Positions 1 through 64,000 of a stretch of DNA of 64,000 bases are shown one piece after another; positions within the stretch are counted from its first letter, which is position 1, and every line of letters starts with the position of its first letter. Origin of the DNA: Candidatus Enterousia sp. (GTDB lineage: Bacteria; Pseudomonadota; Alphaproteobacteria; Rs-D84). The notes beneath the pieces are model-generated. The model had not been told where the DNA came from. It saw only the letters and a list, made by a program, of their open reading frames with translations, and did no database searches. The DNA lies in contig JAZQCH010000008.1 in NCBI GenBank assembly GCA_045546195.1, forward strand, positions 7,481-71,480, read 5' to 3'. Made by a program: the position numbers and the translations under genes.

Positions 1-1
1 C

Positions 2-472
2 CTGTTTTTCAAGCCGTTCAAGGTTGGTGATACAATTGAAACCGCAACCGGGAAAACGGGTGTTGTAAAAAAGATTATGATTTTTACTACGGAATTACAT
101 ACCTTTGATAATCAGGTTGTGTTTTTGCCAAATGGGGCGCTGGCTAATGGTGAAATTACAAATTTGTCGCATGGCAAGGTACGTCGAACAGATTTGAAAT
201 TAAGTGTTGCGTATGGTGATAAGATTGCGGATGCCCGCAAGGTTATCTTGGATATTCTTAAAAAGGATTCGCGTGTTATGTGGGATCCTGCGCCACAAAT
301 TTTGATTGAACGTTTGGGGGATAGTGGGGTGGAATTGGTTGTCAGATATTGGGCAAAATATGCGGATGCGTATGCCAGCAGTTTGGATTTAATTGAACAG
401 ATTTACGAAATGTTGCCGAAAAAGAAAATTAACTTTCCTTTTCCGCAGTTGGATGTGCGAATTACAAAATAA
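2..472 (+). CDS. MscS-family mechanosensitive channel, C-terminal part (5' end outside window)
   Basis: The frame is open from the window edge. It reads ..PFKVGDTIETATGKTGVVKKI..FDNQVVFLPNGALANGEITNL.., typical of the MscS beta/C-terminal domain. Stop at 470-472 is followed by a hairpin. Confidence 0.8.
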   Translation: MFFKPFKVGDTIETATGKTGVVKKIMIFTTELHTFDNQVVFLPNGALANGEITNLSHGKVRRTDLKLSVAYGDKIADARKVILDILKKDSRVMWDPAPQILIERLGDSGVELVVRYWAKYADAYASSLDLIEQIYEMLPKKKINFPFPQLDVRITK

Positions 473-499
473 AAATCCCCCAAACGGGGGATTTTTTTA
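471..499. terminator. Bidirectional intrinsic terminator between convergent mscS-like gene and tadA
   Basis: AAAAATCCCCC-AAAC-GGGGGATTTTTTT: GC stem flanked by an A-run and a T-run. Confidence 0.75.
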
Positions 500-946
500 T
501 TTTTTGTTGCGACGTATGTGGAAAAAATCGCGCAGCATCTGGGCGGATTCGTCGGCGTGTTCGCTGATTTGATGTACGCCCGGTTTCCACAGATGTTTGT
601 CTGTGTCAAAAATTTTGGCATTGGATGTGATGCCACCACCTTTTTCGTCCGTTGCGGCAAAATAAATATTTTTTATGCGGGCAAATGATATGGCGGTTGC
701 ACACATCGCGCACGGTTCCAGCGATACATAAATATCACAGTCGTCCAGGAATTTTTGCCCCAGTTTTTTACACGCGCGGTTTATCGCAACGATTTCTGCG
801 TGCAGGGTTGGGTTTTGTTTTAGTTGAACCTGGTTTTCGCCACGGGCGATGATTTTGCCGTCGCGCACAATTACCGCCCCGATTGGAACGTCATCGTGTT
901 TCATGGCGCGGTGCGCACAAACAATGGCTTGATTCATAAATTTCAT
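497..946 (-). CDS. tadA: tRNA-specific adenosine deaminase
   Basis: 149 aa with the CDA-fold zinc motifs HAEIVAI and SLEPCAMCATAI. Confidence 0.9.
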   Translation of the reverse strand: MKFMNQAIVCAHRAMKHDDVPIGAVIVRDGKIIARGENQVQLKQNPTLHAEIVAINRACKKLGQKFLDDCDIYVSLEPCAMCATAISFARIKNIYFAATDEKGGGITSNAKIFDTDKHLWKPGVHQISEHADESAQMLRDFFHIRRNKK

Positions 947-963
947 GGTTTATACTTTATCGT

Positions 964-1524
964 ATGGAATCAAAATTGCAAATTATTTCGGGTGCGTATC
1001 GTGGACGCAAACTGCGGTTGCCGCCAGACGCCCGCCCAACCCAGAATCGTGCGCGAATTGCGCTGTTTAATATGATGGAATCGGGGATTGTCGATGCGGC
1101 GGGTGATTTGGTGGTCTGGGATGCGTTTGCGGGTTCGGGGGCGTTTGGATTGGAATGTTTGTCGCGATATCCGGGCGCGCGCGTGTTATTCACAGATGTG
1201 GCATCAACATCAATTAAAACTGTGCGTGATAATTTGGGTGTGCTGGGGGTGGGCGCGCGGGCGTCTGTGGCGCAGGTGGATGCGATTGGGGCGGTCCAAA
1301 AATATGGTGCGGATGCCAATTTGATTTTTGTTGACCCGCCGTACGCGGATGAAAATCTGGGGCGGGCGTTTGTTGCGCGAATTGCGCGTGTGGCGCGTCC
1401 TGGGGCGATTTTAATCTGGGAACAGGAAGTTGGACATGAATCCCAGCCCAACGGTGATGCGTGGGAAATTTTGCGTGATAAGACCTATGGTCGTGCAAGA
1501 TTTTTGATTCTACAAAAAGTCTAG
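964..1524 (+). CDS. rsmD: 16S rRNA (guanine966-N2)-methyltransferase
   Basis: 186 aa. Motifs: IISGAYRGRKL..P...RPTQNRARIALFNMM, SAM motif DAFAGSGAFGLECLSR, and VDPPY. Confidence 0.85.
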   Translation: MESKLQIISGAYRGRKLRLPPDARPTQNRARIALFNMMESGIVDAAGDLVVWDAFAGSGAFGLECLSRYPGARVLFTDVASTSIKTVRDNLGVLGVGARASVAQVDAIGAVQKYGADANLIFVDPPYADENLGRAFVARIARVARPGAILIWEQEVGHESQPNGDAWEILRDKTYGRARFLILQKV

Positions 1525-1690
1525 CCTTGTATTTTTTTTGTTGTTGTAAATTTTTGATTTTTCTATACTAATAAGCATACAAGTAAGGGAAAGGATTCTA
1601 GCGTCTTGATTTGACGGTTTTTTTGTGTGTGGTCTGACACTGATGTGTCGGGCTGCTTTTTGAATTCTTTGCTGTACAGAATGGAGTTTG

Positions 1691-1888
1691 ATGAGGCGGA
1701 TTGTGCTGATTCTTGGCGTGTTGTGGGCTGGAACTGCGTATGCGGAGCTGGCTTCTACGTCGTATGTAAGTACGGCGGTTGAAACACGCGTTGATACATC
1801 TGCCAATGCTAAGCAGGTTATGGCGGGTGAATATACTGTGTCGGGTTCATTTCATGTGCCGACACCGCCTTTGCCACCTATGGATTGA
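1691..1888 (+). CDS. Small secreted protein (paralog of 3788-3985)
   Basis: ATG at 1691 follows GGAG. Signal peptide RRIVLILGVLWAGTAYA, then LASTSYVSTAVETRVDTSANAKQVMAGEYTVSG..TPPLPP. The stop lies 4 nt before the next gene. Confidence 0.6.
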   Translation: MRRIVLILGVLWAGTAYAELASTSYVSTAVETRVDTSANAKQVMAGEYTVSGSFHVPTPPLPPMD

Positions 1889-1892
1889 TGCA

Positions 1893-3527
1893 ATGAAGTG
1901 GTTGTTTGGTCTGTTTTTTAGTCTGTTGTTTATGTTTGCAGCACCAGCGGCCCAGGTTGTTAATGTGCAATATATACATGATTTGATTCAGCAACGATGG
2001 AATATTACGGTGCCTAAAAATGGGCAGCTAGCTGACAGCAGTGTGGTTGCCAATATGGAATATTTGTTGCGGGCGGTTGATGTGGCAAATTATAAATTGA
2101 ATGGGTGGCAGACGACTAATTATGTGGCCAGTGAATATGCAACAACTGCGGCGGCAGATACGGTTGCAGCCCAGCAGGCGGTGGATGGTTTGATTAAATT
2201 TATAGGTTTCCCATTTAAGTTGACAACAATTGATATGACAGACAGTTTCCAGTTTACGATTTCAGCCAAGGGAACTTTTTATGTCAATTGGGGTGATGGC
2301 ACAGAAGAGGTTATAAACCGGACTGATACAAATGAAACATTATACAGTCATACGTATGAAGTGGCGGGTAAATATACCGTCGAATTAGATGGCAAGGCAA
2401 CTGCGTACAGTAATGGCGGTACAACACCAGCAATCAGTTTTAATAATAACCAGAATATCGCGAGTATAAGTGGCAGTCTGGGGCAAATTTTTTCGACATT
2501 GGCGAATGGTACCCAGCCTAAGTTTTATTATACCTTTGGAAATAATCCGAATCTGACGGGTGACATTCCGCCGGCGCTGTTTTCGGGGGTGGCGGGTAAA
2601 CCCACCAAAAATATGTTTTATGGGACTTTTTATGGTGATAAAAACCTGAGTGGTGAAATTCCGGCGGGGTTGTTTTCGGGAATTAAAGGTGATCCGATGG
2701 AGGGGGTGTTTTACCGGACGTTTGAAAATTGTTCTGGGTTGAGTGGCGGTATACCCGATGGTTTGTTTGATGGTTTGTTTGGGCCGCCGGCCCGTGATAT
2801 GTTTCACGCAACGTTTGCGGGGTGTTCGGGTTTGACGGGGAATATTCCATCAGGCTTATTTGCGGGGATTTCTGGGGCACCAGCCCAGCGTATGTATAAT
2901 GCGACATTTTCGGGGTGTTCGGGTTTGACTGGGGCGATTCCAAACGCATTGTTTGGGCGGTTTGATGGTGCGCCCCAGGAATTGATGTTTGGAAATACGT
3001 TCTTTTCTTGTTCGGGATTAACGGGGTCTATTCCGGCGGATTTGTTCACGGGGATTACAGGTCAGCCAGCCAAGCGTATGTTTGAAGGTACGTTTAATGT
3101 TTGTACAGGGTTGACAGGCGCGTTGTCGGCGGATTTGTTCGCGGGGTTGGATGGGGTGCCTGTGGAAAAGATGTTTTATAATACGTTTGCGGGGTGTTCG
3201 GGATTGTCGGGTGTGTTGCCGGCAGGATTGTTTGCGGGGATTTCTGGGGACGTAGCACCACAGATGTTTTACAGAACGTTTTATAATTGTTCAAAATTGA
3301 CCGGAATTGAAGATGGGGTGTTTGGGGAATTTTCGGGGGTGGTTCAGAATCAGATGTTTACAGAAACCTTTTATCGGAATTATGCTTTGACGGGTGAATC
3401 CGTTAAGAGTGGTGGTAAGTACCTGTATGAAATATGGCCAGATGCCACGCAGAATCATGTTGGTGGGATGTATACGTCGGCAACTGGTTTATCTGACTAT
3501 GCGTCAATACCAGACGTGTGGAAATAA
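1893..3527 (+). CDS. Large secreted repeat protein: PKD-like domain plus about ten 31-aa repeats
   Basis: Internal ATG (MKWLFGLFFSLLFMFAAPAA signal peptide) is preferred over the track start 1779, which overlaps the upstream gene. PKD-like NWGDGTEEV..YSHTYEVAGKYTVEL. Repeats follow MF..TF.GCSGLTG.IP.GLF.GI.G.P... . Confidence 0.75.
   Translation: MKWLFGLFFSLLFMFAAPAAQVVNVQYIHDLIQQRWNITVPKNGQLADSSVVANMEYLLRAVDVANYKLNGWQTTNYVASEYATTAAADTVAAQQAVDGLIKFIGFPFKLTTIDMTDSFQFTISAKGTFYVNWGDGTEEVINRTDTNETLYSHTYEVAGKYTVELDGKATAYSNGGTTPAISFNNNQNIASISGSLGQIFSTLANGTQPKFYYTFGNNPNLTGDIPPALFSGVAGKPTKNMFYGTFYGDKNLSGEIPAGLFSGIKGDPMEGVFYRTFENCSGLSGGIPDGLFDGLFGPPARDMFHATFAGCSGLTGNIPSGLFAGISGAPAQRMYNATFSGCSGLTGAIPNALFGRFDGAPQELMFGNTFFSCSGLTGSIPADLFTGITGQPAKRMFEGTFNVCTGLTGALSADLFAGLDGVPVEKMFYNTFAGCSGLSGVLPAGLFAGISGDVAPQMFYRTFYNCSKLTGIEDGVFGEFSGVVQNQMFTETFYRNYALTGESVKSGGKYLYEIWPDATQNHVGGMYTSATGLSDYASIPDVWK
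2520..3400 (+). repeat. Coding tandem repeat, 93-nt (31-aa) period, about 10 units
   Basis: Units such as MFHATFAGCSGLTGNIPSGLFAGISGAPAQR, MYNATFSGCSGLTGAIPNALFGRFDGAPQEL and MFGNTFFSCSGLTGSIPADLFTGITGQPAKR were counted by hand. Confidence 0.8.
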
Positions 3528-3530
3528 AAA

Positions 3531-3639
3531 TATTTGATTTTTGTTGATCCGCCGTATGCGGATGAAAATTTGGGGCGGGCATTTGTTGCGTGATAAAAAA
3601 TACGGGCGCGCACGTTTTCTTACTTTGAAAAGAAAGTAG
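3531..3639 (+). pseudogene. Decayed duplicate of the rsmD 3' end (duplication scar)
   Basis: TTGATTTTTGTTGATCCGCCGTATGCGGATGAAAATTTGGGGCGGGCATTTGTTGCG matches rsmD 1321-1377. The tail TGATAAAAAATACGGGCGCGCACGTTTTCTTACTTTGAAAAGAAAGTAG matches 1476-1524. About 98 nt between two TTGCG repeats is missing, so the frame is broken. Confidence 0.85.
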
Positions 3640-3787
3640 TTGTATGATATAATAATCGTGTTGGTTATACCATAGGGAAGGATGTACGACACATTGATAA
3701 GACAGAAAATTGTCGCCTGCGTATGTTGTGGGGGACGGTTTGTCGTATGTTTTGTCGCGTGATTGTTGTGGTGTGCCGGGGAGCTTT

Positions 3788-3985
3788 ATGAAATATTTTG
3801 TACTGATTATTTGTGTCGTGATATCTGGGTCTGCGTATGCGGATTTGGCATCGACAAACTATGTCAACACGGCCATAGAAGAAAAGGTCAGTACATCTGC
3901 GAATTCAAATCAAACAATGGCGGGGACGTATGATGTGACAGGGGTGATGACTGTGGAAACGCCGCCGTTACCACCAATACCATAG
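3788..3985 (+). CDS. Small secreted protein (paralog of 1691-1888)
   Basis: Signal peptide MKYFVLIICVVISGSAYA, then LASTNYVNTAIEEKVSTSANSNQTMAGTYDVTG..TPPLPP. Confidence 0.6.
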   Translation: MKYFVLIICVVISGSAYADLASTNYVNTAIEEKVSTSANSNQTMAGTYDVTGVMTVETPPLPPIP

Positions 3986-4001
3986 GGGTAGGGTAGAGCA
4001 T

Positions 4002-5060
4002 ATGAAAAAATTGGTTGGTGTATTGTTTGGTTTTATGTTTGCGGTTACAGCAAATGCCGCCCAGGTGGTTAATGTGAAATATGTACATGATGCGATAAGT
4101 CGTGCGTGGAATATTTCTGTGCCGTATAATGAAAGTTTAGTAAATTCATCAGTTGTGGCCAATATGAAGTATGTGTTGACCGCGGTTGATGTGGCAAACG
4201 CCATGCTGAATGGGGCGACAACATCAGATTGGGGGAACAGTCAATACGCAACGCGTCAGGTGGCTGATACTGTGGCGGTGGACACTGTTGTTGCTGGGTT
4301 GATTAAGGTTGATGCTGTTGTGCCAGATGAACCCGGCGAGGATGTGTATGATGATGATGTGACCAGTCCAGAATATCCATTTGCAATTGGGTTAGTGGAC
4401 GGAACAGACGAATTTACGTTTTTGTTATCTGTTCGTGGGGATTTTGTTGTGGATTGGGGTGATGGGAAGGTCGAAACTATTTCCAAGCCGGATGTGTCGG
4501 AACAGGTGGTATCCCACAGATATGATAGTCCGGGCGATTATAAGGTGAGAATTGGTGGAGTGGCGACTGGGTATGATACAACAACATATCCAAGTTATTG
4601 GATACCGGCGATTTCTGCGATAACAGTATCAGATTATTGGAGTATTGAAAAATTGTATGGGCGTTTGGGACGTGTGTTCCCAACACTGGCAGATGGAACG
4701 CAGCCACGATTCGCGGGCGCGTTTATGTACAGCGAAGCGTTAACCGATATTCCCGCGACTTTGTTTGATGGCATTAGTGGAAATTTGGATGATTATATGT
4801 TCTATGCCATGTTCGAAAGCAGTTATGTTTTAACAGAAATACCAGATGGGTTATTTGATGGTTTTAGCGGTGAAGTGGGAACCGGGGCGTTAAGTTATAT
4901 GTTCGCAAATTGTGATGGTTTGACGGGGGCGTCTGCCAAATCAAATGGGGTTTATTTGTATAATAAATGGGCAAATGCGACAGCTGAACAGGTCGGTGGA
5001 ATGTATATGGGTGATTCTGGGTTAAGTGACTATGACGCGATACCAAGTGTGTGGAAGTAA
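4002..5060 (+). CDS. Secreted PKD-like/short-repeat protein (paralog of 1893-3527)
   Basis: Shares AAQVVNVKYVHDAISRAWNISVP, DWGDGKVET..SHRYDSPGDYKVRI, about 3 degenerate 31-aa units, and the C-terminus GLSDYDAIPSVWK with the upstream paralog. Confidence 0.75.
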   Translation: MKKLVGVLFGFMFAVTANAAQVVNVKYVHDAISRAWNISVPYNESLVNSSVVANMKYVLTAVDVANAMLNGATTSDWGNSQYATRQVADTVAVDTVVAGLIKVDAVVPDEPGEDVYDDDVTSPEYPFAIGLVDGTDEFTFLLSVRGDFVVDWGDGKVETISKPDVSEQVVSHRYDSPGDYKVRIGGVATGYDTTTYPSYWIPAISAITVSDYWSIEKLYGRLGRVFPTLADGTQPRFAGAFMYSEALTDIPATLFDGISGNLDDYMFYAMFESSYVLTEIPDGLFDGFSGEVGTGALSYMFANCDGLTGASAKSNGVYLYNKWANATAEQVGGMYMGDSGLSDYDAIPSVWK

Positions 5061-5147
5061 GACCACTTGTTTTTGGGGACGCGTTTTATAAATGTCAAAA
5101 ATTATCGGATTATTCTTCGATTCCGTCGGTGTGGCGATAAAAAATAC

Positions 5148-5176
5148 TTGATTTTTCGTAATTTCTGGGGCATAAT
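5148..5176 (+). promoter_or_regulatory. Candidate sigma70-type promoter of rplY
   Basis: TTGATT-N17-CATAAT, about 65 nt upstream of the rplY ATG. Confidence 0.35.
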
Positions 5177-5239
5177 GCGCGGCGCACAGCACCCTTGGAG
5201 GCTGTGTAGATGTAAAAAACAAATCAAAGGAAATAAAAA

Positions 5240-5860
5240 ATGGCTATTGAATTAAACGCAGAAATTCGCAACGTAGCAGGCAAGGGGGCCGCACGTAGCA
5301 TCCGCAATAACAAAAATATCCCTGCTGTTATTTACGGGGAAAAGAAAACCCCAGTCGCAATCGAATTGAACGGTCGTGAATTCGAAATGTTGCTGAAAAC
5401 ACCAGGTTTGCGGACTAAATTGTTCCAGATTAAAACAAGCGCGGGTACAGAAGACGCAATGCTGATGGATGTTCAGTATCATCCAGTAAGTGATGCGGCA
5501 ATTCATGCGGACTTTAAACGCATTGATGTGAAGAAGCCTGTTAACGTGGTTGTGCCAGTTGAAGTTATCAACGCAGAAACATCCAAGGGATTGAAACTGG
5601 GCGGTACATTGAACTTTGCGGTACGTAAGGTTGCTTTGCGCGGTTTGGTTGATGTTATCCCAGAAAAAATCATTATTGATTTGGCGAACCTGACAATCGG
5701 TGACGTGGTTCACGGTACAGATTTGGTTTTGCCAGCGGGTGTTGAATTGGGCCTGCGCCAGGCGGAATTGGCGTTCGCAATCATTGGTGGTAAAATGCCA
5801 ATGGAAGAAGATGAAAAGGCCAAGGCTGCGGCAATGGCGGCAAGTGCTGCGAAAAAATAA
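5240..5860 (+). CDS. rplY: 50S ribosomal protein L25 / general stress protein Ctc
   Basis: 206 aa. N-terminus ..GKGAARSIRNNKNIPAVIYGEKKTPVAIEL and a two-domain Ctc-type length with an A/K-rich tail. Confidence 0.9.
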   Translation: MAIELNAEIRNVAGKGAARSIRNNKNIPAVIYGEKKTPVAIELNGREFEMLLKTPGLRTKLFQIKTSAGTEDAMLMDVQYHPVSDAAIHADFKRIDVKKPVNVVVPVEVINAETSKGLKLGGTLNFAVRKVALRGLVDVIPEKIIIDLANLTIGDVVHGTDLVLPAGVELGLRQAELAFAIIGGKMPMEEDEKAKAAAMAASAAKK

Positions 5861-5880
5861 TCCAAGAAATTGGTTGTATG

Positions 5881-5906
5881 AAAAACCCGCCATTGGCGGG
5901 TTTTTT
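5881..5906 (+). terminator. Intrinsic terminator after rplY
   Basis: AAAAACCCGCC-ATT-GGCGGGTTTTTT. Confidence 0.75.
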
Positions 5907-5921
5907 GTTCATATAAATCTG

Positions 5922-5950
5922 TTGCGGAAAATTGACGTGGACATTATAAT
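5922..5950 (+). promoter_or_regulatory. Candidate promoter of Cys-rich gene 6000-6734
   Basis: TTGCGG-N17-TATAAT. Confidence 0.35.
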
Positions 5951-5999
5951 GTAAAACAGGTTGGAATACAACAGATGTAAAGTTGAGGGGACGCGGAAT

Positions 6000-6734
6000 A
6001 TGAGGATGTCTTGGATTTTAAGGATGGTTGTAATTGTGGGGGTGACACTGGTTGGTGCGGGTAATGCGATGGCGGTGACATCGATTGTGGGTAATTGTAT
6101 CAGAATTCAATGTCCAGTGGATAATTTAGCGATGGAAACTAACCCGCTGTCTATGGCGCTGGATGGGGATTTTCAGTATGAATATACTTGTTATCAGAAT
6201 TCAACCAACGGGCGTTATTTAAAGATTTCAAGTCTGATATCAACTACTGAATGTCCAGATGGCTATTCGTTACAGCCAAAAACATACTCGTCCATGAATG
6301 CGTGTCCAGATATGCTGTTTACGTATTACGATTGTGCCAGGGATAATACTGTGGAACCTGATGAGCCAGTGTGTATATCATGTGATAATTGCGACGATGA
6401 CCCAGAATCTTGGGTGGGGGCTGGCGTGGGGTATGAAAAACGGGAAAAGAAAACCTGTAATAAAAGTACATGTTTATGTCAAACCAGCACAATATACAGA
6501 TGTGCCCAGGGGTATTATGGTAGTCCAATAAGTGGAACATCGGGCTGTACACGATGTCCGGTTGATAATGTCACGGGGGTACGCGGCACAACTGAAAAGC
6601 CTGGAACAATCAGCGCCAATGGTTGCGTTGTTGCCGCGGAAACGAAGTTTGAAAATGAACGCGGTTCGGGTGTTTATTCGGGGGATTGTACCGGGATTGG
6701 AATTGGGGTGCTGCCTGTGCTGCCACTTGAGTAA
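6000..6734 (+). CDS. Secreted Cys-rich protein (CxxCP family member 1)
   Basis: ATG at 6000 gives MRMSWILRMVVIVGVTLVGAGNAMA as signal peptide. The body is Cys-rich and ends ..GCTRCPVDN..GCVV..GVYSGDCTG.. . Confidence 0.65.
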   Translation: MRMSWILRMVVIVGVTLVGAGNAMAVTSIVGNCIRIQCPVDNLAMETNPLSMALDGDFQYEYTCYQNSTNGRYLKISSLISTTECPDGYSLQPKTYSSMNACPDMLFTYYDCARDNTVEPDEPVCISCDNCDDDPESWVGAGVGYEKREKKTCNKSTCLCQTSTIYRCAQGYYGSPISGTSGCTRCPVDNVTGVRGTTEKPGTISANGCVVAAETKFENERGSGVYSGDCTGIGIGVLPVLPLE

Positions 6735-6826
6735 GGTATATGTTTTGTATGGGATTTCCCACCAAATGGTGGGATTTTTTTGGGGTGGAATTTTATGCTT
6801 GCACGAATCGGATAAATATTACTAGT

Positions 6827-7240
6827 ATGGCGCATACAACAATTCAAATAGGGAGTTTGTCCGTGATAGTTGGGATTGGAATTGACTTGGTCGAATGTGG
6901 GCGTTTCTTGGATTGGTCTGCGTTTAAAAAATCACGTATCTTTACAAAAAAAGAATTGGAATATGCCGATAATGATAATGCGAATTCTGAAAAACATTTG
7001 GCAAATTTCTGGGCCGCACGCGAAGCGTTTTTAAAGGCGATTGGAACGGGATTTGGTGATGATATCAGTTTTTCTGATGTGTCGGTTGTTCATAATGATG
7101 CCGGGCGTCCGGAATTGTTGATTGCGGGCGGGGCCAAGGCGGCACTGAAAGAATTGGTTGGTGGTGATGCGCGGGTGCATCTGTCGATTACTGACCAGTC
7201 TGATTATTGCGCGGCGATGGTCGTTGTTGAAAAAGAATAA
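6827..7240 (+). CDS. acpS: Holo-[acyl-carrier-protein] synthase
   Basis: The internal ATG gives a ~137-aa product. Core IVGIGIDLVECGRF...FWAAREAFLKA typical of AcpS. The track start 6740 would add an implausible N-extension. Confidence 0.85.
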   Translation: MAHTTIQIGSLSVIVGIGIDLVECGRFLDWSAFKKSRIFTKKELEYADNDNANSEKHLANFWAAREAFLKAIGTGFGDDISFSDVSVVHNDAGRPELLIAGGAKAALKELVGGDARVHLSITDQSDYCAAMVVVEKE

Positions 7241-7267
7241 AAAATGCGCATTTTGCGCATTTTTTTA
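7239..7267. terminator. Bidirectional terminator between acpS and the kinase gene
   Basis: AAAAATGCGCA-TTT-TGCGCATTTTTTT. Confidence 0.7.
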
Positions 7268-8188
7268 TCTGGAAAATTGTTTGTCGATATTCATGATTGT
7301 GGATATTTGTTCGCGCATGAATTGGACTTTGTTCTGATTGTTTTGGATGCCTTTGATGCCTTCTGGTGATATGCGCAAATCATCAGATGCCTTGATAAAA
7401 CGTTTTAACAGGGCGCACATAACGCGATACTTCATGATTTGACGCAGGTTTTCGTTATTAACACCAGGCATTGAATATTCTGAACTGTTGTGTAATTTAC
7501 AATATGTTTCGTATGTGCGACGGCATATCCCCAATTCGATTTGTAATGGGGCAAATATGTCGCGATAGATGAAACGATAGTCGGCTTCGGCAAAATCAAT
7601 GAATGATAGGGTGCTGGTTTCTGGGTCGTATAAAACGTTGCCAGGGTTCAGGTCACAATGCGACCAAGCGGCGCGCGTGTCGTATTCAAATGTGCCGATG
7701 TTATCGCGAATTGACGCCATGTATTTTACTTCGTCGTCTTTGAACCAATAATGCATTTTGTTTTCAATGAAATTATCCAGACGATTGAATTTTAATTCAG
7801 ATGCGATTTTGTGGCGCTGAATTTCCTGGATGGGTTTTAATTCGTTCATATCAACCAAAAATGCTGCGATACCGTCAATGATTTCGTATTGCTGGCGGCG
7901 CGATAGTGTTTTGTATAGGTCGGCCGTCAGATGTTCGCCGGGGGCACATTCTTCCAGTAATTGGTATTCATCGTCTTTGATATAAATCATGCGCGGGATG
8001 TTATAACGCGGATTGCCGACGGCGTGGATTTCGTCAATGGCATCTTTGGTACGATGCTGTTTCGCCAGCCATTTGTCGCGTGCGTCGGCATTTAGTGTTG
8101 GCAGGGGACGCTTCATAATCAGCGTGTCGCCAAAATAGACGATATAACTTTCGCGACCGTGGATAAGATTGTTTATGTTCTGTGTCAT
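7265..8188 (-). CDS. Aminoglycoside/choline-kinase-like phosphotransferase (APH fold)
   Basis: ATG at 8188 lies 4 nt after the Fic-like stop. Catalytic loop HCDLNPGNVLYD (HxDxxxxN), metal-binding IDFAEADY, and a Lys in TLIMKRP. The track ORF N-terminus overlaps the upstream gene and was trimmed. Confidence 0.75.
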   Translation of the reverse strand: MTQNINNLIHGRESYIVYFGDTLIMKRPLPTLNADARDKWLAKQHRTKDAIDEIHAVGNPRYNIPRMIYIKDDEYQLLEECAPGEHLTADLYKTLSRRQQYEIIDGIAAFLVDMNELKPIQEIQRHKIASELKFNRLDNFIENKMHYWFKDDEVKYMASIRDNIGTFEYDTRAAWSHCDLNPGNVLYDPETSTLSFIDFAEADYRFIYRDIFAPLQIELGICRRTYETYCKLHNSSEYSMPGVNNENLRQIMKYRVMCALLKRFIKASDDLRISPEGIKGIQNNQNKVQFMREQISTIMNIDKQFSR

Positions 8189-8192
8189 AGCG

Positions 8193-8915
8193 TTAGTATA
8201 TTTTTGAATCCCGTAAGTGTTTAAGTATTTGTTCTTGGGTGCGCAATTGGCATTGGGCCATATATTCTGTGTATGCGCGTTTGTCGCCACTGGCGCGGGA
8301 TTGCAGGGCCTGGATATAGGCGGATTTGTCACTGCGTTTGTTAAACGCGATTGGGCGATAGCCATTTTGTAGTAACAGCCAATTCATAATCATGCGGGCG
8401 GTGCGCTTGTTAAAGTCATCAAATGGCTGTAACATAATTATTTCGTAATGCACATCATAGGCACGGGTCAAAATATCGCGCGTAGAATGATTCATACGAT
8501 AAATAATTTGGCGCAGTTCATAGTCGATTACGCTGTAATCAGGGGCGTTGTATGTCATGCCATCGATGCTCATACGCAGTTTGCAGTTCGTCGTGCGAAA
8601 GTTATAGCCATCAATATTTGTATTTGAACACAGTTTTGCGTGGATGATGCGGATATCTTCGATATTTATTTCCAGTGCTTTGTTTTCCATAATGTAATCA
8701 TATGTAGTGGCGATGTTTGACATGCTGGTTTCATCCAGGTTCGCCTTGGATACTGGGCATAACATTTGGGGTTCTTCAAAGGCAATTTGACGACGTAACC
8801 AGTTCAGGTTGTTTGTGCGTTTGACCGAAGAAAAACTGTCAAAGCATGTGTCCAGTTCCGCGCGTTTTAGCGCGATTTGCTGCTTGGTCGTTAAAGTTGG
8901 TTTGTGTGGTGCCAT
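8193..8915 (-). CDS. Fic-fold protein with degenerate active-site motif
   Basis: HYEIIMLQPFDDFNKRTARMIMNWLLLQNGYRPI aligns to the Fic core HPFx[DE]GNGRxxR. The catalytic His is Gln and GNG is FNK. Confidence 0.7.
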   Translation of the reverse strand: MAPHKPTLTTKQQIALKRAELDTCFDSFSSVKRTNNLNWLRRQIAFEEPQMLCPVSKANLDETSMSNIATTYDYIMENKALEINIEDIRIIHAKLCSNTNIDGYNFRTTNCKLRMSIDGMTYNAPDYSVIDYELRQIIYRMNHSTRDILTRAYDVHYEIIMLQPFDDFNKRTARMIMNWLLLQNGYRPIAFNKRSDKSAYIQALQSRASGDKRAYTEYMAQCQLRTQEQILKHLRDSKIY

Positions 8916-9066
8916 TGTGAACAACCTCTTTTATTTATTATAAATATAGCCCATAAAAATAATTTGTCAAGTTTTTGTGTGGTTTTTGTGTTGGGGGTAA
9001 AATTCGGGTTGAACGTGGGCGCGAATTGTTCTATGCTGGGGTATCGGAAAATGAAAGGGTGTATCT

Positions 9067-10479
9067 ATGTTCAAGAATTTAGTTGTTTTTATGATGTTGT
9101 TGTTGCCGGTCGTGGATTGTCTGGCCGCGCCGAAAAAGAAAAAGGAAGAACCGGTTGTACATCTGACCGATGAACAGATATATGAAGAGTTGAAAAAACT
9201 GGCGCTGGTGTTCGAAGTGGCGCGTGATAATTTTGTCGAAGAAGCAGATGAAAAAAAGATGTTAGAGGCCGCAATGAACGGCATGTTGGGTGCGCTGGAC
9301 CCGCATTCTTCGTATTTATCAGCGGATGATTTCAAGGAATTTAATGATAAATCACATGGTGAATTTGGTGGATTGGGTATTCAGATTACCAGCGATCGCG
9401 GTGCGGTGCGCGTGATTTCGCCAATTGATGATACCCCCGCGGACAAGGCGGGGATTAAGGCAGGGGACTATATTACCCATATTGATGGTGAACAGGTCTT
9501 TGATTTGACATTGAATCAGGCAGTCAAGAAAATGAAGGGACGGCCCGGTACCAAAGTTAAATTAACGGTTGTTTCCGATGATGGTGAACCACGCGAAATG
9601 ACCCTGAAACGTGCGATTATCAAGGTCGAATCGGTCAAACATGATACAAAAATGTTGGCGGATGCCGACCCAGATGATAAGGAAACACCAAAGGTTGGGT
9701 ATATCAGAATTTCTGACTTTGGTGCGACGACATCGCGTGATTTGAACAAGGCGATAAAAGAACTGGAAAAGGACAAGGTTGTCGGTTATGTCGTTGATGT
9801 GCGTAATAATCCAGGTGGGTATCTGACGGCGGCGATTGATGTGTCGGATGCGTTCTTGGATGGTGGGGAAATTGTGTCAACCCGTGGCAAGGAAAAGACA
9901 GACATTGAACGTGTGTTCGCAAAACCAGGCGATATGGTTAATGGGAAACCGGTTGTGGTGCTGATTAACCATGGGTCGGCATCGGCGTCTGAAATTGTGG
10001 CGGGCGCATTACAGGATAATGGGCGCGGTTTGGTTATGGGGTCGCAATCGTTCGGCAAGGGCAGTGTGCAGCAGCAAAAGCCACTGGGGGATGGAACGGC
10101 GATTCATATCACGATTGCGCGGTACTATACACCGTCGGGACGGTCGATTCAAAACGAAGGTATTACCCCGGATATAGAGGTTTTACATTCCAAGGTTGAG
10201 GTTCTGGAAAAGAAGGAAAGTATGTATTCCGAGGCGTCGTTCAAAAATTCGCTGAAAAATGACAAGGCGAAAAAGAAGGACAAGAAAAAGTCTGACAAGG
10301 ATAACAAAGATTCTGATGACGAAGAAACGCCATTTGAAGATTTGACGGACGAAGAAAAAGATGCCCGCGACTATCAATTACAGCGCGCAATGGAAATGGT
10401 GATTGCCATGGATACGGTTAAGTCACGCAGTATTTCCAGTCCGACTGATGTCGAAGTAGCGGATGAAACGGATGAATAA
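9067..10479 (+). CDS. ctpA: Carboxy-terminal processing protease (S41)
   Basis: Signal peptide, PDZ region (GLGIQI..PADKAGIKAGDYI), S41 core VVLINHGSASASEIVAGALQDNGRGLVMGSQSFGKGSVQ, and a K/D/E-rich tail. Confidence 0.9.
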   Translation: MFKNLVVFMMLLLPVVDCLAAPKKKKEEPVVHLTDEQIYEELKKLALVFEVARDNFVEEADEKKMLEAAMNGMLGALDPHSSYLSADDFKEFNDKSHGEFGGLGIQITSDRGAVRVISPIDDTPADKAGIKAGDYITHIDGEQVFDLTLNQAVKKMKGRPGTKVKLTVVSDDGEPREMTLKRAIIKVESVKHDTKMLADADPDDKETPKVGYIRISDFGATTSRDLNKAIKELEKDKVVGYVVDVRNNPGGYLTAAIDVSDAFLDGGEIVSTRGKEKTDIERVFAKPGDMVNGKPVVVLINHGSASASEIVAGALQDNGRGLVMGSQSFGKGSVQQQKPLGDGTAIHITIARYYTPSGRSIQNEGITPDIEVLHSKVEVLEKKESMYSEASFKNSLKNDKAKKKDKKKSDKDNKDSDDEETPFEDLTDEEKDARDYQLQRAMEMVIAMDTVKSRSISSPTDVEVADETDE

Positions 10480-10482
10480 TCC

Positions 10483-10509
10483 AAGGGGGCGAAAAAGCCC
10501 CCCTTTTTT
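10483..10509 (+). terminator. Intrinsic terminator after ctpA
   Basis: AAGGGGGC-GAAAAA-GCCCCCCTTTTTT. Confidence 0.75.
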
Positions 10510-10521
10510 GTTTGATAAATC

Positions 10522-10550
10522 TTGCCATTGTATGTTTTTGGGGGTACAAT
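10522..10550 (+). promoter_or_regulatory. Candidate promoter of the PFOR gene
   Basis: TTGCCA-N17-TACAAT, 38 nt upstream of the ATG. Confidence 0.4.
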
Positions 10551-10587
10551 TGGGGCATTGTGTTAAATTGGTAAAAGGAAAGTTATT

Positions 10588-13500
10588 ATGTCTAAATTGA
10601 TTGTTGATGGAAACTGGGCGGCGGCGGATGTTGCGTACAGATGTGTCGATTTTGCGGCGATTTATCCAATTACCCCCAGCAGTACTATGGGTGAATTGGC
10701 AGATGAGTGGTCGTTTCAGCATAAAAAGAATATTTGGGGTGCGCAGCCGCAGATTATAGAAATGCAGTCCGAAGCGGGGGCGGCCGGTGCGATGCATGGC
10801 GCATTACAGATGGGCAGTTTGGCAACAACTTTTACTGCGTCCCAGGGACTGCTGCTGATGATTCCGAATATGTATAAAATTGCGGGTGAACAGACACCGT
10901 TTGTTATGCATGTGGCGGCGCGTGCGCTGGCAACACATGCGTTGTCGATTTTTGGTGACCACAGTGATGTTATGTCGGTGCGATCAACCGGGTTTGCGAT
11001 GTTGTCATCACACAATGTTCAACAGGCACACGATATGGCGGCAATTGCGCATGCGGCAACTTTGCGGGCGCGTGTGCCGTTTTTACATTTCTTTGACGGG
11101 TTCCGTACCAGCCACGAAGAATCACGTCTGACGCGCATACCGGATGAAGTGCTGGAAAAAATGATTCCTGAAAAATTGGTGTTGGAAAATCGGGCGCGTG
11201 GTATGACGCCGGATAAACCAACTATTCGTGGAACCGCGCAAAATCCAGACGTATATTTCCAGGGGCGCGAAGCGGCAAATCCGCTGTATGAAAAAACACC
11301 AGAAATTGTTCAAGGGTGTATGGATGAATTTGCGGAACTGACCGGGCGTAAATATAACCTGGTGGATTATGTGGGGGATGAAAACGCAGAATTTGTTATT
11401 GTCGCCATGGGCAGTGCGTGCGAGACGATTGAAGAAACATTGCCACATCTGCCACGCGGATTGGGATTGGTCAAGGTGCATCTGTATCGTCCGTTCCCGG
11501 TTGATGCGTTTCGTCGTGTGTTGCCAAAATCTGTGCGCGCAATTGCCGTTCTGGACCGTACCAAGGAACCGGGCAGTATTGGTGAACCACTGTACCAGGA
11601 TGTGAAATCCGTTGTGGCGGATGGTGTTGCCGTGTTTGGTGGGCGATATGGTCTGGGGTCCAAAGAATTTAAGCCGCGCGATGTCAAGGCGATTTATGAA
11701 AACCTGATGCGGGGACAATTACATCATAACTTTACGGTCGGAATTGATGATGATTTGATGGGGTTATCGTTAAAGACTGACCCGGCGTTCGCAGTCGAAG
11801 ACCCGAATTTCAAGACCGCTATTTTATATGGTATCGGCAGTGATGGTACCGTCGGCGCGGTAAAAAATATTGTTAAGATTGTTGGGGAAAATTCTGATTT
11901 ATATCCGCAGTCTTATGCCGTGTATGATTCCAAGAAATCAGGCGGGTTGACCGCATCACATATTCGTTTTTCAGATGCGCCGATTAAAAGTCAGTACTTG
12001 GTCGAAGTGGCGGACTTTATCAGTGTTTCAAACTTTATGATTGCGCAACGGTTTGATGTGTTCCGTGGTCTGCGTGCGGGTGGTACGGTGATGATTAACA
12101 CATCGATGGCGCCAGATGTTGCGTTTGCGAATTTACCGCGTGATACCCAGGAACATTTGATGCGGATTCGTGCGAATGTGTATTTCTTGGATGCGAATCG
12201 TGCGGCGGCGGAATTGGGTTTGGGCAATCGTATCAATACATTTATTATGTTGAACTTCTTTAATCTGACCAATGTTATCGACCCGGCCCAGGCCGCAATC
12301 AGTGCCAAGGCAGCAATCGAAAAAACATATAAAAAGAAGGGCATGGATGTTGTTCAGGCAAACTGGGCGGCGGTGGACAGGGCTGCGGAATTTTTACATA
12401 AATTTGACATGCCGTCATCTGTGTCGAATTTCGCACCGGATTTCGTGCCGGCTATGACATTGGATACGCCGGCGGAAATTGCGGGAACGTTGGGTGAAAT
12501 GGCGGCGCAGCGTGGTGATGCGATTCCGGTTTCGCGTTTCCGTGTTGATGGTGAATTTGGCGCAGGGCAGTATCCGGTTGGAACATCCAAGTATGAAAAA
12601 CGTGCGATTTCAGAACGCGTCGCAACCGTTGATATTGATAAATGTATCCAGTGTGGTAAATGTTCAATGCTGTGCCCACATGCGGTTATTCGGATTAAGG
12701 CTTTGACCGTAGACCAGGTAGAAGATGCGCGTGCCAAGGGTATCAAGGTTGTGCCAATGAAAACACCAGAACTGGGGCCAGATATGTATTTCACAATCAA
12801 TATTTCGCCGGCGGACTGTACGGGATGTAATGTTTGTGTAAAAAATTGTCCGACGGGTGCGTTGTCTATGGTGCCGGCACGCGATGTAATGGCGGATAAT
12901 CAGGCGGCATTTAATGCGGCGGAAAAATTGCCGGATATTCCACGCGAAAAATTAAACCTGAATATTCCAAAGCATGTGGAATTGTTGCCACATTACTTTG
13001 AATTTCCGGGTGCGTGTGCGGGATGTGGTGAAACGCCGTATGTGAAATTGTTGTCGCACCTGTTTGGGGAACGTATGGTTGTTGCCAATGCGACGGGATG
13101 TTCGTCGATTTATGGGGCGAATTTGCCGACAACGCCATGGACACGCGACGCAAATGGGCGTGGGCCGGCGTGGTCAAATTCGCTGTTCGAAGATAATGCC
13201 GAATATGGTCTGGGTATGCGTTTGGCATTGAACCAGAAACGCGATAACCTGCGGGCGTTGTTGTTCGAATTGGGAATTGAAAATGTCGAAGATATATTCG
13301 ATGAAACCGATGTCGCAAAACAGCGTGCGTTGGAAACAGAGTTGCGCGCGCAATTGGCGAAAATCGACGGACCACGCGCGCGATTGGCGGAAAGCCTGAT
13401 TGGTGAAGTCGTTGATAAATCTGTATGGATTATCGGGGGCGATGGCTGGGCGTATGATATTGGCTATGGTGGTGTTGACCATATTTTACACAGTGGTGAA

Positions 13501-14097
13501 AATGTGAATATATTGGTTTTGGATACCGAAGGGTATTCGAATACCGGTGGTCAGCAATCTAAGTCCACGCCGTTTGGTGCCAGTATGAAATTCGCAATTG
13601 GCGGTAAAGAACATGCCAAAAAAGATTTAGGTATGATTGCGATGATGAGTGGCGCATATGTTGCCCAAATTGCGCTGGGGGCAAATCAGGCCCAGGCAAT
13701 ACGCGCATTCCGCGAAGCGGCATCGTTCAATGGCCCATCAATCATATTGGCGTATGCGCCATGTATTGCGCATGGGTTCGCGCTGCAAAATGGTGTTGAA
13801 CACCAGATGCAGATGGTCCAGACCGGTGCGTGGCCACTGTTCCGATTTGACCCGCGATTGATTGCGGATGGACATAATCCGTTGACCATGGATTCAAATG
13901 TTGATAATCCGTTGCCGTTGGAAGATTTCTTGAAAACAGAATCGCGTTTCGGTGCGGCGCGCGCGGCAAATCCACAGTTTAATAAACTGGTTGATATGGC
14001 CAAGGCAAACAATGCGTATAAAAGCGAATTGAAAAAACATATTGCGCAGTTCGCAATGCTGAATAAACCAGTTGTCAAAGAAAATGGGGAAGGCTAA
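10588..14097 (+). CDS. nifJ: Pyruvate:ferredoxin (flavodoxin) oxidoreductase, single-chain
   Basis: 1169 aa. N-terminus ..DGNWAAADVAYR..AIYPITPSS, two ferredoxin motifs CIQCGKCSMLCPH and CTGCNVCVKNCP, TPP-binding GGDGWAYDIGYGG. Confidence 0.95.
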   Translation: MSKLIVDGNWAAADVAYRCVDFAAIYPITPSSTMGELADEWSFQHKKNIWGAQPQIIEMQSEAGAAGAMHGALQMGSLATTFTASQGLLLMIPNMYKIAGEQTPFVMHVAARALATHALSIFGDHSDVMSVRSTGFAMLSSHNVQQAHDMAAIAHAATLRARVPFLHFFDGFRTSHEESRLTRIPDEVLEKMIPEKLVLENRARGMTPDKPTIRGTAQNPDVYFQGREAANPLYEKTPEIVQGCMDEFAELTGRKYNLVDYVGDENAEFVIVAMGSACETIEETLPHLPRGLGLVKVHLYRPFPVDAFRRVLPKSVRAIAVLDRTKEPGSIGEPLYQDVKSVVADGVAVFGGRYGLGSKEFKPRDVKAIYENLMRGQLHHNFTVGIDDDLMGLSLKTDPAFAVEDPNFKTAILYGIGSDGTVGAVKNIVKIVGENSDLYPQSYAVYDSKKSGGLTASHIRFSDAPIKSQYLVEVADFISVSNFMIAQRFDVFRGLRAGGTVMINTSMAPDVAFANLPRDTQEHLMRIRANVYFLDANRAAAELGLGNRINTFIMLNFFNLTNVIDPAQAAISAKAAIEKTYKKKGMDVVQANWAAVDRAAEFLHKFDMPSSVSNFAPDFVPAMTLDTPAEIAGTLGEMAAQRGDAIPVSRFRVDGEFGAGQYPVGTSKYEKRAISERVATVDIDKCIQCGKCSMLCPHAVIRIKALTVDQVEDARAKGIKVVPMKTPELGPDMYFTINISPADCTGCNVCVKNCPTGALSMVPARDVMADNQAAFNAAEKLPDIPREKLNLNIPKHVELLPHYFEFPGACAGCGETPYVKLLSHLFGERMVVANATGCSSIYGANLPTTPWTRDANGRGPAWSNSLFEDNAEYGLGMRLALNQKRDNLRALLFELGIENVEDIFDETDVAKQRALETELRAQLAKIDGPRARLAESLIGEVVDKSVWIIGGDGWAYDIGYGGVDHILHSGENVNILVLDTEGYSNTGGQQSKSTPFGASMKFAIGGKEHAKKDLGMIAMMSGAYVAQIALGANQAQAIRAFREAASFNGPSIILAYAPCIAHGFALQNGVEHQMQMVQTGAWPLFRFDPRLIADGHNPLTMDSNVDNPLPLEDFLKTESRFGAARAANPQFNKLVDMAKANNAYKSELKKHIAQFAMLNKPVVKENGEG

Positions 14098-14099
14098 AG

Positions 14100-14528
14100 A
14101 TGAGAAAGATTGTTTTAGGTGCTGTGATTGTGTTGGCGGCCTGTACGTTTCAGACCAAGCATCGGGGTTATGTGTTCCCCGATGATTTGGCGGGCCAGGT
14201 TGCGGATATAAAAACGACATCGGCGCTGATTGAAAAAATTGGTGCGCCCCAGGTGAAAACCATGTATGGGGATGAAGTCTGGGTGTACTATGGCGCGGAT
14301 GAAAACTATCGCGGGCCATTGGCACCGACATTTACAGATGAAACGGTTTTGTTGGCGTGGGTGCGTGGGAATCGCGTATTGAAAACCCAGGTTTTACACG
14401 ATGCGGATTTGCCAGATGTCAAGATTGCCGAAGGTGAAACAGAAATCCCGGCGGCGATTGAATTAAACGCAATCGAAGAATTGTTTAACAATATTGGTCG
14501 ATTCAGCCCGGCGGGACTGGGACAATAA
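14100..14528 (+). CDS. bamE: Outer-membrane assembly lipoprotein BamE (SmpA/OmlA)
   Basis: Lipobox VLAAC, then HRGYVFPDD...IEKIGAPQ....YGDEVWVYY, typical of alphaproteobacterial BamE. Confidence 0.7.
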   Translation: MRKIVLGAVIVLAACTFQTKHRGYVFPDDLAGQVADIKTTSALIEKIGAPQVKTMYGDEVWVYYGADENYRGPLAPTFTDETVLLAWVRGNRVLKTQVLHDADLPDVKIAEGETEIPAAIELNAIEELFNNIGRFSPAGLGQ

Positions 14529-14598
14529 AAAATCCCCGCCGACGTCCACCCACGCAAACGTTCGTTTGCGCGGGGCCCGGTTGTCGGCGGGGTTTTTT
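14527..14598 (+). repeat. Terminator hairpin carrying a conserved palindromic core (family copy 1 of 4)
   Basis: Outer stem CCCCGCCGAC/GTCGGCGGGG plus T-run. Inner core TCCACCCACGCAAACGTTCGTTTGCGCGGGGCCCGG recurs at 16921, 47463 and 51130. Confidence 0.8.
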
Positions 14599-14646
14599 AA
14601 TATGAAAAATATCATTGCGAAAAATCGCGCAAAGTGCTAAAATATA

Positions 14647-14780
14647 TGGCATAGAGCAGAAAAAACAATGCCGAAAAAAAAGGGACGATTAGATTCGGCA
14701 TAATTCTACAAAGTAATTTCCCAGATTTTCGCATAATTTGACTCCCCATTATTTGCCTAAAAAAAACGTCGGTTTGGGTG
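14647..14780 (+). promoter_or_regulatory. Conserved 5' module, copy A (upstream region plus first codons of the 14738 ORF)
   Basis: 14671-14780 aligns ungapped to 27593-27702 with 4 differences in 110 nt. Hairpin TGCCGAA-N18-TTCGGCA, two A8 tracts. A possible promoter TTGCGA-N17-TAAAAT sits at 14615-14643. Confidence 0.7.
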
Positions 14781-16054
14781 CGGCAATGCCTGCGTTTGCG
14801 GATACATTTCCATCAAACGGATATATGTTGGAAAACAAGACCTATGTCAATGCGGCAACACAACAAAACATTGGCGTGTATGACGGCACGGTGACCGCAA
14901 CCGCGGAATACGAAGATATCCTGTATCAAATTGGTGCGGGAATGTACCTGCCCGCGGGGTCGGTTGATGCGGAACAATGCCCCGCCAACAGTTATTGCCC
15001 GGGTTTGACGGACGCAACATACAACGAAAGCGCGGCCCAGGGTGCAACATCGTGCCCGTCGGGTTATCCAAATTCCGCCGCGGGCGCGTCGTCAAACACG
15101 CAATGCTATACCACATGTACGGTAAATTCGGCGAATATTGAACATGCAACGGCGGTGGCTGGTAATGATTATTACAACACCGACGCAGATACATGTTCCG
15201 CCACCGCGTGTGAAAACGGATATCATGTAAATGAAACAACGGGGATTGTCGAACAAACACCATTGATTGATGTTGATTATACCGTGGCGGGTAATGGTTG
15301 GGGGTATATCAGTGCCGACGGCAGCAAAACCTCTAAGGCCGATACATATGGCCTGACTGAATACAATACATGGGCGTCGAAATTTGGTTATGGTGTTGTG
15401 TATGGTCGCGCCAGTTGCCAATCAACACTGCATGACCCCGGCCTTGAATATATAATGGCGAATCAAAGTGGGGTGCTGAACGCGACAATGTCGCCGGATC
15501 AGGTTCGTTCGGATTTAACACCGATTGTTGGTGTGGCCAAGGCAAATTATTTTGCGGACATTGTTGCTGGCATTGCCGATGGTACCAAGGGCGAAGAAGA
15601 TTTCTGGGACGCCGTGTCTGTTGTATTTGGGAAGTTCAAGGATGCATTGTTCAGCACAACGGACACGGGTCAACATTGTTATTGCCAAATGACGGGGTTT
15701 AAATCGGGTTCGTCGTCTGTTGTTGACATTGCGTCGGCCCCGTGGGTGCTCTTCGGCGGCTACGACTCGGCGGACAAATGCGCGAACAGTTGTGCGAACA
15801 GTTGTGCATCCTACCTGCAGGGCGGTGGCACGTTTCATCGCGGGTTCCGTGGGGCGATGTACGGTGCGTTGGATTTTGTCGCCGGTGGCACATGCGCAGC
15901 GAACGAAATCACAATTAACTGGACGGACGCAACGGACGAAGATATTGCCGCAAACAACGCCGGTATGTGTACATACGGTGGTGATATCCGCACACCGGTC
16001 GCAGCCATGGAAAAACCGGGCAAAACGTTTGTTGGGTGGAAATTCAGCAAGTAA
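14738..16054 (+). CDS. Cys-rich secreted protein (family member 2), start uncertain
   Basis: The TTG start gives [21 protein letters not shown] as a weak signal peptide; an alternative ATG is at 14786. GVYDG..YED..Y..G.YLP..CPANSYCPG is shared with 16278. The C-terminal ..TINWTD..CTYGGDIRTPVAAMEKPGKTFVGWKF resembles the Listeria-Bacteroides repeat. Confidence 0.6.
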   Translation: MTPHYLPKKNVGLGAAMPAFADTFPSNGYMLENKTYVNAATQQNIGVYDGTVTATAEYEDILYQIGAGMYLPAGSVDAEQCPANSYCPGLTDATYNESAAQGATSCPSGYPNSAAGASSNTQCYTTCTVNSANIEHATAVAGNDYYNTDADTCSATACENGYHVNETTGIVEQTPLIDVDYTVAGNGWGYISADGSKTSKADTYGLTEYNTWASKFGYGVVYGRASCQSTLHDPGLEYIMANQSGVLNATMSPDQVRSDLTPIVGVAKANYFADIVAGIADGTKGEEDFWDAVSVVFGKFKDALFSTTDTGQHCYCQMTGFKSGSSSVVDIASAPWVLFGGYDSADKCANSCANSCASYLQGGGTFHRGFRGAMYGALDFVAGGTCAANEITINWTDATDEDIAANNAGMCTYGGDIRTPVAAMEKPGKTFVGWKFSK

Positions 16055-16143
16055 TTTCCGAACAACATACATCCCTGTGTGTGTTCGGGGGCAAACCCAC
16101 TTTTGCCACCCGGACACACGGGGGTCAGTGTGTCAATTAAAAA

Positions 16144-16256
16144 CCTTTGTCATTCCGTGGCTGGACCACGGAACCCAGGTAATGCGCGCAAAGCGCGCGC
16201 AAATAATAAAGATTTTATGACCTGGGTCCCGCGGTCCAGCCGCGGGATGACAAAGG
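16144..16256. repeat. Composite palindrome: two inverted 37-bp units, each itself a hairpin
   Basis: CCTTTGTCATTCCGTGGCTGGACCACGGAACCCAGGT (16144-16180) versus the reverse complement of 16220-16256: 33/37 identical. The 4 differences are two compensatory pairs inside the unit hairpin. Confidence 0.85.
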
Positions 16257-16277
16257 ATAGAAAAAGGTAAAATTGTT

Positions 16278-16922
16278 TTGGTGCGGTGGCGCGTGATTTT
16301 ATTATCGGCAATGCCGATAACAATGAACTGTTTCGCGGGGACGGATATAATCTTTGCCCCCGGCGCGGTCATACCAAACACATGCGTATTTAACAACACC
16401 GGCGTGTATGACGGTGCGTTTGTTATGGTACCGGTGTACGAAGATACGATATACACATGTGAACGCGGATACTATTTACCAATGGGGTTAGAGGTCTGCG
16501 CCATATGCCCCGAAAACAGTTATTGCCCCGGCGGGGAATACACATATTCTGAAACCGATGATACGGGTGTTAACCCATGTCCCGACGGCAGTGTTGCGCC
16601 CATTGGCATGTGGGACGCCGCACAATGCGGTCGCAAATTACACATCAGCGATGTGTATATCTATTTGCGTCGCGCGAAACAATCTGCGCCGTCGTTACAC
16701 ATTGATGTTGACGGTGACGGTACGGCGGATTACTTTGCGAATGCGACGACATACGATGTTGCGATGAACAAAGACACCGACCGTCGTTTGCGGATAAAAA
16801 TGGGTGATGTTGTGTATTCGGTTCACGACGACACGATTGACGGCACGGCATCAATGCCACGCGTCACACCGACAACCGAACCCGCCGAATCCACTGAACC
16901 CGTGGACGAACAATCACAATAA
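16278..16922 (+). CDS. Cys-rich secreted protein (family member 3)
   Basis: TTG/GTG start. NTGVYDGAFVMVPVYEDTIYTCERGYYLP..VCAICPENSYCPGG is homologous to the N-terminal module of 14738-16054. Confidence 0.6.
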   Translation: MVRWRVILLSAMPITMNCFAGTDIIFAPGAVIPNTCVFNNTGVYDGAFVMVPVYEDTIYTCERGYYLPMGLEVCAICPENSYCPGGEYTYSETDDTGVNPCPDGSVAPIGMWDAAQCGRKLHISDVYIYLRRAKQSAPSLHIDVDGDGTADYFANATTYDVAMNKDTDRRLRIKMGDVVYSVHDDTIDGTASMPRVTPTTEPAESTEPVDEQSQ

Positions 16923-16987
16923 AAATCCCGCCGATGTCCACCCACGCAAACATTCGTTTGCGCGGGGCCCGGATGCGGGATTTTTTA
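16921..16987. repeat. Terminator hairpin with conserved core (copy 2 of 4), between convergent genes
   Basis: AATCCCGC..GTCCACCCACGCAAACATTCGTTTGCGCGGGGCCCGG..GCGGGATTTTTT. Confidence 0.8.
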
Positions 16988-17542
16988 TTCGCTTAATGCC
17001 GCGATAATTTCGGCGAAGTTATCGGACGCGTCGCCGGCGGCGTTGATTTCACTGAATTTTATGCCGGGGGCGTTGCGCAACCAATTAACGGCGGGCATTG
17101 TGATGTGCTGAAAATTTTCCAGGCGATGACGTATGATATCCATTGTGGCATCGTCGGCGCGTTTTGTGCCGTCGCGGACGCGTTTGTGGATGCGGGTAAT
17201 CAATGTTGCGTCATCGGTCGCTAAATACAGGATATGAATATCAAATTTGTCGGCATAGTTTTGAACCAGCCATTTTGCCTGGCCAATTGTGCGGGGAAAG
17301 CCATCCAGAATCATATCGTGGTCTGTGATTTTCTGGGCCATTAAATCACATACTAATTTATCCGGCACCAGGTTGCCCGCCGATATTAATTTTCCAATCT
17401 GGGAATCGGCCGATTCGGCGCGAAGCAGGGCGCCGGCTTCGATATGTTTGTATGGGTGGCGCGCCATTAACATGCGTGAAAATGTCCCCTTGCCAACGCC
17501 GGGGCCACCCATCATGACGATAATTTGTTTTTTGTTTTTCAT
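16985..17542 (-). CDS. adk: Adenylate kinase (short form)
   Basis: P-loop MMGGPGVGKGT, 185 aa, ..DGFPRT..Q motifs. Confidence 0.9.
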   Translation of the reverse strand: MKNKKQIIVMMGGPGVGKGTFSRMLMARHPYKHIEAGALLRAESADSQIGKLISAGNLVPDKLVCDLMAQKITDHDMILDGFPRTIGQAKWLVQNYADKFDIHILYLATDDATLITRIHKRVRDGTKRADDATMDIIRHRLENFQHITMPAVNWLRNAPGIKFSEINAAGDASDNFAEIIAALSE

Positions 17543-17610
17543 ATTGTAAATCTTATCATAAAAAACACCGTCCGCAAAGCAGACGGTGAAACATTTTACA
17601 GATTTGTAAA

Positions 17611-19326
17611 TTATTTTTTGCTGTTTTCAATAGCAGCGCCCAAGATGTCGCCCAAAACAGAACCGGAATCGGCTTCGTTTGCGAATTCTTTGACCGCCTG
17701 CTTTTCCAATGTCACCTGCAGGGCACGGATAGACAATTTAACAGTGTTGTCTTCGACCGAAACAACAGATGCTTCGACGCTGTCGCCAACATTGTATTTT
17801 GATGTGTCCTGTTCGGATTTTTCACGGGACAGGTCTGTGCGACGGATAATACCGCGTACATCGCCCGCCAATGTCAAAATCAATTCATCAGGTGTGACTT
17901 CGGAAACTGTGCCACATACAACTGCGCCTTTCTTGATAGAAGCGGCGTTGTTTTCAGCACTTTCTGTCAACTGTTTGATGCCCAGTGTAACGCGTTCTTT
18001 TTCTGGATTGATGTCCAAGATTTTCGCGGTTACTTCCTGGCCACGAACGAATTTCTTCAGTTCTTCTTCGTCCAGTTTGTTCCATGACAGGTCAGAAATG
18101 TGGACCATACCGTCCAATTCTGGGGTCAAGGCAACGAACAGACCGAATTCAGTTGTGTTCTTGATTGGGCCTGTGATTACGTCGCCAACATTGTGGGTTT
18201 CGGCAAACTGTTTCCATGGGTTTGGTTGCAGCTGTTTATAGCCCAATGAAATACGACGCTTGTCCTGGTCGATGCCCAAAACAACAACGTTCACATCCAT
18301 ACCGTTCTGCAGAACTTTGCTGGGGTGGATGTTCTTGTTTGTCCAGGACAGTTCAGACATGTGAACCAGACCTTCGATATTATTGCCCAGGTCAATGAAC
18401 GCACCGTAATCTGTCAAAGATGATACTTTGCCCGATACTGTGTCGCCAACATTGAACGCGCGGGACGCTGTTTCCCATGGGTCGTCTTCTAGTTGTTTCA
18501 TACCCAAGGAAATGCGATGTGATTCTGGGTCGAACTGGATAACTTTGACCTGAATCTTTTCACCAACGTGAACCAATTCGCGTGGGTGATTTACGCGCTT
18601 CCAAGACAAGTCGGTCACGTGTAACAGACCATCGATGCCACCCAAATCAACGAATACACCGTAATCTGTGATGTTTTTAACGGTACCTTCCAGTACTGCG
18701 CCCAGGGAAATGTTCTTCATCGCTTCTTTCTGCGCTGCGGCGATTGTGTCAGACTGAATCGCGCGACGGGATACAATTGCGTTTGTGCGCAAAGCGTCCA
18801 TTTTCAATACGCGGAATTTGTCTTTTAGACCAATCAAGGATTTCGCATCGCGGATTGGTTTGTGGTCAACCTGGGACGATGGCATAAATGCAAATACGCC
18901 ATTGATGTCAACGGTAAAGCCACCACGGACAACATCGATAATTGTACCTTCTGGGTCGATACCTTCGGCAACTGTCTTTTCCAGGTCTTTCCATGCCTTT
19001 TCAGCGCGGGCCTTGGTATATGACAGAACGGCTGTGCCTTCGCGGGATTCATAACGTTCAACGAAAACGTCGATGATGTCGCCAACGGATGGAACAGATG
19101 CACCGAATTCTTTTAATGGAACGCGACCTTCGGATTTCAGGCCAACATCAACCATCGCAAAATCACCACGGATATCTTTGACTGTACCCTTGGTCGCATA
19201 GCCCTGTAAAGTTTCCTGAGTGCCATAGTTCGCGTCAAACATCTGGACAAAATCTTCGCCAGATAATGGATTAAATAAATCTTTGGATAAATCTTTCATA
19301 AGAAAATATTCATCAAAGTTTGCCAC
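17611..19326 (-). CDS. rpsA: 30S ribosomal protein S1
   Basis: 571 aa with six S1-domain repeats (..G.V..I.DFGAFVDLG.. pattern repeated). Exact start is uncertain (GTG 19326 or ATG 19299). Confidence 0.95.
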   Translation of the reverse strand: MANFDEYFLMKDLSKDLFNPLSGEDFVQMFDANYGTQETLQGYATKGTVKDIRGDFAMVDVGLKSEGRVPLKEFGASVPSVGDIIDVFVERYESREGTAVLSYTKARAEKAWKDLEKTVAEGIDPEGTIIDVVRGGFTVDINGVFAFMPSSQVDHKPIRDAKSLIGLKDKFRVLKMDALRTNAIVSRRAIQSDTIAAAQKEAMKNISLGAVLEGTVKNITDYGVFVDLGGIDGLLHVTDLSWKRVNHPRELVHVGEKIQVKVIQFDPESHRISLGMKQLEDDPWETASRAFNVGDTVSGKVSSLTDYGAFIDLGNNIEGLVHMSELSWTNKNIHPSKVLQNGMDVNVVVLGIDQDKRRISLGYKQLQPNPWKQFAETHNVGDVITGPIKNTTEFGLFVALTPELDGMVHISDLSWNKLDEEELKKFVRGQEVTAKILDINPEKERVTLGIKQLTESAENNAASIKKGAVVCGTVSEVTPDELILTLAGDVRGIIRRTDLSREKSEQDTSKYNVGDSVEASVVSVEDNTVKLSIRALQVTLEKQAVKEFANEADSGSVLGDILGAAIENSKK

Positions 19327-19497
19327 CCTTCACCAAGGTTTCGGGTGGCAGGCCACCTAAAATCTCTCTGGGGGACTTGTGGGGTTAATCGGATTGATAA
19401 TGCGCCCACCCGCAAAATCAGAACAATTATATGTGTTTTTTTAGAAATTGCAAGGGTTTGTTCATTAAAAATACATCCCCCCGTTGCGGGGGGCGTG

Positions 19498-20577
19498 TCA
19501 ATCGATTTGAACAGGTATAATTGTTTGACGCTTGGTCGTGTCCAGCGCATGATACTGGAACGGGACGGTTGAAAAGTCTATGGATTTTATGTCAATGCTG
19601 CGAATTGTGCGGTTGTACATGGTGTGATAATATATCGTCATGTTTGTTAGGTCGGTCGCAACTGTCCACTGGGTCGCAGACGGCATATTGTTTGGGGCGG
19701 CGCCAACCGCAAACTGAACCCCCAATGGTACATCAAAGTTATTCAGCAGATGAAATGCCTGGTTCACGGTATCCATGGCGGTTGGCTGTTCCAATGAATA
19801 TGTTTTCAAGAATGCCGCACGAACAAATCGCGACGGTGGGGTAAAGTCCCCCGGCAGGCCCAGAAACCCAGCCCCCGAACCAAACGCCCGCAGGTCAATT
19901 GGGCCGAAGTTGCTTGGGCCTGCGCCGCCAGGGTGTAAATTTACATAGTTGTTCAGGTTGGTTGTTTGCCATGGGAATCCGGGTGCGTTGGTCAAAACGC
20001 CGATTTCATTTTCATAAAAGTTTGGACGGCCATCCACGATTTCCAAGACAACCTGGCGACCAGATGGTTCAGTAATGCGCCAGTGTACGGTTGATGCAGA
20101 TGGGTCTATGTTGATAATGCGCACATCGTTGATGGCGGCTTTGACCTGGTCGATGGTGGAAAATCGAGACAGTATCCATGATACAACCTGGAAATCGGCC
20201 AGTGAAATGTCTTGGTCGGATTCATTATATGGTTTGTATTCGCCATAGTTCGGAAAATAGAACAGGGCGGCGGATAAACCTGCTTCGTTCGTGCCATCAA
20301 CCACAAATTCAGGCTGTTCAACCGCCATGCCAACATAACCGTAAAGTGTTGTGTATGACAGACCGTTCATTGTCCCGTCGGGCAGTAATGATTGCATCGC
20401 GTGACCGCGTGGAACAATGGTATAAATGTTGTTCATTTCTGTGCCAGACCAATCAATAGTTCGTGCGACGATGGTTGCCCCGTCTTTGGATTTAAGTGTT
20501 ATGCCGGTACATGCCGTGGCAGATTGTATCAATGTCAGGCACGCAATCAATGCCCCCAGTATTTTTATGTGTGTCAT
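19498..20577 (-). CDS. Choloylglycine hydrolase / penicillin V acylase family Ntn-hydrolase
   Basis: ATG at 20577 gives signal peptide ..LIACLTLIQSATA followed by the nucleophile Cys in CTGITLKSKDGATIVARTIDW. Confidence 0.75.
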   Translation of the reverse strand: MTHIKILGALIACLTLIQSATACTGITLKSKDGATIVARTIDWSGTEMNNIYTIVPRGHAMQSLLPDGTMNGLSYTTLYGYVGMAVEQPEFVVDGTNEAGLSAALFYFPNYGEYKPYNESDQDISLADFQVVSWILSRFSTIDQVKAAINDVRIINIDPSASTVHWRITEPSGRQVVLEIVDGRPNFYENEIGVLTNAPGFPWQTTNLNNYVNLHPGGAGPSNFGPIDLRAFGSGAGFLGLPGDFTPPSRFVRAAFLKTYSLEQPTAMDTVNQAFHLLNNFDVPLGVQFAVGAAPNNMPSATQWTVATDLTNMTIYYHTMYNRTIRSIDIKSIDFSTVPFQYHALDTTKRQTIIPVQID

Positions 20578-20702
20578 GTGCGCTTTGCCCCCTTTGGTTG
20601 GATATATTATTGATGTTTTTGCCCAATAATTCACTAGGGGTGATTTCATAAAAATATTTTGATTGATTTTTATTTTTTATCGTTATATAATGCGCGACGC
20701 AT

Positions 20703-20776
20703 TGGGGCATAGTTTAATGGTAGAACTCCGGACTCTGACTCCGTCAGTGTTGGTTCGAATCCAGCTGCCCCAACCA
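20703..20776 (+). tRNA. tRNA-Gln (anticodon CUG)
   Basis: Hand-folded cloverleaf: acceptor TGGGGCA/TGCCCCA, anticodon loop CT-CTG-AC, T-arm GTTGG-TTCGAAT-CCAGC, encoded CCA. Confidence 0.85.
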
Positions 20777-20785
20777 GAATAAAAT

Positions 20786-20814
20786 AAAAATGCCCCATCG
20801 GGGCATTTTTGTTT
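20786..20814 (+). terminator. Intrinsic terminator after tRNA-Gln
   Basis: AAAAATGCCCC-ATC-GGGGCATTTTTG. Confidence 0.7.
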
Positions 20815-20819
20815 TATTC

Positions 20820-20835
20820 GGGGCGGCTGGATCGG
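20820..20835 (-). other. Inverted partial copy of the tRNA-Gln T-arm/acceptor 3' end
   Basis: GGGGCGGCTGGATCGG resembles the reverse complement of tRNA positions ..GAATCCAGCTGCCCC (about 14/16). Confidence 0.5.
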
Positions 20836-20861
20836 TCAGAGCGTTGAAAACGCGCATGATC

Positions 20862-20924
20862 AATACGAGAATAGACAATTAAGAAAATCTTAAAAAATCG
20901 ACCAAGGGAGATTTTTTTGATTTT
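20862..20924. repeat. Dispersed repeat, inverted partner at 51988-52165
   Basis: AATTAAGAAAATCTTAAAAAATCGACCAAGGGAGATTTTTTTGATTTT (20877-20924) matches the reverse complement of 52118-52165 at 45/48. The preceding AATACGAGAATAGAC matches the reverse complement of 52004-52018. Confidence 0.85.
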
Positions 20925-21096
20925 ATTTATTTGTATATCGAGGCACCCAGCTGCGGCCGCCCAAAAATTCAAACGCCCCGTGTGGGCGCTTTATTTTTTT
21001 GTGATTACAGAAATAAATTTTTATTGAATAAAAAAATATGTGTGCTAAGTTGAATATAATCATATTTGTAGGAATTATTTGACGAAAGGAGAAGTC

Positions 21097-24000
21097 ATGT
21101 CCAATACAAAACATTTGGCGGATTTGTTGAAAGTCTGCAGTATTTTGCCAGCCTTGGCAATTATGCCCGCAATGGCGGAAGAATATACCGTGGTGTCGGA
21201 AACAAAAATAGCCGAAATAGAAACTATATCAGGCGGTCATTCATGGTTGGATGCTTCTACAGCTTCAGGTAACCAGTCTGTTTGGTTTATCAAAGATGGA
21301 GATGTGACTGTTTTGTCTGAGGCAGTATTTGCAAATAACAGGGCAGATTCGGGTATTTTTTCTACATCATCAACGGCACCATCTTCTTTGACTTTGAATC
21401 CCGGGGTTGTATTTGAAAATAATACCGTTCGTTTTGATGGTGGGGCGGTTGCTAATTATAATACTTTGAATGCAAATGGTGTGACGTTCCGTAAAAATAC
21501 GGCACAGACTGATTTTGAAAATGATACAACCCCAATGGGTGGTGGTGCGTTGGCATTGGGTTCTGAATCAAAGACGATGATTCAGAATAGTATATTTAGT
21601 CAGAATGAGTCAAAGTATCATGGTGGTGCCATTGCAATGCGTGGACCAAATGATGGCGATAATTCGGCCGCTGATTTAGATATTATTGATTCTGAATTCA
21701 GAGGGAATATTGCTGCACAAAATGGTGGGGCGATTTATTCAACATTCTATGACAGTGAAAATGTCAAAGATTCTGTATATATTGAAGATAATGAATTCGT
21801 TGCAAATACAGCTGTTAATGGTGGCGCGATTTATAATGAAGGATTAGCAGATCGCAGTGATAATGTTGCCGCAATGAAGGTTATTGATTCAGAATTTGTT
21901 GGTAATATCGTAACGAATTATGGTGGCGCAATTTATAATGGCAGTAAATTGGTATTGGAAGATTCAGAGTTTAGCAAGAACGACGCGTATGTTGGTGGGG
22001 CTATGTTCTTGGCCAAGGGGTCGGATACGACAATTAAAAATTCTGAATTTGATTCGAATACCGCGGATTTTGGTGGTGCTATTTATACGTCAACGGCAAT
22101 TAAAAATGTTGATATTTCAGATTCTGAATTTACAAATAATAGCGCATTGGGTGCAGGTGCCGCTGGTATTTTTTACAAAGGTACATTGAACAATGTTTTG
22201 TTTAGTGGGAATAAAGCAACAGATGCAACCGATGATGGCGCGGGTGCATTGTTCTTGGGGGCGTTGTCGCAGGTGCAGTTGAATAATGTTGACTTTGTTA
22301 ACAATACTTCGGCGGCAATGGGTGGTGCAATCGCAATGCGCGGCGTACACGAAGGTAATAACAAGGATGCAAAACTGGATATAATCGGCGGTAGTTTTAC
22401 AGGTAATACTGCCGCAGCAGAAGGTGGTGCAATCTTTAGTACATTCTATGATAGTGAAAATGTTAAGGATTCGGTGTATATCAAGGGAACGGAATTTACA
22501 AAGAATTCTGCGGAAAGAGGTGGCGCGATTTACACCGAAGGCAAAGCTGATTTGGGTGGTGGATTGGCGTCTATGAAAATCGAAGGCGCAAAGTTCACAG
22601 AAAATACAGCCATGGCAGGAGGCGGTGCAATTCATAATTTAAGTACGCTGACGATTGAAAATAGCGATTTTTCAGGAAATAAATCTATCAGTGGTAATGG
22701 TGATGGTGGGGCGATTTATACGAACACCGGGGCACTGACGCTGAAAAATGTAGATTTCGAGGATAACTTTGTGACCGCTAATGCCCAAGGCGATATGGGG
22801 TATGGCGGTGCGATTTTCGCCCAAGGCGGAATCATTGATATCCAAGGCGGTGAATATGAAAAGAATCATGCGTTGACCGGTGGGGCAATGTATGTATCTG
22901 GCAAGGCAACATCTGTAAATATTGAAAATGTTGAATTTGAAGGAAACTGGGCGTCTGATATTGGTGCGCTGGGTATCTTTGGCAAAAATGTGACATTAAC
23001 TAATTTGATGTTTACAGACAACTATACCACGGGTCAGTACAAGGATTTTGGCTTTAATGACGGTGGTGGCGCGTTGTTCTTTGGGGCGACCGCCCAGGCG
23101 GTTTTAGATAAGGGAACATTTGTTTCAAATGAATCCGCAGGTGTGGGGGGCGCAATCGCAACACGCAGCCCGGATAAGGGTGATAACAGTGCGGCAAAGT
23201 TAGATATTAAGAATTCTACGTTCCGTGAAAATGTCGCAGCAACACAAGGTGGGGCGATTTATACTGCGTTCCATAACAGTAAAGAAGCGATAGATAATGT
23301 TTATTTGGCGGATTCTGTGTTTGTCGCAAATAAGGCAAACGAAGGTGGTGCCATCTATAACGAAGGGTTGGCGGATCGTGGCGACAACTTTGCGTCTATT
23401 TATATGACCGGTGTGACATTTAAAGATAATGTTGCATCTGTTAATGGTGGCGCAGTATTTAATGGCGCAGGTGGTACAGTCAACTTGGCCGGTATAAATG
23501 TGTTCAGTGGTAATGTGGCCCATGGATTGGCAAATGATATCCATAATATGGGTACATTAAATATCACGGGTGGTACAACCACATTGGATGGTGGTGTGAC
23601 GGGTACTGGTACATTTACGTTGGCATCGGGCGCAGAACTTGATATTGCTACGGCCGCGATTAAACAGGGGACAATCAACCTGGATGGTACAGTTGTGGCA
23701 TCGTTGTTGAACGATTCAGCACGCGGTGGTTCGTATGGGCGATTCATCGGTGATGTGCAGGTTGGCGACAACGCAATGTTTAATCTGAATGTTGGGGCTG
23801 TGGGTACCTATAATATCTGGGATGGTAAAATCGTCAAGGCCGACCAGGTGTCCGTTGGTGATATCTATGAAATCGCAGGTATTGATGTAAATGGTGTCAA
23901 GATTGTGACCAAGTCTGTTGATGAAATCGCAGAAACAGTTGGTGTCACAACCCAGGCGGCGGGCGCAGTCGCAGGTTTGGCAAATTCACACAGTGGCAAG

Positions 24001-24987
24001 GCGCACCAGGTGTCATTGGCATTACAGGATGCGTTGAACAGTGGTGATATTGCCACAGTTGAAGAAGAAGCCCAGAAACTGAATCCAACAGATAAGCCTG
24101 TGGCCCAGGCGGCGGCATCTTCGGTTCAGAACCAGGTTCTGGTGCTGACAGCGGGGCGTATGGCGGGCGGTGTTTCCGTCGGGCGTGCCGGTGGTGATGA
24201 AAAGACACAGGAAAATGGCTTCTGGATTCAGGGATTGTTTAATAAGTCAAAGTTCGGTGGCGAATTCCATGGATACACGCGTGGGGTTGCGTTGGGTGCC
24301 GATACTCTGATTGACAGAAAATGGACAATCGGTGGTGGGTTGGCATTTAATAACAGTGATGTTCATGCCGACGATTTACATACTGATATCGACAGCAAGA
24401 CCCTGTTCCTGTATGGCCAGTACAAACCAAACAATTGGTTTGTGAACGCAACGGCGACATATAGCATGTCTGAATACACAGATAATAAAGTGTTTATTGG
24501 TGGTGTTGATGACAGTTATACATATGATGTCGATGCGTATGGTGCCCAGGTTATGACTGGATATGATTTCGCGCCGGGTATTACAACCGAAGCGGGTGTG
24601 CGTTATCTGCATGTCGCCCAGGATGGATATACCGACAGTATGAACATTACGACGGTCAAAGCGTTGGATACAGATTTCCTGACGGGGGTTGCGGGTGTGA
24701 AATATGCGTTCGCAATCGAAAACGATTGGGCAATCCAGTTGCGCCCAGAACTGCGTGCGGCGATGACATACGATATCATCAGCGATGATGCGATGGCAAC
24801 CGTTGTTATGCCGGGTGTCGCATCGTACAAAGTTGATGTAGAACGTCTGAGCCGTATGGGTGGTGAATTCGGTATCGGGTTGACCGCACTGTACAAGGGC
24901 GTGGAAGTGTCACTGGTGTATGATTTGGATTTACATCGTGATTATACTTCACAGACGGGGATGATTAAATTCCGTGGACGCTTCTAA
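21097..24987 (+). CDS. Autotransporter with polymorphic-outer-membrane-protein (Pmp) type GGAI/FxxN repeats
   Basis: AGGAG precedes ATG 21097. Signal peptide ..ILPALAIMPAMA. Dozens of GGAIY / F.GN / F..N motifs. The C-terminal ~280 aa is beta-barrel-like and ends ..KFRGRF. Confidence 0.85.
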   Translation: MSNTKHLADLLKVCSILPALAIMPAMAEEYTVVSETKIAEIETISGGHSWLDASTASGNQSVWFIKDGDVTVLSEAVFANNRADSGIFSTSSTAPSSLTLNPGVVFENNTVRFDGGAVANYNTLNANGVTFRKNTAQTDFENDTTPMGGGALALGSESKTMIQNSIFSQNESKYHGGAIAMRGPNDGDNSAADLDIIDSEFRGNIAAQNGGAIYSTFYDSENVKDSVYIEDNEFVANTAVNGGAIYNEGLADRSDNVAAMKVIDSEFVGNIVTNYGGAIYNGSKLVLEDSEFSKNDAYVGGAMFLAKGSDTTIKNSEFDSNTADFGGAIYTSTAIKNVDISDSEFTNNSALGAGAAGIFYKGTLNNVLFSGNKATDATDDGAGALFLGALSQVQLNNVDFVNNTSAAMGGAIAMRGVHEGNNKDAKLDIIGGSFTGNTAAAEGGAIFSTFYDSENVKDSVYIKGTEFTKNSAERGGAIYTEGKADLGGGLASMKIEGAKFTENTAMAGGGAIHNLSTLTIENSDFSGNKSISGNGDGGAIYTNTGALTLKNVDFEDNFVTANAQGDMGYGGAIFAQGGIIDIQGGEYEKNHALTGGAMYVSGKATSVNIENVEFEGNWASDIGALGIFGKNVTLTNLMFTDNYTTGQYKDFGFNDGGGALFFGATAQAVLDKGTFVSNESAGVGGAIATRSPDKGDNSAAKLDIKNSTFRENVAATQGGAIYTAFHNSKEAIDNVYLADSVFVANKANEGGAIYNEGLADRGDNFASIYMTGVTFKDNVASVNGGAVFNGAGGTVNLAGINVFSGNVAHGLANDIHNMGTLNITGGTTTLDGGVTGTGTFTLASGAELDIATAAIKQGTINLDGTVVASLLNDSARGGSYGRFIGDVQVGDNAMFNLNVGAVGTYNIWDGKIVKADQVSVGDIYEIAGIDVNGVKIVTKSVDEIAETVGVTTQAAGAVAGLANSHSGKAHQVSLALQDALNSGDIATVEEEAQKLNPTDKPVAQAAASSVQNQVLVLTAGRMAGGVSVGRAGGDEKTQENGFWIQGLFNKSKFGGEFHGYTRGVALGADTLIDRKWTIGGGLAFNNSDVHADDLHTDIDSKTLFLYGQYKPNNWFVNATATYSMSEYTDNKVFIGGVDDSYTYDVDAYGAQVMTGYDFAPGITTEAGVRYLHVAQDGYTDSMNITTVKALDTDFLTGVAGVKYAFAIENDWAIQLRPELRAAMTYDIISDDAMATVVMPGVASYKVDVERLSRMGGEFGIGLTALYKGVEVSLVYDLDLHRDYTSQTGMIKFRGRF

Positions 24988-24996
24988 ATAAAATCT

Positions 24997-25244
24997 AATG
25001 GCATATCTATGAACGGTGCCGTCCCCTCATGTAGCGGTATGTACACTACGGGGACGGCACTGTCCATATCTATACCATTATCTTTTATTTTAAAAAATGC
25101 TATGGCATATCTGCGGGCGGGGGCGACATCTTATGTAGCGTTTGTACACTACGATGCCGCCCCCATCCCGTATCTATACCATTATCTTTTATTTAACGCC
25201 AAGGAGTAGGGTAGTGTTTGTACACCGATGTTGTCGGGATTATT
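24997..25244. repeat. Palindromic-unit array 1 (2 full units plus 1 degenerate)
   Basis: Unit: AATGGCATATCTATG, left arm, TCATGTAGCG..TGTACACTAC, right arm, CCATATCTATACCATT. Loop box GTACACTAC occurs at 25041 and 25144, with a degenerate GTACACC at 25220. Lies between convergent genes. Confidence 0.85.
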
Positions 25245-25254
25245 TCGCACCTGC

Positions 25255-25473
25255 TTAGCGAAGTTTTTGTTTGGGAAACAGGTGGTTGTGTATTTGCTTT
25301 ATTTTTTCAATTACGCGTTCATAAAAAAATGGTTCGTTTAACATGCGTTCTTCGCGGGCGGCGGCAATCGCCAGTTTTTCAGCCCGGCGTTCGCGGTCAA
25401 CACGTTCAAATTCAGTCTGTATCGCAGGGTCGCGATAGTTTGGGTCTGTGATTGTGATGCCGTATTCATCCAT
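25255..25473 (-). CDS. Hypothetical 72-aa protein downstream of the virB11-like gene
   Basis: ORF with charged helical composition (..ERVDRERRAEKLAIAAAREER..), 27 nt after the virB11-like stop on the same strand. No recognisable motif. Confidence 0.45.
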   Translation of the reverse strand: MDEYGITITDPNYRDPAIQTEFERVDRERRAEKLAIAAAREERMLNEPFFYERVIEKIKQIHNHLFPKQKLR

Positions 25474-25500
25474 TATATTATCCTTTGGTTTTGCGGGGTA

Positions 25501-26460
25501 CTATACAACTTCTGTCACAGCACGCAAGGCCCCATCGCGCGATAATTGTACAACGCGAATCTTTTTTTTCATTTCCGTAATCAAATCTGTGCGATTGTAT
25601 GCGGGTTGGGTGTGTAAAATGCGGTCGGCAAATGCCGCATAGGCGGCGTCCGCACTTTCCGCGTGAATCGTTGTATAGAAATGGTCGTGACCCGTTCCCA
25701 ACATTTCCCACAAAACAGATGCATTGTCGGTCGATATTTCGCCCCCAATAATTACATCGGGTGTCATGCGCACAACCAGGTCCAACAGGCGCGCATAATT
25801 AAAATCGTTCGTTTGTTCGGTGCGCGATAAAACAAAGTGTACCCGATTCGGTTGTGGTACGCGGATTTCGCGCGCGTCTTCGACGGTAATCACACGGCTG
25901 TTTTTATCAATCAGGGTCAGCATGTGATTCAAAAATGTCGTTTTTCCCGTTGCCGTCGCGCCGGATATCAATATGGGACTGCCGTCATTGATGGCGGACA
26001 TCAGGCGGTCGTATGGATCGTCGGGGCGGATGTTTTCGCGGGGCTTTACCTTTAACAATTTTTCCCCACGACGCAGGTGATAATTTTCAAAACTGGTATC
26101 CGGGGCACCGCCGCCGCGTATGTTTAATGCGACGCCGCCGGTGATGTCGCGTTCGTCGTATTGGACATTTGGACCCGCGATTGCGGTAAAACGATGATTG
26201 CCGGGCAGGGTGGCATATACCACAGGCATGCCGTGTATTGGATCAAATGGACGTTCATAGATGTTCGCAACGGTATGAATTAAATCGACCAGGTATTGCT
26301 TGCTTAATACCTCGGCCTGGTACGATACCCATGGAACGCGCGCACCGTGCAGACGCATCCAAACCTCGCCTGCGTGGTTGATGGCGATTTCTTCGACAAA
26401 TGATGGCGAATAAAATTCAGCCAACGGTTTTAATAAAGATTCCAGAACTATATTTGACAT
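25501..26460 (-). CDS. virB11: VirB11/TrbB-family type IV secretion ATPase (orphan)
   Basis: Walker A ISGATATGKTT, Walker B/Asp box RVITVEDAREI, His box GTGHDHFYTTIHAES, about 320 aa. Start chosen at ATG 26460 (MSNIVLESLLKPL..). Confidence 0.8.
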   Translation of the reverse strand: MSNIVLESLLKPLAEFYSPSFVEEIAINHAGEVWMRLHGARVPWVSYQAEVLSKQYLVDLIHTVANIYERPFDPIHGMPVVYATLPGNHRFTAIAGPNVQYDERDITGGVALNIRGGGAPDTSFENYHLRRGEKLLKVKPRENIRPDDPYDRLMSAINDGSPILISGATATGKTTFLNHMLTLIDKNSRVITVEDAREIRVPQPNRVHFVLSRTEQTNDFNYARLLDLVVRMTPDVIIGGEISTDNASVLWEMLGTGHDHFYTTIHAESADAAYAAFADRILHTQPAYNRTDLITEMKKKIRVVQLSRDGALRAVTEVV

Positions 26461-26537
26461 CAACTTAATTTTATCATAAATCGTGACTTGAATCAAAAAT
26501 CTTTATTTGTTAGAATCATAAAAAAGAGAGATTGAAT

Positions 26538-27101
26538 ATGAAGAAATCTATTTTATTTGCTTTGTTGGGTGTTTTAACATTGGCGGGATGTGCGACGGAC
26601 AAAGACGCGCCGTATAACGAAGTGGACTTTGCCCAGGGTGGCGAAGATGCGCCGCTGTATAACGAACGCACCAGCACGTTTATGCAATCTGATAATCAGT
26701 ATTCAAATATCGATTCGTTTAAACCCAAGACATCTGCGGAAAAAGAGCAAAGTTCAAATCGCTGGAATACATCGCGTATGGAAACGCGTTGGCAGGAATA
26801 CAAGGGTACAATGGTGCGCGTACAGATTCTGTTGGGAAATACAGATGTGCGTGAAATGCGGTTGCGTCTGATGCAAAATGCGGACGGTATGGATATAGAT
26901 GGCGATTCGCGTACGATATTGGCGGCGGTCGCAGATTATGAAATGAAACGCGTATGCGGACGTAACGCAGACAGTATTGTCATGGTGTATGACAGACCGT
27001 CGTTTGATGTGATGCGTCCAACACCATACTTTGACTATCGGATTGAAGCCGAAGGGGCAACGATGCGTGAATACGGTTTCAGATGTGTGTATAACAATTA
27101 A
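26538..27101 (+). CDS. Lipoprotein, unknown function
   Basis: [18 protein letters not shown] lipobox. No recognisable domain. Confidence 0.65.
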
Positions 27102-27130
27102 TTAACAACAAAAACAAAAGGGGTATGTAC

Positions 27131-27463
27131 ATGAAAAAATTAGTGTCTGTTATGGGTGTGTTGGCGGCATTGGGCCTGGCGGGGTGCGGTGAAAAGGCAC
27201 CAGTCGCAGAAAATGGTGATACAGTTGTTATCAATTTCGCAGGTTATCTGGATGGGGTTCAGTTCCCAGGTGGTACAGCGGAAAATTTCCCATTGAAATT
27301 GGGCAGCGGTCAGTTTGTCCCAGGATTTGAAGAACAGGTTGTTGGTATGGCCGAAGGTGAAGAACGTGATATTAACATCACATTCCCAGAACAGTATGTT
27401 CAGGATTTGGCCGGTAAATCTGTTGTCTTTAAGGTAAAAGTTGTTGATATTGTTGAAAAATAA
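27131..27463 (+). CDS. FKBP-type peptidyl-prolyl cis-trans isomerase lipoprotein
   Basis: Lipobox LGLAGC, then [20 protein letters not shown]....[19 protein letters not shown] (FKBP/trigger-factor PPIase signature). Confidence 0.8.
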
Positions 27464-27477
27464 TTATCAGCAGATTT

Positions 27478-27511
27478 AAAAAAACGCCCCCCAAATCGGG
27501 GGGCTGTTTTT
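27478..27511 (+). terminator. Intrinsic terminator after the FKBP gene
   Basis: AAAAAAACGCCCCCC-AAATC-GGGGGGCTGTTTTT. Confidence 0.75.
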
Positions 27512-27568
27512 GTGTGGGGTTATTCAAAAAAATATATGGACAAAAATTGCGCAAATCGGTATCATGTG

Positions 27569-27702
27569 TGGTATAGAAGGAAAAAAAGACTGCCTAAAAA
27601 AAAGGGACGATTAGATTAGGCATAATTCTACAAAGTAATTTCCCAGATTTTCGCATATTTTGACTCCCCATTGTTTGCCTAAAAAAAACGTCGGTTTGGG
27701 TG
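27569..27702 (+). promoter_or_regulatory. Conserved 5' module, copy B
   Basis: Same block as 14647-14780. The hairpin here is TGCCTAA-N18-TTAGGCA, a compensatory change relative to copy A. The block starts at TGGTATAGA. Confidence 0.7.
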
Positions 27703-28913
27703 TGTTGTTGATGCCACTGGGCGCGGCGATGGCTGATATGGTAACAGATTGCGCCGATTGTTATAAGTGCGTTTCGTTTGCGGGTGATGGTGGTTGTAAT
27801 AGGTGCGAGTATGATGAAGCCTATTGTATGTTGTCTGATATGTTGTATAATGAAAATGCTTGTTCCTATTTTGAAGGCTTGTATCGTACAGTCGCCGAGG
27901 ATGCCAATTGTCCTGTTGCGAACGGGGAATACAATGCTTTGATACAAAATGCATGTGGCAGATATCATTCGGGTAATTACAGTGATTGTGTTAATTATTT
28001 GGGTAATTACAATTCGATGTTCTTTACGGCGATATGTGACCATATGGGGGATATTTATACCGCAAGTTTGGCGTCGAATATTGTCGATTGTACAATCCGT
28101 GATGACGCAGCAGTGGAAGAAGATATTGTCATGCCCACGGATTTATGGTATCCGGGGCAGTATTGTTATAATGACACAGATCGTTATATTATGTATCGGT
28201 GTGACTGTGAACGTGATTCGTCGATAAGCCAGGCTGTGTCCAGTCAGGCGGTTTGTATGGAGGTGTATGGCACAGAAAATGAAATTCGTGGGAATTGTTA
28301 TCTGGGGGCTGTAAGTGAAGACGTGTATTTGGTGACGAACAGTGCGGGTGAAACGCCGTATTGTGGTACCACAAGCGATATGTTGTCGTCCAGGTGGGCG
28401 GATTATGTCTGCGCAGATACCCAAGACCCAATGCAAACGCCAGAACAGTTGTGTGCGTGTCGTACAACCTGGTCGGATTGGGGAAATGATGGGGTGGATT
28501 TTGGCGTTATTCGTGAACGGCCAGAATATGCCTGTGGTCAGGTTGATTGGTCAACGCGGTGCCAGGATACGTCGCATAATTTGTCGGGGCTGTATATGGC
28601 CAGTGCGAAAAACTATAACTGTACGCGGACTGGGGATACACAGTATCAGTGTTCGTGCCCGTCGGCTTATTACACGATAACCACCGCCCAACCCCAGGGA
28701 AGCGATAGATGTAACTGTAACCGGTGTCCGTGTGTTGTGGACAAAGATGGAATTCAACGATGTGGCGCGGTTACTGGGGCAGGGTTGGAACAGGATTCGG
28801 AATATGGGTATTTTATGGGGGCGGAAATAACGCATTGCGGGTTGTCGCGCGGAACATTTGCCGATGATTCAGGTGAATTTCAATACACGGACTATTGCCG
28901 GTGGCAAAATTAG
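27660..28913 (+). CDS. Cys-rich secreted protein (family member 4), start uncertain
   Basis: The TTG start gives [25 protein letters not shown] as signal peptide. About 10 percent Cys. C-terminal ..[21 protein letters not shown] module. Confidence 0.6.
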
Positions 28914-29074
28914 GATGCCGGGGGGGGATAAATTTGGTGCCGATGCCATTTTTGGGGTCGGCACCTTGTTATTTGTGGACTTGTATATTACAAAAAAGGG
29001 GCTATATATATCATAAATTCGCGAATCGGGTTTTTGTATGGTATAATTTCACAGATAGTAAAAGGATTTGTATT

Positions 29075-29656
29075 ATGGCACTGATACCAATGGTTATAGA
29101 AGAATCGCCACGTGGGGAACGTTCGTTTGATATCTATTCACGTCTGTTGCGCGATCGTATTGTTATGGTAAATGGGGAAATAGAGCCAACAATGGCAAAC
29201 AGTATTGTGGCACAGTTGTTGTTTCTGGAATCTGAAAATCCAAATGCAGAAATTTCAATGTATATCAATTCGCCGGGTGGTGATGTGTCGGCGGGTTGGG
29301 CGATTATGGATACGATGCAATATATCAAGGCACCAGTTTCAACAATCGGTATGGGATTGGTTGCGTCGATGGGGTCGGTTTTGTTGGCCGCCGGTGAAAA
29401 GGGCAAACGCTTTGTATTGCCAAATACCCAGATTATGATTCATCAGCCGTTGGCGGGCGCACAGGGCCAGATTACCGATATGGAAATCAGAATGAATCAA
29501 TATCAGAAAAACAAGAAAACGTTAATCAAACAGATGTCTGAATTTACAGGTAAAAAAGAAAAAGAACTGTTTGATGCGATGGAACGTGATAACTGGATGT
29601 GCCCGGGCGAGGCCAAAGATTTCGGTCTGATTGACGGTATATTGGAACGTAAATAA
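29075..29656 (+). CDS. clpP: ATP-dependent Clp protease proteolytic subunit
   Basis: Internal ATG gives [30 protein letters not shown].. . Active-site region [13 protein letters not shown], then ..IMIHQP. Confidence 0.95.
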
Positions 29657-29682
29657 TTCATAGTTTGTATGGGGAAGCAGAT

Positions 29683-30942
29683 ATGAGTGATGATAAAACA
29701 CCAAAAACAGAAAATAATCAGCAGTTCTGCAGTTTCTGTGGCAAGGCGGTTTATGAAGTAAAAAAGTTAGTCAGTGGACGTAATGTCTGTATCTGTGATG
29801 AATGTATCAATCTGTGTAATGATATTATGGCAGATGATAATCGTCGCGCAGTCAGTCAGGATGTCAAGAAACTGCCAACCCCATCCCAGATTTATAATTT
29901 CTTGAACGAATATATCATTGGCCAGGATACGGCCAAGCGTACGCTGGCGGTGGCGGTGTATAATCATTATAAGCGTCATTCGGTGGCAACAACATCGGAT
30001 GTGGAAATTCAGAAATCAAATGTATTGCTGATTGGGTCCACGGGGACGGGGAAAACACTGTTTGCCCAAACATTGGCGCGCGTGTTGGATGTGCCGTTCG
30101 CAATTGCGGATGCGACCACTTTGACCGAGGCAGGCTATGTCGGTGACGATGTGGAAAGTGTATTGACGCGTTTGTTACAGAATGCGAATTTCGATGTGGA
30201 ACGTGCGGGGCGCGGTATCATTTATATCGACGAAATTGACAAGATTTCCAGAAAATCAGAAAATCCATCGCTGACACGCGATGTTTCCGGCGAAGGTGTT
30301 CAGCAGGCGTTGTTGAAACTGATAGAAGGTACCGTCGCCAATGTGCCCGCCGGTGGCGCAGGGCGCAAACATCCAGGCGAAGCGACGGTTCAATTGGATA
30401 CCAGCAAAATTTTGTTCATCTGTGGCGGGGCGTTCGATGGCCTGAACAAGATTATTGGTAATCGCACATCGGCGCGTCGTGGAATTGGATTTGGCGCAAA
30501 TATTGAATCTGACGAAGAACGCAAGAATAAAAGTTTCCTAAAAGATGTCGAACCCGAAGATTTAGTAAAGTTTGGAATTATTCCAGAACTGATTGGGCGT
30601 TTGCCGGTTATTACAACGTTACAGGAACTGGACGAAGACGCGTTGGTCAAGATTTTGACCGAACCAAAAAATGCGGTTGTAAAGCAGTTCACAGCGATGC
30701 TGGGGATGGACGGGGTTAAGTTGAATATCACAGATGACGGTCTGCGTGCGATTGCGAAAATGGCGGTGGCGCGCAAAACCGGGGCGCGTGGTTTGCGCAG
30801 TATTCTGGAACGCGTGTTGATGCAACCGATGTTTGACGCGCCGGACAAGGAAGATTTGGCGGAAATCGTAATTGATGCGGATGTTGTTGATGGAAAAAAG
30901 CAACCTGTGGAAATTATGAAGGAATCCAAAAAGGCCGCATAA
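29683..30942 (+). CDS. clpX: ATP-dependent Clp protease ATP-binding subunit ClpX
   Basis: Zinc-binding CSFCGK..CICDECI, Walker [27 protein letters not shown]. Confidence 0.95.
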
Positions 30943-30973
30943 AAATCCCCCGCCACCCGGCGGGGATTTTTTT
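30941..30973 (+). terminator. Intrinsic terminator after clpX
   Basis: AAAAATCCCCCGCC-ACCC-GGCGGGGATTTTTTT. Confidence 0.75.
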
Positions 30974-31051
30974 ATCTAAGTTTTTTTAGGTGGTTGGGTT
31001 GCGTGGCGCGCAAATGCGTGATATTATCGTGTTTATAAAGGAATAAAAATT

Positions 31052-32266
31052 ATGCAGAACGAATTATTGGCTGAATTACAGGCGCGTGGATTTATCAATC
31101 AGACATCTAATATGGATGGGTTGAATGATGCGTTGAATGCGGGAAAAATTACGGCGTATTTGGGGTCTGACCCAACCGCTGATTCGTTACATGTTGGGCA
31201 TCTGGTGCCGGTGATGATGATGCGTTGGTTACAGAAATATGGGCACAAGCCAATTACACTGGTCGGTGGGGCAACGGGACGTATCGGTGACCCGTCGGGA
31301 CGTGACAGTGGCCGACCAATGATGACCGAAGAAGTGTTGGCGAAAAATGTCGCAGGATTGAAAAAATCGTTTTCTAAGTTTTTCAAGTTTGGTGATGGCG
31401 CGTCCGACGCAATTATGGTTGATAACTATGATTGGATGAAGAATTACAGCCATATGGATTTCCTGCGCGATTTTGGGACGGATTTCACAGTGCCGCGTAT
31501 GTTGTCGATGGATTCGGTAAAACGTCGATTGGATAACGGTATGACGTTCTTGGAATTTAACTATATGACGTTCCAGGCGGTGGATTTCCTGACGCTGTAT
31601 CGTGAACATAATTGTATATTACAGACCTGTGGGGCGGACCAGTGGGGTAATGCGATTATGGGGATTGAACTGATACGCAAGAAGTTAGGCAAAGAGGCTT
31701 TTGTTTTGTCGACATCGCTGATTACAGATGCCAATGGAAATAAAATTGGAAAATCGGCCGGTAATGCGGTTTGGGTGAACGAAGATAAAACATCGCCATA
31801 TGAGTACTATCAATATTTCCGTAATGTGTCGGATGATTTGGTGGAAAAGTTCTTGAAAATATTTACAGAAATTCCGTTGGACGAAATTGCACGCCTGGCC
31901 GCGTTGCGTGGGGCAGAATTAAATGCCGCGAAAAAGGTGCTGGCATTTGCCGCAACCGAAATCGCACACGGACATGACGCCGCCGTTGCCGCCCAAGAAG
32001 CCGCCGATGCGTTGTTCGGTGGTGGGGCAAATTCGGCGAATGTCCCAAGTGTTGAAATTGATATGGCGGGCGATATGGGGATTTTGGATTTCTTGTGTGC
32101 GACGGGACTGTTTGCGTCTAAGTCCGAAGCGCGCCGCACGGTCGAGCAGGGCGGAATCCAAATCGATGGCAAGAAATTTACCGACCCGAAATCTGTTTTG
32201 GCAGTGGCACCGGAATTCATGGTACAAAAGGGCAAGAAGGTGTTCTTGAAAGTGATTGTGCGGTAA
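31052..32266 (+). CDS. tyrS: Tyrosine--tRNA ligase
   Basis: HIGH motif (HVGHLVPV), KMSKS-like KIGKS, C-terminal S4-like domain. Confidence 0.95.
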   Translation: MQNELLAELQARGFINQTSNMDGLNDALNAGKITAYLGSDPTADSLHVGHLVPVMMMRWLQKYGHKPITLVGGATGRIGDPSGRDSGRPMMTEEVLAKNVAGLKKSFSKFFKFGDGASDAIMVDNYDWMKNYSHMDFLRDFGTDFTVPRMLSMDSVKRRLDNGMTFLEFNYMTFQAVDFLTLYREHNCILQTCGADQWGNAIMGIELIRKKLGKEAFVLSTSLITDANGNKIGKSAGNAVWVNEDKTSPYEYYQYFRNVSDDLVEKFLKIFTEIPLDEIARLAALRGAELNAAKKVLAFAATEIAHGHDAAVAAQEAADALFGGGANSANVPSVEIDMAGDMGILDFLCATGLFASKSEARRTVEQGGIQIDGKKFTDPKSVLAVAPEFMVQKGKKVFLKVIVR

Positions 32267-33339
32267 TGAAGAAGGTAGTTGCGGTATTTTCTTTGTTTTT
32301 TATGTTTGCTGGGCCGGTGCTGGGCGCCAGCGAACTGTCCAAGATTAACGCACAGATTAAGCAAACCGAACAACAAAACAAGAAGTTGGAACAACAGGTT
32401 AAAACTTCGAACAAGGAACTGTCGAAAACAAAAAAAGATTTGGTGCGCGCCGCAGACAAGGTTAGCGACCTGGAAGATCAACGTGGCGCAATGGCGAAAA
32501 AAATCGCAGAACTGGACGCGCAACGCGAAAAAATTACGCGTGAAATGGAATCGAATCGGGCGCGGATATCAGATGCCGCTGCCAGTATTCTGTTCGTCGC
32601 GTCGCACCCCAGTTTTGATGCCGAAAATATGCGGGAATATGTGCTGATGTCGGCGGTGCTGTCGGGGACGGCGCAACAGTTGGACGGTGAAATCGCACGG
32701 GCGGAAAAACAGGTGCGGGAACTGGGGCAAATTCGTGACGCACGGGCGGTCGAAAAAGAAAAATTAGACAGAACCGCAAAAAAATATGCGCGTGAAAAAA
32801 AGGAACTGGATAAACTGTTGAAAACGCGCAGTGCGCAAAATGAAAAGTTGAAAAATCAACATTCGGCATTACAGAAAAAATTGCGCGAATTGTCGGCACG
32901 CGCAAAAAGTATTTCAGAATTATCCGCCGGCGTGGGCAGTTCACAGATGTCAGCAGACGCAAGTTTTTCAAGACGGAAATTAAACCTGCCGGTAAGGGGG
33001 CGTGTGGTGGTGAAATTTGGTGAAAAAACCGCGTTGGGGTTGAAATCAGATGGTTGGCGGGTGCGTACGCGCGGTGATGCGTTGGTGATGGCACCGGCGG
33101 ACGGGGTTGTAAAGTTTGCCGACAGTTTCCGCGGGTTTGGGAAAGTCGTGATTATGTCGCATAAAAATGGGTATAATACCGTTATGACGAACCTGGGGAA
33201 TATTGATGTGATGCTGGAACAGGAAGTTTTGGCGGGCGAACCAATTGGACGGATGAACCCGGACAAGCCAGAAATGTATCTGGAAGTGCGCCGTGGGAAC
33301 AAGGCCGTTGACCCCGCACGATTGTTCAAAGAAGAATAA
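32266..33339 (+). CDS. EnvC-like murein hydrolase activator (coiled coil plus M23/LytM domain)
   Basis: Signal peptide, long Q/K/E-rich coiled coil, C-terminal LytM fold ..APADGVVKFADSFRGFGKVVIMSHKNGYNTVMTNLG.. . The start overlaps the tyrS stop (TAATG). Confidence 0.75.
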   Translation: MKKVVAVFSLFFMFAGPVLGASELSKINAQIKQTEQQNKKLEQQVKTSNKELSKTKKDLVRAADKVSDLEDQRGAMAKKIAELDAQREKITREMESNRARISDAAASILFVASHPSFDAENMREYVLMSAVLSGTAQQLDGEIARAEKQVRELGQIRDARAVEKEKLDRTAKKYAREKKELDKLLKTRSAQNEKLKNQHSALQKKLRELSARAKSISELSAGVGSSQMSADASFSRRKLNLPVRGRVVVKFGEKTALGLKSDGWRVRTRGDALVMAPADGVVKFADSFRGFGKVVIMSHKNGYNTVMTNLGNIDVMLEQEVLAGEPIGRMNPDKPEMYLEVRRGNKAVDPARLFKEE

Positions 33340-33412
33340 AATATCCAAATTCCGATTTTTTTAATAAAAAAACGCGCAGTGGCGCGGATTCTGTGGCGTG
33401 TGGCCGAAAAAA

Positions 33413-33530
33413 CAGTGCCTAATTAAAACGGTGGTTTGGATTCGGCACAAAATATGATTGACTTTTCGCCCAAAATGCGACAAAATTCAGCAAAAGAAGT
33501 GCCGAATCCAAACCACCGTTTGGGTGCGTC
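33413..33530 (+). promoter_or_regulatory. Rearranged relative of the conserved 5' module (copy C) with a perfect 23-bp inverted repeat
   Basis: CAGTGCCTAATTAAAACGGTGGTTTGGATTCGGCAC aligns to module hairpin 1 of copies A/B. AAACGGTGGTTTGGATTCGGCAC (33426-33448) is the exact reverse complement of 33499-33521, with a 50-nt spacer. It ends in GTTTGGGTGCG like A/B. Confidence 0.75.
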
Positions 33531-33556
33531 GCGTATAGAAGAAAGGGAGAGCAAAT

Positions 33557-34669
33557 ATGCGGTTTTTTAGCAAAAATATTGATTTGTACAACGTGGGTCA
33601 ATGGGCGCGTCGTGCGGGGGTGCGTATGATGGGGTTGGTTGTTGCGTTGTTTGCGTCCGCGCGCGCAGATGCCGCCGAAGGAATTATGGGGACCGCATGC
33701 CCGGGTTGTGTGACATATGTTGGAACGGTTTGTGATTCTGGTTCAACATACGGTGCATATGATGATGGTGTTGGTGTTGGTACACAGTATGCGTATTGTA
33801 TTGATGCCAATATTATGGATGCATATGATGCGCGTATTTATGACGCGGATTGCGTGGCACTGTTGAAAAGTTGGGGGATGTGTGACGCGATGTCGTCGGG
33901 GTCGCAAAGTATGGGGTTGGAAATGTTGTATAATCCGGACCTGAATTGTACAACTGCGTCCGAATGGGCGGGATATTATGTTGAGTATGGGTTCAACACG
34001 TATGAGCATAATCGTGATATATCGGGGAATGTGGAATTTTATGAAATGGCTGCGGACGAGCCTTATATTTGTTGTGATGTCAGCGAAGGTGTTGGTTCGG
34101 CACCATGTTGTGTTTCTAGTTCTTCGTGTTTAGAAGATTATGCGTATTGTGGATATTGTAGTGGGCAAATGTATTCTTTGTTGGTTTATGACAGTGGTGA
34201 TATGGGTAATGCCCAAACGTGTACAGATGCGTTTGAAGCGTACTTTAACAGCGAAGATAATTCAACCGGATGGTGCGATGGTTCCGGTATTATGGTCGAG
34301 GCCACCGGCGCCATGTTAATTGCCCAGGCGTGTTGGGGCGCCACCACAATACGCCAGGCCAGTTCGTACGGTATGCAATCATATTGCGGTGTTGTGATTA
34401 CGGGATGTCGCGCCGACAATGGATATTGGTTTAATGGCGATGTTGCCACTCCGAATGATTTTATTGCTGATGGTTCGGCGCATTCGTGTAGTGCGTGTCC
34501 GGCGCCGGTCAGTGGTTATGACAGTGGACATAATTTCAGCATCAATGGCGGAACGGGTATTGGTGTTGAATCATGCTATGCCACGGCGGGAACGGCGACT
34601 ATATCTTTGACAGATACTACGGGGACATATCAGGAAACAATCACCGCGGATTGCCCGTACACGGAATAA
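33557..34669 (+). CDS. Cys-rich secreted protein (family member 5)
   Basis: AGGGAGA SD. Signal peptide ..RMMGLVVALFASARADA. C-terminal ..CSACPAPV..ESCYATAG..GTYQETITADCPY module. Confidence 0.7.
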   Translation: MRFFSKNIDLYNVGQWARRAGVRMMGLVVALFASARADAAEGIMGTACPGCVTYVGTVCDSGSTYGAYDDGVGVGTQYAYCIDANIMDAYDARIYDADCVALLKSWGMCDAMSSGSQSMGLEMLYNPDLNCTTASEWAGYYVEYGFNTYEHNRDISGNVEFYEMAADEPYICCDVSEGVGSAPCCVSSSSCLEDYAYCGYCSGQMYSLLVYDSGDMGNAQTCTDAFEAYFNSEDNSTGWCDGSGIMVEATGAMLIAQACWGATTIRQASSYGMQSYCGVVITGCRADNGYWFNGDVATPNDFIADGSAHSCSACPAPVSGYDSGHNFSINGGTGIGVESCYATAGTATISLTDTTGTYQETITADCPYTE

Positions 34670-34685
34670 CAAAAAGATTGGGTTT

Positions 34686-35783
34686 ATGAAAAAGGCAAAG
34701 AAACAGATTAATGTTATCGAAATCGATACGCGTGACGCAGACTATCAGACCGGTATTGGGCGGTATATCGATATTGTGTCGCGTAATATGCCAGATTATG
34801 TTCATACATATCGCATCATTTTATATCGCACGCATAAAAATGAATTACATATCACAGAAACAGATACGGAATTGTCGGTATATATGACGACCAGTATGCA
34901 TAATTCCGTATTGAATAATATCATTATTCAGATGTGGGGGGCGAAAATCGCCAAGATGCAGAATTTGATTCTGAAAGTGAACTGTGTTGGGATGGAGACT
35001 TTGGCGTACGCGATTCGTACACAGTTTTATTGTAAAATTGTTGGGGTACTGCATTTTTCGCCACAGTGGATTTTGGACGGAAAGCCGGGACGGAAAAATA
35101 ATCCGTTCTTTAATATGGATCATGTTATTTCTGTGTTTGCGCGTGGGGTTGAATACCTGCGGGAAATTAAGTGTGTGCGGCCGCACACCGTGATTTTGAA
35201 CGGAATTGAACCGCCTAAAATAACCCCGCGTCCGCGTGATGACGTGTTCAGATTTATTTTCCCAAATGGATGGGCAAAGCGCAAGGGACTGGTCAAGATT
35301 TTGCCAGCATTTAAAAAAGTCGCAGAAAAGCATAATATCGAAGTTCTAATCCTGGGGGGATATGGACCCGAGATTAAGCCCGAAGAATTGTCGCGTGATT
35401 TGCCGGTGCGTTTGTTGGGACTGATAAACGACGAAAACGAGGTTGCAAAATACTATGATATGTCAGATTGCTGTTTATTCGCATCCGCGTCCGAGGCATG
35501 TTCCATCGCCGGGATAGAGGCAATGTCGCGCAATATGCCGATAATATCGACAAACTGCGAAGGGTTGGCGGAAATGTTTGGTAATGCGGCGCTGTATGTA
35601 AAAATGGGGGCAGATTATTCGATTGATGCGGATGAATATGCCGCGCATATGTGCAGCATTATTGAAAATAAACGTCTGCGCAACAAATTGTCTGTGTTGG
35701 CGTATTCGCGATATGTTTCGCATTATACCGCCAAGAAGATGGTCGCCGAAACATTAAAGATATACGAGAAGTTGACCGATTAA
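34686..35783 (+). CDS. Glycosyltransferase family 1 (GT-B, GT4-like)
   Basis: C-terminal half ..LFASASEACSIAGIEAMSRNMPIISTNCEGLAEMFG.. fits the E-x7-E GT1 motif region. Confidence 0.8.
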   Translation: MKKAKKQINVIEIDTRDADYQTGIGRYIDIVSRNMPDYVHTYRIILYRTHKNELHITETDTELSVYMTTSMHNSVLNNIIIQMWGAKIAKMQNLILKVNCVGMETLAYAIRTQFYCKIVGVLHFSPQWILDGKPGRKNNPFFNMDHVISVFARGVEYLREIKCVRPHTVILNGIEPPKITPRPRDDVFRFIFPNGWAKRKGLVKILPAFKKVAEKHNIEVLILGGYGPEIKPEELSRDLPVRLLGLINDENEVAKYYDMSDCCLFASASEACSIAGIEAMSRNMPIISTNCEGLAEMFGNAALYVKMGADYSIDADEYAAHMCSIIENKRLRNKLSVLAYSRYVSHYTAKKMVAETLKIYEKLTD

Positions 35784-35812
35784 AAATCCCCCAGTTGGGG
35801 GATTTTTATTTT
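35782..35812. terminator. Bidirectional terminator between convergent genes
   Basis: AAAAATCCCCC-AGTT-GGGGGATTTTTATTTTTT. Confidence 0.75.
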
Positions 35813-36672
35813 TTGATGCTTATTATATCATAATTTTTCAATGGGGTGACGGTAAGAGTGTGTGATAATGTCGCCCCCGATGATGTTGTTGGAATCATAC
35901 ATTCGGTCATTGTGTTTCTGTAATCTGCGTGTTTGGATTGGTCGGCCGTAGGCAGACTTAGGATTATCGCGCAGGTTTTCATTACTTCGTTGTTCGGACA
36001 CTGCCAGCACTGTTTCAAAACGGCGGCTGGGATTTGGTGGAATTTTTTTGCGTGTTCTTCGCGGGTGACACATTTTTTTGTTGATGTGTCCCAAACCTGG
36101 GTCGCGGTGTTACATTTTGTACAAATGCCATTTGAATCAATGCCCTGGGTTGATGTGGTTGGACATTCAACACAGTTATTGGATGTGGCACTTTCATAGC
36201 CAATATTGCCGTCATTTGCGCCGCATGGTTCGGTACAGGTGCCGTTGCGTTTAATCAAATTGCCGTTACAGTTGGTTGGTTCGGTACATGGTTTGTCGGA
36301 TACAACATTGCCACAGGCGTCTGTGACCCGTTGATATGTACATGTGCCGTTTGACAGGTCAACAGTGATGGTTTCGGATGTTGTCCAATTTTTTGCCTCT
36401 ACAAAATTGCCCTGTTTGGATGTGGTGCCGTTACAACACCATGCCTTGACCGAGCCATATGTGAACGATTGGCCATGGTATAGCCAATGGATATTATGGC
36501 GTTTGCGCATTTTTTGTTTACATTTTTTTTCCTGGGAACCACAGAACCAGGCACTGTCCGTGCCGTCTGTTTCCAGATAGCATTTATTGTTTGTGTCAAA
36601 CCCGTTCTTGGGTTCGGCAAACGCAGCGTTTGTACATAAAATAACTGAAATCGCGATGATAAATTTTTGCAT
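35806..36672 (-). CDS. Cys-rich secreted protein (family member 6)
   Basis: Signal peptide MQKFIIAISVILCTNAAFA. Many Cys, including NNCVECPTTSTQG and ICTKCN. Confidence 0.7.
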   Translation of the reverse strand: MQKFIIAISVILCTNAAFAEPKNGFDTNNKCYLETDGTDSAWFCGSQEKKCKQKMRKRHNIHWLYHGQSFTYGSVKAWCCNGTTSKQGNFVEAKNWTTSETITVDLSNGTCTYQRVTDACGNVVSDKPCTEPTNCNGNLIKRNGTCTEPCGANDGNIGYESATSNNCVECPTTSTQGIDSNGICTKCNTATQVWDTSTKKCVTREEHAKKFHQIPAAVLKQCWQCPNNEVMKTCAIILSLPTADQSKHADYRNTMTECMIPTTSSGATLSHTLTVTPLKNYDIISIKK

Positions 36673-36817
36673 CTTGTCCCCCGTAAGCGCATTTATATAT
36701 CTTTATATCTTATTTTATGATTTTTCGAATATTTTTGCAATATAAAATAAATTATGGGGTGTGGCGGATTTATAATTTGTCCCCACTCAGTTTTTTGTCT
36801 GGGTGGGGATAGTGGGT

Positions 36818-36925
36818 TTATTTATCACAGTTCTTTTTATCCATTTCTGGTTTTTTGTTACAGCCACCGTCGTGGGTGCCAGAACAGTGCTTGCATTTGC
36901 CAGATTTATTTTCAGATTTTGACAT
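36818..36925 (-). CDS. Candidate 35-aa Cys-rich peptide (below ORF-track threshold)
   Basis: Hand translation: MSKSENKSGKCKHCSGTHDGGCNKKPEMDKKNCDK. AAGGA lies 8 nt upstream of the ATG. The hairpin CCCCACCC..GTGGGG follows the stop. Confidence 0.4.
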   Translation of the reverse strand: MSKSENKSGKCKHCSGTHDGGCNKKPEMDKKNCDK

Positions 36926-37069
36926 TTTCTATCCTTTGGTTAGTGTTATTTTTGATTTTGTCCGGACATGAAAATAATATCGTGTGGTGGGAAATATCAC
37001 AATACGCGTGTTTTCCCAAAAAAAGTATTTGTAATTTTTGCGTATGTGATTTAATATCGGTTCGTTGTT

Positions 37070-37146
37070 CGGGGTGTAGCTCAGCCTGGTAGAGTACTTG
37101 CATGGGGTGCAAGGGGTCGCAGGTTCGAATCCTGTCACCCCGACCA
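37070..37146 (+). tRNA. tRNA-Pro (anticodon GGG)
   Basis: CGGGGTG acceptor, D-arm CTCAGCCTGGTAGAG, anticodon loop AT-GGG-GT, T-arm GCAGG-TTCGAAT-CCTGT, encoded CCA. Confidence 0.9.
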
Positions 37147-37229
37147 TAAAAATTTAAATCGGCCGTGTGCCGATTTTAATTTTTATCAGTGGGTATGTCG
37201 GTTTGGACATTACATTGTTTTAACAATGT

Positions 37230-37311
37230 CAGGTTCGAGCCCGTAGGGCGAAAGGGGCCCGCCACGAAAGTGGTGGGAATTACAATCCTGTCTACGGCGA
37301 CCATAAAAATT
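37230..37311 (+). other. tRNA-Pro 3'-half pseudo-copy interrupted in the T-loop
   Basis: CAGGTTCGA, then a ~45-nt insert containing the CCCGCCAC-GAAA-GTGGTGGG hairpin, then AATCCTGTCTACGGCGACCATAAAAATT. The real tRNA has GCAGGTTCGAATCCTGTCACCCCGACCATAAAAATT. Confidence 0.7.
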
Positions 37312-37336
37312 AAACCGCCCAAATGGGCGGTTTTTG

Positions 37337-39130
37337 TTAACTGACCAATTTTTGCCAGAAAGTTTTCTTTTGTGGTTGCTTTTTGCGTTTGCGACGTTGG
37401 GCATTGACCGTGGTCTTTTTTGCGTCAACGTGTTGGGCATTTTTGCGCTTGGCATCCGTAGATGGTGCGTATGCCCCCAGCAAATCTTCGGTTTTATTCT
37501 GTTCAGGTGCAACACGCTGAATCGAATATTGGTCAATGTTCATCAGGCTGTCATCGCCGACAATCACAATTTCGGTTTCGAATTTTGATTCCATTTCGGC
37601 CAATTCGGCGCGCTTGTGATTCAGCAGATATACCGCGACGTCGGTTGGAACAGTCATGATGATTTTCTGGGCCGCCTTGGCCAGTAATTTTTCCTGGAGG
37701 TGGCGGAACAAAATAATCGCCGCCGTCTGAATCGATGGAACAACACCCGCGCCCATACAGTGTGGGCATGCGACGTATGATGATTCCATAAAACTGCTGC
37801 GCAGGCGTTGACGCGATAACATCAATACACCAAAGTTGTTGATTTTGGCAACCTGGGTGCGGGCGCGGTCGCGTTTCATTACTTCGCGCATTTTCAATTC
37901 CAGTTTGCGGTTGTTCTTTTCTTCTTCCATGTCGATAAAGTCAATCGCAACAATGCCCGCCAGGTCGCGCAGACGTAATTGTAATGCGATTTCTTCGGCC
38001 GCTTCCAGATTAGTGTTCAGCGCGGTTTGTTCAATGTCTTTTTCTTTAATCGCGCGGGATGAATTAACGTCGATTGTCACCATGGCTTCGGTTTGGTTGA
38101 TGACCAATGAACCGCCCGATGGCAGTTGGACGTATGGACCGTGCAGACCTTCTAGTTGTTTTTCAACACCGGCCTTGACCATCAATGGAACGCCGGCATC
38201 TTTGTAGTGTACCAACTGTTTGCGTGGTGCGCGACCATACATTTGGATGAAATGCTGTTTAGCGGCATCAAATGCTTCTTCGCCTTGGATAATCAGAACA
38301 TCTTCTTTGTCACTTAAAAAGTCGCGAACGACACGGCGCAACAGGGAATCTTCGGTGTGAATTGTGACCGGTGCAACCGATTCCAGCGTTGTTTTGCGGA
38401 TTTCGTTCCATAAATTTACCAGATAGTCATAGTCGGCGGCAATATCAGCCGGCGCAGCCCCCATTGCGGCAGTGCGCAGGACGACCGTCATCCCCTTTGG
38501 TATCTTTAAGCCGTGCAGGACTTCGCGTAATCTGGTGCGTTCGGATTTGTCAGAAATCTTTTTAGAAATACCATAACTGTTGCGTTTGCGTGAATTTGGC
38601 ATCAAGACCGCAAATCGACCCGCCAATGACAGGTATGTTGTCATTGATGCGCCCTTTTGGCCGCGTTCTTCTTTGACGCCCTGGACCAATAAAATTTGTT
38701 TTGGTTTGATAACGTCCTGGATTTTGAATTCACGGGCGCGTTTGGCAAATTCTTTGTTGTCTTCGCCGGCGCTGTGGTCGTCGTATTCGGCGACTTCGTC
38801 TTCTTCGTCGTTTGGATCGTCGTCATCGTCAACAATGTTGGCGTGCGCCAGTTCCAGTAATTTCTTTTTCTGTTCGGCGGTTACCTGGTAATAATCAGGG
38901 TGAATTTCAGAAAATGGCAAAAATCCATTTTTGCCGGTTCCATAATCAACGAACGCAGCCTGAAGCGATGGTTCAACGCGAATAACCTTGGCCAGATAGA
39001 TGTTGCCCTTAATCTGGGGTTTTGTTGTGGTTTCAACGTCAAAGTCTGATACGCGGTTAGTAGATGGATCGACAACTACGACACGTGTTTCTTCCGGGTG
39101 GACTGCATCCACATATATTTTTTTTGACAT
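37337..39130 (-). CDS. rne: Ribonuclease E/G family endoribonuclease (probable RNase E, short C-terminus)
   Basis: ATG 39130 follows AAGGAT. S1 domain with an acidic insertion (DDDDDPNDEEDEV), catalytic core ..TEAMVTIDVNS.., Zn-link CPHCMGAG, basic tail. Confidence 0.9.
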   Translation of the reverse strand: MSKKIYVDAVHPEETRVVVVDPSTNRVSDFDVETTTKPQIKGNIYLAKVIRVEPSLQAAFVDYGTGKNGFLPFSEIHPDYYQVTAEQKKKLLELAHANIVDDDDDPNDEEDEVAEYDDHSAGEDNKEFAKRAREFKIQDVIKPKQILLVQGVKEERGQKGASMTTYLSLAGRFAVLMPNSRKRNSYGISKKISDKSERTRLREVLHGLKIPKGMTVVLRTAAMGAAPADIAADYDYLVNLWNEIRKTTLESVAPVTIHTEDSLLRRVVRDFLSDKEDVLIIQGEEAFDAAKQHFIQMYGRAPRKQLVHYKDAGVPLMVKAGVEKQLEGLHGPYVQLPSGGSLVINQTEAMVTIDVNSSRAIKEKDIEQTALNTNLEAAEEIALQLRLRDLAGIVAIDFIDMEEEKNNRKLELKMREVMKRDRARTQVAKINNFGVLMLSRQRLRSSFMESSYVACPHCMGAGVVPSIQTAAIILFRHLQEKLLAKAAQKIIMTVPTDVAVYLLNHKRAELAEMESKFETEIVIVGDDSLMNIDQYSIQRVAPEQNKTEDLLGAYAPSTDAKRKNAQHVDAKKTTVNAQRRKRKKQPQKKTFWQKLVS

Positions 39131-39335
39131 TTTGTAATCCTTTTGTTTTGGCGTTGTATGTAATGGCAACAATCCGTCCCCGTGGGGCGTCCAAGCCCAT
39201 GCCAAGAGATTGCGCCACGATAACCATCAGCGCCATGCGAATTGTTGAAAATAGTGATAATACAAACACTTATTATAGCCCCATATTCATACACAGGGGT
39301 TATTCTAACATGCCCTTATATAGTTCGCAAGGTAT

Positions 39336-40358
39336 TTATTTTCTGATTCGTATTTCGGATTTTATGCGGTTGATTTTCGCAGGTATTTTTTCTTTGGCTT
39401 CATTCAGCCAACGCTTCATACGCGAACGCAACCAACGTTCATAGATAAAGAACAAACTGCCCATGCCAATCAGTGGCAGAACATAGTAAATGATGCGATA
39501 GGCAAGCAAGGCACCGAAAATATTGGCCTTGTCCACAGTGTCGGGCAGGGCGACCAGAAATACTGTTTCAAAAACGCCAATACCACCGGGAACCTGGCTA
39601 AAAATGCCGGTTGATTGGGCAATCGCAAACAGGCCCATAAACACAACGAACGGTATTTTTACAAACGGGGTCAGACAGAAATAAAGCACCAGACCGGCCA
39701 GAATACTGTCTGTGATGCCCAGGATTGTTTGGGTAAATGCCATGCCAGTTGATGGAATTTGGAATTTTAACTGTCCGATTTTTATGCTTTTTTTGTGAAA
39801 GAATATTGTTGTCGCAAAATACACTAATAATGTGACCAAACAAAATATGAACAGGGCGTTGATACCGATGCTGGCCCCAACCGAATTTTGAAACAGTTCG
39901 TGCGGTATCAAGAAATAACTGATGACCACAATGGCAGATGCCCCCAGGAAATATGTGAATCCGGATATTGTCAGCATCTTGACAATGTCGCCGCCGCGTA
40001 TGCGCCAACGGGTGTACAGACGGTATCGAATCGCGCCACCACTGACCACGGCGTGACCGGCATTATTACTGATTGCGAACCCCAGCATCCCCGCCAGCAT
40101 CCATTTCCACCATGAAACACGTCCGCCAACATAGCTTAACGCCAAATAATCATACAGGGACAGTGCCAAATACCCCAACATACATGCCACGCATGCCATC
40201 GCCAGGTTCGTAAATGGAATATCTAATATTGCGTGTGCGATGTCGGACAGACTGTAATTACGCAATTGCCACCACAACATGCCGGCAGCCAACACAAAAA
40301 AGAAAATGCCCGAATAACTGATTACTTTCTTAATCAGGCGTTTTGCCCGTACTGACAT
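39336..40358 (-). CDS. Multi-pass membrane protein, lysyl-PG-synthase TM-region-like (UPF0104/flippase-like)
   Basis: 340 aa, about 8 TM segments. N-terminal pattern ..WQLRNYSLSDIAHAIL..P...LA.A......YLALSLYDYLAL.. resembles the MprF TM domain. Confidence 0.55.
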   Translation of the reverse strand: MSVRAKRLIKKVISYSGIFFFVLAAGMLWWQLRNYSLSDIAHAILDIPFTNLAMACVACMLGYLALSLYDYLALSYVGGRVSWWKWMLAGMLGFAISNNAGHAVVSGGAIRYRLYTRWRIRGGDIVKMLTISGFTYFLGASAIVVISYFLIPHELFQNSVGASIGINALFIFCLVTLLVYFATTIFFHKKSIKIGQLKFQIPSTGMAFTQTILGITDSILAGLVLYFCLTPFVKIPFVVFMGLFAIAQSTGIFSQVPGGIGVFETVFLVALPDTVDKANIFGALLAYRIIYYVLPLIGMGSLFFIYERWLRSRMKRWLNEAKEKIPAKINRIKSEIRIRK

Positions 40359-40426
40359 AAAAATCCTTTTACAAGAGTAATAGGATAACTATTTCACAAT
40401 AAAAATCAATCTAAATAAAATAATGA

Positions 40427-40732
40427 CATATCTATGGGCGGTGTTGTCCCCTCATGTAGCGTCTGTACACTACGGGGACAACACTACCCATATCTATGCC
40501 ATTATTCCCCACTGTTTTGTGGGGTGGGGTAGCGTTTGTACACTACGGTTGTGGGTTTAACCGTATCTATCCCATTATTTTTCTTTTTTATTTGTTGGCG
40601 CGCTCATGTATCGTTTGTACACTACGCTTGCCAACAACGGCGCATCTATGCCATTATTCCCCATTTTTTTGTGGGGGTGGGGTAGCGTTTGTACACTACG
40701 GGGACAACACTACCCATATCTATGCCATTATT
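40427..40732. repeat. Palindromic-unit array 2 (4 units, period 73-79 bp)
   Basis: Alternating conserved boxes (C)ATATCTATGCCATTATT and GTAGCGTTTGTACACTACG, with the loop box at 40465, 40538, 40617 and 40691. The variable segments between them are partly self-complementary. Confidence 0.85.
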
Positions 40733-40740
40733 CCTTTGGT

Positions 40741-42798
40741 TTAACCAACGGTCAGGTCTTTGCCCTTTACGTCGATATAGACGGTGCTGCCTTCGCCGAT
40801 GGAGCCAGTCAGAATAAGGTCTGCGATTTTATCTTCGAGTGCAGATGTAATCAGACGCTTTAATGGGCGGGCACCAAATACGGCGTCATACCCGTTGTCG
40901 CCCAGCCATTTGATGGCCTTGTCGGTTATGTTTAATTCAATATGCCGTTCGGCCAGGCGTTTTTCCAGACCGCGCAGTTGGATTTTGACAATGCCCGCCA
41001 TTACATCTTTGCCCAGTGGGTTAAAGAACACAATTTCATCGATACGGTTGATGAATTCAGGACGGAAATGGTGTTTTACTGCGTCCATATCGGGCAGGTT
41101 GCTGGTCATGATTATAATGGTGTTGGTAAAGTTCACCACGTGACCCTGGCCGTCGGTCAGGCGGCCGTCATCCAGAATTTGTAAGAATACATTGAATACA
41201 TCTGGGTTGGCCTTTTCAATTTCATCGAACAGTAAAACCTGGTATGGGCGACGACGAACGCTTTCGGTTAAAACGCCGCCTTGTTCATAGCCGACATATC
41301 CCGGGGGACTGCCAATCAGGCGGGAAACCGAGTGTGGTTCCATATATTCACTCATGTCAATTCGGGTCATGGCTGTGTCGTCGTTGAACAGATATTCCGC
41401 CAGGGACTTTGCGACCTCGGTCTTGCCGACGCCGGTGGGCCCCAGGAACATGAAACTGCCCATTGGGCGACGCGGGTCGGACAGGCCAGCGCGGCTGCGA
41501 CGGATGGCGCGGGCGATTACCCCCAGGGCATGGTCTTGGCCGACGACACGTTTGCGCAGTTCATCTTCGATATTTAATAATTTTGACTGTTCTTCGGCAT
41601 TTAAACGGTCGGCGGGGACGCCGGTCCATTTGCTGACAACGGCGGCAATATGTTCCGGCAGAACCGTTTTGTATTCGCGTGCGTTCGCGTTCATCTGATT
41701 TATCTGTTCTTCCAGTTCGGGTATCTTGCCGTACTGCAGGGCGGATGCCTTTTCATAGTCGCCATTTCGCATGGCGGTGGCAACTTCGGCCTTGGCGGAA
41801 TCAAGTGCCGCCATCGCATCAGACAGGGCGCGCATCTTTTTCTGTTCAGATTGCCATTTGGCGGTTAATTCTTTGGATTCTGCTTCGACCCCGGTGATAA
41901 TGTTTTCTAATTCTTTCAGACGTTTTTTTGATTCTTCGTCTTTTTCCTTTTTTAATGCCTGTTGCTCGATTTTTAACTGCATTAAATGACGGTCAACTTC
42001 GTCCAGGCGGTCTGGTTTAGAGGCAACCTCGATTCGGACGCGGGCGGCCGCTTCGTCAATCAGGTCAATTGCCTTGTCCGGCAGGAATCGGTCGGTAATA
42101 TATCGATTCGATAATTTGACCGCAGACACCAATGCAGCGTCGGCGATTCGTACGCCATGGTGGCCTTCGTATTTTTCTTTTAGGCCGCGCAGGATTGAAA
42201 TCGTGTCATCAACGGTTGGTTCGTCCACATAGACAGGCTGAAAACGGCGTGCCAGGGCGGGGTCTTTTTCAATATATTGGCGATATTCGTCCAATGTCGT
42301 TGCCCCCAGGCAGTGTAATTCACCACGTGCCAACATTGGTTTTAACAGGTTGGCTGCATCCATGGAACCTTCGCCTTTGCCGGCGCCAACCAGGGTATGT
42401 AATTCATCGATAAACAGGATGATTTTGCCGTCGGCGTCTTTGATGGCTTTCAGAATTGCTTTCAGGCGGCCTTCGAATTGGCCGCGAAACGACGCGCCCG
42501 CCATCAGCGCACCCATATCTAGTGACAATAACTGTTTGTTTAACAGGTTTTCGGGTACGTCGCCTGATATGATGCGATTCGCCAAACCTTCGACAATGGC
42601 GGTTTTACCAACGCCGGGATTGCCGATTAACACGGGGTTGTTTTTTGTGCGACGGCTTAATACCTGGATTGAACGGCGAATTTCTTCGTCGCGGCCAATG
42701 ACCGGGTCCAGTTTGCCGTCGGATGCCAGTTTTGTAAAATCAGTCGTATATTTTTCAATCGCCTGTTGTGGTGATTCTTGTAAATCGTCTGGGTTCAT
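40741..42798 (-). CDS. clpB: ClpB disaggregase lacking the N-terminal domain
   Basis: 685 aa, AAGGAG SD. Begins at the linker ..[29 protein letters not shown], followed by NBD1 GNPGVGKT, the coiled-coil M-domain and NBD2 GPTGVGKT. Confidence 0.9.
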
Positions 42799-42944
42799 TG
42801 TTATGACTCCTTAAGAAATTTTTTCGTTTGCCCTATATATAGTGCCATAAAGTCGTCTTTCAAGACACAGGAACAAATGCCGAAATGCGTCCTTGCGATG
42901 GGGCGAAATTTATTCTAGACTTAGGATATACAAAGGATGGACAT

Positions 42945-44378
42945 ATGTACGAATTTACCCCAGATGATATTCAGCAAATTCAAAAACATGGACTAAATAT
43001 AGATGTTGTGCATCAGCAGTTGGCGGATTTTGTGACGGGATTTCCATATTCTGATATTGTGCGGCCGGCGGTAATCGGTGATGGGGTGCAGGCCATGCTG
43101 GGGGATGAATTTGAACGGTTTTACGATGAAAATCGCAATGATTACAAGATTGTAAAGTTTGTGCCGGCGTCGGGCGCGGCAACCCGTATGTTCAAGGACT
43201 TGTTCGAATTTTTGTCGTCGGGCGTGATGAATAAAACAACACAAAATGTTCTGGATAATCTGGAATCGTTTGCGTTCTGGGATGATTTAAAGCGGGTTTT
43301 GCCGGAAAATCCAACAAATCATAATGTTATTGAGTGTCTGATAACAGAACGCGGATTGAATTATGGCGCCATGCCAAAGGCATTATTACAGTTTCATAAA
43401 TATGCGGCTACGAATCGCACGGCATTGGCAGAACACCTGGTCGAAGGGGCGCAGTATGCCGAATCAAATTCTAATGTAAATATTCATTTTACCGTGTCGC
43501 CGGAACATATGGCGGGATTTGACGCAGTTCTGGGGCGGATTTTGCCGGCATACGAATCGGAATTTGGGGTAAAGTACAATATTTCAATGTCTGTACAAAA
43601 GGCATCAACCGATACAATCGCTGTTAATTTAGATAATACACCGTTCAGAAATGATGATGGTTCGTTGCTGTTCCGGCCGGCGGGTCATGGGGCGTTAATT
43701 GAAAACCTGAATGATATTGATGGGGATTTAATATTTATTAAGAACATAGATAATGTGTGCCCAGATGATGCGCGTCGTGATACAATTGCGCATAAAAAAC
43801 GTCTGGCGGGATTGGCGATGCAGATTCAGAAACGAATTTTTGAATACTTGCGTGCGATGGATGCGGGAACGGCAGATGCGGATGAAATTGTTGCGTTTAT
43901 AAATGATAATCTGGGGATTGTTGTTGGGGCAGATGCGGATTTGCGCGCGGTGCTGAACCGTCCGTTGCGTGTGTGTGGTATTATCAAAAATACAGGCGAA
44001 CCAGGTGGTGGGCCGTTCTGGGTGCGGGGTGCGGATGGTGGACACAGCCTGCAGATTGCCGAACCGGGACAAATTGCACCTGAAAATATTAGTATTTTGA
44101 AAGATGGCGAATTTTTTAGCCCAACTGATTTGGTCTGTATGCCGCGTGATTATCAGGGAAAAAAATTTGATTTAACCCAGTATGTTGATACAACCGCCGG
44201 GTTTATATCGGAAAAGTCTAAAAATGGGCGTGCGTTGCGCGCGATGGAACGGCCCGGTTTGTGGAACGGGGCGATGGCGAAATGGAACACTGTTTTTGTG
44301 GAAACACCGCTGAATACATTTACCCCAGTCAAGGTTATTTCAGACCTGTTGGGGGCAGGGCACAGGGTAAATGAATAA
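42945..44378 (+). CDS. Conserved hypothetical protein, DUF4301-like
   Basis: ATG 42945 follows AAGGA. N-terminus F..DD..QI.KHG......QQL..F..GFP, then KFVPASGAATRMFK, which I associate with the DUF4301 family. The family call is tentative. Confidence 0.5.
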   Translation: MYEFTPDDIQQIQKHGLNIDVVHQQLADFVTGFPYSDIVRPAVIGDGVQAMLGDEFERFYDENRNDYKIVKFVPASGAATRMFKDLFEFLSSGVMNKTTQNVLDNLESFAFWDDLKRVLPENPTNHNVIECLITERGLNYGAMPKALLQFHKYAATNRTALAEHLVEGAQYAESNSNVNIHFTVSPEHMAGFDAVLGRILPAYESEFGVKYNISMSVQKASTDTIAVNLDNTPFRNDDGSLLFRPAGHGALIENLNDIDGDLIFIKNIDNVCPDDARRDTIAHKKRLAGLAMQIQKRIFEYLRAMDAGTADADEIVAFINDNLGIVVGADADLRAVLNRPLRVCGIIKNTGEPGGGPFWVRGADGGHSLQIAEPGQIAPENISILKDGEFFSPTDLVCMPRDYQGKKFDLTQYVDTTAGFISEKSKNGRALRAMERPGLWNGAMAKWNTVFVETPLNTFTPVKVISDLLGAGHRVNE

Positions 44379-44456
44379 AAATATGAAAACATTACTTGAC
44401 TTTTCGGAATTTTTATTATAAATTTGGGTTCGCTATAAATTAAAAGGTAGAGTATT

Positions 44457-44825
44457 ATGCCACGTGTATGTAAAGTTACAGGTAAGAAAACAGAAGTTGG
44501 GATGAACGTTTCCCACTCGCATCGTCGTACAAAACGTACTTTCTTGCCGAATTTGCAAGTTTTAAAGTTCCACAGTGATATCTTGGGACGCGATTTTTCG
44601 TTGCGTATTTCGACCGCTGGTCTGCGTACATTGACCAAGCATGGCGGTTTGGATGCGTATGTAATGGCGAAACCTGTATCACGTTTGACCGAAGAAATGG
44701 CCGCAATTAAAAAAGCCATTGAAAAGAAGAACGGTAAACCAGCAGCACCTGCGAAAAAGCCTGTTCACAAGGCAAACCGCAGCGCACGCTTGGTAAAAAA
44801 GGTTGAAGCAAAGAAAGCCGCCTAG
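44457..44825 (+). CDS. rpmB: 50S ribosomal protein L28 with K/A-rich C-terminal extension
   Basis: MPRVCKVTGKKTEVGMNVSHSHRRTKRTFLPNLQ.. Confidence 0.9.
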   Translation: MPRVCKVTGKKTEVGMNVSHSHRRTKRTFLPNLQVLKFHSDILGRDFSLRISTAGLRTLTKHGGLDAYVMAKPVSRLTEEMAAIKKAIEKKNGKPAAPAKKPVHKANRSARLVKKVEAKKAA

Positions 44826-44846
44826 GGTTGGTTTTCAATGCGTCAT

Positions 44847-44931
44847 GGCCCCGTGGCGGAATTGGTAGACGCGCTTGACTCAAAATCAAGTTCTGCAAGG
44901 AGTGTCGGTTCGAGTCCGACCAGGGCCACCA
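44847..44931 (+). tRNA. tRNA-Leu (anticodon CAA)
   Basis: GGCGGAATTGGTAGACGCG D-arm, anticodon stem-loop CTTGA-CTCAAAA-TCAAG, long variable arm, T-arm GTCGG-TTCGAGT-CCGAC, CCA. Confidence 0.85.
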
Positions 44932-44982
44932 GATAATAAAAACATCCCAATCGGGATGTTTTTTGTTATAATGTGAATTGAT

Positions 44983-45633
44983 ATGAAGTTGGAATCAAGT
45001 GGTATTTTGATTGGGTTGCGCCCATTTAATGAACGCGATGCAATTGCGCGGGTGTTCACACGTGATTTTGGCGTGTTGGTGGGTATGATGCGTGGCGCAA
45101 ATGTTGCGAAAAAAAATCGACCATTGCTGGGCCAGGTTGGGGGTGTGTCGTGGAATGCGCGTCTGGATTCACAGTTGGGGATGTTTCATTGGGATGCGGA
45201 AAAAAATTTGTCGGCCGCAATAATGCTGAATCCAAATATGCTGATGTGTATGAATGCCGCGTTTGAAATTTTATGTGCGCTGTTGCCGGAACGCGAAGAA
45301 TACACCATGCTGTATGATGAAACATTGGAATTGTTGGAAAAAATGGGTGGCGGGGATGATGGTGCATATTTGACGTGGGAAATAAATTTACTGCGTGATT
45401 TGGGGTATGCGTTGGATTTGTCGAAATGTTCGGGGTGCGGTGTGGTGGATAATCTGAATTATTTATCGCCACGTACCGGGCGGGCAGTGTGTGACAAGTG
45501 CGCCGCGCCATATATAAATAAATTGTATAAATTGCCGGTGGGGTTGGGGACGACCCTGCGTTTTCTGGAAAATATTTGTGCCCAACAGGGTGTGGATGTG
45601 CCACAGATGCGGCGCATGATAAAAAACATATAG
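44983..45633 (+). CDS. recO: DNA repair protein RecO
   Basis: 216 aa. N-terminal OB-fold pattern ..GILIGLRPFNERDAIARVFTRDFGVL.. and Cys cluster CSGCG..C.KC. Confidence 0.8.
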   Translation: MKLESSGILIGLRPFNERDAIARVFTRDFGVLVGMMRGANVAKKNRPLLGQVGGVSWNARLDSQLGMFHWDAEKNLSAAIMLNPNMLMCMNAAFEILCALLPEREEYTMLYDETLELLEKMGGGDDGAYLTWEINLLRDLGYALDLSKCSGCGVVDNLNYLSPRTGRAVCDKCAAPYINKLYKLPVGLGTTLRFLENICAQQGVDVPQMRRMIKNI

Positions 45634-45709
45634 ATTGCTATATTTATTCCTTGCGATTTGATGAAAATTTGCTATTGTAAATTTGTTCAACAAAATAAGG
45701 AGAAAAATC

Positions 45710-46507
45710 ATGACTTGGACAATTGTTGTGCTGGCGCTTGGTATCGCTTTGTACATGTTGTGTGGCATGTTGCAGGCATCAAGTATGGCAAAAAAAGCAA
45801 TCAAAGCATTGGCAATCATTATTATGGCGGGCGCGGTTTGCCGTTTGTATGTGCCGTATTATTTGACATCTGTGAATCCTGCGATTATTCAGGAAATGGT
45901 CGAAGGTATGCAGGAACAGCAGAACGCTGAAAAGAACAAAGCAATCCGTAAATTTGTTCGTGAATCTGCGTTTGAAATGAGTGAACATGCCCCAATCTTG
46001 GGTAATCCAGAAGCGAAAAAGACAATCTATGTCTGGACAGCGGCATCGTGTGGTTATTGCCGTCGTGTTCATGGCGAACTGGACCGCGTGTTGAAATCGC
46101 GTGACGATGTCAAGGTTGTGATGAAAAACTTCTCTATCCATGGTGTGATGAGTGATGGCCCTGCGCGTGCGATGATTGCCGCTAAGATGCAGGATGCAGC
46201 CAAGGCAGCAAAATTTGCGGATATCGTTATGACCAAAGAATATCGTCCATCTGAAAATATTCAGGACCAGGCGAAATTGGCCGCAGCGATTGAAAAGAAC
46301 CTGATGAAATTCGCAGAAGAAGCAGGTTTGGACGCAAAACAGTTGAAGGAAGATATGTCCAGCGAAGTTGTTGAAATCGAATTGGCAAACGTTCGTGATT
46401 TGGCAAATCGTTTCGAAATCACAGGTACACCGTTCTTGATTATTGGCGAAGAAGCGTTCCCAGGCGCAATCCCAGCCGATCAAATCAACGCAGCGTTGGA
46501 TAAATAA
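45710..46507 (+). CDS. DsbA-family thiol:disulfide oxidoreductase, membrane-anchored
   Basis: AAGGAG SD, N-terminal TM segment, thioredoxin-fold active site WTAASCGYCRR (CxxC). Confidence 0.75.
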   Translation: MTWTIVVLALGIALYMLCGMLQASSMAKKAIKALAIIIMAGAVCRLYVPYYLTSVNPAIIQEMVEGMQEQQNAEKNKAIRKFVRESAFEMSEHAPILGNPEAKKTIYVWTAASCGYCRRVHGELDRVLKSRDDVKVVMKNFSIHGVMSDGPARAMIAAKMQDAAKAAKFADIVMTKEYRPSENIQDQAKLAAAIEKNLMKFAEEAGLDAKQLKEDMSSEVVEIELANVRDLANRFEITGTPFLIIGEEAFPGAIPADQINAALDK

Positions 46508-46522
46508 TTTTTGATTGCACAT

Positions 46523-46552
46523 AAAAAAATCCCCCACCCGGGGGATTTTTTT
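46523..46552 (+). terminator. Intrinsic terminator after the dsbA-like gene
   Basis: AAAAAAATCCCCC-ACCC-GGGGGATTTTTTT. Confidence 0.75.
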
Positions 46553-46593
46553 ATTTCCCGCTTACTTCGATAAACTTTTATTTATCTAAGTAA

Positions 46594-46801
46594 TTGAATA
46601 TATCAAAAATATTTTGTATAATGTGTGGGCATTGGGAAACCAACGTTGGGCTTAGAAACCCATTGAGTGCGTCATAGGGATGACGTAAAAAATCTCCAAC
46701 CAGGTAAGTGGTTGGAGTGTGCAGAATACATTGAATAATGCACGCAATTCACTCAATTGTTTCTAAACTCCAACCACCATTGTTTTTCAAAGGTGGTTTT
46801 T
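46594..46801 (+). promoter_or_regulatory. Promoter plus ~180-nt structured leader with terminator/antiterminator alternative (leader 1)
   Basis: TTGAAT-N17-TATAAT (46594-46622). Hairpin CTCCAACC(46694-46701)/GGTTGGAG(46710-46717). A second CTCCAACC at 46768-46775 overlaps the terminator arm AACCACC(46772-46778)/GGTGGTT(46792-46798), which is followed by TTT (3 T). Confidence 0.6.
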
Positions 46802-46825
46802 AATTTATAACCAAGGGATGTGAAT

Positions 46826-47455
46826 ATGAAAAAAATCTTTTTGACGACAGGATTGTTGTCTGTTTTAACGATGCCGGCATTGGCGGATGTCAAGTGGTTC
46901 GTTGGGGGTGGTTTGGGGTATGCGTCGCCCGTGTTTTCAGATTTGATAGATGATGCGATTGATGCGGACTATTTCAATGATGAAAGTGGAACGTTGACCT
47001 TTCATCTGATGGGTGGTATGCGTTTTGGTGAACGTGATAAAATATATAACGGTGGTGTTAGTGCAAACTATGTTTATATGTCAGATTTGGGGCATTTGAC
47101 AGACGGGTATAATAATGAATATGTGATTGATGCTACATTGGATTTTTCAACGTGGTACATATCCTATGACAATTATGTTCGTGTGTCGGGTGACTTTCAA
47201 TACAGAACCGATTTTATTGCGTCGATTGGATTGGGTTTGGGTTGGATGAACGAAAGTTTGGTAAGTGGTTCGTATTATGAAGACTATGAAGATGATGGTA
47301 TGTTGGTTGCGTTAAAATTTGGTTTTGGTGGTGAAACTAAAATCGAAGGTTTGGGGTGGCACGCCATGTTGAACTTTATTTCACTGAATGCCGATGATGA
47401 TGTGGATTTACAGGGAAGTGTTGGCTTTGACGTTGGTGTAAAGTACACATTTTAG
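46826..47455 (+). CDS. Small outer-membrane beta-barrel protein (OmpA-like/OMP_b-brl family)
   Basis: Signal peptide MKKIFLTTGLLSVLTMPALA, alternating Gly/aromatic beta-strand pattern, C-terminus ..GVKYTF. Confidence 0.7.
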   Translation: MKKIFLTTGLLSVLTMPALADVKWFVGGGLGYASPVFSDLIDDAIDADYFNDESGTLTFHLMGGMRFGERDKIYNGGVSANYVYMSDLGHLTDGYNNEYVIDATLDFSTWYISYDNYVRVSGDFQYRTDFIASIGLGLGWMNESLVSGSYYEDYEDDGMLVALKFGFGGETKIEGLGWHAMLNFISLNADDDVDLQGSVGFDVGVKYTF

Positions 47456-47462
47456 TTTAATT

Positions 47463-47530
47463 AAAAATCCCCCTGTGTCCATCCACGCAAATATTTGTTT
47501 GTGCGGGGGCCGACTGGGGGGATTTTTTTT
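47463..47530 (+). repeat. Terminator hairpin with conserved core (copy 3 of 4)
   Basis: AAAAATCCCCC..TCCATCCACGCAAATATTTGTTTGTGCGGGGGCCGA..GGGGGGATTTTTTTT. Confidence 0.8.
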
Positions 47531-47551
47531 ATGTGCGTGATTCCTTTCATC

Positions 47552-47793
47552 TTGCTTTGTGTGATTTTTTTATTTATGCTGTGGGATGTCTGATATGATG
47601 TCAGACATCAAGGACGCAGTTAGTGGACGGGTTTAGTCACCCGAACATGACGAAATTACTAACTATTTGTCCCGACATTATTTGTCGGGAAGCTGTTTGC
47701 TATACAAAAGCCCACGGGTAAAGGCAAATGGATTCATCGTTATGTTTGAATGACTAACTTCCCGACACCTACAAAACTGTGGGTGTTTTTTTA
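47552..47793 (+). promoter_or_regulatory. Promoter plus ~210-nt structured leader with terminator/antiterminator alternative (leader 2)
   Basis: TTGCTT-N17-TATGCT. Hairpin TCCCGACA(47670-47677)/TGTCGGGA(47683-47690). CTTCCCGACA at 47758-47767 can pair with TGTCGGGAAG and overlaps terminator ACACCTAC(47765-47772)/GTGGGTGT(47779-47786), which is followed by T7. Confidence 0.6.
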
Positions 47794-47815
47794 TAAAAAC
47801 AACAGGAATTTAGTC

Positions 47816-48373
47816 ATGAAAAACATAACAAAAGTATGCGCCATTTGCGGGATGGTGTTGGTCAGCGTACAGGCGGCAAGCGCCAGTCGTGCAATTGAAA
47901 ATATTGGGGATTTTTTGTCCTTTAAGGTTTTGCCAATGTATTCGGCGGCATCTACGTTTTATAATTCTGATTGGAACACATGGTATGATTATGATTGGGA
48001 CGGGTTAAAGCAATTGGTGGTGGTGAATTTAATCAAGTCAACTGTGACAGACAGATTAAAAGAGCAGATTGATGAACCACGACCAAATGGGCGGGGAAAT
48101 GACAGTTTCCCATCTGGACATACATCAAATGCGTTTGCCCATGCCGCGTTTATTCATCGGCGTTATGGTATAAACCAGGCGATTTTACCGTACACAATGG
48201 CGACATTTGTTGGCTATTCGCGGGTTCAGGCCAAATGGCACTATGTTCATGATGTGTTGGCCGGGGCGGCAATTGGTTTTCTGTCGGCGTGGGTGTTCGC
48301 AGACCCAAAGTATAATGTTGTTGTGTCCGCCGATACAGATGGGGCGCGTGTGGATTTTCATACAACATTTTAA
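47816..48373 (+). CDS. PAP2-family (acid/lipid) phosphatase
   Basis: Signal peptide, then the three PAP2 motifs KEQIDEPRP, PSGH, SRVQAKWHYVHD. Confidence 0.85.
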   Translation: MKNITKVCAICGMVLVSVQAASASRAIENIGDFLSFKVLPMYSAASTFYNSDWNTWYDYDWDGLKQLVVVNLIKSTVTDRLKEQIDEPRPNGRGNDSFPSGHTSNAFAHAAFIHRRYGINQAILPYTMATFVGYSRVQAKWHYVHDVLAGAAIGFLSAWVFADPKYNVVVSADTDGARVDFHTTF

Positions 48374-48380
48374 TGTGTAA

Positions 48381-48407
48381 AAAAAAACCGCCAAACGGCG
48401 GTTTTTT
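48381..48407. terminator. Bidirectional terminator
   Basis: AAAAAAACCGCC-AAAC-GGCGGTTTTTT. Confidence 0.75.
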
Positions 48408-49818
48408 AATTCTGGAAGAAACGGTTAAATATTTTTTCGTTTACTTCGGTTGGGTATTCGCGCATCAGAAACGAATTATAGTCGTCCATAATGCCGGATT
48501 CTGACATTGTTTTCATTTCATCACGCAAATCAGCCATTTGTTTTTTATCAACCGTTGGGGCGATTGATTTTTTGATGTTCAATACATAGAACGCATCAGG
48601 TGATGAAACGATTGATTTTTCATCAATGTCACCACGGAATGCGGCAACCAATACATCGGTTGGTGCCCCAGATGCGCGCGAAACAGTTGCGGATTTACCG
48701 TTTGCCAACTTGCCGTTTGTTTTGAAGTCTGTTAAAATCGCGTTGGCACGGACATAGGCCTGTTTTTTCTGTTCGGCACGTTTCCAATCATTTACCAATG
48801 ATTTTTTAACAGATTCAAATTCCGCCGTGTGTGATGGCGTGATTTTGTTCACACGCAGGAATACAAAACCGTCGTTGGTTTCAATCATTTCACTTTCCAG
48901 TTCGGCGTCCATGTCAAAGATTTTGGCAATCATATCATCTGTCAACACTTTGTCCACAGGGCGATTGTCGCGGTCAAATGTGCCCAGGTCAACATATTTC
49001 GCACCGTGTTTCTTGGCCGCGTCCACCATCGTTTCGCCGGCAATAATATCATCTTCGAATTTAACGGCGATGGCATAGCCTGCGTCGTATTTGTCGGGCA
49101 GTGTCATTTCAGTTGGTATAATTACATATGAAACACTGCGGGTTTCAGGGACTGTTTGTGGATTCTGCTTATAGTATTCGGCCAGTTGTTCGTCCGAAGG
49201 TGCGGCAACATCAAAGTCAGAATATTTGACAGTTGCGTATTCGATTTCGCGTGTGCCATAGCGCGCATCGTATGTCGCGCGCAGGGAAAATTCAGGTTGT
49301 GGTACCGCCACGCCGACCGCGCCCAGAACCATAGAACGCAAAACGTTGCCACGCAGAACGTCGGCAAAGCCCGCTTCGGTATAGCCGGAATTATATAGTA
49401 TGTTGTCGAATGCCAGTGTGGAAAATTCGCCATTGACCTGAAATTCTGGGAATGAACGGATTTCGTGGGCGATGCGTTTGTCGCTGACCACAAAGCCCAG
49501 GTCGTCTGCGCGGTTTTCCGCCATCTGCTGGGTTGCCATTTTTGTCAGGATTTGTCGCATAAATGCGTTCTGGGTCGCGGTGTCCGCATAGACCTTGCGT
49601 TGTTCATCCTTGCTTAACTGGGCCATGGCGCGCGATTTTTCCATATTAAATTCCTGGGTGGAAATTTCGGTGTCGCCAACGCGTACCAGTGTGTTGTCAT
49701 TTGTCACATTGCCAAAAATCCATTCGGCAACACCCCAACCAACGAAAGAAAATGCCAAAACACTGATTAAAATCTTGGCAATTGGTTTTTCTGATGCATT
49801 TCTTAAATATTCTAGCAT
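48406..49818 (-). CDS. PpiD-like periplasmic chaperone (SurA N-terminal domain protein)
   Basis: ATG 49818 follows AAGGGGA. MLEYLRNASEKPIAKILISVLAFSFVGWGV.. is a membrane-anchored N-terminus typical of PpiD. Confidence 0.7.
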   Translation of the reverse strand: MLEYLRNASEKPIAKILISVLAFSFVGWGVAEWIFGNVTNDNTLVRVGDTEISTQEFNMEKSRAMAQLSKDEQRKVYADTATQNAFMRQILTKMATQQMAENRADDLGFVVSDKRIAHEIRSFPEFQVNGEFSTLAFDNILYNSGYTEAGFADVLRGNVLRSMVLGAVGVAVPQPEFSLRATYDARYGTREIEYATVKYSDFDVAAPSDEQLAEYYKQNPQTVPETRSVSYVIIPTEMTLPDKYDAGYAIAVKFEDDIIAGETMVDAAKKHGAKYVDLGTFDRDNRPVDKVLTDDMIAKIFDMDAELESEMIETNDGFVFLRVNKITPSHTAEFESVKKSLVNDWKRAEQKKQAYVRANAILTDFKTNGKLANGKSATVSRASGAPTDVLVAAFRGDIDEKSIVSSPDAFYVLNIKKSIAPTVDKKQMADLRDEMKTMSESGIMDDYNSFLMREYPTEVNEKIFNRFFQN

Positions 49819-49888
49819 TTGTTCCCCTTTTGCGATACCATAGCAAAACGATGTGATAAAAAGCAATTAAAAAAAAGGGGAATTTCAA

Positions 49889-50593
49889 ATGAAAATTATT
49901 GCTGGGAATTGGAAAATGAACGGGTCGCGTGCGGGGTTGGATGCGATGTTGCGTGACCTGGAAAATGTCGATACGGAAAATACAGTTATTCTGTGTGTGC
50001 CATATACTATGTTGCGGGCGGGAAATGCGCGTGTGGCGATTGGTGCCCAGGATGTAAGTCAACATACGCACGGCGCATATACTGGTTCTGTGTCGGCCCA
50101 GATGGTCGCGGACGCAGGCGCAAAATATGTGATTGTTGGGCACAGTGAATGCCGCCAGTATAACGGGGATACAAATTCGACCGTGCGGCAAAAGGCCAGC
50201 CAGGTTCTGGCCAATGGGATGATTCCAATTATTTGTGTCGGTGAAACTATGGATGAAAAGCAGGCCGGTAAAACCATGGCAGTAATTGAATCTGGGGTGC
50301 GTGAATCGATTCCGTCAGATGTCGGTACGCCGATTGTTGTCGCGTATGAACCGCGCTGGGCCATTGGTGCGGGTTTGACGCCGACTGCGGATGAAATTGC
50401 CGGGGCGCACGCGTTGATTGCCAATACTTTGGCGGAAATGGGGCTGGCGGGGACACCGATTCTGTATGGTGCGTCGGTCAAGGGGGCGAATGCCGCAGAA
50501 ATTATGTCGATTCCAAATGTTGACGGTGTGTTGGTTGGTGGCGCGTCCTTGAAAAGTGACGATTTCATACCTATAATAACCAGTGTAAAATAA
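49889..50593 (+). CDS. tpiA: Triosephosphate isomerase
   Basis: MKIIAGNWKMNG.., ..VGHSECR.., ..AYEPRWAIG.. Confidence 0.95.
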   Translation: MKIIAGNWKMNGSRAGLDAMLRDLENVDTENTVILCVPYTMLRAGNARVAIGAQDVSQHTHGAYTGSVSAQMVADAGAKYVIVGHSECRQYNGDTNSTVRQKASQVLANGMIPIICVGETMDEKQAGKTMAVIESGVRESIPSDVGTPIVVAYEPRWAIGAGLTPTADEIAGAHALIANTLAEMGLAGTPILYGASVKGANAAEIMSIPNVDGVLVGGASLKSDDFIPIITSVK

Positions 50594-50612
50594 TTATATA
50601 GTATGAACAAAA

Positions 50613-51131
50613 ATGGAAGATGGCATGAATAACGATGATAAGGAAGTTCAGGTAGAGGCAGTGTCCGTTGATGATGCACCGGTCGTTGATACAACACCGC
50701 AGGAATCCGAGGTTGAACAGTTAACCGCCCAGTTGGCGGATATGAACGATAAATACCTGCGGATGGCGGCGGAATTAGAAAATACGCGTCGTCGGGCGGC
50801 ACTGGATGCGGAATCGCGTGCGCGCGTGCGTTCGATGGGTGTGGCGGAAAAAATTCTGCCGGTGATGGATGCGGTGGATGCCGCGTTAAAGCATGCCCCA
50901 GATGATGCGGGGATTCAATCGATGGCGCGTGCGCTGGAATCTGCGTTCGCCCAGATTGGGATTGTAAAAATTGAATCTGTGGGCCAGGTGCTGAACCCGA
51001 TGTTTCATAATGCGATTCAGGTTGTGGAATCTGGGGATGTGGCGTCCGGCACGATTGTCGAAGAAATGCAGACCGGATATATGTTTGGTGACGCCGTCCT
51101 GCGAACGGCAATGGTTGTTGTCGCAAAATAA
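50613..51131 (+). CDS. grpE: Nucleotide exchange factor GrpE
   Basis: ..YLRMAAELENTRRR.. coiled-coil motif, C-terminal beta domain ..GYMFGDAVLRTAMVVV. The start may be ATG 50625. Confidence 0.9.
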   Translation: MEDGMNNDDKEVQVEAVSVDDAPVVDTTPQESEVEQLTAQLADMNDKYLRMAAELENTRRRAALDAESRARVRSMGVAEKILPVMDAVDAALKHAPDDAGIQSMARALESAFAQIGIVKIESVGQVLNPMFHNAIQVVESGDVASGTIVEEMQTGYMFGDAVLRTAMVVVAK

Positions 51132-51199
51132 AAAAGCACCGCCCGATTATCACCCACAAAATTTACAATTTTGCGGGGCCCGATTTTGGGCGGTTTTTA
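51130..51199 (+). repeat. Terminator hairpin with conserved core (copy 4 of 4, more diverged)
   Basis: ACCGCCC..TCACCCACAAAATTTACAATTTTGCGGGGCCCG..GGGCGGTTTTT. Confidence 0.7.
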
Positions 51200-51264
51200 T
51201 GTTGAATATACACGATAAAATGATAGCATATCATTGTATGAATAACTAGCAAAGGTGGTGATGG

Positions 51265-51990
51265 ATGTTGTCGGTTATTAAATCGTGGGGGTGGTATGGC
51301 TGGGTAAAACGTGTGCTGGCCGTGGCGTTGGTGATGTTGTGTATCGTTAATATGGTTGGTGTGTGTTGGTATGGGGTTGCCACGGACGGTTGGGCGTTGG
51401 CCGGGCTTATGTTGCTGTTTTATGCGCCATTTATTTTGTTGCCGTTGCTGGGGATGGCGTGGTTGGTTTGGCGGGATTTTAGGTCGCCGTATGTTGTTTT
51501 GATAATTTTTGCTGTGCTGTTTATGTTGTTGGGTGCGTTGGTGGGTGGTGCGCATGTTTGGCGATTTGCGAATATAATACGGATGTGTGTGTTGGCGGGT
51601 GTTATATTTGTGTCGGGCGCGTGTATTCGACGGGCGGGCGCAGTTCGGCGGGCAACCGGGGGCACAGAACCCGGGGGTGTGGCGTTGGTTTCGTTGATTG
51701 TGGTTTGGACGATGACGGTTGTGATGGTGTTGAATTTGCTGGGGGGATTTTTCTTGTGGGGCTATGATGAGTTCAACATAGAACAAGAATGTATCGCGAC
51801 AAAAATTGCCCAGGGATATCCAGAGGATTTCGCCCGCGAATACTGTTTTGGTCCCGGTCAGGGATGCGTGTCCAAGGCGTATGTGGAAAATTGCGAAGTG
51901 GGCTTAAAATGCTGTTTCGCAACTGTGGCAGAAGATATGCGTTGGAACTATCTGGAATATGATGCCCAGGGGAACAAGATAGCGGAATAA
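51265..51990 (+). CDS. Hypothetical multi-pass membrane protein with Cys-containing C-terminal domain
   Basis: About 5 hydrophobic segments, then ..ECIATKIAQGYPEDFAREYCFGPGQGCVSKAYVENCEVGLKCCF.. . No recognised family. Confidence 0.55.
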   Translation: MLSVIKSWGWYGWVKRVLAVALVMLCIVNMVGVCWYGVATDGWALAGLMLLFYAPFILLPLLGMAWLVWRDFRSPYVVLIIFAVLFMLLGALVGGAHVWRFANIIRMCVLAGVIFVSGACIRRAGAVRRATGGTEPGGVALVSLIVVWTMTVVMVLNLLGGFFLWGYDEFNIEQECIATKIAQGYPEDFAREYCFGPGQGCVSKAYVENCEVGLKCCFATVAEDMRWNYLEYDAQGNKIAE

Positions 51991-52165
51991 GATTTTTCTA
52001 ATTGTGTATTCTCGTATTCGCCATGCGTGCCTGTGGGCGTTGCCCACGAAAACTGCGTTTTCTGTTGGCACTTGATAAATAATAGAGGTCGCCAAGAATC
52101 AAACACAGGCAATAACGAAAATCAAAAAAATCTCCGTCTGTCGATTTTTTAAGATTTTCTTAATT
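51988..52165. repeat. Two partial copies of the 20862-20924 repeat, in inverted orientation
   Basis: The reverse complement of 52118-52165 matches 20877-20924 at 45/48. The reverse complement of 51988-52018 matches 20862-20893 (AATACGAGAATA[C/G]ACAATTA(A)GAAAA(A)TCTTA). Confidence 0.85.
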
Positions 52166-52252
52166 GGCCCCAACCGGATTGTTCGCTGCGCTCACCACAC
52201 GTAAGGCACGAACTTCGTTTCACTCGTTCTTGCCAACTATCGTGTCGAACCT
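52166..52252 (-). other. tRNA-Glu 3'-half pseudo-copy interrupted in the T-loop
   Basis: Minus strand reads AGGTTCGA, then a ~65-nt insert, then ATCCGGTTGGGGCC. GCCCCAACCGGATT at 52167-52180 repeats 52327-52340 of the real tRNA. Confidence 0.65.
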
Positions 52253-52321
52253 ACGGTTTTCATCCGTGGGGCAGCCAGAAAGAATTAAAAAACACCACAA
52301 AATGTGGTGTTTTTTGATTCT

Positions 52322-52397
52322 TGGCAGCCCCAACCGGATTCGAACCGGTGTTCTCGCCTTGAAAGGGCGGTGTCCTAGGCCTCTAGACGATGGGGCC
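52322..52397 (-). tRNA. tRNA-Glu (anticodon UUC)
   Basis: The reverse complement reads GGCCCCATCGTCTAGAGGCCTAGGACACCGCCCTTTCAAGGCGAGAACACCGGTTCGAATCCGGTTGGGGCTGCCA. Confidence 0.9.
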
Positions 52398-52474
52398 AAA
52401 ACTGCCGTGTTCATATCGAACGCCGGTGAATTATACATGGCTTTGACCCCGTTGTCAAGTGTTTATCAATGATT

Positions 52475-52906
52475 TTATTCCGATGCGGTTTCGGAATCTG
52501 CCGCTGGGGCAGGGGTGTCTTCGATTTGGGTAAAGATAATTTCTTTGCCGTCGGATGCAATCAATGTTAATTTGCCGTCGCCCAATTCATATGTTTCAAC
52601 CTTTGGCATGAATTCAAAGTATTCACGTTCGGTTTCCATGGCCTCTGCGTCGCCCATCATCATAGTGGATGCGAAACCTTCGAATTTAATGTTGTTGCCG
52701 TCCGCAGTATAACCGCCGTTATAGCGATTTACAACACCCCCATAGACGCGCATTTCAACCGGGTCAAATGACAATGTAATGTCAACGCCAGGCTGGGCAG
52801 ATATAAAATTTGCGCCCTTTAACAATTCTGGGTTTTGGGTGTCGTCCGCGCCACATGCCGTCAATGCCAGGGCGCATGCGCCAATTGCTAATAATTTGAA
52901 TTTCAT
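52475..52906 (-). CDS. META-domain (HslJ-like) lipoprotein
   Basis: Lipobox LALTAC. ..VNRYNGGYTADGNNIKFEGFASTMMMG..E..F......Y.L.DGKLTL pattern of META domains. Confidence 0.7.
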   Translation of the reverse strand: MKFKLLAIGACALALTACGADDTQNPELLKGANFISAQPGVDITLSFDPVEMRVYGGVVNRYNGGYTADGNNIKFEGFASTMMMGDAEAMETEREYFEFMPKVETYELGDGKLTLIASDGKEIIFTQIEDTPAPAADSETASE

Positions 52907-53036
52907 GGTTTTCTCCTTTGGCTGTTATGATATAACAATCCGATTATAGAACATTATTTTCAATAATAAACAAGAAAATACACCATTATGTTACACAAAA
53001 CTTGACAATAATAGTGTTTGTGTTAACTTTGTCTTT

Positions 53037-54206
53037 GTGACTGATAAAGATGATGTGATTTTAGTTTCCAACAGTGATAGCAGGGCAAAGCCAAGTTTTG
53101 CCCAGCGTTTTCGTGAACGCTTGGTATATCCGTTCCAGAAACGGCGTTTTTATGCGCAATGGGAAAATGCGCCAATGGATATGCGGTTTCGTCTGACTAA
53201 TAAATGTAATGAAAACTGTGCGCGATGTTTCGAGTGTTCGGGGCCAGACAATCCGTTAAATGTGGTTCCTGTGGATGATATTGCGCTTTATGTAAATCAG
53301 TCGGGTGTGAATTTTACAGGCATTTATATGACAGGTGGGGAATGGTCGCTGATATACGATATTTGGCCACACTATATGCGTGAAATATTTGATAAATTGG
53401 ATTTGTCCAGGTCAGATGAATACACTATTCAGACAAACGCGCGATGGGTGCGTGGGGCGCATCGGGATGAAATACTGGGGGATATAAAATATATTCAGTC
53501 GAAATTGCGGGGGCAAAATCGGGGGCTGAAATTAGATATGTCGGTGGACCGGTATCGCAGTGCGCAAAGTATTGACTGTGTGCGTGATGTCGTCGTTGCG
53601 GTTGCGTCGGATGGGGAATTTGATAATACTAAAATTCGGCTAATGTCGTGCGCGTTGGATGCCAAAATGGCAAATGAGCGGGTTTTAATCCCTGAATTTT
53701 TTTCGGCGCGTGGGATAGAGTTAAAATTTGAAAACCGTTCGTGGTTTAATCCTTATTTCCAGGTGTGCTATGCCAACAATACCCGTATTGTTATTCACGA
53801 AGAAGGGCCCACTATGCGTATCGGGCGCGCCCGGCAAAATGGTATTGGGTATAAAATTTACTATCCGCAATTACAGTGTGGTGGTCTGCAACGCGAAAAT
53901 ACATTGATGGAATTGTCGCTGCGTGAAGATGGTATGATAAAATGGCATAATTGGTACGATTGGGATATAATGACCCCATACCGTGATGCCAATGGTGGGT
54001 ATAAGTCCATGGGGCAAATTCGGGCGGAACTGGTGGATATGGTATGGCCGCGTCTGCTGCGTCATAATATAAAAAATACAGTGCTGAATCTGTTGCCGAT
54101 ATATGGCGATATTCGTCAGATTTATATCAATAATCAAATCAAAAAAACATACGAAGACAACAGAAAGCACTTTGTACACATCGCCAAGCCGATTAAGGAA
54201 TTATAG
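53037..54206 (+). CDS. Radical SAM enzyme, unknown subfamily
   Basis: CX3CX2C cluster motif in RLTNKCNENCARCFE and a GGE SAM-binding motif in IYMTGGEW. GTG start is uncertain (an in-frame ATG lies 46 codons downstream). Confidence 0.7.
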   Translation: MTDKDDVILVSNSDSRAKPSFAQRFRERLVYPFQKRRFYAQWENAPMDMRFRLTNKCNENCARCFECSGPDNPLNVVPVDDIALYVNQSGVNFTGIYMTGGEWSLIYDIWPHYMREIFDKLDLSRSDEYTIQTNARWVRGAHRDEILGDIKYIQSKLRGQNRGLKLDMSVDRYRSAQSIDCVRDVVVAVASDGEFDNTKIRLMSCALDAKMANERVLIPEFFSARGIELKFENRSWFNPYFQVCYANNTRIVIHEEGPTMRIGRARQNGIGYKIYYPQLQCGGLQRENTLMELSLREDGMIKWHNWYDWDIMTPYRDANGGYKSMGQIRAELVDMVWPRLLRHNIKNTVLNLLPIYGDIRQIYINNQIKKTYEDNRKHFVHIAKPIKEL

Positions 54207-54333
54207 AACCGCGGGGCAAAGGACAAAAACGCACCAAATGGTGCGTTTTGAAACGGGTAGCCCTTGTTGGGATGCCAAGGCGAGTCCAAAGCCCCAGATT
54301 TCCAATGGTTTCAGACGGTTGATTTGTCAGCCT

Positions 54334-54353
54334 GCATCACACATCGCATCACA
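54334..54353 (+). repeat. Direct repeat (left copy) flanking the lipoprotein gene
   Basis: GCATCACACATCGCATCACA versus GCATCACACTTTGCATCACA at 54782-54801 (18/20). Confidence 0.7.
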
Positions 54354-54412
54354 GTTTCTGGGCAAGTTGTATATGTTTTGAAAATATGCGTAATATAATC
54401 CGGGGATTTTTT

Positions 54413-54745
54413 TTATTCGCCTTGGATCGAGTCAATTTCAACAACAGTATATGTGCCAACCTTTTTTTCACTTATAGTTTTATATACCTTATAATCACCG
54501 ATAATTGTTTTTCCATTTGTCAACGTACCTTCAAAACGACAATAACGATATTTGCCTGTGGAGTCTACCATCCCTGGAATTTCAAATGTTTTAGTTATAT
54601 TTTTAATGTGCCATTTTACACCATCTTTTTCCCAGAAGATATCCTTTAAAACTTCGATGCTATCTTGATTCCAACATTTGGGAATATTAGTGTTATCACA
54701 TGCGGTTAATAAAATCAGCGGTAATAAAAATAATAATTTTTTCAT
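54413..54745 (-). CDS. Small lipoprotein, unknown function
   Basis: ATG 54745 gives MKKLLFLLPLILLTAC as lipobox. 110 aa. Confidence 0.6.
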   Translation of the reverse strand: MKKLLFLLPLILLTACDNTNIPKCWNQDSIEVLKDIFWEKDGVKWHIKNITKTFEIPGMVDSTGKYRYCRFEGTLTNGKTIIGDYKVYKTISEKKVGTYTVVEIDSIQGE

Positions 54746-54781
54746 TGTCTTTCCCTTATTTCCCATAAATTGTATCACAAC

Positions 54782-54801
54782 GCATCACACTTTGCATCAC
54801 A
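54782..54801 (+). repeat. Direct repeat (right copy) flanking the lipoprotein gene
   Basis: See 54334-54353. A third partial GTATCACAA lies immediately upstream, at 54772-54780. Confidence 0.7.
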
Positions 54802-54950
54802 ATTTTTTGGTGGTTTTACTCTTGTTGTTGTTAAGCTGTGCGGAAAAAGCTTAGAAAACCAGCTTTTTTGTCTGTAATGGCTAAAAACTGAAATTGTCTG
54901 AAAATAATAAAAAAATCCAACAAAAGTGCTGGATTTCTAAGAAAAATTAC

Positions 54951-55026
54951 TGGTGCCGGTTGTCGGACTTGAACCAACGACCTACTGATTACAAATCAGC
55001 CGCTCTACCAGCTGAGCTAAACCGGC
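54951..55026 (-). tRNA. tRNA-Thr (anticodon UGU)
   Basis: The reverse complement reads GCCGGTTTAGCTCAGCTGGTAGAGCGGCTGATTTGTAATCAGTAGGTCGTTGGTTCAAGTCCGACAACCGGCACCA. Confidence 0.9.
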
Positions 55027-55180
55027 GTTGCCACACAATTATACATATCTGCGCGCGTAACGCAAGCAAAAAAATCATAAAATTTGGGTGGCAGTGGTCG
55101 CAGGTAGTAACTGTTTGATTTCGGAGTGGTTTTGGTGTAGAATTTGTTACAGGATTATACATAATTTATGGAGGGAAAAA

Positions 55181-55498
55181 ATGAAAACAACTAAAACAAA
55201 CAATACACAAAAAGCATGGAAGACGGCGCCGATTTCGTGGGGGCTGTATTTGGTTTTGACAATAATAACGGGTGTGGCGGGGTCTGTGCTGATTACCGAA
55301 TATGGATTTGAAATGGGGTGGCGTGGGCTTGAAATGACGCCGTTCTTTTTTATAGGGTTGGCGATTTTATTGTTGGGACTGTATTTTTCGTTGCGTTTTT
55401 GGATAGAACTGATTGCGGCGGCGCATGTGCGTGCGTTGGAAGTGTACTATGGAAAAGAACGGGCAGTAAAGTTCGAAGCGTCGGATAAGGAAGCGTGA
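55181..55498 (+). CDS. Small membrane protein (two TM segments)
   Basis: GGAGGG SD. MKTTKTNNTQKAWKTAPISWGLYLVLTIITGVAG.. . Confidence 0.5.
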   Translation: MKTTKTNNTQKAWKTAPISWGLYLVLTIITGVAGSVLITEYGFEMGWRGLEMTPFFFIGLAILLLGLYFSLRFWIELIAAAHVRALEVYYGKERAVKFEASDKEA

Positions 55499-55555
55499 AG
55501 GCGGGTGTAGAAAAGATTTCCTTGCTTTTATCTTTATTCGGGGCAGAATAGGGGT

Positions 55556-56815
55556 ATGAAAAATATAAAACTACCAGAATTGTTGGCGCCAGCGGGGACG
55601 TTGGATGCCTTTAAAACCGCCATTTTGTATGGCGCAGATGCGATTTATGCTGGGTTGCCCGGGTTTTCAATGCGGGCGCGCGCAAAGATTGATGTCGAAG
55701 GGGTTCGTCAGGGTATCGAGTTGGCGCATGCCGCAGGGAAAAAAGTCTATTTGGCGTTCAACCTGTTTGCGCATGACCATGAATATGCCAATATGCCGCG
55801 TGTTGCGGAAATTATTCGGTATTTGGGGCCGGATGCGCTGATTGTGTCTGACCCAGGTATCGTTATGTGGGTGCGTGAAAATTTCCCAGATATGCCGATA
55901 CACATTTCAACCCAAGCGAATATTTGTTCGGCAAAAACTGTGAAGTTCTGGCAGAATGCGGGTGCCAAGTTATGTGTGTTGGCGCGCGAAGTGTCACATG
56001 CTGAATTTAAAAATATTCGCGCAGAATGTCCGGATGTTGGGTTGGAGATTTTTGTCCACGGGGCGATGTGTATGTCGTATTCAGGGCGGTGTTTGCTGTC
56101 GAACTTTATAACGGGGCGACCGGCAAATCGTGGGGCCTGTGCGCAACTGTGCCGGTGGAAGTATGATGTGATATTGCGCGAAGTGGAAACGGGCGTCGAA
56201 ATGCCAATTGATGAAGACGAACGTGGCGCATATATTATGAATTCCAAGGATTTGTGTCTGATGCCGCGGTTGGCGGATGTTGTGGCGGCGGGGCCGGATA
56301 GCCTGAAAATCGAAGGGCGCAATCGGTCGGAATACTATGTGGGGTCGGTGGTTCATGCGTATCGCTGCGCGTTGGATGCATATGCGGCCAATCCAGATAA
56401 TTTTGACCCCGCGCCGTTTATGGAAAGTTTGAACCGCCTGGAATCGCGTGGGTACACGACGGCGTTCTTTGACGGGCCAGTTCGTTCAGATGCACATAAT
56501 TATGAAACGACGCGCAGCACATCAGACTGGCACGCGGCGGGCGTGATAACAGCGGTGGATGACAAAAATATAACGTTCGAACTGCGTAATGAAACGCGCA
56601 TTGGTGATGAAATTACGTTTGTTTTACCCGGGACGATGGATGCTGTGTCTGTTAAGTTGACCGAATTAGTAAATGCTAAAAACGGTGAAAGTGTGGAAAA
56701 GCTGGCGGCGGGTATGGGAAATTCAATCTTGATTCCGCGGGCGTGGTTAGGTGACAGACATGCCGATAAATTTGTGCCGTATGTTTTGGCGTACAAGAAA
56801 AAGAACCGTCAGTAA
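55556..56815 (+). CDS. Peptidase U32 family protein
   Basis: ..PELLAPAGTLDAFKTAILYGADAIYAG.. N-terminus and Cys-containing core ..HGAMCMSYSGRCLLSN.. typical of U32. Confidence 0.85.
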   Translation: MKNIKLPELLAPAGTLDAFKTAILYGADAIYAGLPGFSMRARAKIDVEGVRQGIELAHAAGKKVYLAFNLFAHDHEYANMPRVAEIIRYLGPDALIVSDPGIVMWVRENFPDMPIHISTQANICSAKTVKFWQNAGAKLCVLAREVSHAEFKNIRAECPDVGLEIFVHGAMCMSYSGRCLLSNFITGRPANRGACAQLCRWKYDVILREVETGVEMPIDEDERGAYIMNSKDLCLMPRLADVVAAGPDSLKIEGRNRSEYYVGSVVHAYRCALDAYAANPDNFDPAPFMESLNRLESRGYTTAFFDGPVRSDAHNYETTRSTSDWHAAGVITAVDDKNITFELRNETRIGDEITFVLPGTMDAVSVKLTELVNAKNGESVEKLAAGMGNSILIPRAWLGDRHADKFVPYVLAYKKKNRQ

Positions 56816-56823
56816 ATATAAAT

Positions 56824-56852
56824 AAAAAACCGCCGTTTTGGCGGTTGTTTTT
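56824..56852. terminator. Bidirectional terminator between the U32 gene and pgk
   Basis: AAAAAACCGCC-GTTTT-GGCGGTTGTTTTTT. Confidence 0.7.
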
Positions 56853-58021
56853 TACTTGGATTCCAATATTGCGATGCCGGGCAGGGTGCGCCCTTCGATA
56901 AATTCCAGGAACGCGCCGCCGCCGGTGGATACATAGGTGATGTCGTTTTTCACCCCGCATGCGGACAGGGCAGCGACTGTGTCGCCACCGCCGACGATGC
57001 TGGTTAATTTGCCGGCGCGGGTTTGTTCGGCAATCGCGCGTGCCAATGCGAACGAACCGTATGACCATGTCGGTGCCCATTCCGCCATACCCACTGTGCC
57101 GTTCCAGATGACTGTTTTCGCATTGCGGATTGCGGCAACATCGCGTTCGGTGGTCTGTATGCCGGCGTCAATAATTACGTCGTCATCTTCGATTTGTGTA
57201 AAGTCTTTGTTGGTGCGGATGGCGTCGCGGGCAAATGTTTTGGCGACCCCTTTGTCCAATGGCAGTAATACATTACAATTATTTTGTTTTGCGTATTCCA
57301 ATATTTCCAGGGCGGTGTCACGTTGGTCTGCTTCGTACAGTGAGTTGCCGACACGGGCGCCGGTCGCATAGTTAAATGTTGTGCCCAATGCGCCACCGAT
57401 AATCAATGTGTCGGACAGTTTGGCCAGGGCCTTTAATACACCGATTTTGGTGGAAACCTTGCTGCCGGCGACAATTGACAGTAATGGGCGCGATGGGTTT
57501 TCCATGACGGCGGTCAGGTGTTCAATTTCAGACGCCAGCAATTTCCCAGCATATGATGGCAGGATTTCCGCCACGCCAACGGTGCTGGCATGGGCACGGT
57601 GGGATACCGCAAATGCATCATTTACAAATATATCAAATCCGCGTGCCAAGTCGGCAGAAAACGCAGGGTCGTTGGATTCTTCGCCCGCATAGAAACGCAC
57701 ATTTTCCAGTAATACCACGTCGCCGTCGCGCATTTCGGTCATAAATGATTTATCCAAGCAATCAGGGATTAATTTAATGCCCATATAATCTGCGATTGGT
57801 TTCAGGGTGTATTCCATATTGCGCGTCCCCCGTGGGCGACCGCGGTGGGCAACAATCGCGATGCGTGCGCCGGCCATACGCAGGGCGTTGATGGTTGGCA
57901 TACTTTCGTCAATTCTGAACGGTTCGGTAATTATGCCGTCAACGATTTGTACGTTAAAGTCGTCGCGCAGTAATACATATTTTCCGCGTAAATCCAGATT
58001 TTCAATTGTGCGAAGTTTCAT
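56852..58021 (-). CDS. pgk: Phosphoglycerate kinase
   Basis: ..VLLRDDFNV.., ..HRGRP.G.., ..GGGDT.. motifs. 389 aa. Confidence 0.95.
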   Translation of the reverse strand: MKLRTIENLDLRGKYVLLRDDFNVQIVDGIITEPFRIDESMPTINALRMAGARIAIVAHRGRPRGTRNMEYTLKPIADYMGIKLIPDCLDKSFMTEMRDGDVVLLENVRFYAGEESNDPAFSADLARGFDIFVNDAFAVSHRAHASTVGVAEILPSYAGKLLASEIEHLTAVMENPSRPLLSIVAGSKVSTKIGVLKALAKLSDTLIIGGALGTTFNYATGARVGNSLYEADQRDTALEILEYAKQNNCNVLLPLDKGVAKTFARDAIRTNKDFTQIEDDDVIIDAGIQTTERDVAAIRNAKTVIWNGTVGMAEWAPTWSYGSFALARAIAEQTRAGKLTSIVGGGDTVAALSACGVKNDITYVSTGGGAFLEFIEGRTLPGIAILESK

Positions 58022-58628
58022 TTTTTATCCTTTCCTTAATAGGGCCAAAACTTTTTCGATAATGTTCGTTTATACCATATTGGTCGATGGCGCGCAAATG
58101 TGATTTTGTGGGATAGCCCGCGTTTTTATCCCATCCGTATTGGGGAAACTGGGCGGATAGGTTGTTCATTATGCGGTCGCGTGTTTCCTTGGCCAAAATG
58201 GATGCGGCGGCGATTGAAATTGATTTTGCATCGCCACGAACGACGGCGGTTCCGATTAAATCGTGCGGCAACCTGTTCCCGTCAATTAAGCAATGGTTGG
58301 GGGCTGAAGTCAGTTTGTCCACAGCACGTTTCATGGCGGTCATAGATGCCCATAATATATTTAGTTCGTCGATTTCGGCGGGAGTGCATTCGGCAACCGC
58401 CCAGATTGTGTTCTGGGTTATCCAATCATATGCGCGTGCGCGTTGTGCGGGCGTCATTTGTTTGGAATCGCGGATTATTACCGGGATTTCAATGTCGTGG
58501 CGCGGAAATATCACCGCCGCCGCAACAACGGGACCACACAGGGGACCACGGCCCGCTTCGTCCACGCCGGCAACCAATTTGGCACCACATGCGATTTCCA
58601 GTGAAAAGTCAGGTGTTTGCGTACTCAT
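58002..58628 (-). CDS. rnhB: Ribonuclease HII
   Basis: ..VAGVDEAGRGPLCGPVVAAAV.. . Start taken at ATG 58628. The 3' end overlaps the pgk start by 20 nt. Confidence 0.9.
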   Translation of the reverse strand: MSTQTPDFSLEIACGAKLVAGVDEAGRGPLCGPVVAAAVIFPRHDIEIPVIIRDSKQMTPAQRARAYDWITQNTIWAVAECTPAEIDELNILWASMTAMKRAVDKLTSAPNHCLIDGNRLPHDLIGTAVVRGDAKSISIAAASILAKETRDRIMNNLSAQFPQYGWDKNAGYPTKSHLRAIDQYGINEHYRKSFGPIKERIKNETSHN

Positions 58629-58711
58629 GATTGAAACAATAGCAGGAAATGCGCAGAAAATAAAATACTTTTTTGTTGACAAAAATAGGTTTTGCGGATA
58701 GAGTGTTGGTT

Positions 58712-58987
58712 ATGAACAAGTACGATTTTAATCAATTTAGAAAACATAATCGCCCACAAAGTGGGGATGCATTTTATCATATCGTTATGGCGATGCTGAT
58801 TGCGTTAAATGGTATGTTTGTTGGGGGCGCGATTCATAATGGGGCAAACCTGGCAAAGGGTGGGTACGATGGTGATACCGCGGCGGCCGTGCTGATATAT
58901 TTGTTGTGCGCGGCGTATTCGGGACGGACAGCGTATCAGTTATATCAGACGAAAAAAAGTATCGACCAAAATCAAAAGCAAAGATGA
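58712..58987 (+). CDS. Small membrane protein
   Basis: ATG 58712. Two hydrophobic segments. The stop overlaps the next ATG (ATGA). Confidence 0.45.
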   Translation: MNKYDFNQFRKHNRPQSGDAFYHIVMAMLIALNGMFVGGAIHNGANLAKGGYDGDTAAAVLIYLLCAAYSGRTAYQLYQTKKSIDQNQKQR

Positions 58988-59289
58988 TTCCAATGTCGGG
59001 CAAGCAAAAATTTAATAGTAAAACTGATTTAGAAAATATAGAAAACAATGCCGAGGTATCGCGATTTGTTGGTACTGTGGGTGTTGTGATGGGGGTGGGC
59101 GCATTAGCGGTGGCGGTTGTTAACGCGTGTCAGAAAAACTGGGATGTGACGGCGATGTGTGCTTTGGCTGGTGCGTTTAGTACTGCGTTGGGGGCGTGGA
59201 ACCTGGTAAATGCCCGTGACACATATGCCAGATTACAGGAATTGCGTAGAAAGCAGTTTGAGGGTTGGTATCATGATTGGGATATGTAG
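58984..59289 (+). CDS. Small membrane protein (translationally coupled to the previous gene)
   Basis: ATG 58984 lies in an ATGA overlap. ..FVGTVGVVMGVGALAVAVV.. and ..MCALAGAFSTALGAW.. segments. Confidence 0.45.
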   Translation: MIPMSGKQKFNSKTDLENIENNAEVSRFVGTVGVVMGVGALAVAVVNACQKNWDVTAMCALAGAFSTALGAWNLVNARDTYARLQELRRKQFEGWYHDWDM

Positions 59290-59294
59290 ATAAT

Positions 59295-59321
59295 AAAAAC
59301 CCGCGACTGCGGGTTTTTTTA
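59295..59321. terminator. Bidirectional terminator upstream of the ssb 3' end
   Basis: AAAAACCCGC-GACT-GCGGGTTTTTTT. Confidence 0.75.
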
Positions 59322-59340
59322 TTGACTTTTTTCTTGGGGT

Positions 59341-59799
59341 TTAAAATGGAATATCGTCGCCGATATCTGCGACGGAAATTTCTTCGCGTGGGGCAGATGC
59401 CGGGGTGGCGGATGCCGCGTATTCAGAACCCGCGCCGTCCATTGATTTCGCGCCACTTAAAATAACCATCTGGCCACCAAATGGGTTCAAGACAACTTCG
59501 GTTGTATAAACGTCTGCGCCGGATTGGTTTTGCCATTTGCGTGTGCGCAGGGAACCCTCAAGATATAATTTTGTGCCTTTCTGTAACATGCGTTCGGCAA
59601 CCTCGACCAAATTTGGGTTAAAGATTACAACGCGATGCCATTCGGTTTGTTCCTTTTGTTCGCCGGTTGCGCGGTCACGCCAACGATCAGATGTCGCCAG
59701 GGAAAAACTGACCACCTTTTGACCGCTGCCCATGGTGCGAACCTGGGGTTCTTGGCCGATGTTTCCAACAAGTATTACTTTATTTATGCTTCCTGCCAT
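59341..59799 (-). CDS. ssb: Single-stranded DNA-binding protein
   Basis: [21 protein letters not shown].. OB fold, acidic tip DDIPF. Confidence 0.95.
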
Positions 59800-59931
59800 G
59801 TCGCTTTCCTTTTAGTTTTTATTCATATATTCGATTTGAGCAATTATAGCCCTAAAAAGCAAGTGTTTTTTATATAGGAAAAGAAGTTCAAAAATACATG
59901 TGTATGCCAGATAAAAACAAGGAGATACAAA

Positions 59932-60573
59932 ATGATTTATGGCTATATACGTGTGTCGACAGACCATCAAACAACAGAAAATCAACGCTTTGAAATCAAG
60001 CGGTTTTGCGAAAAGCAAGATTTGGTCATAGATTGCTGGATAGAAGAAACAATTTCATCAACCAAGGATTTAAGCAAGCGTAAGTTAGGGCGTCTGTTGC
60101 GCCGTATTCAAAAAGATGACCTGATTATTGCGTCTGAATTGTCGCGATTGGGGCGAAATTTATTACAGGTGATGAGTATTTTACACCATTGTATGGATGT
60201 TGGGGCAAAAATATGGACAATCAAGGATAATTACAGGCTGGGGTCTGATATTACTTCGAAAGTTTTGGCGTTCGCTTTTGGGTTGTCCGCGGAAATTGAA
60301 CGAAATCTGATTTCGCAACGAACCAAAGAAGCATTGGCGCGCGTCAAGGCCGAAGGAAAGCGTATAGGGCGACCCCGTGGCAGTTCAAATGCACGCAAAC
60401 TGTCTGGGCGTGAAAAGTATATTGCCCAAAAATTGGCAGACGGGCGCACTAAATATGAAATCGCGCACAGATTGCGTGTTCATCGCGATACGCTGAACCG
60501 GTTTATTGAAAAATATGAACTGGGGGCTGATGAAGCAGACGGACAATCAAAAACACCAGTGTTAAAACTGTAA
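59932..60573 (+). CDS. Serine recombinase (resolvase/invertase family)
   Basis: AAGGAG SD. MIYGYIRVSTDHQ..NQ catalytic-Ser motif, ..SRLGRN.., ..ERNLISQRTKEAL.. and a C-terminal HTH. Confidence 0.9.
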   Translation: MIYGYIRVSTDHQTTENQRFEIKRFCEKQDLVIDCWIEETISSTKDLSKRKLGRLLRRIQKDDLIIASELSRLGRNLLQVMSILHHCMDVGAKIWTIKDNYRLGSDITSKVLAFAFGLSAEIERNLISQRTKEALARVKAEGKRIGRPRGSSNARKLSGREKYIAQKLADGRTKYEIAHRLRVHRDTLNRFIEKYELGADEADGQSKTPVLKL

Positions 60574-62412
60574 TTTTGTTTTGGCAATTACATAGACTTC
60601 GTCTGTGCCAAACGGATTATCAACAAATCCGGCGGTCATGAATTTATATGAAATTGATGTTTCAATTGATGGACGGGTGGCCATGTCGATTGTGTGGTTT
60701 GTAAATGTGTATTCCCCATCAATGCGACGGCCGGTCGGTGTGCGCAGGTACATGTTGCCGCCAATAATTGTGTCGGGTGTGCCAATGGAAAACGTAAAGT
60801 CGTTGTGTCTGATGCCGATTGTGACGGAACCTGTTATGATGTCCGAGAATCCGTTAATCATAGATTCTGGGGATGCGGTTGGTGACATTGTTCCAATGGT
60901 TGTGTGGCCAAACAGTGTTGTGCGACCCAGTTGGATGTTGTTATTTAATCCAATAAATGTGATGGTGTTTTGGGAATCTGTGGATAAAAATCCGTCGCCC
61001 ATTAACAGTTCTGATGATTTAAAGCCGAATTCAATGTTGCCAAAATTCATTTTGGTTGTGTTGTTTTCGCGCAGGCGTTCGAACCCGATACCGCGATTTT
61101 TTATGCCGATATTATCGTTCAGATTCGCGTCAAAGGCGCGACCATAACTGTCAACAAAGGCGAATTTGATGTTTTCTGATTTGATGTTTTGTGCGATATC
61201 ACCAGGCATGTGTGCTGTGCGCAGGGCGACCGTTGTGCCATTTGACAGTGGTACCAGTTCGGCACCAACGGGGCGTGTTGCGCGTTCCAGGTCCAACATA
61301 CCGTGTCCATAGATATTATCAACCCCAACATCGCCAATATCGCGCGCGGTTTCAAATAACAGTGCGGTGATTTGACTGGATTTCATGTATGGAAACGCTT
61401 CGCGGATGACGGCGATGGCGGCGGATACGATTGGGGCGGCAAAACTGGTGCCGTTGATGACTTCGTTGGTGGCGGGGGCGTTAATGTCGCTGCCGGGGGC
61501 GGTGATACAATAGTTTTTAGTAATGCCGCATTGGTTGCTGTAATATGCCAGTTCGCCGGTCGCACTGTCCCAGGCGACGACATTTACAAAATGGCCGTTT
61601 AATTCGGGTACATGTAATGGCATTGCGGACAGCGCGCTGGACTGGGAATTGCCGTCGTTGCCCGCCGCCCATACGAAAATAGCATCGTTGTTTTTTGCCG
61701 CATGCGTCAGTGACCCAATGAAGTTTTTATCGGTCATTTGTTCCAGGTGATAACGTGAACGAACCTGGGGGGCAAATGTGTCGGCAGACCAACTGAAATT
61801 GTAAATGTTTGCGCCGTCTGCGGTCGCAGTGCGGATTGTGTTGCCGATTTTATAAAATGAGTCAAAGTCATATTGCGAACGCGCAACAGTGTAAATATTT
61901 ACGTCTGCGTCGGGGGCGATTGTTCCACCCGCCAGGGCCGCGACATTTGCGCCGTGTGATGTTTTTTCATTGGAATCAAATACGGCAACATATGAATTTT
62001 TGCCGGTGTATCCGCGGGCCAGTGAATATGCGACGCGTATGTCGTTATATTGATTGGCGTTGTAGGTATAGTTGGCCGTGTTAAAAATAGACGACAGGTG
62101 GACAGAATCTACGTCGCCGCCAACCATTGTATATGTTGGCAGGGTGATGCGTGGTGCGTTGTCGTGTGAATCGCTGTTGTCAGATGATGAATTCGTGCCG
62201 AACAGGGCAATTGCACCGCCGATTAAGGCCGCTGTGCCGGACGCAATTGTGGCTGTTGTGGCAAATGAAAAACCGCGTTCTGGTGCTTCGGGGGCGCATT
62301 TGTCTGGGTTATAGCGACGATACATTGGGTTGTCGCAATTGTTTGCCAAGGCAGGGGCGCAACAAAGCGCGCCAGACAAGAAAGCAATCAAAATGTTTCT
62401 GTACATCGTCAT
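60562..62412 (-). CDS. Subtilisin-like (S8) serine protease, probable autotransporter
   Basis: Signal peptide ..FLSGALCCAPALA. Triad regions VAVFDSN, HGANVAALAGG, GTSFAAPIVSAAIAV. The C-terminal ~270 aa is beta-rich and ends ..KTKLQF. Confidence 0.8.
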   Translation of the reverse strand: MTMYRNILIAFLSGALCCAPALANNCDNPMYRRYNPDKCAPEAPERGFSFATTATIASGTAALIGGAIALFGTNSSSDNSDSHDNAPRITLPTYTMVGGDVDSVHLSSIFNTANYTYNANQYNDIRVAYSLARGYTGKNSYVAVFDSNEKTSHGANVAALAGGTIAPDADVNIYTVARSQYDFDSFYKIGNTIRTATADGANIYNFSWSADTFAPQVRSRYHLEQMTDKNFIGSLTHAAKNNDAIFVWAAGNDGNSQSSALSAMPLHVPELNGHFVNVVAWDSATGELAYYSNQCGITKNYCITAPGSDINAPATNEVINGTSFAAPIVSAAIAVIREAFPYMKSSQITALLFETARDIGDVGVDNIYGHGMLDLERATRPVGAELVPLSNGTTVALRTAHMPGDIAQNIKSENIKFAFVDSYGRAFDANLNDNIGIKNRGIGFERLRENNTTKMNFGNIEFGFKSSELLMGDGFLSTDSQNTITFIGLNNNIQLGRTTLFGHTTIGTMSPTASPESMINGFSDIITGSVTIGIRHNDFTFSIGTPDTIIGGNMYLRTPTGRRIDGEYTFTNHTIDMATRPSIETSISYKFMTAGFVDNPFGTDEVYVIAKTKLQF

Positions 62413-62680
62413 TTCTTTCCTTTTTGTTCCTGCGTGGACAACCCACACACTACTAATATAGTACAAAGGTTTTGTTTGTCAATTGTAAATCGGCTTTTTT
62501 TAGGTGGCGGGATATTGTGGATTTTTTTATATTTTTACTTGATTTTTTAATCGGTTTTGGTTATTATCGGGGCACGCACTTGGTGCGAAGAACACAGCCG
62601 TTCTGTTAAATTTGTGTCCAAATCAATGGTTTGGGTTTCCACAGACGGCGAGGATAACAACACAAAAAAGGATAAAAATC

Positions 62681-63532
62681 ATGGCATTGCCAACATTTAC
62701 AATGAAACAGTTGATGGAAGCAGGTGTTCATTTTGGTCACCATACACGTCGCTGGAATCCATTGATGACACCATATGTTTATGGCGTAAAAGATAAAATT
62801 CATATCATTAACTTGAACAAGACTGCACCTTTGTTGCATCGTTCGTTGGTTGCATTGGAAGCAATCGCGGCCGCAGGTGGCAAGGTTCTGTTCGTGGCGA
62901 CCAAGCATCAGGCAAAAGATATTGTAAAGGATGCCGCGGAACGTTGTGGTCAGTACTATGTGAACAACCGCTGGTTGGGTGGTATGTTGACAAACTGGAC
63001 AACAGTTTCACAGTCAATTCGTCGTCTGAAGAAAATGGAAGCGGATATCGCAAATGCTGACAAATTGGGTTTGACCAAAAAGGAAGTCGGCGTTATGACC
63101 AAAGAAGTTGAAAAATTGCGCGATATTTTCGGCGGTATTTTGGATATGCACGGCACGCCACAGGCAATGGTCGTTATTGATGTGCCACGTGAAATGAACG
63201 CAGTTCGTGAAGCCAAGAATTTGGATATCCCAACAATCGCGATTTGTGATACAAACGCAAATCCAGAAATGGTTGACTATCCAGTCCCAGGTAATGACGA
63301 CGCAGCACGCGCAACACAGTTGTACTGTGACCTGTTCGTGGATGCGATTTTGTCGGGTATTGAAAAACGTTTGGGCGGTGCGGCCGGTAAAAAGGTCGAA
63401 TCTGATATGCGCGCAGACGCAGCCGACGAATTAGAAGACGAAATCAAGGAAAAAGAAGCCAAGATTAAGTCAAAAGCGTCCGAAGCACGCGCAGAACGTC
63501 GTGGTAAATTGGCAGATAAAGCCGATAAATAA
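62681..63532 (+). CDS. rpsB: 30S ribosomal protein S2
   Basis: Internal ATG gives MALPTFTMKQLMEAGVHFGHHTRRWNP.. . Confidence 0.95.
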   Translation: MALPTFTMKQLMEAGVHFGHHTRRWNPLMTPYVYGVKDKIHIINLNKTAPLLHRSLVALEAIAAAGGKVLFVATKHQAKDIVKDAAERCGQYYVNNRWLGGMLTNWTTVSQSIRRLKKMEADIANADKLGLTKKEVGVMTKEVEKLRDIFGGILDMHGTPQAMVVIDVPREMNAVREAKNLDIPTIAICDTNANPEMVDYPVPGNDDAARATQLYCDLFVDAILSGIEKRLGGAAGKKVESDMRADAADELEDEIKEKEAKIKSKASEARAERRGKLADKADK

Positions 63533-63547
63533 TACTGGGGTTGTGTT

Positions 63548-63820
63548 ATGGGTAATGACAAAAAAACACAAGAACAGTTAGTCAAGACATCCGTCGGGAA
63601 CCAGTATGTGGCAACATATGCTGGGGTCCTGGGGGATGCGACGTACTATGAGTGCAAGGATCCGGTCAGTGGTAAAAAGGTCGGGTTCGTTGCAACAGTG
63701 ATTCCAGGGCGGTTTGGGCCGCTGTGCCTGAACTATGTTGCGGCTGCTATGCGTGCCCGCAATATCGTGGACAGCACTGTGTCGTGGTGGACAAGATTAG
63801 TGTTCCAAAGACAGAAATAA
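63548..63820 (+). CDS. Hypothetical 90-aa protein between rpsB and tsf
   Basis: ORF starts 15 nt after the rpsB stop. No recognisable motif. Confidence 0.4.
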   Translation: MGNDKKTQEQLVKTSVGNQYVATYAGVLGDATYYECKDPVSGKKVGFVATVIPGRFGPLCLNYVAAAMRARNIVDSTVSWWTRLVFQRQK

Positions 63821-63848
63821 TAAACTTTAAATAAACGGGAGATTCAAA

Positions 63849-64000
63849 ATGGCAGAAATTACAGCAAAATTGATTCAGGAACTGCGTGAAAAAACATCCG
63901 CAGGTATGATGGATTGTAAAAAAGCCCTGATTGAAAATGATGGTGATATTCAGGCAGCGGCCGATTGGTTGCGTCAGAAGGGTATCGTGAAAGCAGCATC
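63849..64000 (+). CDS. tsf: Elongation factor Ts, N-terminal part (3' end outside window)
   Basis: [45 protein letters not shown] (UBA-like N-domain). Confidence 0.9.

What the first reader, a model, noticed from the sequence alone, without database searches (positions are those of the whole stretch)
14647..14780. Near-identical ~134-bp 5' module joined to unrelated Cys-rich ORFs (copy A; copy B at 27569-27702)
By manual alignment, 14671-14780 and 27593-27702 are ungapped with 4 differences in 110 nt. Identity collapses immediately after GGTTTGGGTG, and the two downstream proteins share little beyond being Cys-rich. Two of the four differences form a compensatory pair in a hairpin: A has TGCCGAA..TTCGGCA and B has TGCCTAA..TTAGGCA, with an identical 18-nt loop AAAAAAGGGACGATTAGA. 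The block contains a diverged internal direct repeat (TGCCKAAAAAAAA-SG..G.TT.G). If the TTG at 14738/27660 is the start, the second copy of this repeat encodes the basic n-region LPKKNVGLG of a weak signal peptide. An A8 homopolymer then lies inside the first 10 codons, making it a slipped-strand frameshift candidate. A second A8 tract sits in the hairpin loop. A stripped version (GGATAGAA...GTTTTGGTGCGG) precedes the 16278 gene, and a rearranged version lies at 33413-33530. A conserved 5' expression module fused to divergent surface-protein bodies is the architecture of Mycoplasma vsp/vsa/vlp-type variable families. Here that comparison is only an analogy.
Basis: partly seen in the sequence, partly recalled or inferred. 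Interest (0 to 1): 0.78.

Follow-up and report, generated by a model that had tools for sequence, protein, structure and literature searches.

The report
Flip-switches that turn surface-protein genes on
The shared "5' module" is a tiny piece of DNA (about 80 bases) that an enzyme can flip; in one orientation it gives the downstream secreted-protein gene its ribosome-binding site and start codon, so this uncultured gut bacterium can probably switch these proteins on and off.

Summary
14671-14780 and 27593-27702 differ at 4 of 110 positions, and similarity ends at GGTTTGGGTG.

The module is a site-specific DNA inversion switch. In related metagenome contigs whose flanks are 99.98-100% identical, the 79 nt between GACG (14684-87) and CGTC (14767-70) is exactly reverse-complemented. 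The same holds for copy B. At copy C (33416-33529) it holds in contigs that are about 97% identical.

Flipping A or B places GGGGAG, then 7 nt, then ATG and 11 codons (MRKSGKLLCRI) in frame with the gene, downstream of a fixed promoter. In the window both A and B are in the orientation without a ribosome-binding site, which is probably OFF.

Copy C instead carries a promoter inside the flipped segment. In the window it faces the gene.

All six sites have the Gin/Hin crossover layout AAA-NN-[NN]-NN-TTT. The central dinucleotide is GA in A and B, and GT in C.

The window encodes a "master DNA invertase Mpi family" serine recombinase (59932-60573). This was the only recombinase found.

The A8 tracts and the "compensatory hairpin" are recombinase half-sites. 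They are not slippage tracts or an RNA structure.

I classify this as a new variant of a known kind.

The parts
14615..14643 (+). Fixed promoter of gene A (TTGCGA-17-TAAAAT), outside and upstream of the invertible segment
   Evidence: Promoter scan. The position is conserved in relatives (TTGCGA..TAGAAT in L006, TTGTCA..TATAAC in L029, TTGCCT..TATAAT in L032). Function is inferred.
14669..14700 (+). Switch A, left recombination site (32 bp, TGCC...GGCA dyad). Core is AAA GG [GA] CG ATT at 14679-14690; the inferred crossover dinucleotide is GA at 14684-14685
   Evidence: Sequence. The breakpoint of the inversion seen in L009-L012 falls at GACG. The layout matches the gix/hix core given in PMC3985619 Table 1.
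14688..14766 (.). Switch A, invertible segment (79 nt between the GACG and CGTC cores). Its minus strand carries GGGGAG-7 nt-ATG CGA AAA TCT GGG AAA TTA CTT TGT AGA ATT. In the window it points away from gene A (OFF-like state)
   Evidence: The exact reverse complement is found in L009-L012 in the same PFOR/142-aa gene context. In-silico inversion gives MRKSGKLLCRIMPNLIVGLGAAMPAFADTF, which is the N-terminus of homologues P0002 and P0005.
14754..14785 (+). Switch A, right recombination site. Core is AAA CG [TC] GG TTT at 14764-14775; crossover TC at 14769-14770. The outer half (GGTTTGGGTGCGGCA) encodes GLGAA of the signal peptide
   Evidence: Similarity between A and B ends just after this site.
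14738..16054 (+). Gene A: secreted Cys-rich protein (438-aa frame as read in the window orientation). It belongs to a large family in Alphaproteobacteria MAGs, and some members carry a Listeria-Bacteroides repeat (PF09479)
   Evidence: Orthologues without the switch have ordinary signal peptides (MKKRLFLTSLVAVG...).
27537..27565 (+). Fixed promoter of gene B (TGGACA-17-TATCAT, 10 of 12 matches)
   Evidence: It is preceded by a terminator at 27486-27504.
27591..27622 (+). Switch B, left recombination site (crossover GA at 27606-27607)
27610..27688 (.). Switch B, invertible segment (79 nt), in the OFF-like orientation in the window
   Evidence: Reverse-complemented in L013, L014 and L044. L044 and L045 are 100% identical over 3333 nt next to the switch but have opposite orientations. 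The protein cluster of B holds both N-termini, [14 protein letters not shown] and MRKSGKLLCRIMPNLIVGLG.
27676..27707 (+). Switch B, right recombination site (crossover TC at 27691-27692)
27660..28913 (+). Gene B: secreted Cys-rich protein, unrelated in sequence to A
33416..33447 (+). Switch C, left site (AAA CG [GT] GG TTT at 33426-33437)
33449..33498 (.). Switch C, the part of the invertible segment whose orientation can be read (50 nt between perfect 23-nt inverted repeats 33426-33448 / 33499-33521). It contains the promoter TTGACT-17-CAAAAT (33458-33486), which faces gene C in the window (ON-like)
   Evidence: Reverse-complemented in L007 and L013. Promoter scan.
33500..33531 (+). Switch C, right site (AAA CC [AC] CG TTT at 33510-33521)
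33557..34669 (+). Gene C: secreted Cys-rich protein with its own GGGAGAG ribosome-binding site and ATG downstream of the switch
59932..60573 (+). Candidate invertase: small serine recombinase (213 aa, catalytic GYIRVSTDHQ, C-terminal HTH) of the Mpi 'master DNA invertase' family
   Evidence: Pfam Resolvase 7e-32. NCBIfam NF009949 scores 309 bits against a cutoff of 272. Best solved relatives are Gin invertase structures 4m6f and 3uj3. Homologues at 75-89% identity occur in many Alphaproteobacteria MAGs, and one lies 4 kb from a B-like switch in L032. That it acts on these sites is inferred.

Best explanation
Copies A, B and C are three members of one family of very small invertible DNA switches (invertons). 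Each has two 32-bp sites of the Gin/Hin type, built as two half-sites (TGCCKAAnnnAAA..) around AAA-NN-[2-bp crossover]-NN-TTT. The two sites lie in inverted orientation with their centres 84-85 bp apart.

A serine DNA invertase most likely cuts both sites at the central dinucleotide and rejoins them, flipping the DNA in between. The best candidate is the Mpi-family enzyme encoded at 59932-60573.

In A and B the promoter is fixed upstream, and the flipped piece carries the ribosome-binding site, the ATG and the first 11 codons. In one orientation the gene reads GGGGAG-7 nt-ATG MRKSGKLLCRI-MPNLIVGLG..., a complete secretion signal joined to the gene body (ON). In the other orientation, the one in this window, the gene is left with no ribosome-binding site and only a TTG (OFF or very low).

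In C the flipped piece carries a promoter instead, and in the window it points at the gene.

The near-identity of A and B up to GGTTTGGGTG exists because that stretch is the switch itself: enzyme-binding sites plus a short coding cassette. The gene bodies attached to it are unrelated.

Shown: the inversion, its breakpoints, the site architecture, and the presence of the recombinase gene. Inferred: which enzyme acts, the ON/OFF assignment, and switching within a single population.
For: Inversion observed directly:
- A: window versus L009-L012, in the same PFOR/142-aa context.
- A-type switch at the clpX-tyrS locus: L018 and L020 are 99.975% identical over 8149 nt, followed by 87 nt that match 100% on the opposite strand.
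- B: L044 and L045 are 100% identical over 3333 nt with the switch reversed. L013 and L014 are also reversed relative to the window.
- C: window versus L007 and L013.

Not an assembly artefact: in A and B only 4 bp (GACG/CGTC) are shared between the two breakpoints, so an assembler cannot create the inversion by collapsing a repeat.

Coding logic: the in-silico flipped state encodes MRKSGKLLCRIMPNLIVGLG... behind GGGGAG-7 nt-ATG. Gene callers found exactly this N-terminus on flipped contigs (P0002, P0005, P0125, P0131, P0133). Distant relatives keep an SD+ATG+short ORF on that strand although the DNA has diverged: L029 MRKSGKLLCKI, L032 MQKSGKFFWEI, L040 MGIFKFNITYRI.

Geometry: the segment length is fixed at 79 nt for A/B-type and 80 nt for C across most lineages; it is 79 nt for C in L013 and 78 nt in the diverged L040/L041 variant.

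Site architecture: all six sites read AAA-NN-NN-NN-(A/T)TT, as in gix (AAA CC GA GG TTT) and hix (PMC3985619 Table 1).

Enzyme: a serine recombinase of the Mpi family scores above the curated cutoff. No other recombinase was found in 39 other ORFs scanned or by a motif search of all ORFs.

Promoters: the predicted promoters lie outside the segment for A and B and inside it for C.
Against: - No read-level data were available, so mixed orientations within one sample (true phase variation) were not shown. Contig ends at the switch in L020 and L044 are only suggestive, and coverage of L044 is low.
- No experiment links the Mpi-family enzyme to these sites. It lies 26-45 kb away, and the rest of the genome could encode other recombinases.
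- The ON/OFF assignment rests on sequence logic. The window orientation still leaves an in-frame TTG (an ATG in L029) that could give some translation.
- Sites whose centres are 84-85 bp apart are very close together for a Hin/Gin-type synapse, and there is no room for a Fis-type enhancer. The reaction may therefore differ from the textbook one.
- The match to the published B. fragilis Mpi repeat ARACGTTCGTN is only partial (AAACGTCGGT).
Confidence: 0.85

Rival explanations
1. The module is a cis-acting RNA leader. A hairpin (TGCCKAA..TTMGGCA) maintained by compensatory changes regulates translation or stability of the downstream mRNAs.
For: A and B differ by a G/T and C/A pair that keeps the 7-bp stem. 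The flipped state would form a strong 13-bp stem just upstream of the ribosome-binding site.
Against: There is no Rfam family at gathering score. The 'pair' is broken in L009-type, L029-type and L032-type switches. The arms are separated and re-paired with different partners when the DNA flips, which an RNA stem under selection would not tolerate. The dyad symmetry is explained by a dimeric recombinase site.
Confidence: 0.04
2. Phase variation occurs by slipped-strand mispairing in the A8 tract within the first codons (and/or the A8 in the upstream site).
For: Two A8 tracts are present, one of them inside the reading frame as read in the window.
Against: Both tracts are A8 in about 30 independent contigs. 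The only variant is a substitution (A7T in L013, L014 and L045), not a length change. In L029-L032 the same positions read AATCTAAA/AATCTAAT. In the flipped state, neither tract lies in the coding region.
Confidence: 0.03
3. The opposite orientations are fixed strain differences left by rare past rearrangements or by a small mobile palindromic element (MITE/REPIN-like). They are not products of an active switch.
For: Each assembly shows one orientation. Copy C has MITE-like 23-nt terminal inverted repeats. The window holds other palindromic repeat families.
Against: Two pairs of contigs that are 99.98-100% identical next to the switch differ only by the flip. Both orientations recur at three separate loci and in several lineages. 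The elements sit only at the 5' ends of secreted-protein genes, at a fixed distance from a promoter. A conserved, intact Mpi-family invertase is present in every lineage where a long enough contig was available. Only three copies occur in 64 kb, and no target-site duplications were seen.
Confidence: 0.07

Closest known systems
Bacteroides fragilis Mpi and its dispersed invertible promoter regions
   Same: A single small serine invertase of the same NCBIfam equivalog family (NF009949). Several dispersed short invertible regions lie upstream of surface-molecule genes. The recombination repeats are hix-like with an ACGT-containing core (published repeat ARACGTTCGTN, as cited in PMC8375218; here AAACGTCGGT). 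Switch C is a classical invertible promoter.
   Different: The host is an uncultured alphaproteobacterium and the cargo is Cys-rich secreted proteins, not capsule loci. Switches A and B carry no promoter; they carry the ribosome-binding site, the start codon and 11 codons. The flipped segment is 79-80 nt, compared with the roughly 180-190 bp reported for Bacteroides promoters (PMC8375218). In A and B the two sites share only 4 contiguous bp.
Hin/Gin/Cin/Pin DNA invertases (hix/gix sites)
   Same: Best solved-structure relatives are Gin structures. Each site has two half-sites around AAA-NN-[2 bp]-NN-TTT, and the A/B crossover dinucleotide is GA, as listed for gix (PMC3985619 Table 1). The central dinucleotide is non-palindromic, which fixes the relative orientation of the sites.
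   Different: Hin and Gin flip segments of 1-3 kb that contain a Fis-bound enhancer (established knowledge; PMC3798978). Here the site centres are 84-85 bp apart and there is no room for an enhancer. Hin flips a promoter and Gin swaps C-terminal tail-fibre exons, whereas A and B flip a translation-start cassette.
Clostridioides difficile cwpV and flgB switches
   Same: The invertible element lies downstream of a fixed promoter, in the 5' leader, and acts after transcription initiation (PMC2784873).
   Different: Those switches use a tyrosine recombinase (RecV) and act through terminator formation or leader effects. They do not supply the ribosome-binding site and start codon.
'Partial intergenic' / gene-altering invertons (PhaVa and the Milman et al. 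screens)
   Same: One recombination site lies in the coding region and the other in the intergenic region, so inversion changes the encoded protein end (PMC10028968, PMC9881135).
   Different: The described cases are mostly long, shufflon-like exchanges of C-terminal or specificity domains, and they were found through inverted repeats of 22 bp or more (PMC9881135). A and B would not pass such a filter, and they swap the N-terminal start cassette against nothing.
Mycoplasma vsa/vsp/vpma and Ureaplasma mba inversion systems
   Same: Site-specific inversion decides whether a surface-protein body is joined to a 5' expression part with its signal peptide (PMC2268961, PMC3047005).
   Different: Those systems shuffle several silent gene bodies onto one expression site, use tyrosine (Xer-like) recombinases and encode lipoproteins. 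Here each gene has its own promoter and its own private switch.

Membership tests
Serine-invertase DNA inversion switch (inverton) | The same segment is found in both orientations in otherwise identical DNA | tested here: met
   L018/L020: 99.975% over 8149 nt plus 87 nt reversed. L044/L045: 100% over 3333 nt plus 87 nt reversed. Window versus L009, L013 and L007.
Serine-invertase DNA inversion switch (inverton) | Two inverted recombination sites, each with dyad half-sites around a 2-bp crossover | tested here: met
   All six sites read AAA-NN-NN-NN-(A/T)TT inside TGCC..GGCA dyads. The layout is that of gix/hix in PMC3985619. The exact cleavage position is inferred.
Serine-invertase DNA inversion switch (inverton) | A cognate small serine recombinase is encoded in the genome | tested here: met
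   Window 59932-60573: Resolvase plus HTH; Mpi family at 309 bits against a cutoff of 272. Activity on these sites was not tested.
Serine-invertase DNA inversion switch (inverton) | Both orientations coexist within one clonal population (phase variation) | not testable with these tools
   No sequencing reads were available. Contigs L020 and L044 end at the switch, which is only suggestive.
Mpi-controlled invertible promoters (Bacteroides type) | A promoter inside the invertible segment | tested here: not met
   Met for C (TTGACT-17-CAAAAT at 33458-33486). Not met for A and B, the subject of the finding: their promoters lie outside, and the segment carries SD+ATG instead.
Mpi-controlled invertible promoters (Bacteroides type) | Inverted repeats matching ARACGTTCGTN | tested here: inconclusive
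   A/B right site AAACGTCGGT matches 8 of 10 positions. C reads AAACCACCGT. The consensus was taken from PMC8375218; the original paper was not available.
Homopolymer slipped-strand phase variation | Length polymorphism of the tract among close relatives | tested here: not met
   A8 in all of about 30 contigs; one substitution variant; not a homopolymer in L029-L032.
Structured cis-regulatory RNA | Base pairs kept by compensatory change across relatives, or a match to a known family | tested here: not met
   No Rfam hit. The proposed pair is broken in three lineages.
Mycoplasma vsa/vsp-type shuffling | Several promoterless gene bodies that exchange one expression site | tested here: not met
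   A, B and C each have their own promoter and switch, and each stays with its own gene in all contigs.
MITE / REPIN-like mobile palindromic element | Many dispersed copies with terminal inverted repeats, and insertion polymorphism | tested here: not met
   Only three loci in 64 kb, all at the 5' ends of secreted-protein genes. A and B lack long terminal repeats.

The most novel reading that the evidence does not exclude
These are 'cryptic mini-invertons', a class in which an ~80-nt flip supplies or removes the ribosome-binding site, start codon and first codons of a secretion signal. The two recombination sites share only a 4-bp core, so repeat-based inverton finders cannot detect them. Because Mpi-family invertases at 75-89% identity occur in very many uncultured Alphaproteobacteria, such switches could be a widespread, so far unrecorded layer of phase variation. 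They would also show that a serine invertase can synapse sites only 84-85 bp apart without an enhancer.
Probability: 0.45. Interest if true: 0.72.

Novelty: new variant of a known kind. Interest (0 to 1): 0.62.

Why it matters
- It explains an otherwise puzzling pattern, identical 5' ends on unrelated genes, with a concrete and testable mechanism.
- It extends Mpi-type 'master invertase' control from Bacteroides to uncultured gut Alphaproteobacteria.
- The A/B design acts on translation and on the protein's N-terminus rather than on transcription.
- The A/B sites share so little inverted repeat that current genome-wide inverton screens would probably miss them, so phase variation may be under-counted.
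- Gene callers give these genes three or four different N-termini depending on orientation. This is an annotation problem and also a simple way to find more such switches.
- The very short, length-fixed segment is a natural test case for the minimal geometry of serine-invertase synapsis.

Tried and rejected
- The genome-contig scan with AAAAAACGTCGGTTTGGGTG found only chance hits (Actinotignum, Larkinella), so the source genome is not among the species representatives.
- The metagenome-contig scan with GGGACG-N78-81-CGTCGGTTTGGGTG gave 11 loci, of which only L040 and L041 are real relatives. The rest are high-GC chance matches.
- Look-up of P0002, a 78%-identical paralogue that appears to be on the window's own 96.5-kb contig and is in the flipped state, failed.
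- Pfam found nothing for proteins A, B, C and D.
- The Rfam gathering scan found only tRNAs.
- The original Mpi paper (PMC193581) is not held, so the Mpi repeat consensus is quoted second-hand.
- Literature searches for an inverton carrying a ribosome-binding site or start codon found no precedent. This is not proof that none exists.
- A leader peptide (MPKKKGRLDSA) and translational bypassing between the two TGCCKAAAAAAAA repeats were considered. Both were dropped once the inversion was seen.
- A promoter inside the A/B segment was considered. In the flipped state, the best -10-like hexamers have no usable -35, or lie after the ATG.

Full report
**1.

- 14671-14780 and 27593-27702 align without gaps and differ at four positions: 14673, 14696, 14736 and 14751.
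- blastn reports 121 nt at 95% identity, E 1e-51.
- The next 110 nt downstream are 24.5% identical, which is random. The 66 nt upstream are 67% identical.
- The downstream ORFs (14738..16054 and 27660..28913) have no Pfam match and are unrelated to each other.
- A motif scan finds the full arrangement (TGCCKAA ... TTMGGCA ... TGCCKAA) at exactly three places in the window: 14669, 27591 and 33416.
- The supposed stripped copy before 16278 is a 3-mismatch match at chance level.

**2. The key result: the module flips**

Homologues of protein A fall into groups by N-terminus:
- [15 protein letters not shown]..., as in the window;
- MRKSGKLLCRIMPNLIVGLG...;
- MPNLIVGLG...;
- in more distant orthologues, ordinary signal peptides such as MKKRLFLTSLVAVG....

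MRKSGKLLCRI is exactly the translation of the reverse complement of 14701-14753.

Fetching the DNA confirmed the inversion.
- In L009-L012 (same PFOR / 142-aa gene / gene A context), the 79 nt between GACG and CGTC are the exact reverse complement of window 14688-14766, apart from one SNP.
- For B, L013, L014 and L044 carry the reversed segment, while the window, L008, L015-L022 and L045 carry the window orientation.
- For C, the 50 nt between the perfect 23-nt repeats are reversed in L007 and L013.

Two comparisons are near-isogenic.
- L018 and L020 are 99.975% identical over 8149 nt, followed by 87 nt that match 100% on the opposite strand.
- L044 and L045 are 100% identical over 3333 nt with the switch reversed.

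In A and B the two breakpoints share only GACG/CGTC, so an assembler cannot have produced the flip by collapsing a repeat.

**3. Anatomy**

Each switch has a left and a right site of about 32 bp, bounded by TGCC...GGCA-like ends. At the centre, all six sites read AAA-NN-NN-NN-(A/T)TT:

| Site | Central sequence |
|---|---|
| A and B, left | AAA GG GA CG ATT |
| A and B, right | AAA CG TC GG TTT |
| C, left | AAA CG GT GG TTT |
| C, right | AAA CC AC CG TTT |

- This is the layout tabulated for gix (AAA CC GA GG TTT) and hix, with a central 2-bp crossover (PMC3985619 Table 1).
- By that analogy the crossover dinucleotide is GA/TC in A and B and GT/AC in C. The position is an inference, but it agrees with the observed breakpoints and with the centre of dyad symmetry.
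- The crossover centres are 85 bp apart in A and B, and 84 bp apart in C.
- The segment between the 4-bp cores is 79 nt in every A/B-type switch and 80 nt in C in the window and L007. It is 79 nt for C in L013 and 78 nt in the diverged L040 variant. This constancy holds across lineages whose inner sequence has diverged, which suggests a geometric constraint.

**4. What flipping does**

*Switches A and B*
- A sigma-70-like promoter lies upstream of the left site: 14615-14643 TTGCGA-17-TAAAAT and 27537-27565 TGGACA-17-TATCAT. Its position is conserved in relatives.
- In the orientation found in L009, L013, L020 and L044, the gene is preceded by GGGGAG, 7 nt, then ATG CGA AAA TCT GGG AAA TTA CTT TGT AGA ATT. 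This runs in frame through the right site into the gene, giving MRKSGKLLCRIMPNLIVGLG(AAMPAFA|DTF... or [11 protein letters not shown]|DMV...).
- In the predicted leader fold of that state, the ribosome-binding site and ATG are largely unpaired.
- In the window orientation there is no ribosome-binding site and only a TTG.
- More distant switches keep an SD+ATG+short ORF on that strand even though the nucleotides differ: L029 MRKSGKLLCKI, L032 MQKSGKFFWEI, L040 MGIFKFNITYRI.
- I therefore call the flipped state ON and the window state OFF. This is an inference from sequence.

*Switch C*
- The flipped piece holds TTGACT-17-CAAAAT (33458-33486), and gene C has its own GGGAGAG-ATG downstream.
- In the window the promoter faces the gene (ON-like); in L007 and L013 it faces away.

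One site family therefore serves two designs, a classical invertible promoter and an invertible translation-start cassette.

*Orientation tally in assembled contigs*

| Switch | OFF-like | ON-like |
|---|---|---|
| A at the PFOR locus | 1 | 4 |
| A-type at the clpX-tyrS locus | 8 | 1 |
| B | 11 | 3 |
| C | 2 | 1 |

In addition, all five contigs from distant lineages are OFF.

**5. The enzyme**

- A motif search of all ORFs of 100 aa or more found one serine-recombinase signature, GYIRVSTDHQ, in 59932..60573.
- It has a Resolvase domain (7e-32) plus a C-terminal HTH.
- Its best solved relatives are Gin invertase structures.
- It scores 309 bits against NCBIfam NF009949, 'master DNA invertase Mpi family serine-type recombinase', whose curated cutoff is 272.
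- Homologues at 75-89% identity are abundant in Alphaproteobacteria MAGs under the same name.
- The identical protein appears to be on the 71-kb contig that carries the A and B switches of L015.
- In L032 a homologue lies 4 kb from a B-like switch, in the same ssb / subtilase context.
- Thirty-nine other ORFs scanned with Pfam include no recombinase.
- In B. fragilis, Mpi inverts 13 dispersed regions (PMC4747536), and its repeats are given as ARACGTTCGTN (PMC8375218), close to AAACGTCGGT here.
- That this enzyme flips A, B and C is inferred, not shown.

**6.

- The 'hairpin with a compensatory pair' is the pair of outer half-site ends of the left site. The G/T and C/A correspondence is not kept in the L009, L029 or L032 lineages, and flipping re-pairs the arms with other partners.
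- The 'internal direct repeat' is the pair of left-hand half-sites of the two sites.
- The A8 tracts are half-site variants, reading AATCTAAA/AATCTAAT in L029-L032. They show no length variation.
- Identity 'collapses after GGTTTGGGTG' because that is the outer half of the right site.
- Beyond the right site, orthologues that lack the switch have ordinary signal peptides that align from about ..GxxxxPAFA onward. The switch therefore replaced the 5' end of an older signal sequence.
- A and B within one genome differ at 3 of 79 segment positions. This is fewer than between A and its orthologue in L029, judged by eye. The derived A8 half-sites are also shared by A and B in this lineage only. This points to concerted evolution or exchange between switches; I did not pursue it.

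**7. Comparison with known systems and novelty**

- The switches work like Mpi/Hin/Gin-type inversion switches and meet the defining features that could be tested here.
- The differences from described cases are:
  - the cargo of A and B (ribosome-binding site, start codon and N-terminal codons rather than a promoter or a C-terminal exon);
  - the very short, length-fixed segment;
  - the near absence of an inverted repeat;
  - the host clade.
- 'Partial intergenic' and gene-altering invertons are known (PMC10028968, PMC9881135). However, they are mostly long and shufflon-like, and were found through repeats of 22 bp or more.
- My literature searches found no described start-cassette inverton. 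That is weak negative evidence.
- I rate this as a new variant of a known kind.

**8. Limits**

- There is no read-level evidence, no expression data and no enzymology.
- Only 64 kb of the genome was seen.
- The identity of the host is known only as 'Alphaproteobacteria bacterium' MAGs.

Noticed in passing
window 14529-14600, 16921-16990, 47462-47530: A 55-70-nt nested-hairpin, terminator-like repeat (AAAATCCCCGCCGACGTCCACCCACGCAAAC..GTTTGCGCGGGG..) occurs three times. Two copies flank the promoter-switch-gene A-gene D cassette as direct repeats. In relatives L006-L008 and L015-L019 an A-D cassette sits instead between clpX and tyrS, a position that is empty in the window. The cassette therefore seems to move or to be duplicated.
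   Followed up: partly
window 24996-25194 and 40412-40740: A family of palindromic repeat units of about 75-105 nt (GTAGCG.TGTACACTACGGGGAC...CCATATCTAT.CCATTAT), with two copies after the autotransporter gene and four or five in tandem next to the ClpB-like gene. Its function is unknown.
   Followed up: no
window 16152-16248: A ~97-nt perfect-looking palindrome between genes A and D is called as a tRNA on both strands by ARAGORN (tRNA-Stop / tRNA-Leu) but not by Rfam, so it is probably a false tRNA call. Relative L007 has two related units here. It looks like a small repeated palindromic element.
   Followed up: no
window 27575-27590: The A-run in the leader of B just before the left site (GGAAAAAAAGAC) is A7 in the window, L013 and L045 but A8 in L008 and L015-L022. 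This is the only homopolymer near the switches that varies in length.
   Followed up: no
It was called with the flipped-state N-terminus MRKSGKLLCRIMPNLIVGLG. Its DNA could not be fetched.
   Followed up: partly
window 14640-14753, minus strand: In the window (OFF-like) orientation, the SD+ATG cassette of A points backwards and opens a ~40-codon frame (read by eye, not tool-checked) running toward the promoter. No promoter for it was seen, so it is probably meaningless.
   Followed up: no
window 21079-24987 and 19498-20649: A 1302-aa autotransporter with Chlamydia PMP repeats and a choloylglycine (bile-salt) hydrolase family gene, together with PFOR. These are consistent with an anaerobic, gut-associated lifestyle.
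   Followed up: no
L020 8131-8272 and L044 1-100: Two contigs end within or just after a switch that is in the rarer orientation. Assemblers break in this way when both orientations are present in the reads, but coverage of L044 is low.
   Followed up: no

What the first reader, a model, noticed from the sequence alone, without database searches (positions are those of the whole stretch)
24997..25244. Palindromic-unit array 1: conserved loop and base boxes with covarying middle stems
Each ~86-bp unit is a long imperfect palindrome. Its parts, in order, are a base box AATGGCATATCTATG, a variable left arm, a loop box TCATGTAGCG(NN)TGTACACTAC, a variable right arm, and a base box CCATATCTATACCATT. 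In unit 1 the arms are GGTGCCGTCCCC (25015-25026) and GGGGACGGCAC (25050-25060). The homologous unit in array 2 has GGTGTTGTCCCC and GGGGACAACAC, a double compensatory change (CC:GG versus TT:AA). Unit 2 uses entirely different but still complementary arms (GGGGGCGACATC / GATGCCGCCCCC). A conserved loop with free but paired stems is the opposite of CRISPR logic. It is unusual for simple REP elements. The array sits between convergent genes: the Pmp autotransporter, and the small ORF plus virB11-like gene.
Basis: seen in the sequence. Interest (0 to 1): 0.66.

Follow-up and report, generated by a model that had tools for sequence, protein, structure and literature searches.

The report
Strand-oriented palindromic repeats at gene ends
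The two arrays belong to a previously undescribed family of about 106-base hairpin repeats found across the small-genome gut bacteria Candidatus Enterousia; the repeats sit on the stop codons of genes and almost always point the same way relative to DNA replication, which suggests they spread or act as single-stranded DNA.

Summary
Each full unit is about 106 nt, not 86. It is a three-tier hairpin:
- an A/T-rich basal stem with ATCT opposite ATCT;
- an 18-bp variable middle stem;
- a 4-nt TCAT bulge;
- an invariant apical box, GTAGCG(N2-3)TGTACACTAC. This box is itself a 7-bp stem with a small variable loop.

The window holds only the two arrays. The same apical box occurs in about 110 fetched 8-kb tiles from about 60 Enterousia (order Rs-D84) MAGs, and not in viral, plasmid or phage records.

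Arms pair with their own partner far better than with arms of other units. They fall into about 23 recurring classes. At orthologous sites the class differs in 57 of 80 pairs, so arms change by replacement. Near-identical units occur at distant loci of one genome, and about half of orthologous sites are empty.

Two new properties stand out. First, the left end supplies TAA in all three frames, and 96 of 98 arrays abut the stop codon of a co-oriented gene. Second, 111 of 112 arrays have the same strand on the G-rich (leading) strand, and no lagging-strand gene end (0 of 235) carries its own sense copy.

Best reading: a REP/MITE-like mobile hairpin repeat acting through single-stranded DNA and doubling as a gene-end hairpin. 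No transposase was found, and the mechanism is inferred.

The parts
24985..25091 (+). Array 1, unit 1 (full). Basal box 24985-25008, which includes the Pmp stop codon TAA at 24985-24987. Left arm 25009-25026. TCAT bulge 25027-25030. Apical box GTAGCGGTATGTACACTAC 25031-25049. Right arm 25050-25067. Right basal box 25068-25091.
   Evidence: Sequence. Covariance model R1 99.7 bits, E 9e-21. DNA fold -25.6 kcal/mol, z -8.6.
25092..25195 (+). Array 1, unit 2 (full, different arm class). Left basal box to 25112. Left arm GCGGGCGGGGGCGACATC 25113-25130. TTAT bulge 25131-25134. Apical box 25135-25152. Right arm 25153-25171. Right basal box 25172-25194.
   Evidence: R1 68.3 bits. Fold.
25196..25244 (+). 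Array 1, degenerate partial third unit. Linker ACGCCAAGGAGTAGG, decayed apical box GTAGTGTTTGTACACC at 25211-25226, arm remnant GATGTTGTCGGGA.
   Evidence: Sequence. The same linker-plus-box layout is seen in follower units of other arrays.
40412..40506 (+). Array 2, unit 1 (full hairpin, A-rich end shortened). Apical box 40456-40473. Arms GGTGTTGTCCCC / GGGGACAACAC.
   Evidence: R1 79.1 bits. Fold z -7.6.
40507..40581 (+). Array 2, unit 2 (follower). Mini-hairpin CCCCACTGTTTTGTGGGG replaces the left base and arm. Apical box 40529-40546, then right arm and right basal box.
40582..40660 (+). Array 2, unit 3. Short hairpin of the GTTGGCGCGC / GCTTGCCAAC arm class, apical box variant GTATCG...CTAC at 40608-40625, right basal box.
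   Evidence: R1 25 bits, partial.
40661..40737 (+). Array 2, unit 4 (follower). Mini-hairpin CCCCATTTTTTTGTGGGGG, apical box 40682-40699. Right arm and basal box are identical to those of unit 1.
   Evidence: family D2, 98% identity..
21079..24987 (+). Upstream leading-strand gene (Chlamydia-type PMP repeats plus autotransporter beta-domain). Its TAA stop lies inside the left end of unit 1.
   Evidence: Pfam. Stop-codon analysis.
25255..26496 (-). Convergent minus-strand genes facing array 1: a 72-aa ORF with no Pfam hit (25255-25473) and a T2SSE/VirB11-like ATPase (25501-26496).
40741..42810 (-). ClpA/ClpB-type AAA+ gene whose stop faces the right end of array 2. Together with the LPG_synthase_TM gene at 39336-40388 (-), it makes array 2 the one clear case with no co-oriented upstream gene.
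   Evidence: Pfam..

Best explanation
These are copies of a clade-specific, non-autonomous palindromic repeat. It works like REP, MITE or IS200/IS605-derived elements, and it multiplies and turns over within Enterousia chromosomes.

Shown:
- Each unit is a roughly 106-nt three-tier hairpin. Its invariant parts are the apical 7-bp stem-loop, the TCAT bulge and the ATCT/ATCT internal loop. All of these are asymmetric between the two strands.
- The middle stem can be any sequence as long as it pairs.
- Units are copied within genomes, replaced at orthologous sites, gained or lost, and built into head-to-tail arrays that all lie on one strand.
- The top strand lies on the G-rich (leading-strand-sequence) strand in 111 of 112 arrays.
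- The left end supplies TAA in all three frames and sits on the stop codon of a leading-strand gene.

Inferred:
- The conserved asymmetric features let a trans-acting, structure-specific enzyme tell the two strands apart when the DNA is single-stranded at the replication fork. An HUH-type nuclease or another ssDNA recombinase is the obvious candidate.
- Under this model, insertion is strand-specific as for IS608 and ISDra2, or only copies in the orientation that folds poorly on the exposed lagging-strand template survive. Either route gives the replication polarity.
- Purifying selection in a roughly 90% coding genome then leaves only insertions at gene ends.
- There the long hairpin with its A- and T-tracts can stand in for the usual terminator.
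For: Family and spread:
- The exact apical box occurs in at least 119 tiles, about 110 of them Enterousia or Rs-D84 MAGs (taxonomy from PMC12306168).
- It is absent as an element from viral contigs, plasmids and phages.
- Rfam has no matching family.

Structure:
- Covariation is shown.

Copying within genomes:
- Arms match within 2 differences in 16.8% of within-genome pairs against 3.4% between genomes.
- Units with 0-3 differences out of about 105 nt lie at distant loci. L016 and L095 are 144 kb apart on one contig.

Turnover:
- The arm class differs in 57 of 80 orthologous filled pairs.
- In an ascertainment-corrected test, 28 orthologous sites were filled and 24 empty.
- Unit-number variants appear in metagenome contigs.

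Polarity:
- By whole-tile GC skew, 102 of 105 loci agree.
- With the leading strand assigned from third-codon-position GC skew of genes only, 111 of 112 arrays agree.
- A gene's own sense element is present at 82 of 441 leading-strand gene ends and at 0 of 235 lagging-strand gene ends (Fisher 4.5e-17).
- Genes antisense to the unit still show GC3 skew of +0.24 in the unit's orientation.
- All tiles from the same contig share one orientation.

Strand asymmetry:
- The bottom strand folds better than the top in 62-63 of 64 distinct full units (window units).

Gene-end position:
- The left boundary is sharp and offers TAA in three frames.
- In 96 of 98 arrays a co-oriented open frame of at least 80 codons stops within the left end.
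- TAA is the stop in 104 of 107 cases.

Terminator substitution:
- Empty orthologous sites in L119, L017 and L110 carry canonical terminators.

Literature:
- Replication-oriented insertion is documented for IS200/IS605 elements (PMC3971601; PMC6006769).
Against: - No Y1/HUH transposase, Rep or relaxase was found. Pfam on about 50 window ORFs found none.
- tblastn of two transposase sequences recalled from memory against 0.96 Mb of loci also found nothing. This is a weak negative.
- Quentin et al. report few or no Y1 genes in Alphaproteobacteria, including the Rickettsiales.
- No clean target-site duplication or exact empty-versus-filled junction could be derived, because the species compared are too diverged.
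- The strand that folds better is the one on the leading-strand template. This is the opposite of the simplest IS608 analogy, so which strand is active is unknown.
- Follower units that lack a left half show that arrays also grow or decay by recombination or slippage, not only by insertion.
- Gene conversion between copies could account for within-genome similarity without any transposition.
Confidence: 0.5

Rival explanations
1. The element is primarily a host gene-end RNA element. It would be transcribed as the 3' end of the upstream mRNA and act as a terminator, a 3'-end stabiliser or an RNase III/RNA-binding-protein site. Its apical stem-loop would be the protein contact, and its spread would be secondary.
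For: - It abuts the stop codon in 96 of 98 arrays.
- It has an A-tract, a long hairpin and a T-tract.
- Canonical terminators occupy the same place at empty orthologous sites. One related contig shows the same behind a Pmp-like gene end.
- Metatranscriptome contigs cover the Pmp 3' end and the array, at similar depth in X26 (contigs 10 and 11). None covers 25217-25418.
Against: - The element is never found in sense orientation behind a lagging-strand gene (0 of 235 against 82 of 441). A purely RNA-level role does not predict this.
- Window array 2 lies between two minus-strand genes and is antisense to both.
- The sense (top) strand is consistently the poorer folder.
- The units do not meet a simple intrinsic-terminator definition.
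- About half of orthologous sites lack the element.
- The RNA evidence is unstranded, comes from contigs, and is inflated by repeat collapse.
Confidence: 0.2
2. The element is a replication-linked polar signal read on single-stranded DNA. One option is an sso/ssi-like hairpin that recruits RNA polymerase or primase on the lagging-strand template. Another is a polar signal of the Chi or KOPS kind, presented on a hairpin.
For: - Near-absolute co-orientation with the replication strand.
- The architecture parallels ssoA origins: a long imperfect palindrome, function in one orientation only, a conserved basal sequence, and the hexamer TAGCGT (CS-6) in the apical region. The box reads G-TAGCG-T/A/G... 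(PMC4598088; PMC5703833).
- The top strand, which carries TAGCG, is the lagging-strand template.
Against: - The CS-6 match is a six-base resemblance noticed after the fact.
- There is no blastn similarity to any plasmid or phage.
- The basal box is not convincingly like the RSB sequence quoted. This was judged by eye only.
- Occupancy is about 50% at orthologous sites, with arrays of 1-5 units and degenerate followers. That looks like a dispensable, dynamic element, not a required signal.
- Position is tied to stop codons, not to any spacing along the chromosome.
Confidence: 0.1
3. The element is a strand-selective site for a site-specific recombinase, working like integron attC or hairpin recombination sites. 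In this reading the better-folding bottom strand is the active one. Only copies whose active strand lies on the rarely single-stranded leading-strand template persist.
For: - The asymmetric imperfections are conserved in every arm class: the bulge, a C.A versus T.G pair in the apical stem, and TC.TC versus tandem G.A.
- The apical box read as duplex is two 8-bp inverted half-sites, GTAGCGTT and TACACTAC, around a central TG.
- A serine recombinase gene lies in the window at 59932-60573.
Against: - No integrase is nearby, there are no gene cassettes between units, and there are no R'/R'' core sites.
- The spacing between the half-sites varies by one base (N2 or N3), which suits a recombinase poorly.
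- The window's recombinase has no homologue in 0.9 Mb of element-bearing loci.
Confidence: 0.07
4. The arrays are a local duplication artefact or a chance palindrome with no wider meaning.
For: Within the window there are only two arrays.
Against: - There are hundreds of copies in about 60 genomes.
- Covariation is strong.
- Position and polarity are non-random.
Confidence: 0.01

Closest known systems
REP / BIME / REPIN repeats mobilised by RAYT (TnpA-REP) Y1 transposases
   Same: Extragenic palindromic repeats in many copies, found at gene 3' ends and between convergent genes, often in clusters. Several sequence classes occur per genome. A GTAG tetranucleotide is present. They are thought to act as single-stranded hairpins.
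   Different: - The unit is about 106 nt with three tiers, not 20-40 nt.
- GTAG sits in the apical stem, not 5' of the hairpin foot.
- Clusters are head-to-tail on one strand, not alternating.
- No RAYT was found.
- The polarity with replication is near-absolute, and the left end is fused to the stop codon.
IS200/IS605 family (IS608, ISDra2) and their miniature derivatives (PATEs)
   Same: Hairpins with conserved imperfections that distinguish the strands. No obvious target-site duplication. Strong orientation bias relative to replication, because transposition uses the lagging-strand template.
   Different: - Those elements have two different subterminal hairpins and a defined 4-5 nt target. 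Here the whole element is one hairpin and no fixed upstream target motif was seen.
- No TnpA or TnpB was found.
- The better-folding strand is on the leading-strand template.
Long intergenic palindromic repeats and MITEs: ERIC/IRU, Neisseria Correia elements, Rickettsia palindromic elements
   Same: Imperfect palindromes of 100-150 bp, specific to a clade, scattered at gene ends, able to act as terminators or RNA processing sites. Rickettsia palindromic elements also occur in reduced alphaproteobacterial genomes. These properties are from my own knowledge.
   Different: - Those families are conserved along their whole length and insert in either orientation.
- Correia elements have terminal inverted repeats and a TA duplication.
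- Rickettsia elements often sit inside genes.
- None is known to me to combine an invariant apex, exchangeable middle stems and replication polarity.
ssoA-type single-strand origins of rolling-circle plasmids
   Same: A long imperfect palindrome that is active only when single-stranded and only in one orientation, with a conserved basal sequence plus TAGCGT (CS-6) at the apex.
   Different: - The elements here are chromosomal and present in many copies, in arrays.
- There is no sequence similarity beyond the hexamer.
- There is no associated Rep gene or double-strand origin.
Integron attC sites
   Same: Structure is conserved while sequence varies. Extrahelical or asymmetric bases select one strand. 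The sites directly follow stop codons. Orientation relative to replication matters.
   Different: - There are no R''/R' core sites, no IntI and no cassettes between the units.
- In attC the conserved parts are at the base and the apex is variable. Here the apex is the invariant part.

Membership tests
REP/RAYT system | Short (about 20-40 nt) imperfect palindrome | tested here: not met
   The unit is about 106 nt with 44 modelled pairs.
REP/RAYT system | Conserved GT[AG]G tetranucleotide 5' of the foot of the hairpin (definition in PMC6006769) | tested here: not met
   GTAG is invariant but forms the first four pairs of the apical stem, above the TCAT bulge. It is not at the foot.
REP/RAYT system | Cognate tnpA-REP (Y1 HUH) gene, usually flanked by REPs | tested here: inconclusive
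   None was found among about 50 window ORFs. tblastn of recalled RAYT and IS608 TnpA sequences against 0.96 Mb of loci found nothing. Whole genomes could not be scanned.
REP/RAYT system | Extragenic and multi-copy, typically clustered in alternating orientation (BIME/REPIN) | tested here: not met
   The elements are extragenic and multi-copy, but all 124 arrays lie on a single strand, head-to-tail.
IS200/IS605-derived miniature elements | Orientation bias with the replication strand | tested here: met
   111 of 112 arrays. 102 of 105 loci.
IS200/IS605-derived miniature elements | Distinct left-end and right-end subterminal hairpins, and insertion 3' of a fixed 4-5 nt target without duplication | tested here: not met
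   The whole element is one hairpin. Positions upstream of the left boundary show no conserved target. No duplication is visible, but the junctions are too diverged to be sure.
Classical MITE (DDE transposon derivative) | Terminal inverted repeats plus a target-site duplication, with insertion in either orientation | tested here: not met
   The ends are inverted repeats only as part of a full-length palindrome. No duplication was seen. Orientation is not random.
Intrinsic (Rho-independent) terminator | G+C-rich stem with a 3-8 nt loop, immediately followed by a T-run | tested here: not met
   The consensus scan does not call the units. The T-run is separated from the G+C-rich stem by a 23-nt A/T-rich basal stem. 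Whether the units actually terminate transcription was not tested.
ssoA single-strand origin | CS-6 (TAGCGT) in the terminal loop | tested here: inconclusive
   TAGCG followed by T, A or G is present in the apical box. It lies in the apical stem, and the match is only a hexamer.
ssoA single-strand origin | RSB sequence, and location on a rolling-circle replicon with Rep and a double-strand origin | tested here: not met
   There is no blastn similarity to any of 72,556 plasmids. The copies are chromosomal, among housekeeping genes.
ssoA single-strand origin | Supports RNA polymerase-primed complementary-strand synthesis in one orientation | not testable with these tools
   This needs an in vitro or plasmid assay.
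Integron attC | R''/L''...L'/R' core sites (RYYYAAC / GTTRRRY), cassette ORFs between sites, and IntI nearby | tested here: not met
   There are no such cores in the boxes. Units are adjacent with no ORFs between them. No integrase lies near the arrays.
Any Rfam RNA family | Match to a curated covariance model | tested here: not met
   Only tRNAs pass the gathering scores in the window. The arrays give only chance microRNA-model hits far below threshold.

The most novel reading that the evidence does not exclude
The units are not merely selfish repeats. They would be a chromosome-wide set of strand-selective single-stranded-DNA signals, with the invariant apical stem-loop plus TCAT bulge read by a host protein on one replication strand only. 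Possible roles are sso/ssi-like priming or RNA polymerase entry on the lagging-strand template, or a hairpin-presented polar signal for repair or segregation. The exchangeable middle stem would serve only to extrude the signal. That would be a new class of replication-oriented genome architecture element in reduced-genome Alphaproteobacteria.
Probability: 0.12. Interest if true: 0.85.

Novelty: new variant of a known kind. Interest (0 to 1): 0.62.

Why it matters
Enterousia and its order Rs-D84 are uncultured gut bacteria with genomes of about 0.75-1.0 Mb and about 90% coding density. Selfish DNA is expected to be purged from such genomes. Yet they carry a clade-wide family of 106-nt hairpin repeats that turns over faster than the flanking genes.

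Three features make the family useful beyond cataloguing:

1. **A clean separation of constraints.** Sequence is invariant at the apex and base, while only pairing is kept in the middle. This points to a specific protein-hairpin recognition event that can be tested directly.
2. **Replication polarity.** At 111 of 112 arrays, the polarity is among the strongest reported for any repeat that encodes no protein. It offers a way to study single-stranded DNA transactions at the fork in an uncultured lineage. It may also give a practical marker of replichore orientation in fragmented MAGs.
3. **A ready-made gene end.** Stop codons in all three frames, followed by a hairpin with a T-tract, show how a mobile repeat can take over stop-codon and possibly terminator function in a compact genome.

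These repeats also break short-read assemblies of these MAGs.

Tried and rejected
- **Rfam**: no family. Only sub-threshold microRNA-model hits typical of any long hairpin.
- **Plasmid and phage blastn**: nothing. Four viral contigs hold the exact box but do not fit the covariance model, so they are chance matches.
- **Chance hits in the genome scan:** the tiles from non-Enterousia genomes were set aside (an archaeon, Xenorhabdus, Amaricoccus, Anaerolineae, Haloarcula, Nomurabacteria, Gelidibacter, Taibaiella). The flanks shown have no hairpin context.
- **Y1 transposase search:** tblastn with IS608 TnpA and E. coli RAYT sequences recalled from memory gave no credible hit in Enterousia loci. 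Pfam on essentially all window ORFs found none.
- **Serine recombinase at 59932-60573:** considered as a partner and dropped, because it has no homologue in the loci.
- **First gene-context classification**: it gave six 'both neighbours antisense' cases. Inspection showed most were artefacts of my crude ORF picker. I replaced it with the stop-codon test and the GC3-based strand test.
- **G.T versus A.C mismatch counts to pick the folded strand:** the result was mixed between the upper and lower stem and dominated by class-specific positions. I replaced it with folding energies of both strands.
- **Exact insertion junctions and target duplications** from filled versus empty sites: the intergenic DNA is too diverged.
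- **Metatranscriptome and metagenome contigs**: they are unstranded, break at the repeats, and have depth inflated by other copies. They show only that the units are present in RNA-derived contigs and that unit number varies.
- **Right-base-box census**: it double-counts the reverse strand because the bases are near-palindromic. I used it only for per-position variability of the apical box.
- **ORF 25009-25209:** the 66-aa frame across array 1 is read as a chance open frame through the repeat. This was not tested.
Full report
**1. What is in the window**

The region 24985-25244 holds two full palindromic units (24985-25091 and 25092-25195) and a third, decayed partial unit whose box lies at 25211-25226. 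A second array at 40412-40737 holds four units.

The apical pattern ATGTAGCG-NN-TGTACACTAC occurs five times in the window against 0.03 expected. The right base box occurs seven times against 0.55. Full units fold much better than dinucleotide shuffles, with z down to -8.6.

A covariance model built from related units (R1) was run with filters off over all 64 kb. It finds only these two arrays. Rfam has no matching family.

**2. Anatomy, from about 190 copies**

The exact apical box was searched in one genome per GTDB species. About 110 of them come from about 60 MAGs labelled Candidatus Enterousia, Alphaproteobacteria bacterium or uncultured Rickettsiales, taken from ruminant, horse, human and other guts. 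Enterousia belongs to the uncultured order Rs-D84, with genomes of about 0.75-1.0 Mb (PMC12306168). That paper does not mention repeats.

The consensus unit reads 5'→3' as follows:
- (A/T)AAAT(A/T)AA(A/T)T(A/C)TAAT....ATCT, the basal left box;
- an 18-nt arm;
- TCAT;
- GTAGCG(N2-3)TGTACACTAC;
- the complementary arm;
- ATCT....ATT.T..TT.ATTT, the basal right box.

Three details matter:
- The basal stem contains ATCT opposite ATCT. This is a TC.TC mismatch on the top strand and a tandem G.A on the bottom strand.
- The bulge is TCAT in 140 units and TTAT in 31, out of 184.
- The 'loop box' is itself a 7-bp stem, GTAGCGT/ACACTAC. It has one C.A pair on the top strand, which is T.G on the bottom strand. 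Its 4-5 nt loop carries the only freely varying positions.

**3. Covariation**

On 48 seed units, which I had selected for pairing, 90.8% of cells pair. Twenty-eight of 44 pairs show changes on both sides, no shuffle out of 500 reaches this, and slid registers drop to about 38% paired.

An unselected test used all 165 distinct arm pairs. A left arm matches its own right arm far better than arms of other units: mean score 9.4 against 2.8, with a score of 12 or more in 45% against 2.6%. About 40% of units pair poorly. These are 'follower' units in arrays, or chimeras.

The arms are not free. Well-paired units fall into about 23 classes that recur in many species. The two largest classes are found in 18 and 13 loci.

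**4. Dynamics**

- At 80 orthologous site pairs with both flanks conserved (70-94% identity), the first unit's arm class differs in 57 and is similar in only 9. This holds even at more than 90% flank identity. The window's own array 1 and its orthologue in MAG SIG46 (L019) have unrelated arms.
- In a test that removes ascertainment, 28 orthologous sites were filled and 24 empty.
- Within a genome, units at different loci share arms five times more often than between genomes. Identical arms are 17 times more frequent. Full units differing at 0-3 of about 105 positions occur at distant loci, for example L016 and L095, 144 kb apart on one contig.
- Unit-number variants of array 1 appear in metagenome and metatranscriptome contigs.
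- Arrays have 1-5 units and are always head-to-tail on one strand. Later units often lack the left base box and carry a short linker instead, such as ..GCAAGGGG.. or ACGCTAATCACGAAC.

Together these show copying, replacement, gain and loss. Most of the 'covariation' is between element lineages.

**5. Position**

The left boundary is sharp. Its consensus offers TAA at three positions, one in each reading frame.

In 96 of 98 arrays that start with a full unit, a co-oriented open frame of at least 80 codons stops at -31 to -9 relative to the end of the left ATCT. That is at or inside the left end. The stop is TAA in 104 of 107 cases.

In the window, the Pmp autotransporter stop (24985-24987) is the first three bases of unit 1. 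The right side is looser, with a median of 27 nt to a convergent stop.

Some empty orthologous sites (L119, L017, L110) carry an ordinary A-tract, GC-hairpin, T-tract terminator in the same place. The units themselves are not called by a simple terminator scan.

**6. Polarity**

- Every tile has all its units on one strand, and tiles from the same contig agree.
- Whole-tile GC skew is positive in the unit's orientation in 102 of 105 loci.
- This is not just gene direction. Genes antisense to the unit still have GC3 skew of +0.24 in the unit's orientation, with 89% positive, against +0.35 for co-oriented genes.
- When the leading strand is assigned per tile from the GC3 skew of genes alone, 111 of 112 arrays have their top strand on the G-rich strand.
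- 82 of 441 leading-strand gene ends carry their own sense unit, against 0 of 235 lagging-strand gene ends (Fisher 4.5e-17).
- Window array 2 sits between two minus-strand genes, a ClpA-like gene and an LPG_synthase_TM gene. It still keeps the leading-strand orientation.

That the G-rich strand is the leading strand is inferred from standard bacterial skew and from the majority gene direction. It was not shown with a mapped origin.

**7. Strand asymmetry**

The bottom strand folds better than the top in 62-63 of 64 distinct full units. As RNA the means are -47.9 against -37.7 kcal/mol, and as DNA -27.3 against -22.6 kcal/mol. The window units behave the same way.

All the conserved imperfections point the same way: the C.A/T.G pair in the apical stem, the TC.TC/GA.AG loop, and the A.C/G.T pairs in the lower stem.

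Conserved imperfections that distinguish the two strands are typical of DNA hairpins read in single-stranded form. Examples from established knowledge are IS200/IS605 ends, attC sites, REPs and single-strand origins.

**8. Interpretation**

The best-supported reading is a REP/MITE-like mobile hairpin repeat. Its invariant, asymmetric apex and base are the recognition surface for a trans-acting enzyme working on single-stranded DNA at the fork. Its middle stem only needs to pair. In a compact genome it survives at gene ends, where it supplies a stop codon and probably a terminator-like hairpin.

The polarity can arise in two ways:
- strand-specific insertion, as documented for IS608 and ISDra2; or
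- survival of only those copies whose better-folding (or active) strand is not on the exposed lagging-strand template.

I cannot tell which applies. The enzyme is missing from everything I could scan. That is the main weakness, so confidence is about 0.5.

**9. Rivals**

- **A purely RNA-level gene-end element.** This explains the position. It does not explain the absence behind lagging-strand genes, the antisense array 2, or the weaker fold of the sense strand.
- **A replication-linked single-stranded DNA signal.** This would be sso-like. The box contains TAGCG(T), the CS-6 hexamer of ssoA origins, and the layout is similar. It fits the polarity. It does not fit the 50% occupancy, the arrays and the decay. 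The sequence resemblance is only a hexamer, with no plasmid similarity.
- **A recombinase site.** This lacks any associated recombinase.
- **The null of a local artefact.** This is refuted.

**10. Novelty**

I found no description of these repeats in the searchable literature on Enterousia. No Rfam family matches, and there is no similarity in the plasmid, phage or viral collections.

The family fails the defining features of REP/RAYT, classical MITEs, IS200/IS605 derivatives, attC and ssoA. It shares working principles with several of them.

I rate it a new variant of a known kind (hairpin-forming intergenic repeats). The unusual combination is an invariant apex, exchangeable stems, a three-frame stop end and near-absolute replication polarity.

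Noticed in passing
window 16144-16256; also 14529-14583, 16921-16975 and 47462-47516: A 113-nt near-perfect palindrome that ARAGORN calls a tRNA on both strands and that R1 hits weakly. It lies between two ORFs with no Pfam hit (14717-16054, 16251-16922) whose GC3 skew is atypical. A separate G+C-rich 55-nt hairpin repeat flanks this block and recurs at 47462 (family D7). This looks like a second repeat family, or a small inserted block.
   Followed up: partly
window 59932-60573 (+), next to ssb at 59341-59811 (-): A serine recombinase (Resolvase N-terminal domain, E 9e-32) in an otherwise housekeeping neighbourhood. It has no homologue in 0.9 Mb of element-bearing loci.
   Followed up: partly
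L078:5713-5818 (MAG Mgla_MAG_35): The basal boxes are inverted (AGAT...AGAT, reverse complement of the usual bases), while the apical box and TCAT bulge keep their usual orientation on the G-rich strand. This suggests that the apex, not the base, carries the polarity. It is a single example.
   Followed up: no
Right flanks of units, e.g. window 25196-25210; L016, L025, L060, L063, L089: A recurrent linker module follows the T-rich right end or replaces the left half of follower units. Examples are ACGCCAAGCAAGGGGTGGG, CCCACTGCAAGGGG (a CCCC/GGGG mini-hairpin) and ACGCTAATCACGAAC. It is copied together with the unit. Its role is unknown.
   Followed up: partly
window 471-502, 35782-35813, 46525-46556, 48382-48413, 59293-59324 and others: Canonical bidirectional terminators (A-tract, CCCCC/GGGGG hairpin, T-tract) form a 9-member look-alike family and also sit within 0-18 nt of stop codons. 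In this genome, sitting tight against the stop codon is therefore normal for gene-end hairpins.
   Followed up: partly
window 24993 onward, in run X3: A DNA contig matches the Pmp-type gene end up to 24993, then continues with a canonical terminator (AAAATCCCGCCAGACGGCGGGGTTCTTTT) instead of the array. It may be an empty allele or a paralogous Pmp gene end.
   Followed up: no
window 14605-14780 and 27527-27702: A 176-nt direct repeat at 85% identity, 12.9 kb apart (family D3). Not examined.
   Followed up: no
window 1770-3527, 2799-3239, and 3951-5060 / 4745-4861: Tandem 93-nt coding repeats lie inside large ORFs that have no Pfam hit. A 62-nt repeat is shared by 1319-1380 and 3532-3593. These may be repeat-containing surface proteins.
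   Followed up: no
L070, L062 (empty orthologous sites): Some empty sites keep short A/T-rich strings that look like fused left and right basal ends, for example TAAATAAAATTAATT. These could be footprints of hairpin-mediated deletion of a former unit.
   Followed up: no

What the first reader, a model, noticed from the sequence alone, without database searches (positions are those of the whole stretch)
33413..33530. Perfect 23-bp inverted repeat (50-nt spacer) in a rearranged relative of the 5' module, 35 nt upstream of a Cys-rich gene
AAACGGTGGTTTGGATTCGGCAC (33426-33448) is the exact reverse complement of 33499-33521. The left arm with its 5' flank (GAAAAAACAGTGCCTAATTAAAACGGTGGTTTGGATTCGGCAC) aligns position by position with module hairpin 1 of copies A/B. 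The element ends in GTTTGGGTGCG like A/B. The spacer contains TTGACT-N17-CAAAAT facing the gene. So the same building blocks appear here in a different arrangement. This is what site-specific or homology-driven rearrangement would produce. Alternatively it is a very stable 5'-UTR hairpin (23 bp) or a MITE-like insertion.
Basis: partly seen in the sequence, partly recalled or inferred. Interest (0 to 1): 0.62.

Follow-up and report, generated by a model that had tools for sequence, protein, structure and literature searches.

The report
Tiny flip-switch promoter for a surface-protein operon
The 23-bp inverted repeat marks the two ends of an 84-bp piece of DNA carrying a promoter that is found in both orientations in different samples of this uncultured gut bacterium. 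It is therefore an on/off DNA switch of the Bacteroides "Mpi" kind, but unusually small and in a different bacterial group.

Summary
A perfect 23-bp inverted repeat (33426-33448 / 33499-33521) encloses 50 nt containing TTGACT-N17-CAAAAT, 35 nt upstream of a Cys-rich gene.

It is not an RNA hairpin or a MITE. It is an invertible promoter. Each arm is the inner part of a 32-bp dyad-symmetric recombination site, and the two site centres lie 84 bp apart.

The decisive evidence comes from ten other assemblies of the same species (left flank 98.5-99.1% identical). They carry this locus with identical outer flanks and site cores, but the inner 72 nt occur in three states:
- as in the window (ON);
- reverse-complemented (OFF, 71/72 identical);
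- replaced by the core of another switch of the same genome.

Two other switches of this genome are inverted in orthologous loci of other species. Paralogous loci in five further genomes show both orientations, with the breakpoints inside the 12-bp motif AAACGGTGGTTT.

Of 64 such elements in the genus, 50 carry a one-way sigma-70 match (0.74 expected by chance).

The likely enzyme is encoded in the same window (59932-60573). It is a 213-aa serine recombinase that passes the NCBIfam "master DNA invertase Mpi" equivalog model, and its orthologue co-occurs with the sites (26/29 against 10/72 genomes).

Verdict: a new, ultra-compact variant of a known kind of switch.

The parts
33416..33447 (.). 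Left (gene-distal) recombination site: TGCCTAATTAAAA CGGTGG TTTGGATTCGGCA, 13-6-13 dyad symmetry. The outer half stays with the flank; the inner half travels with the core.
   Evidence: Sequence. The same architecture is found at 6 loci of the genome. Breakpoints of inverted copies fall inside AAACGGTGGTTT.
33431..33432 (.). Centre of the left site (GT): the predicted 2-bp crossover point. Its partner is AC at 33515-33516, 84 bp away.
   Evidence: Inferred from the symmetry centre. Left and right sites almost never differ at this dinucleotide but often differ at the two positions next to it.
33426..33448 (+). Left arm of the perfect 23-bp inverted repeat
33449..33498 (+). Invertible core carrying a sigma-70-type promoter: -35 TTGACT at 33458-33463 and -10 CAAAAT at 33481-33486. 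The predicted transcription start is near 33493. In this assembly it faces the gene (ON).
   Evidence: Promoter scan. The hexamers are conserved and the spacer varies across family members. 50 of 64 elements have a one-way match, against 0.74 in shuffles. The core is found reverse-complemented in L185, L190 and L191.
33499..33521 (+). Right arm of the inverted repeat
33500..33531 (.). Right (gene-proximal) recombination site: TGCCGAATCCAAA CCACCG TTTGGGTGCGTCG. Its outer half-site is degenerate.
   Evidence: Sequence. It is identical in all conspecific assemblies whatever the core state.
33543..33551 (+). Ribosome-binding site AAGGGAGAG of the controlled gene. It is fixed and lies outside the switch.
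   Evidence: Sequence
33557..34669 (+). Controlled gene 1: a 370-aa secreted Cys-rich protein (signal peptide ...ALFASARADA) with no Pfam family
34686..35783 (+). Controlled gene 2: a GT4 glycosyltransferase (365 aa), probably co-transcribed. A terminator-like hairpin lies at 35782-35813.
   Evidence: Pfam PF00534, E = 4.8e-17. Hairpin family D1.
33363..33386 (-). Intrinsic terminator on the minus strand (CGCGCCACTGCGCG + T7). It would stop leftward transcripts made when the promoter is flipped.
   Evidence: There is no minus-strand gene upstream of it for about 2.4 kb. The function is inferred.
59932..60573 (+). Candidate invertase: a 213-aa small serine recombinase of the Mpi family (YIRVSTDHQ active-site motif, GRPRG arm, C-terminal HTH)
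   Evidence: NCBIfam NF009949, 309.2 bits against a cut-off of 272. PF00239. The nearest solved structures are Gin invertase. It co-occurs with the sites.
14669..14785 (+). Sister element 'module A': the same 13-6-13 / 53 nt / 13-6-13 layout, centres 85 bp apart. Its cargo is an RBS, an ATG and the N-terminal part of a signal peptide. It is OFF in this assembly.
   Evidence: Flipping in silico gives GGGGAG-N7-ATG and MRKSGKLLCRIMPNLIVGLGAAMPAFA|D in frame with the 438-aa ORF.
27591..27707 (+). Sister element 'module B': same layout and cargo class as A. It is OFF here and in the conspecific assemblies that reach its core.

Best explanation
The element is a miniature invertible promoter (inverton).

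Anatomy. Two 32-bp dyad-symmetric recombination sites lie in inverted orientation with their centres 84 bp apart. They bracket a 50-nt core that carries a sigma-70 promoter.

ON state (this assembly). The promoter faces right and should start transcription near 33493. That transcript has a ~64-nt leader containing only the right site. It covers a two-gene operon for a secreted Cys-rich protein and a GT4 glycosyltransferase.

OFF state. After site-specific inversion between the two site centres, the promoter faces left. It would then make only a short transcript that ends at the minus-strand terminator at 33386-33363, leaving the operon silent.

Wider system. The switch is one of six promoter switches in this 0.94-Mb genome, alongside sister switches (modules A/B) whose cargo is an RBS and start codon. 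All sit in front of secreted-protein genes, and most are OFF in consensus assemblies. This fits phase or antigenic variation of the cell surface.

Enzyme. The enzyme is most probably the unlinked Mpi-family serine invertase encoded at 59932-60573, acting globally with a 2-bp crossover at the central GT.

What is shown and what is inferred. Shown: the anatomy, the two orientations in nature at this locus, the family, and the presence, family assignment and co-occurrence of the recombinase. Inferred: promoter activity, the transcription start, the role of the terminator, which enzyme acts, the exact crossover, and switching within a clonal population.
For: 1. Same locus, same species. The M23 peptidase protein encoded just upstream is found letter for letter in 10 further assemblies from other samples. 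Their left flanks are 98.5-99.1% identical to the window. The outer flanks and both 12-bp site cores are identical. The inner 72 nt are as in the window in L187 (70/72) and reverse-complemented in L185 and L190 (L185 71/72; L190 reads the same); L191 is flipped too, but is cut off. In L182-L184, L186, L188 and L189 the inner 72 nt are replaced by the core of the G000:C8:2336 switch (68/72).
2. Orthologous loci in other species are inverted. G000:C8:2336 against G024 has flanks collinear at 87-94% identity over 400 nt each side and a core 96-98% identical but inverted. G000:C10:148597 against G048 is a second case.
3. Paralogue families in G091, G052, G030, G015 and G067 contain both orientations. 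Cores are 92-100% identical while flanks are 77-94% identical. Outer half-sites stay with the gene and inner half-sites go with the core. The own-genome paralogue at C1:293506 is inverted relative to the window copy.
4. Promoter signature. TTGAC(T/A) and nAAAAT-type hexamers are conserved at 17 nt spacing over a variable spacer. 50 of 64 elements have a one-way match, against 0.74 in shuffles.
5. Orientation relative to the gene is mixed. There are 7 ON, 25 OFF, and 16 between two outward-reading ORFs. A fixed promoter would always be ON.
6. Enzyme. This is the only small serine recombinase in the genome. It passes the Mpi equivalog model. An orthologue of at least 77% identity is present in 26 of 29 site-positive genomes and 10 of 72 site-negative genomes (Fisher p = 6e-13). 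Among the 28 nearest relatives the table is 9/2/3/14 (p = 0.0015). Three of the ten exceptions do have sites when 3 mismatches are allowed, and none of the 14 double-negative genomes does.
7. Site pairs keep the central dinucleotide identical (1 difference in 64 at each position). They often differ at the two adjacent positions (14 and 13 of 64). A 2-bp serine-type crossover tolerates this; a 6-8-bp tyrosine-type overlap would not.
8. Centre-to-centre distances are quantised: 73 (1 element), 83-86 (57), 95-96 (6), and none at the other 17 values allowed. These correspond to whole helical turns, as expected for a protein synapse across a very short loop.
Against: - Both orientations are therefore shown between populations of one species, not within one clonal population, and no rate is known.
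- Promoter activity and the transcription start are predictions only.
- The recombinase assignment rests on family membership and co-occurrence, which shared ancestry partly confounds. Three site-positive genomes lack the orthologue in their (incomplete) assemblies, among them G024, which holds an inverted orthologous locus.
- The 13-6-13 site layout would also suit a tyrosine recombinase, and XerC/XerD-like genes are present.
- An 84-bp invertible segment leaves only about 52 bp between the sites. That is an extremely tight loop for a serine-recombinase synapse, and no precedent was verified here.
- The sister module B was found in only one orientation in the conspecific assemblies that reach its core.
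Confidence: 0.87

Rival explanations
1. It is the same invertible promoter, but it is flipped by a tyrosine recombinase (the XerC/XerD-like pair or another integrase) rather than by the Mpi-family serine invertase.
For: The sites have 13-bp arms around a 6-bp centre, a layout typical of tyrosine-recombinase core sites (sequence). XerD-like and XerC-like genes and two integrases exist in the genome. Three site-positive genomes show no Mpi orthologue.
Against: The Mpi orthologue tracks the sites far better (odds ratio 54, p = 6e-13) than the 390-aa integrase does (odds ratio 2.6, p = 0.05). That integrase is 94-97% identical across species, as a mobile-element gene would be. Left and right sites often differ at two positions that would lie inside a 6-8-bp overlap region. 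Xer genes are housekeeping genes and would not explain the patchy distribution of the sites.
Confidence: 0.1
2. It is a structured 5' leader. The 23-bp hairpin forms in the mRNA and controls stability, termination or translation of the Cys-rich gene.
For: The predicted RNA fold is very stable (-63.1 kcal/mol, z = -7.2). The upstream M23 gene has no good plus-strand terminator, so read-through transcripts could contain both arms.
Against: The conserved promoter lies inside the loop, so its transcript contains only the right arm. The arms are conserved as sequence, with an invariant AAACGGTGGTTT, not as covarying pairs. The symmetry extends into outer half-sites that are not part of the hairpin. 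The loop is found in both orientations. Rfam gives only sub-threshold microRNA-hairpin matches.
Confidence: 0.02
3. It is a MITE-like mobile element with terminal inverted repeats and an outward-facing promoter, inserted in either orientation upstream of genes.
For: It is multi-copy (6 in this genome, up to 10 in relatives), about 96 bp long, and has terminal inverted repeats.
Against: Conspecific, orthologous and paralogous loci have the element at exactly the same position, with identical flanks and only the inner part reversed. The breakpoints lie inside the repeat, not at its outer ends. There is no target-site duplication (the flanks read ...CCTAATTA and GGGTGCG...). Every copy sits before a secreted-protein gene at a fixed distance from its RBS.
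Confidence: 0.01

Closest known systems
Mpi (FinA), the master serine DNA invertase of Bacteroides fragilis, and its dispersed invertible promoters (fin regions) for capsular polysaccharide loci
   Same: One unlinked small serine recombinase and many dispersed promoter-bearing invertible segments bounded by inverted repeats, placed in front of surface-structure genes and mostly OFF. The recombinase here passes NCBI's Mpi equivalog model. [quoted passage not shown]
   Different: The host is an uncultured reduced-genome gut alphaproteobacterium, not a Bacteroidales member. The invertible segment is 84 bp between crossover centres, with 50 nt between the arms; from memory, the B. fragilis segments are roughly 170-190 bp (not checked here). 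The promoters are sigma-70 type. The controlled genes are secreted Cys-rich proteins with a glycosyltransferase. A sister class of the same sites carries an RBS and start codon instead of a promoter. Similarity of the site sequence to the Bacteroides sites was not tested.
Hin/Gin/Cin/Pin (Din family) invertases and their hix/gix sites
   Same: Both use a small serine recombinase with a GRPR-type arm and a C-terminal HTH. The nearest solved structures are Gin. Both have dyad-symmetric sites with an A-tract and ...AAAC next to a non-palindromic central dinucleotide. The resemblance to hix/gix is recalled from memory; the title of Patrick et al. 2003, cited in PMC3090145, states that the B. fragilis repeats resemble the hin repeats.
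   Different: Din invertases act on one adjacent segment of about 1-3 kb and need a Fis-bound enhancer. Here the enzyme is 26 kb from the nearest site, acts (by inference) on many sites, and the segment is far too short to hold an enhancer. Similarity to Gin is only E = 1.8e-14 over the catalytic domain.
fimS (FimB/FimE) of E. coli and the cwpV and flagellar switches (RecV) of Clostridioides difficile
   Same: An invertible element between the upstream region and a surface-protein gene that gives ON/OFF phase variation.
   Different: Those switches use tyrosine recombinases and segments of about 150-314 bp. The cwpV switch acts through a terminator in the leader rather than by promoter orientation (PMC2784873, title and abstract).

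Membership tests
Invertible promoter (inverton) | Inverted repeats bracket a segment that contains a promoter | tested here: met
   A 23-bp perfect inverted repeat brackets TTGACT-17-CAAAAT. The hexamers are conserved across 50 of 64 family members, against 0.74 by chance. Promoter activity itself was not measured.
Invertible promoter (inverton) | The segment exists in both orientations at one locus, with unchanged flanks | tested here: met
   The window and L187 are ON; L185, L190 and L191 are flipped, with L185 71/72 identical to the reverse complement (L190 reads the same). Left flanks are 98.5-99.1% identical.
Invertible promoter (inverton) | Both orientations coexist within one population (reversible switching) | not testable with these tools
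Mpi-family master invertase system | A small serine recombinase that belongs to the Mpi family | tested here: met
   NF009949 equivalog: 309.2 bits (cut-off 272), E = 1.2e-92, covering residues 1-197 of 213. PF00239. The catalytic motif YIRVSTDHQ is visible in the sequence.
Mpi-family master invertase system | One enzyme and many unlinked target sites across the genome | tested here: inconclusive
   Six promoter switches lie on four contigs, plus modules A and B, and there is only one small serine recombinase. Co-occurrence is 26/29 against 10/72 genomes. That this enzyme acts on the sites is inferred, not shown.
Mpi-family master invertase system | The inverted-repeat sequence matches the Bacteroides Mpi target consensus | not tested
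   The primary paper is not held, and a search for the consensus as I recalled it found nothing.
Mpi-family master invertase system | Invertible segments of about 170-190 bp (B. fragilis; figure recalled from memory) | tested here: not met
   Centre-to-centre distances here are 84 bp at this locus and 73, 83-86 or 95-96 bp across the family.
Din-family (Hin/Gin) invertase | The recombinase gene lies adjacent to, or inside, a single invertible segment that holds a Fis-dependent enhancer | tested here: not met
   The gene lies 26 kb from the switch, between ssb and an S8 autotransporter gene. The segment is 84 bp. The enhancer was not searched for.
MITE | The whole element, including its terminal repeats, is the mobile unit, flanked by a target-site duplication, and empty sites exist | tested here: not met
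   Only the part between the site centres changes orientation. The flanks CCTAATTA and GGGTGCG are not a duplication.
Cis-regulatory RNA (any Rfam family) | A match to a curated covariance model at or above its gathering score | tested here: not met
   The best match is MIR171_2 at 31.9 bits against a gathering score of 65, a generic long-hairpin match.

The most novel reading that the evidence does not exclude
The dispersed mini-switches may form one recombining network, not independent toggles. The same invertase would flip each 84-bp cassette and also move cassettes between loci, for example by two successive large inversions or by a cassette-exchange reaction between the matching site pairs.

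This would explain two observations:
- conspecific strains carry the core of the C8:2336 switch at the window locus;
- cores are 100% identical among paralogous loci whose flanks are only 77-94% identical.

If so, these sub-megabase genomes run a programmable promoter-shuffling system built from the smallest serine-invertase substrates known, with the sites held an exact whole number of helical turns apart (73, 84 or 95 bp).
Probability: 0.35. Interest if true: 0.8.

Novelty: new variant of a known kind. Interest (0 to 1): 0.62.

Why it matters
- Reach of the mechanism. It would extend Mpi-type global phase variation from Bacteroidales to an uncultured, reduced-genome lineage of gut Alphaproteobacteria. 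Earlier notes call it Candidatus Enterousia; I did not verify the name. In that lineage almost nothing is known about surface biology or host interaction.
- Size limit. With 84 bp between crossover points and about 52 bp of DNA between the two sites, the switch is at or below what is usually thought possible for synapsis of two sites on one DNA. The strict quantisation at 73, 84 and 95 bp gives a direct handle on how the loop is closed.
- Detection. Switches this short, with 50 nt between the arms, may be hard to tell from hairpins or terminators. Inverton surveys may therefore under-count them. This is my inference.
- Annotation. Genes behind OFF switches look promoterless. Genes behind OFF switches of the A/B class look as if they lack a start codon.
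- Synthetic biology. The modular use of one site type for two cargoes (a promoter, or an RBS with start codon), plus the apparent exchange of cores between loci, are attractive for synthetic biology.

Tried and rejected
- Rfam scan of 32800-34000: only sub-threshold microRNA and snoRNA matches caused by the long hairpin.
- Exact-protein look-ups gave no record for the Cys-rich protein, the GT4 protein, the 124-aa neighbour of the C8:2336 switch, plsX next to the C10:80352 switch, and the 142-aa neighbour of module A.
- The M48 peptidase look-up found the C8:2336 locus in two other assemblies, both in the same (OFF) orientation as here. This was uninformative.
- Module B: conspecific assemblies show one orientation only, and two strains lack the gene altogether.
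- Two scans of metagenome contigs with core sequences found nothing.
- Orthologue of the window locus in other species: the DNA after the M23 peptidase gene is unrelated in the 11 nearest genus genomes. The Cys-rich/GT4 operon with its switch is therefore a species-level insertion and cannot be compared across species.
- Literature: Coyne et al. 2003 is not held. A search for the Mpi repeat consensus as I recalled it found no paper. No Enterousia paper mentions inversion or recombinases.
- Exact crossover: the GG/CC asymmetry of site pairs in G052 and G015 did not give a consistent answer between paralogues. Only the position statistics were kept.
- The 390-aa tyrosine integrase as an alternative enzyme: only a weak association with the sites.
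- A homology-driven (RecA) inversion was considered. It was judged unlikely because the arms are only 23 bp, because they are conserved as a specific dyad-symmetric motif across loci and species, and because the spacing is quantised. It was not formally excluded.

Full report
**1. The observation**

The repeat is exactly as described. The arms are 33426-33448 and 33499-33521: 23 nt, 100% complementary, 50 nt apart. They have no other copy in the window, and none is expected by chance. The spacer holds TTGACT-17 nt-CAAAAT on the plus strand (33458-33486). The right arm ends 35 nt before the ATG at 33557 of a 370-aa Cys-rich ORF. The left arm with its flank matches module A at 33 of 43 ungapped positions, and A and B end in GTTTGGGTGCG and GTTTGGGTGTG.

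The symmetry goes beyond the arms. Each arm is the inner half, plus the centre, of a 32-bp site built as 13 bp, 6 bp and 13 bp:
- left site: TGCCTAATTAAAA CGGTGG TTTGGATTCGGCA (33416-33447);
- right site: TGCCGAATCCAAA CCACCG TTTGGGTGCGTCG (33500-33531).

The two site centres are 84 bp apart.

**2. A family, always in front of secreted-protein genes**

The window lies in a 938-kb, 13-contig genome with 45% G+C. The motif pair AAACGGTGGTTT ... AAACCACCGTTT occurs six times, always 84-85 bp apart. Each pair sits next to a gene for a Cys-rich protein with a signal peptide. Several of these genes are followed by a glycosyltransferase gene.

In all six, the core carries TTGAC(T/A), a 17-18-nt variable spacer, and an nAAAAT-, AATAAT- or TAAATT-type hexamer. 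This is the conservation pattern of a promoter.

In a sample of 101 genomes of the genus, 29 have such pairs. Among 64 distinct elements collected, 50 have a sigma-70 match in one direction only, against 0.74 expected from shuffled cores.

Titles of the closest public records read 'MAG: Alphaproteobacteria bacterium' from ruminant and other animal guts. Earlier notes of this scan name the genus Candidatus Enterousia.

**3. The core flips while the flanks stay**

(a) This locus. The M23 peptidase encoded just upstream (32266-33336) occurs with an identical protein sequence in ten assemblies from other samples, all with the Cys-rich gene and GT4 gene downstream. Left flanks are 98.5-99.1% identical to the window, and the right flank, where aligned in full, 94-97%.

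The outer flank AACAGTGCCTAATTA, both 12-bp site cores, and the proximal flank GGGTGCGTCGCG... are identical in all of them. The 72 nt in between occur in three states:

| State | Assemblies | Identity |
|---|---|---|
| As in the window (ON) | L187 | 70/72 |
| Reverse-complemented (OFF) | L185, L190; L191 flipped but cut off | L185 71/72; L190 reads the same |
| Different core, OFF orientation | L182-L184, L186, L188, L189 | 68/72 to the core of the G000:C8:2336 switch, but only 54/72 to the window core |

(b) Orthologous loci. G000:C8:2336 and G024 have collinear flanks (87-94% over 400 nt each side), and the core is 96-98% identical but inverted. It is OFF here and ON in G024. G000:C10:148597 (ON) and G048 (OFF) give a second case.

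(c) Paralogues. The own-genome paralogue of the window operon (C1:293506, a Cys-rich gene of 385 aa plus GT4) has collinear flanks and an inverted core. In G091, G052, G030, G015 and G067, families of near-identical loci contain both orientations. When all are drawn with the gene on the right, the outer half-sites are constant and the inner half-sites swap sides with the core. The breakpoints therefore lie inside the 12-bp motif.

(d) Orientation tally. For elements with one neighbouring gene, 7 face it and 25 face away. Sixteen lie between two outward-reading ORFs and could act as toggles (crude ORF criteria).

These results exclude a fixed promoter, an RNA-only element and a MITE.

**4. How it most likely works**

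In the ON state the promoter should fire near 33493. The mRNA then carries only the right site in a ~64-nt leader.

The operon consists of the Cys-rich protein gene (33557-34669) and a GT4 glycosyltransferase gene (34686-35783; PF00534). A terminator-like hairpin follows at 35782-35813.

In the OFF state the promoter would face the 3' end of the M23 gene. A minus-strand intrinsic terminator (33386-33363) lies there. It has no minus-strand gene to serve for about 2.4 kb, so it would cut the OFF transcript to about 90 nt (inference).

**5. The enzyme**

The genome has four tyrosine recombinases: one XerD-like, one XerC-like, and two integrases. It has two serine recombinases: a 534-aa large one, and a 213-aa small one at window 59932-60573.

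The small serine recombinase scores 309 bits (cut-off 272, E = 1e-92) on NCBIfam NF009949, 'master DNA invertase Mpi family serine-type recombinase', which is an equivalog model. Its nearest solved relatives are Gin invertase structures. Homologues at 63-68% identity are common in Bacteroidales, Treponema and Capnocytophaga.

Within the genus, orthologues fall into two clearly separate groups: at least 77% identity, and paralogues at 47-68%. Co-occurrence of the orthologue with the sites:

| Comparison | Result | Source |
|---|---|---|
| Site-positive genomes with orthologue | 26 of 29 | |
| Site-negative genomes with orthologue | 10 of 72 (Fisher p = 6e-13) | |
| 28 nearest relatives (both / sites only / enzyme only / neither) | 9 / 2 / 3 / 14 (p = 0.0015) | |
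| The ten 'enzyme only' genomes, 3 mismatches allowed | 3 turn out to have sites | |
| 14 double-negative genomes, 3 mismatches allowed | none has sites | |
| 390-aa integrase, same test | p = 0.05 | |

Shared ancestry inflates these numbers, so I treat them as support and not proof.

Two features of the sites fit a serine-type 2-bp crossover at the symmetry centre:
- The left site and the reverse complement of the right site differ at the central G or T in 1 of 64 elements each, but at the next two positions in 14 and 13 of 64. Differences there would lie inside the 6-8-bp overlap of a tyrosine recombinase.
- Modules A and B likewise have centres GGGACG and CCGACG, which differ at the edge and are identical at the central GA.

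**6. Relation to modules A and B**

A (14669-14785) and B (27591-27707) have the same two-site layout: a 53-nt core and centres 85 bp apart. Their cargo differs. Inverting A in silico at the site centres yields GGGGAG, 7 nt, then ATG, and the peptide MRKSGKLLCRIMPNLIVGLGAAMPAFA|D. This runs in frame into the 438-aa ORF, which otherwise lacks a credible start. Both A and B have a fixed promoter upstream (TTGCGA-17-TAAAAT and TGGACA-17-TATCAT; read).

One site type serves a transcriptional switch (this finding) and a translational switch (A/B). An ATGCGA in the window core aligns with the start codon region of A/B and looks like a relic of common origin (sequence reading).

Module B was seen only in its OFF form in the conspecific assemblies that reach its core.

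**7. Geometry**

Centre-to-centre distances of the 64 elements are 73 (1 element), 83-86 (57) and 95-96 (6). These are steps of about 11 bp, corresponding to 7, 8 or 9 helical turns.

With 32-bp sites, only about 52 bp of DNA separate the two protein-bound sites. How a synapse closes over such a loop is unexplained. DNA-bending proteins or the A/T-rich core may help.

**8. Comparison with known systems**

The closest system is Mpi (FinA) of Bacteroides fragilis. It is a single serine invertase that flips 13 dispersed regions, seven of them capsular-polysaccharide promoters (PMC4747536), with both orientations present in cultures (PMC3090145, PMC10403206).

Shared features:
- the recombinase family (tested);
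- a global layout of one enzyme and many sites;
- a promoter as cargo;
- surface-structure targets;
- an OFF bias.

Differences:
- the phylum of the host;
- the promoter type;
- the target genes;
- the roughly two-fold smaller segment (the B. fragilis size is recalled from memory);
- the second cargo class;
- the apparent exchange of cores between loci.

Membership of the enzyme in the Mpi family is met. Similarity of the sites to the Bacteroides sites was not tested.

It is not a Din-type (Hin/Gin) system: the enzyme is unlinked to its sites and the segment has no room for an enhancer. No paper found on these bacteria mentions DNA inversion.

Several earlier notes of this scan reached the same Mpi-type reading for other loci and genomes. 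I used them as leads only. The evidence above is independent of them. It adds direct ON and OFF copies at this locus, and the replaced core.

**9. Verdict**

This is a real, well-supported invertible promoter of the Mpi type, in an ultra-compact form. Still open are the switching rate within populations, the biochemical proof of the enzyme and the crossover, and the mechanism of core exchange.

Noticed in passing
window 33438-33509, compared with L182-L184, L186, L188, L189 and with G000:C8:2348-2419: In six conspecific assemblies the window locus carries the core of a different switch of the same genome (68/72 identical to C8:2336), although the left flank is 98.5% identical. In other genomes, cores are 100% identical among paralogous loci whose flanks are only 77-94% identical. 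Cores seem to move or be copied between switches.
   Followed up: partly
window 33363-33386, minus strand: There is a good intrinsic terminator on the minus strand with no minus-strand gene to terminate for about 2.4 kb. It is placed to stop transcripts from the flipped promoter. The M23 gene itself lacks a good plus-strand terminator, unlike its orthologues in relatives.
   Followed up: partly
64 elements of the genus sample (loci L015-L095 and G000): The distances between the two site centres are quantised at 73, 83-86 and 95-96 bp, with nothing in between. These are whole helical turns.
   Followed up: yes
L018, L026/L088, L089, L038, L043, L094: Some switches lie between two divergently oriented Cys-rich genes, so one promoter could toggle between two genes rather than switch one gene on and off.
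   Followed up: no
G000:C10:148480-148600 and its orthologue in G048 (L019): A fixed near-consensus promoter (TTGCCA-17-TATAAT) lies just upstream of the C10:148597 switch and reads through it. This locus would therefore have a fixed promoter and a flipping promoter in series. In the OFF state the flipping promoter faces pyrG.
   Followed up: no
G000:C1:18812-18845: A single, unpaired recombination site (CTTAATCTAAACAGTGGTTTGGATTAGGCAG) lies directly upstream of the RBS of a 452-aa Cys-rich gene. It may be the remnant of a switch, or a locked one.
   Followed up: no
window 27580-27610 and L199-L206: The A-runs at the edge of module B vary in length between conspecific assemblies (A7 or A8 before GACTGCC; A8 or A9 inside the left site). 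Two strains (L207, L208) lack the whole Cys-rich gene and go straight on to different DNA whose first ORF begins [10 protein letters not shown]... (clpP-like by eye; not checked).
   Followed up: no
window 33476-33570: An ATG in the core (33476) opens a 31-codon frame with no RBS. It runs through the right site and ends 11 nt after the real start codon. Its first codons (ATGCGA) align with the start codon region of modules A/B, so it is probably a relic.
   Followed up: partly
G000:C1:165137-170905: A 390-aa tyrosine integrase is 94-97% identical in five other species-level genomes of the genus (83% in a sixth). This points to a recently spreading mobile element. A 526-aa tyrosine recombinase lies next to it.
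   Followed up: no
window 60562-60573: The stop of the Mpi-family gene overlaps the 3' end of the convergent 634-aa S8-peptidase autotransporter gene by 12 nt. The gene sits between ssb and this gene, with no phage or transposon genes nearby. It lies on the same contig as the M23 gene in several relatives.
   Followed up: no
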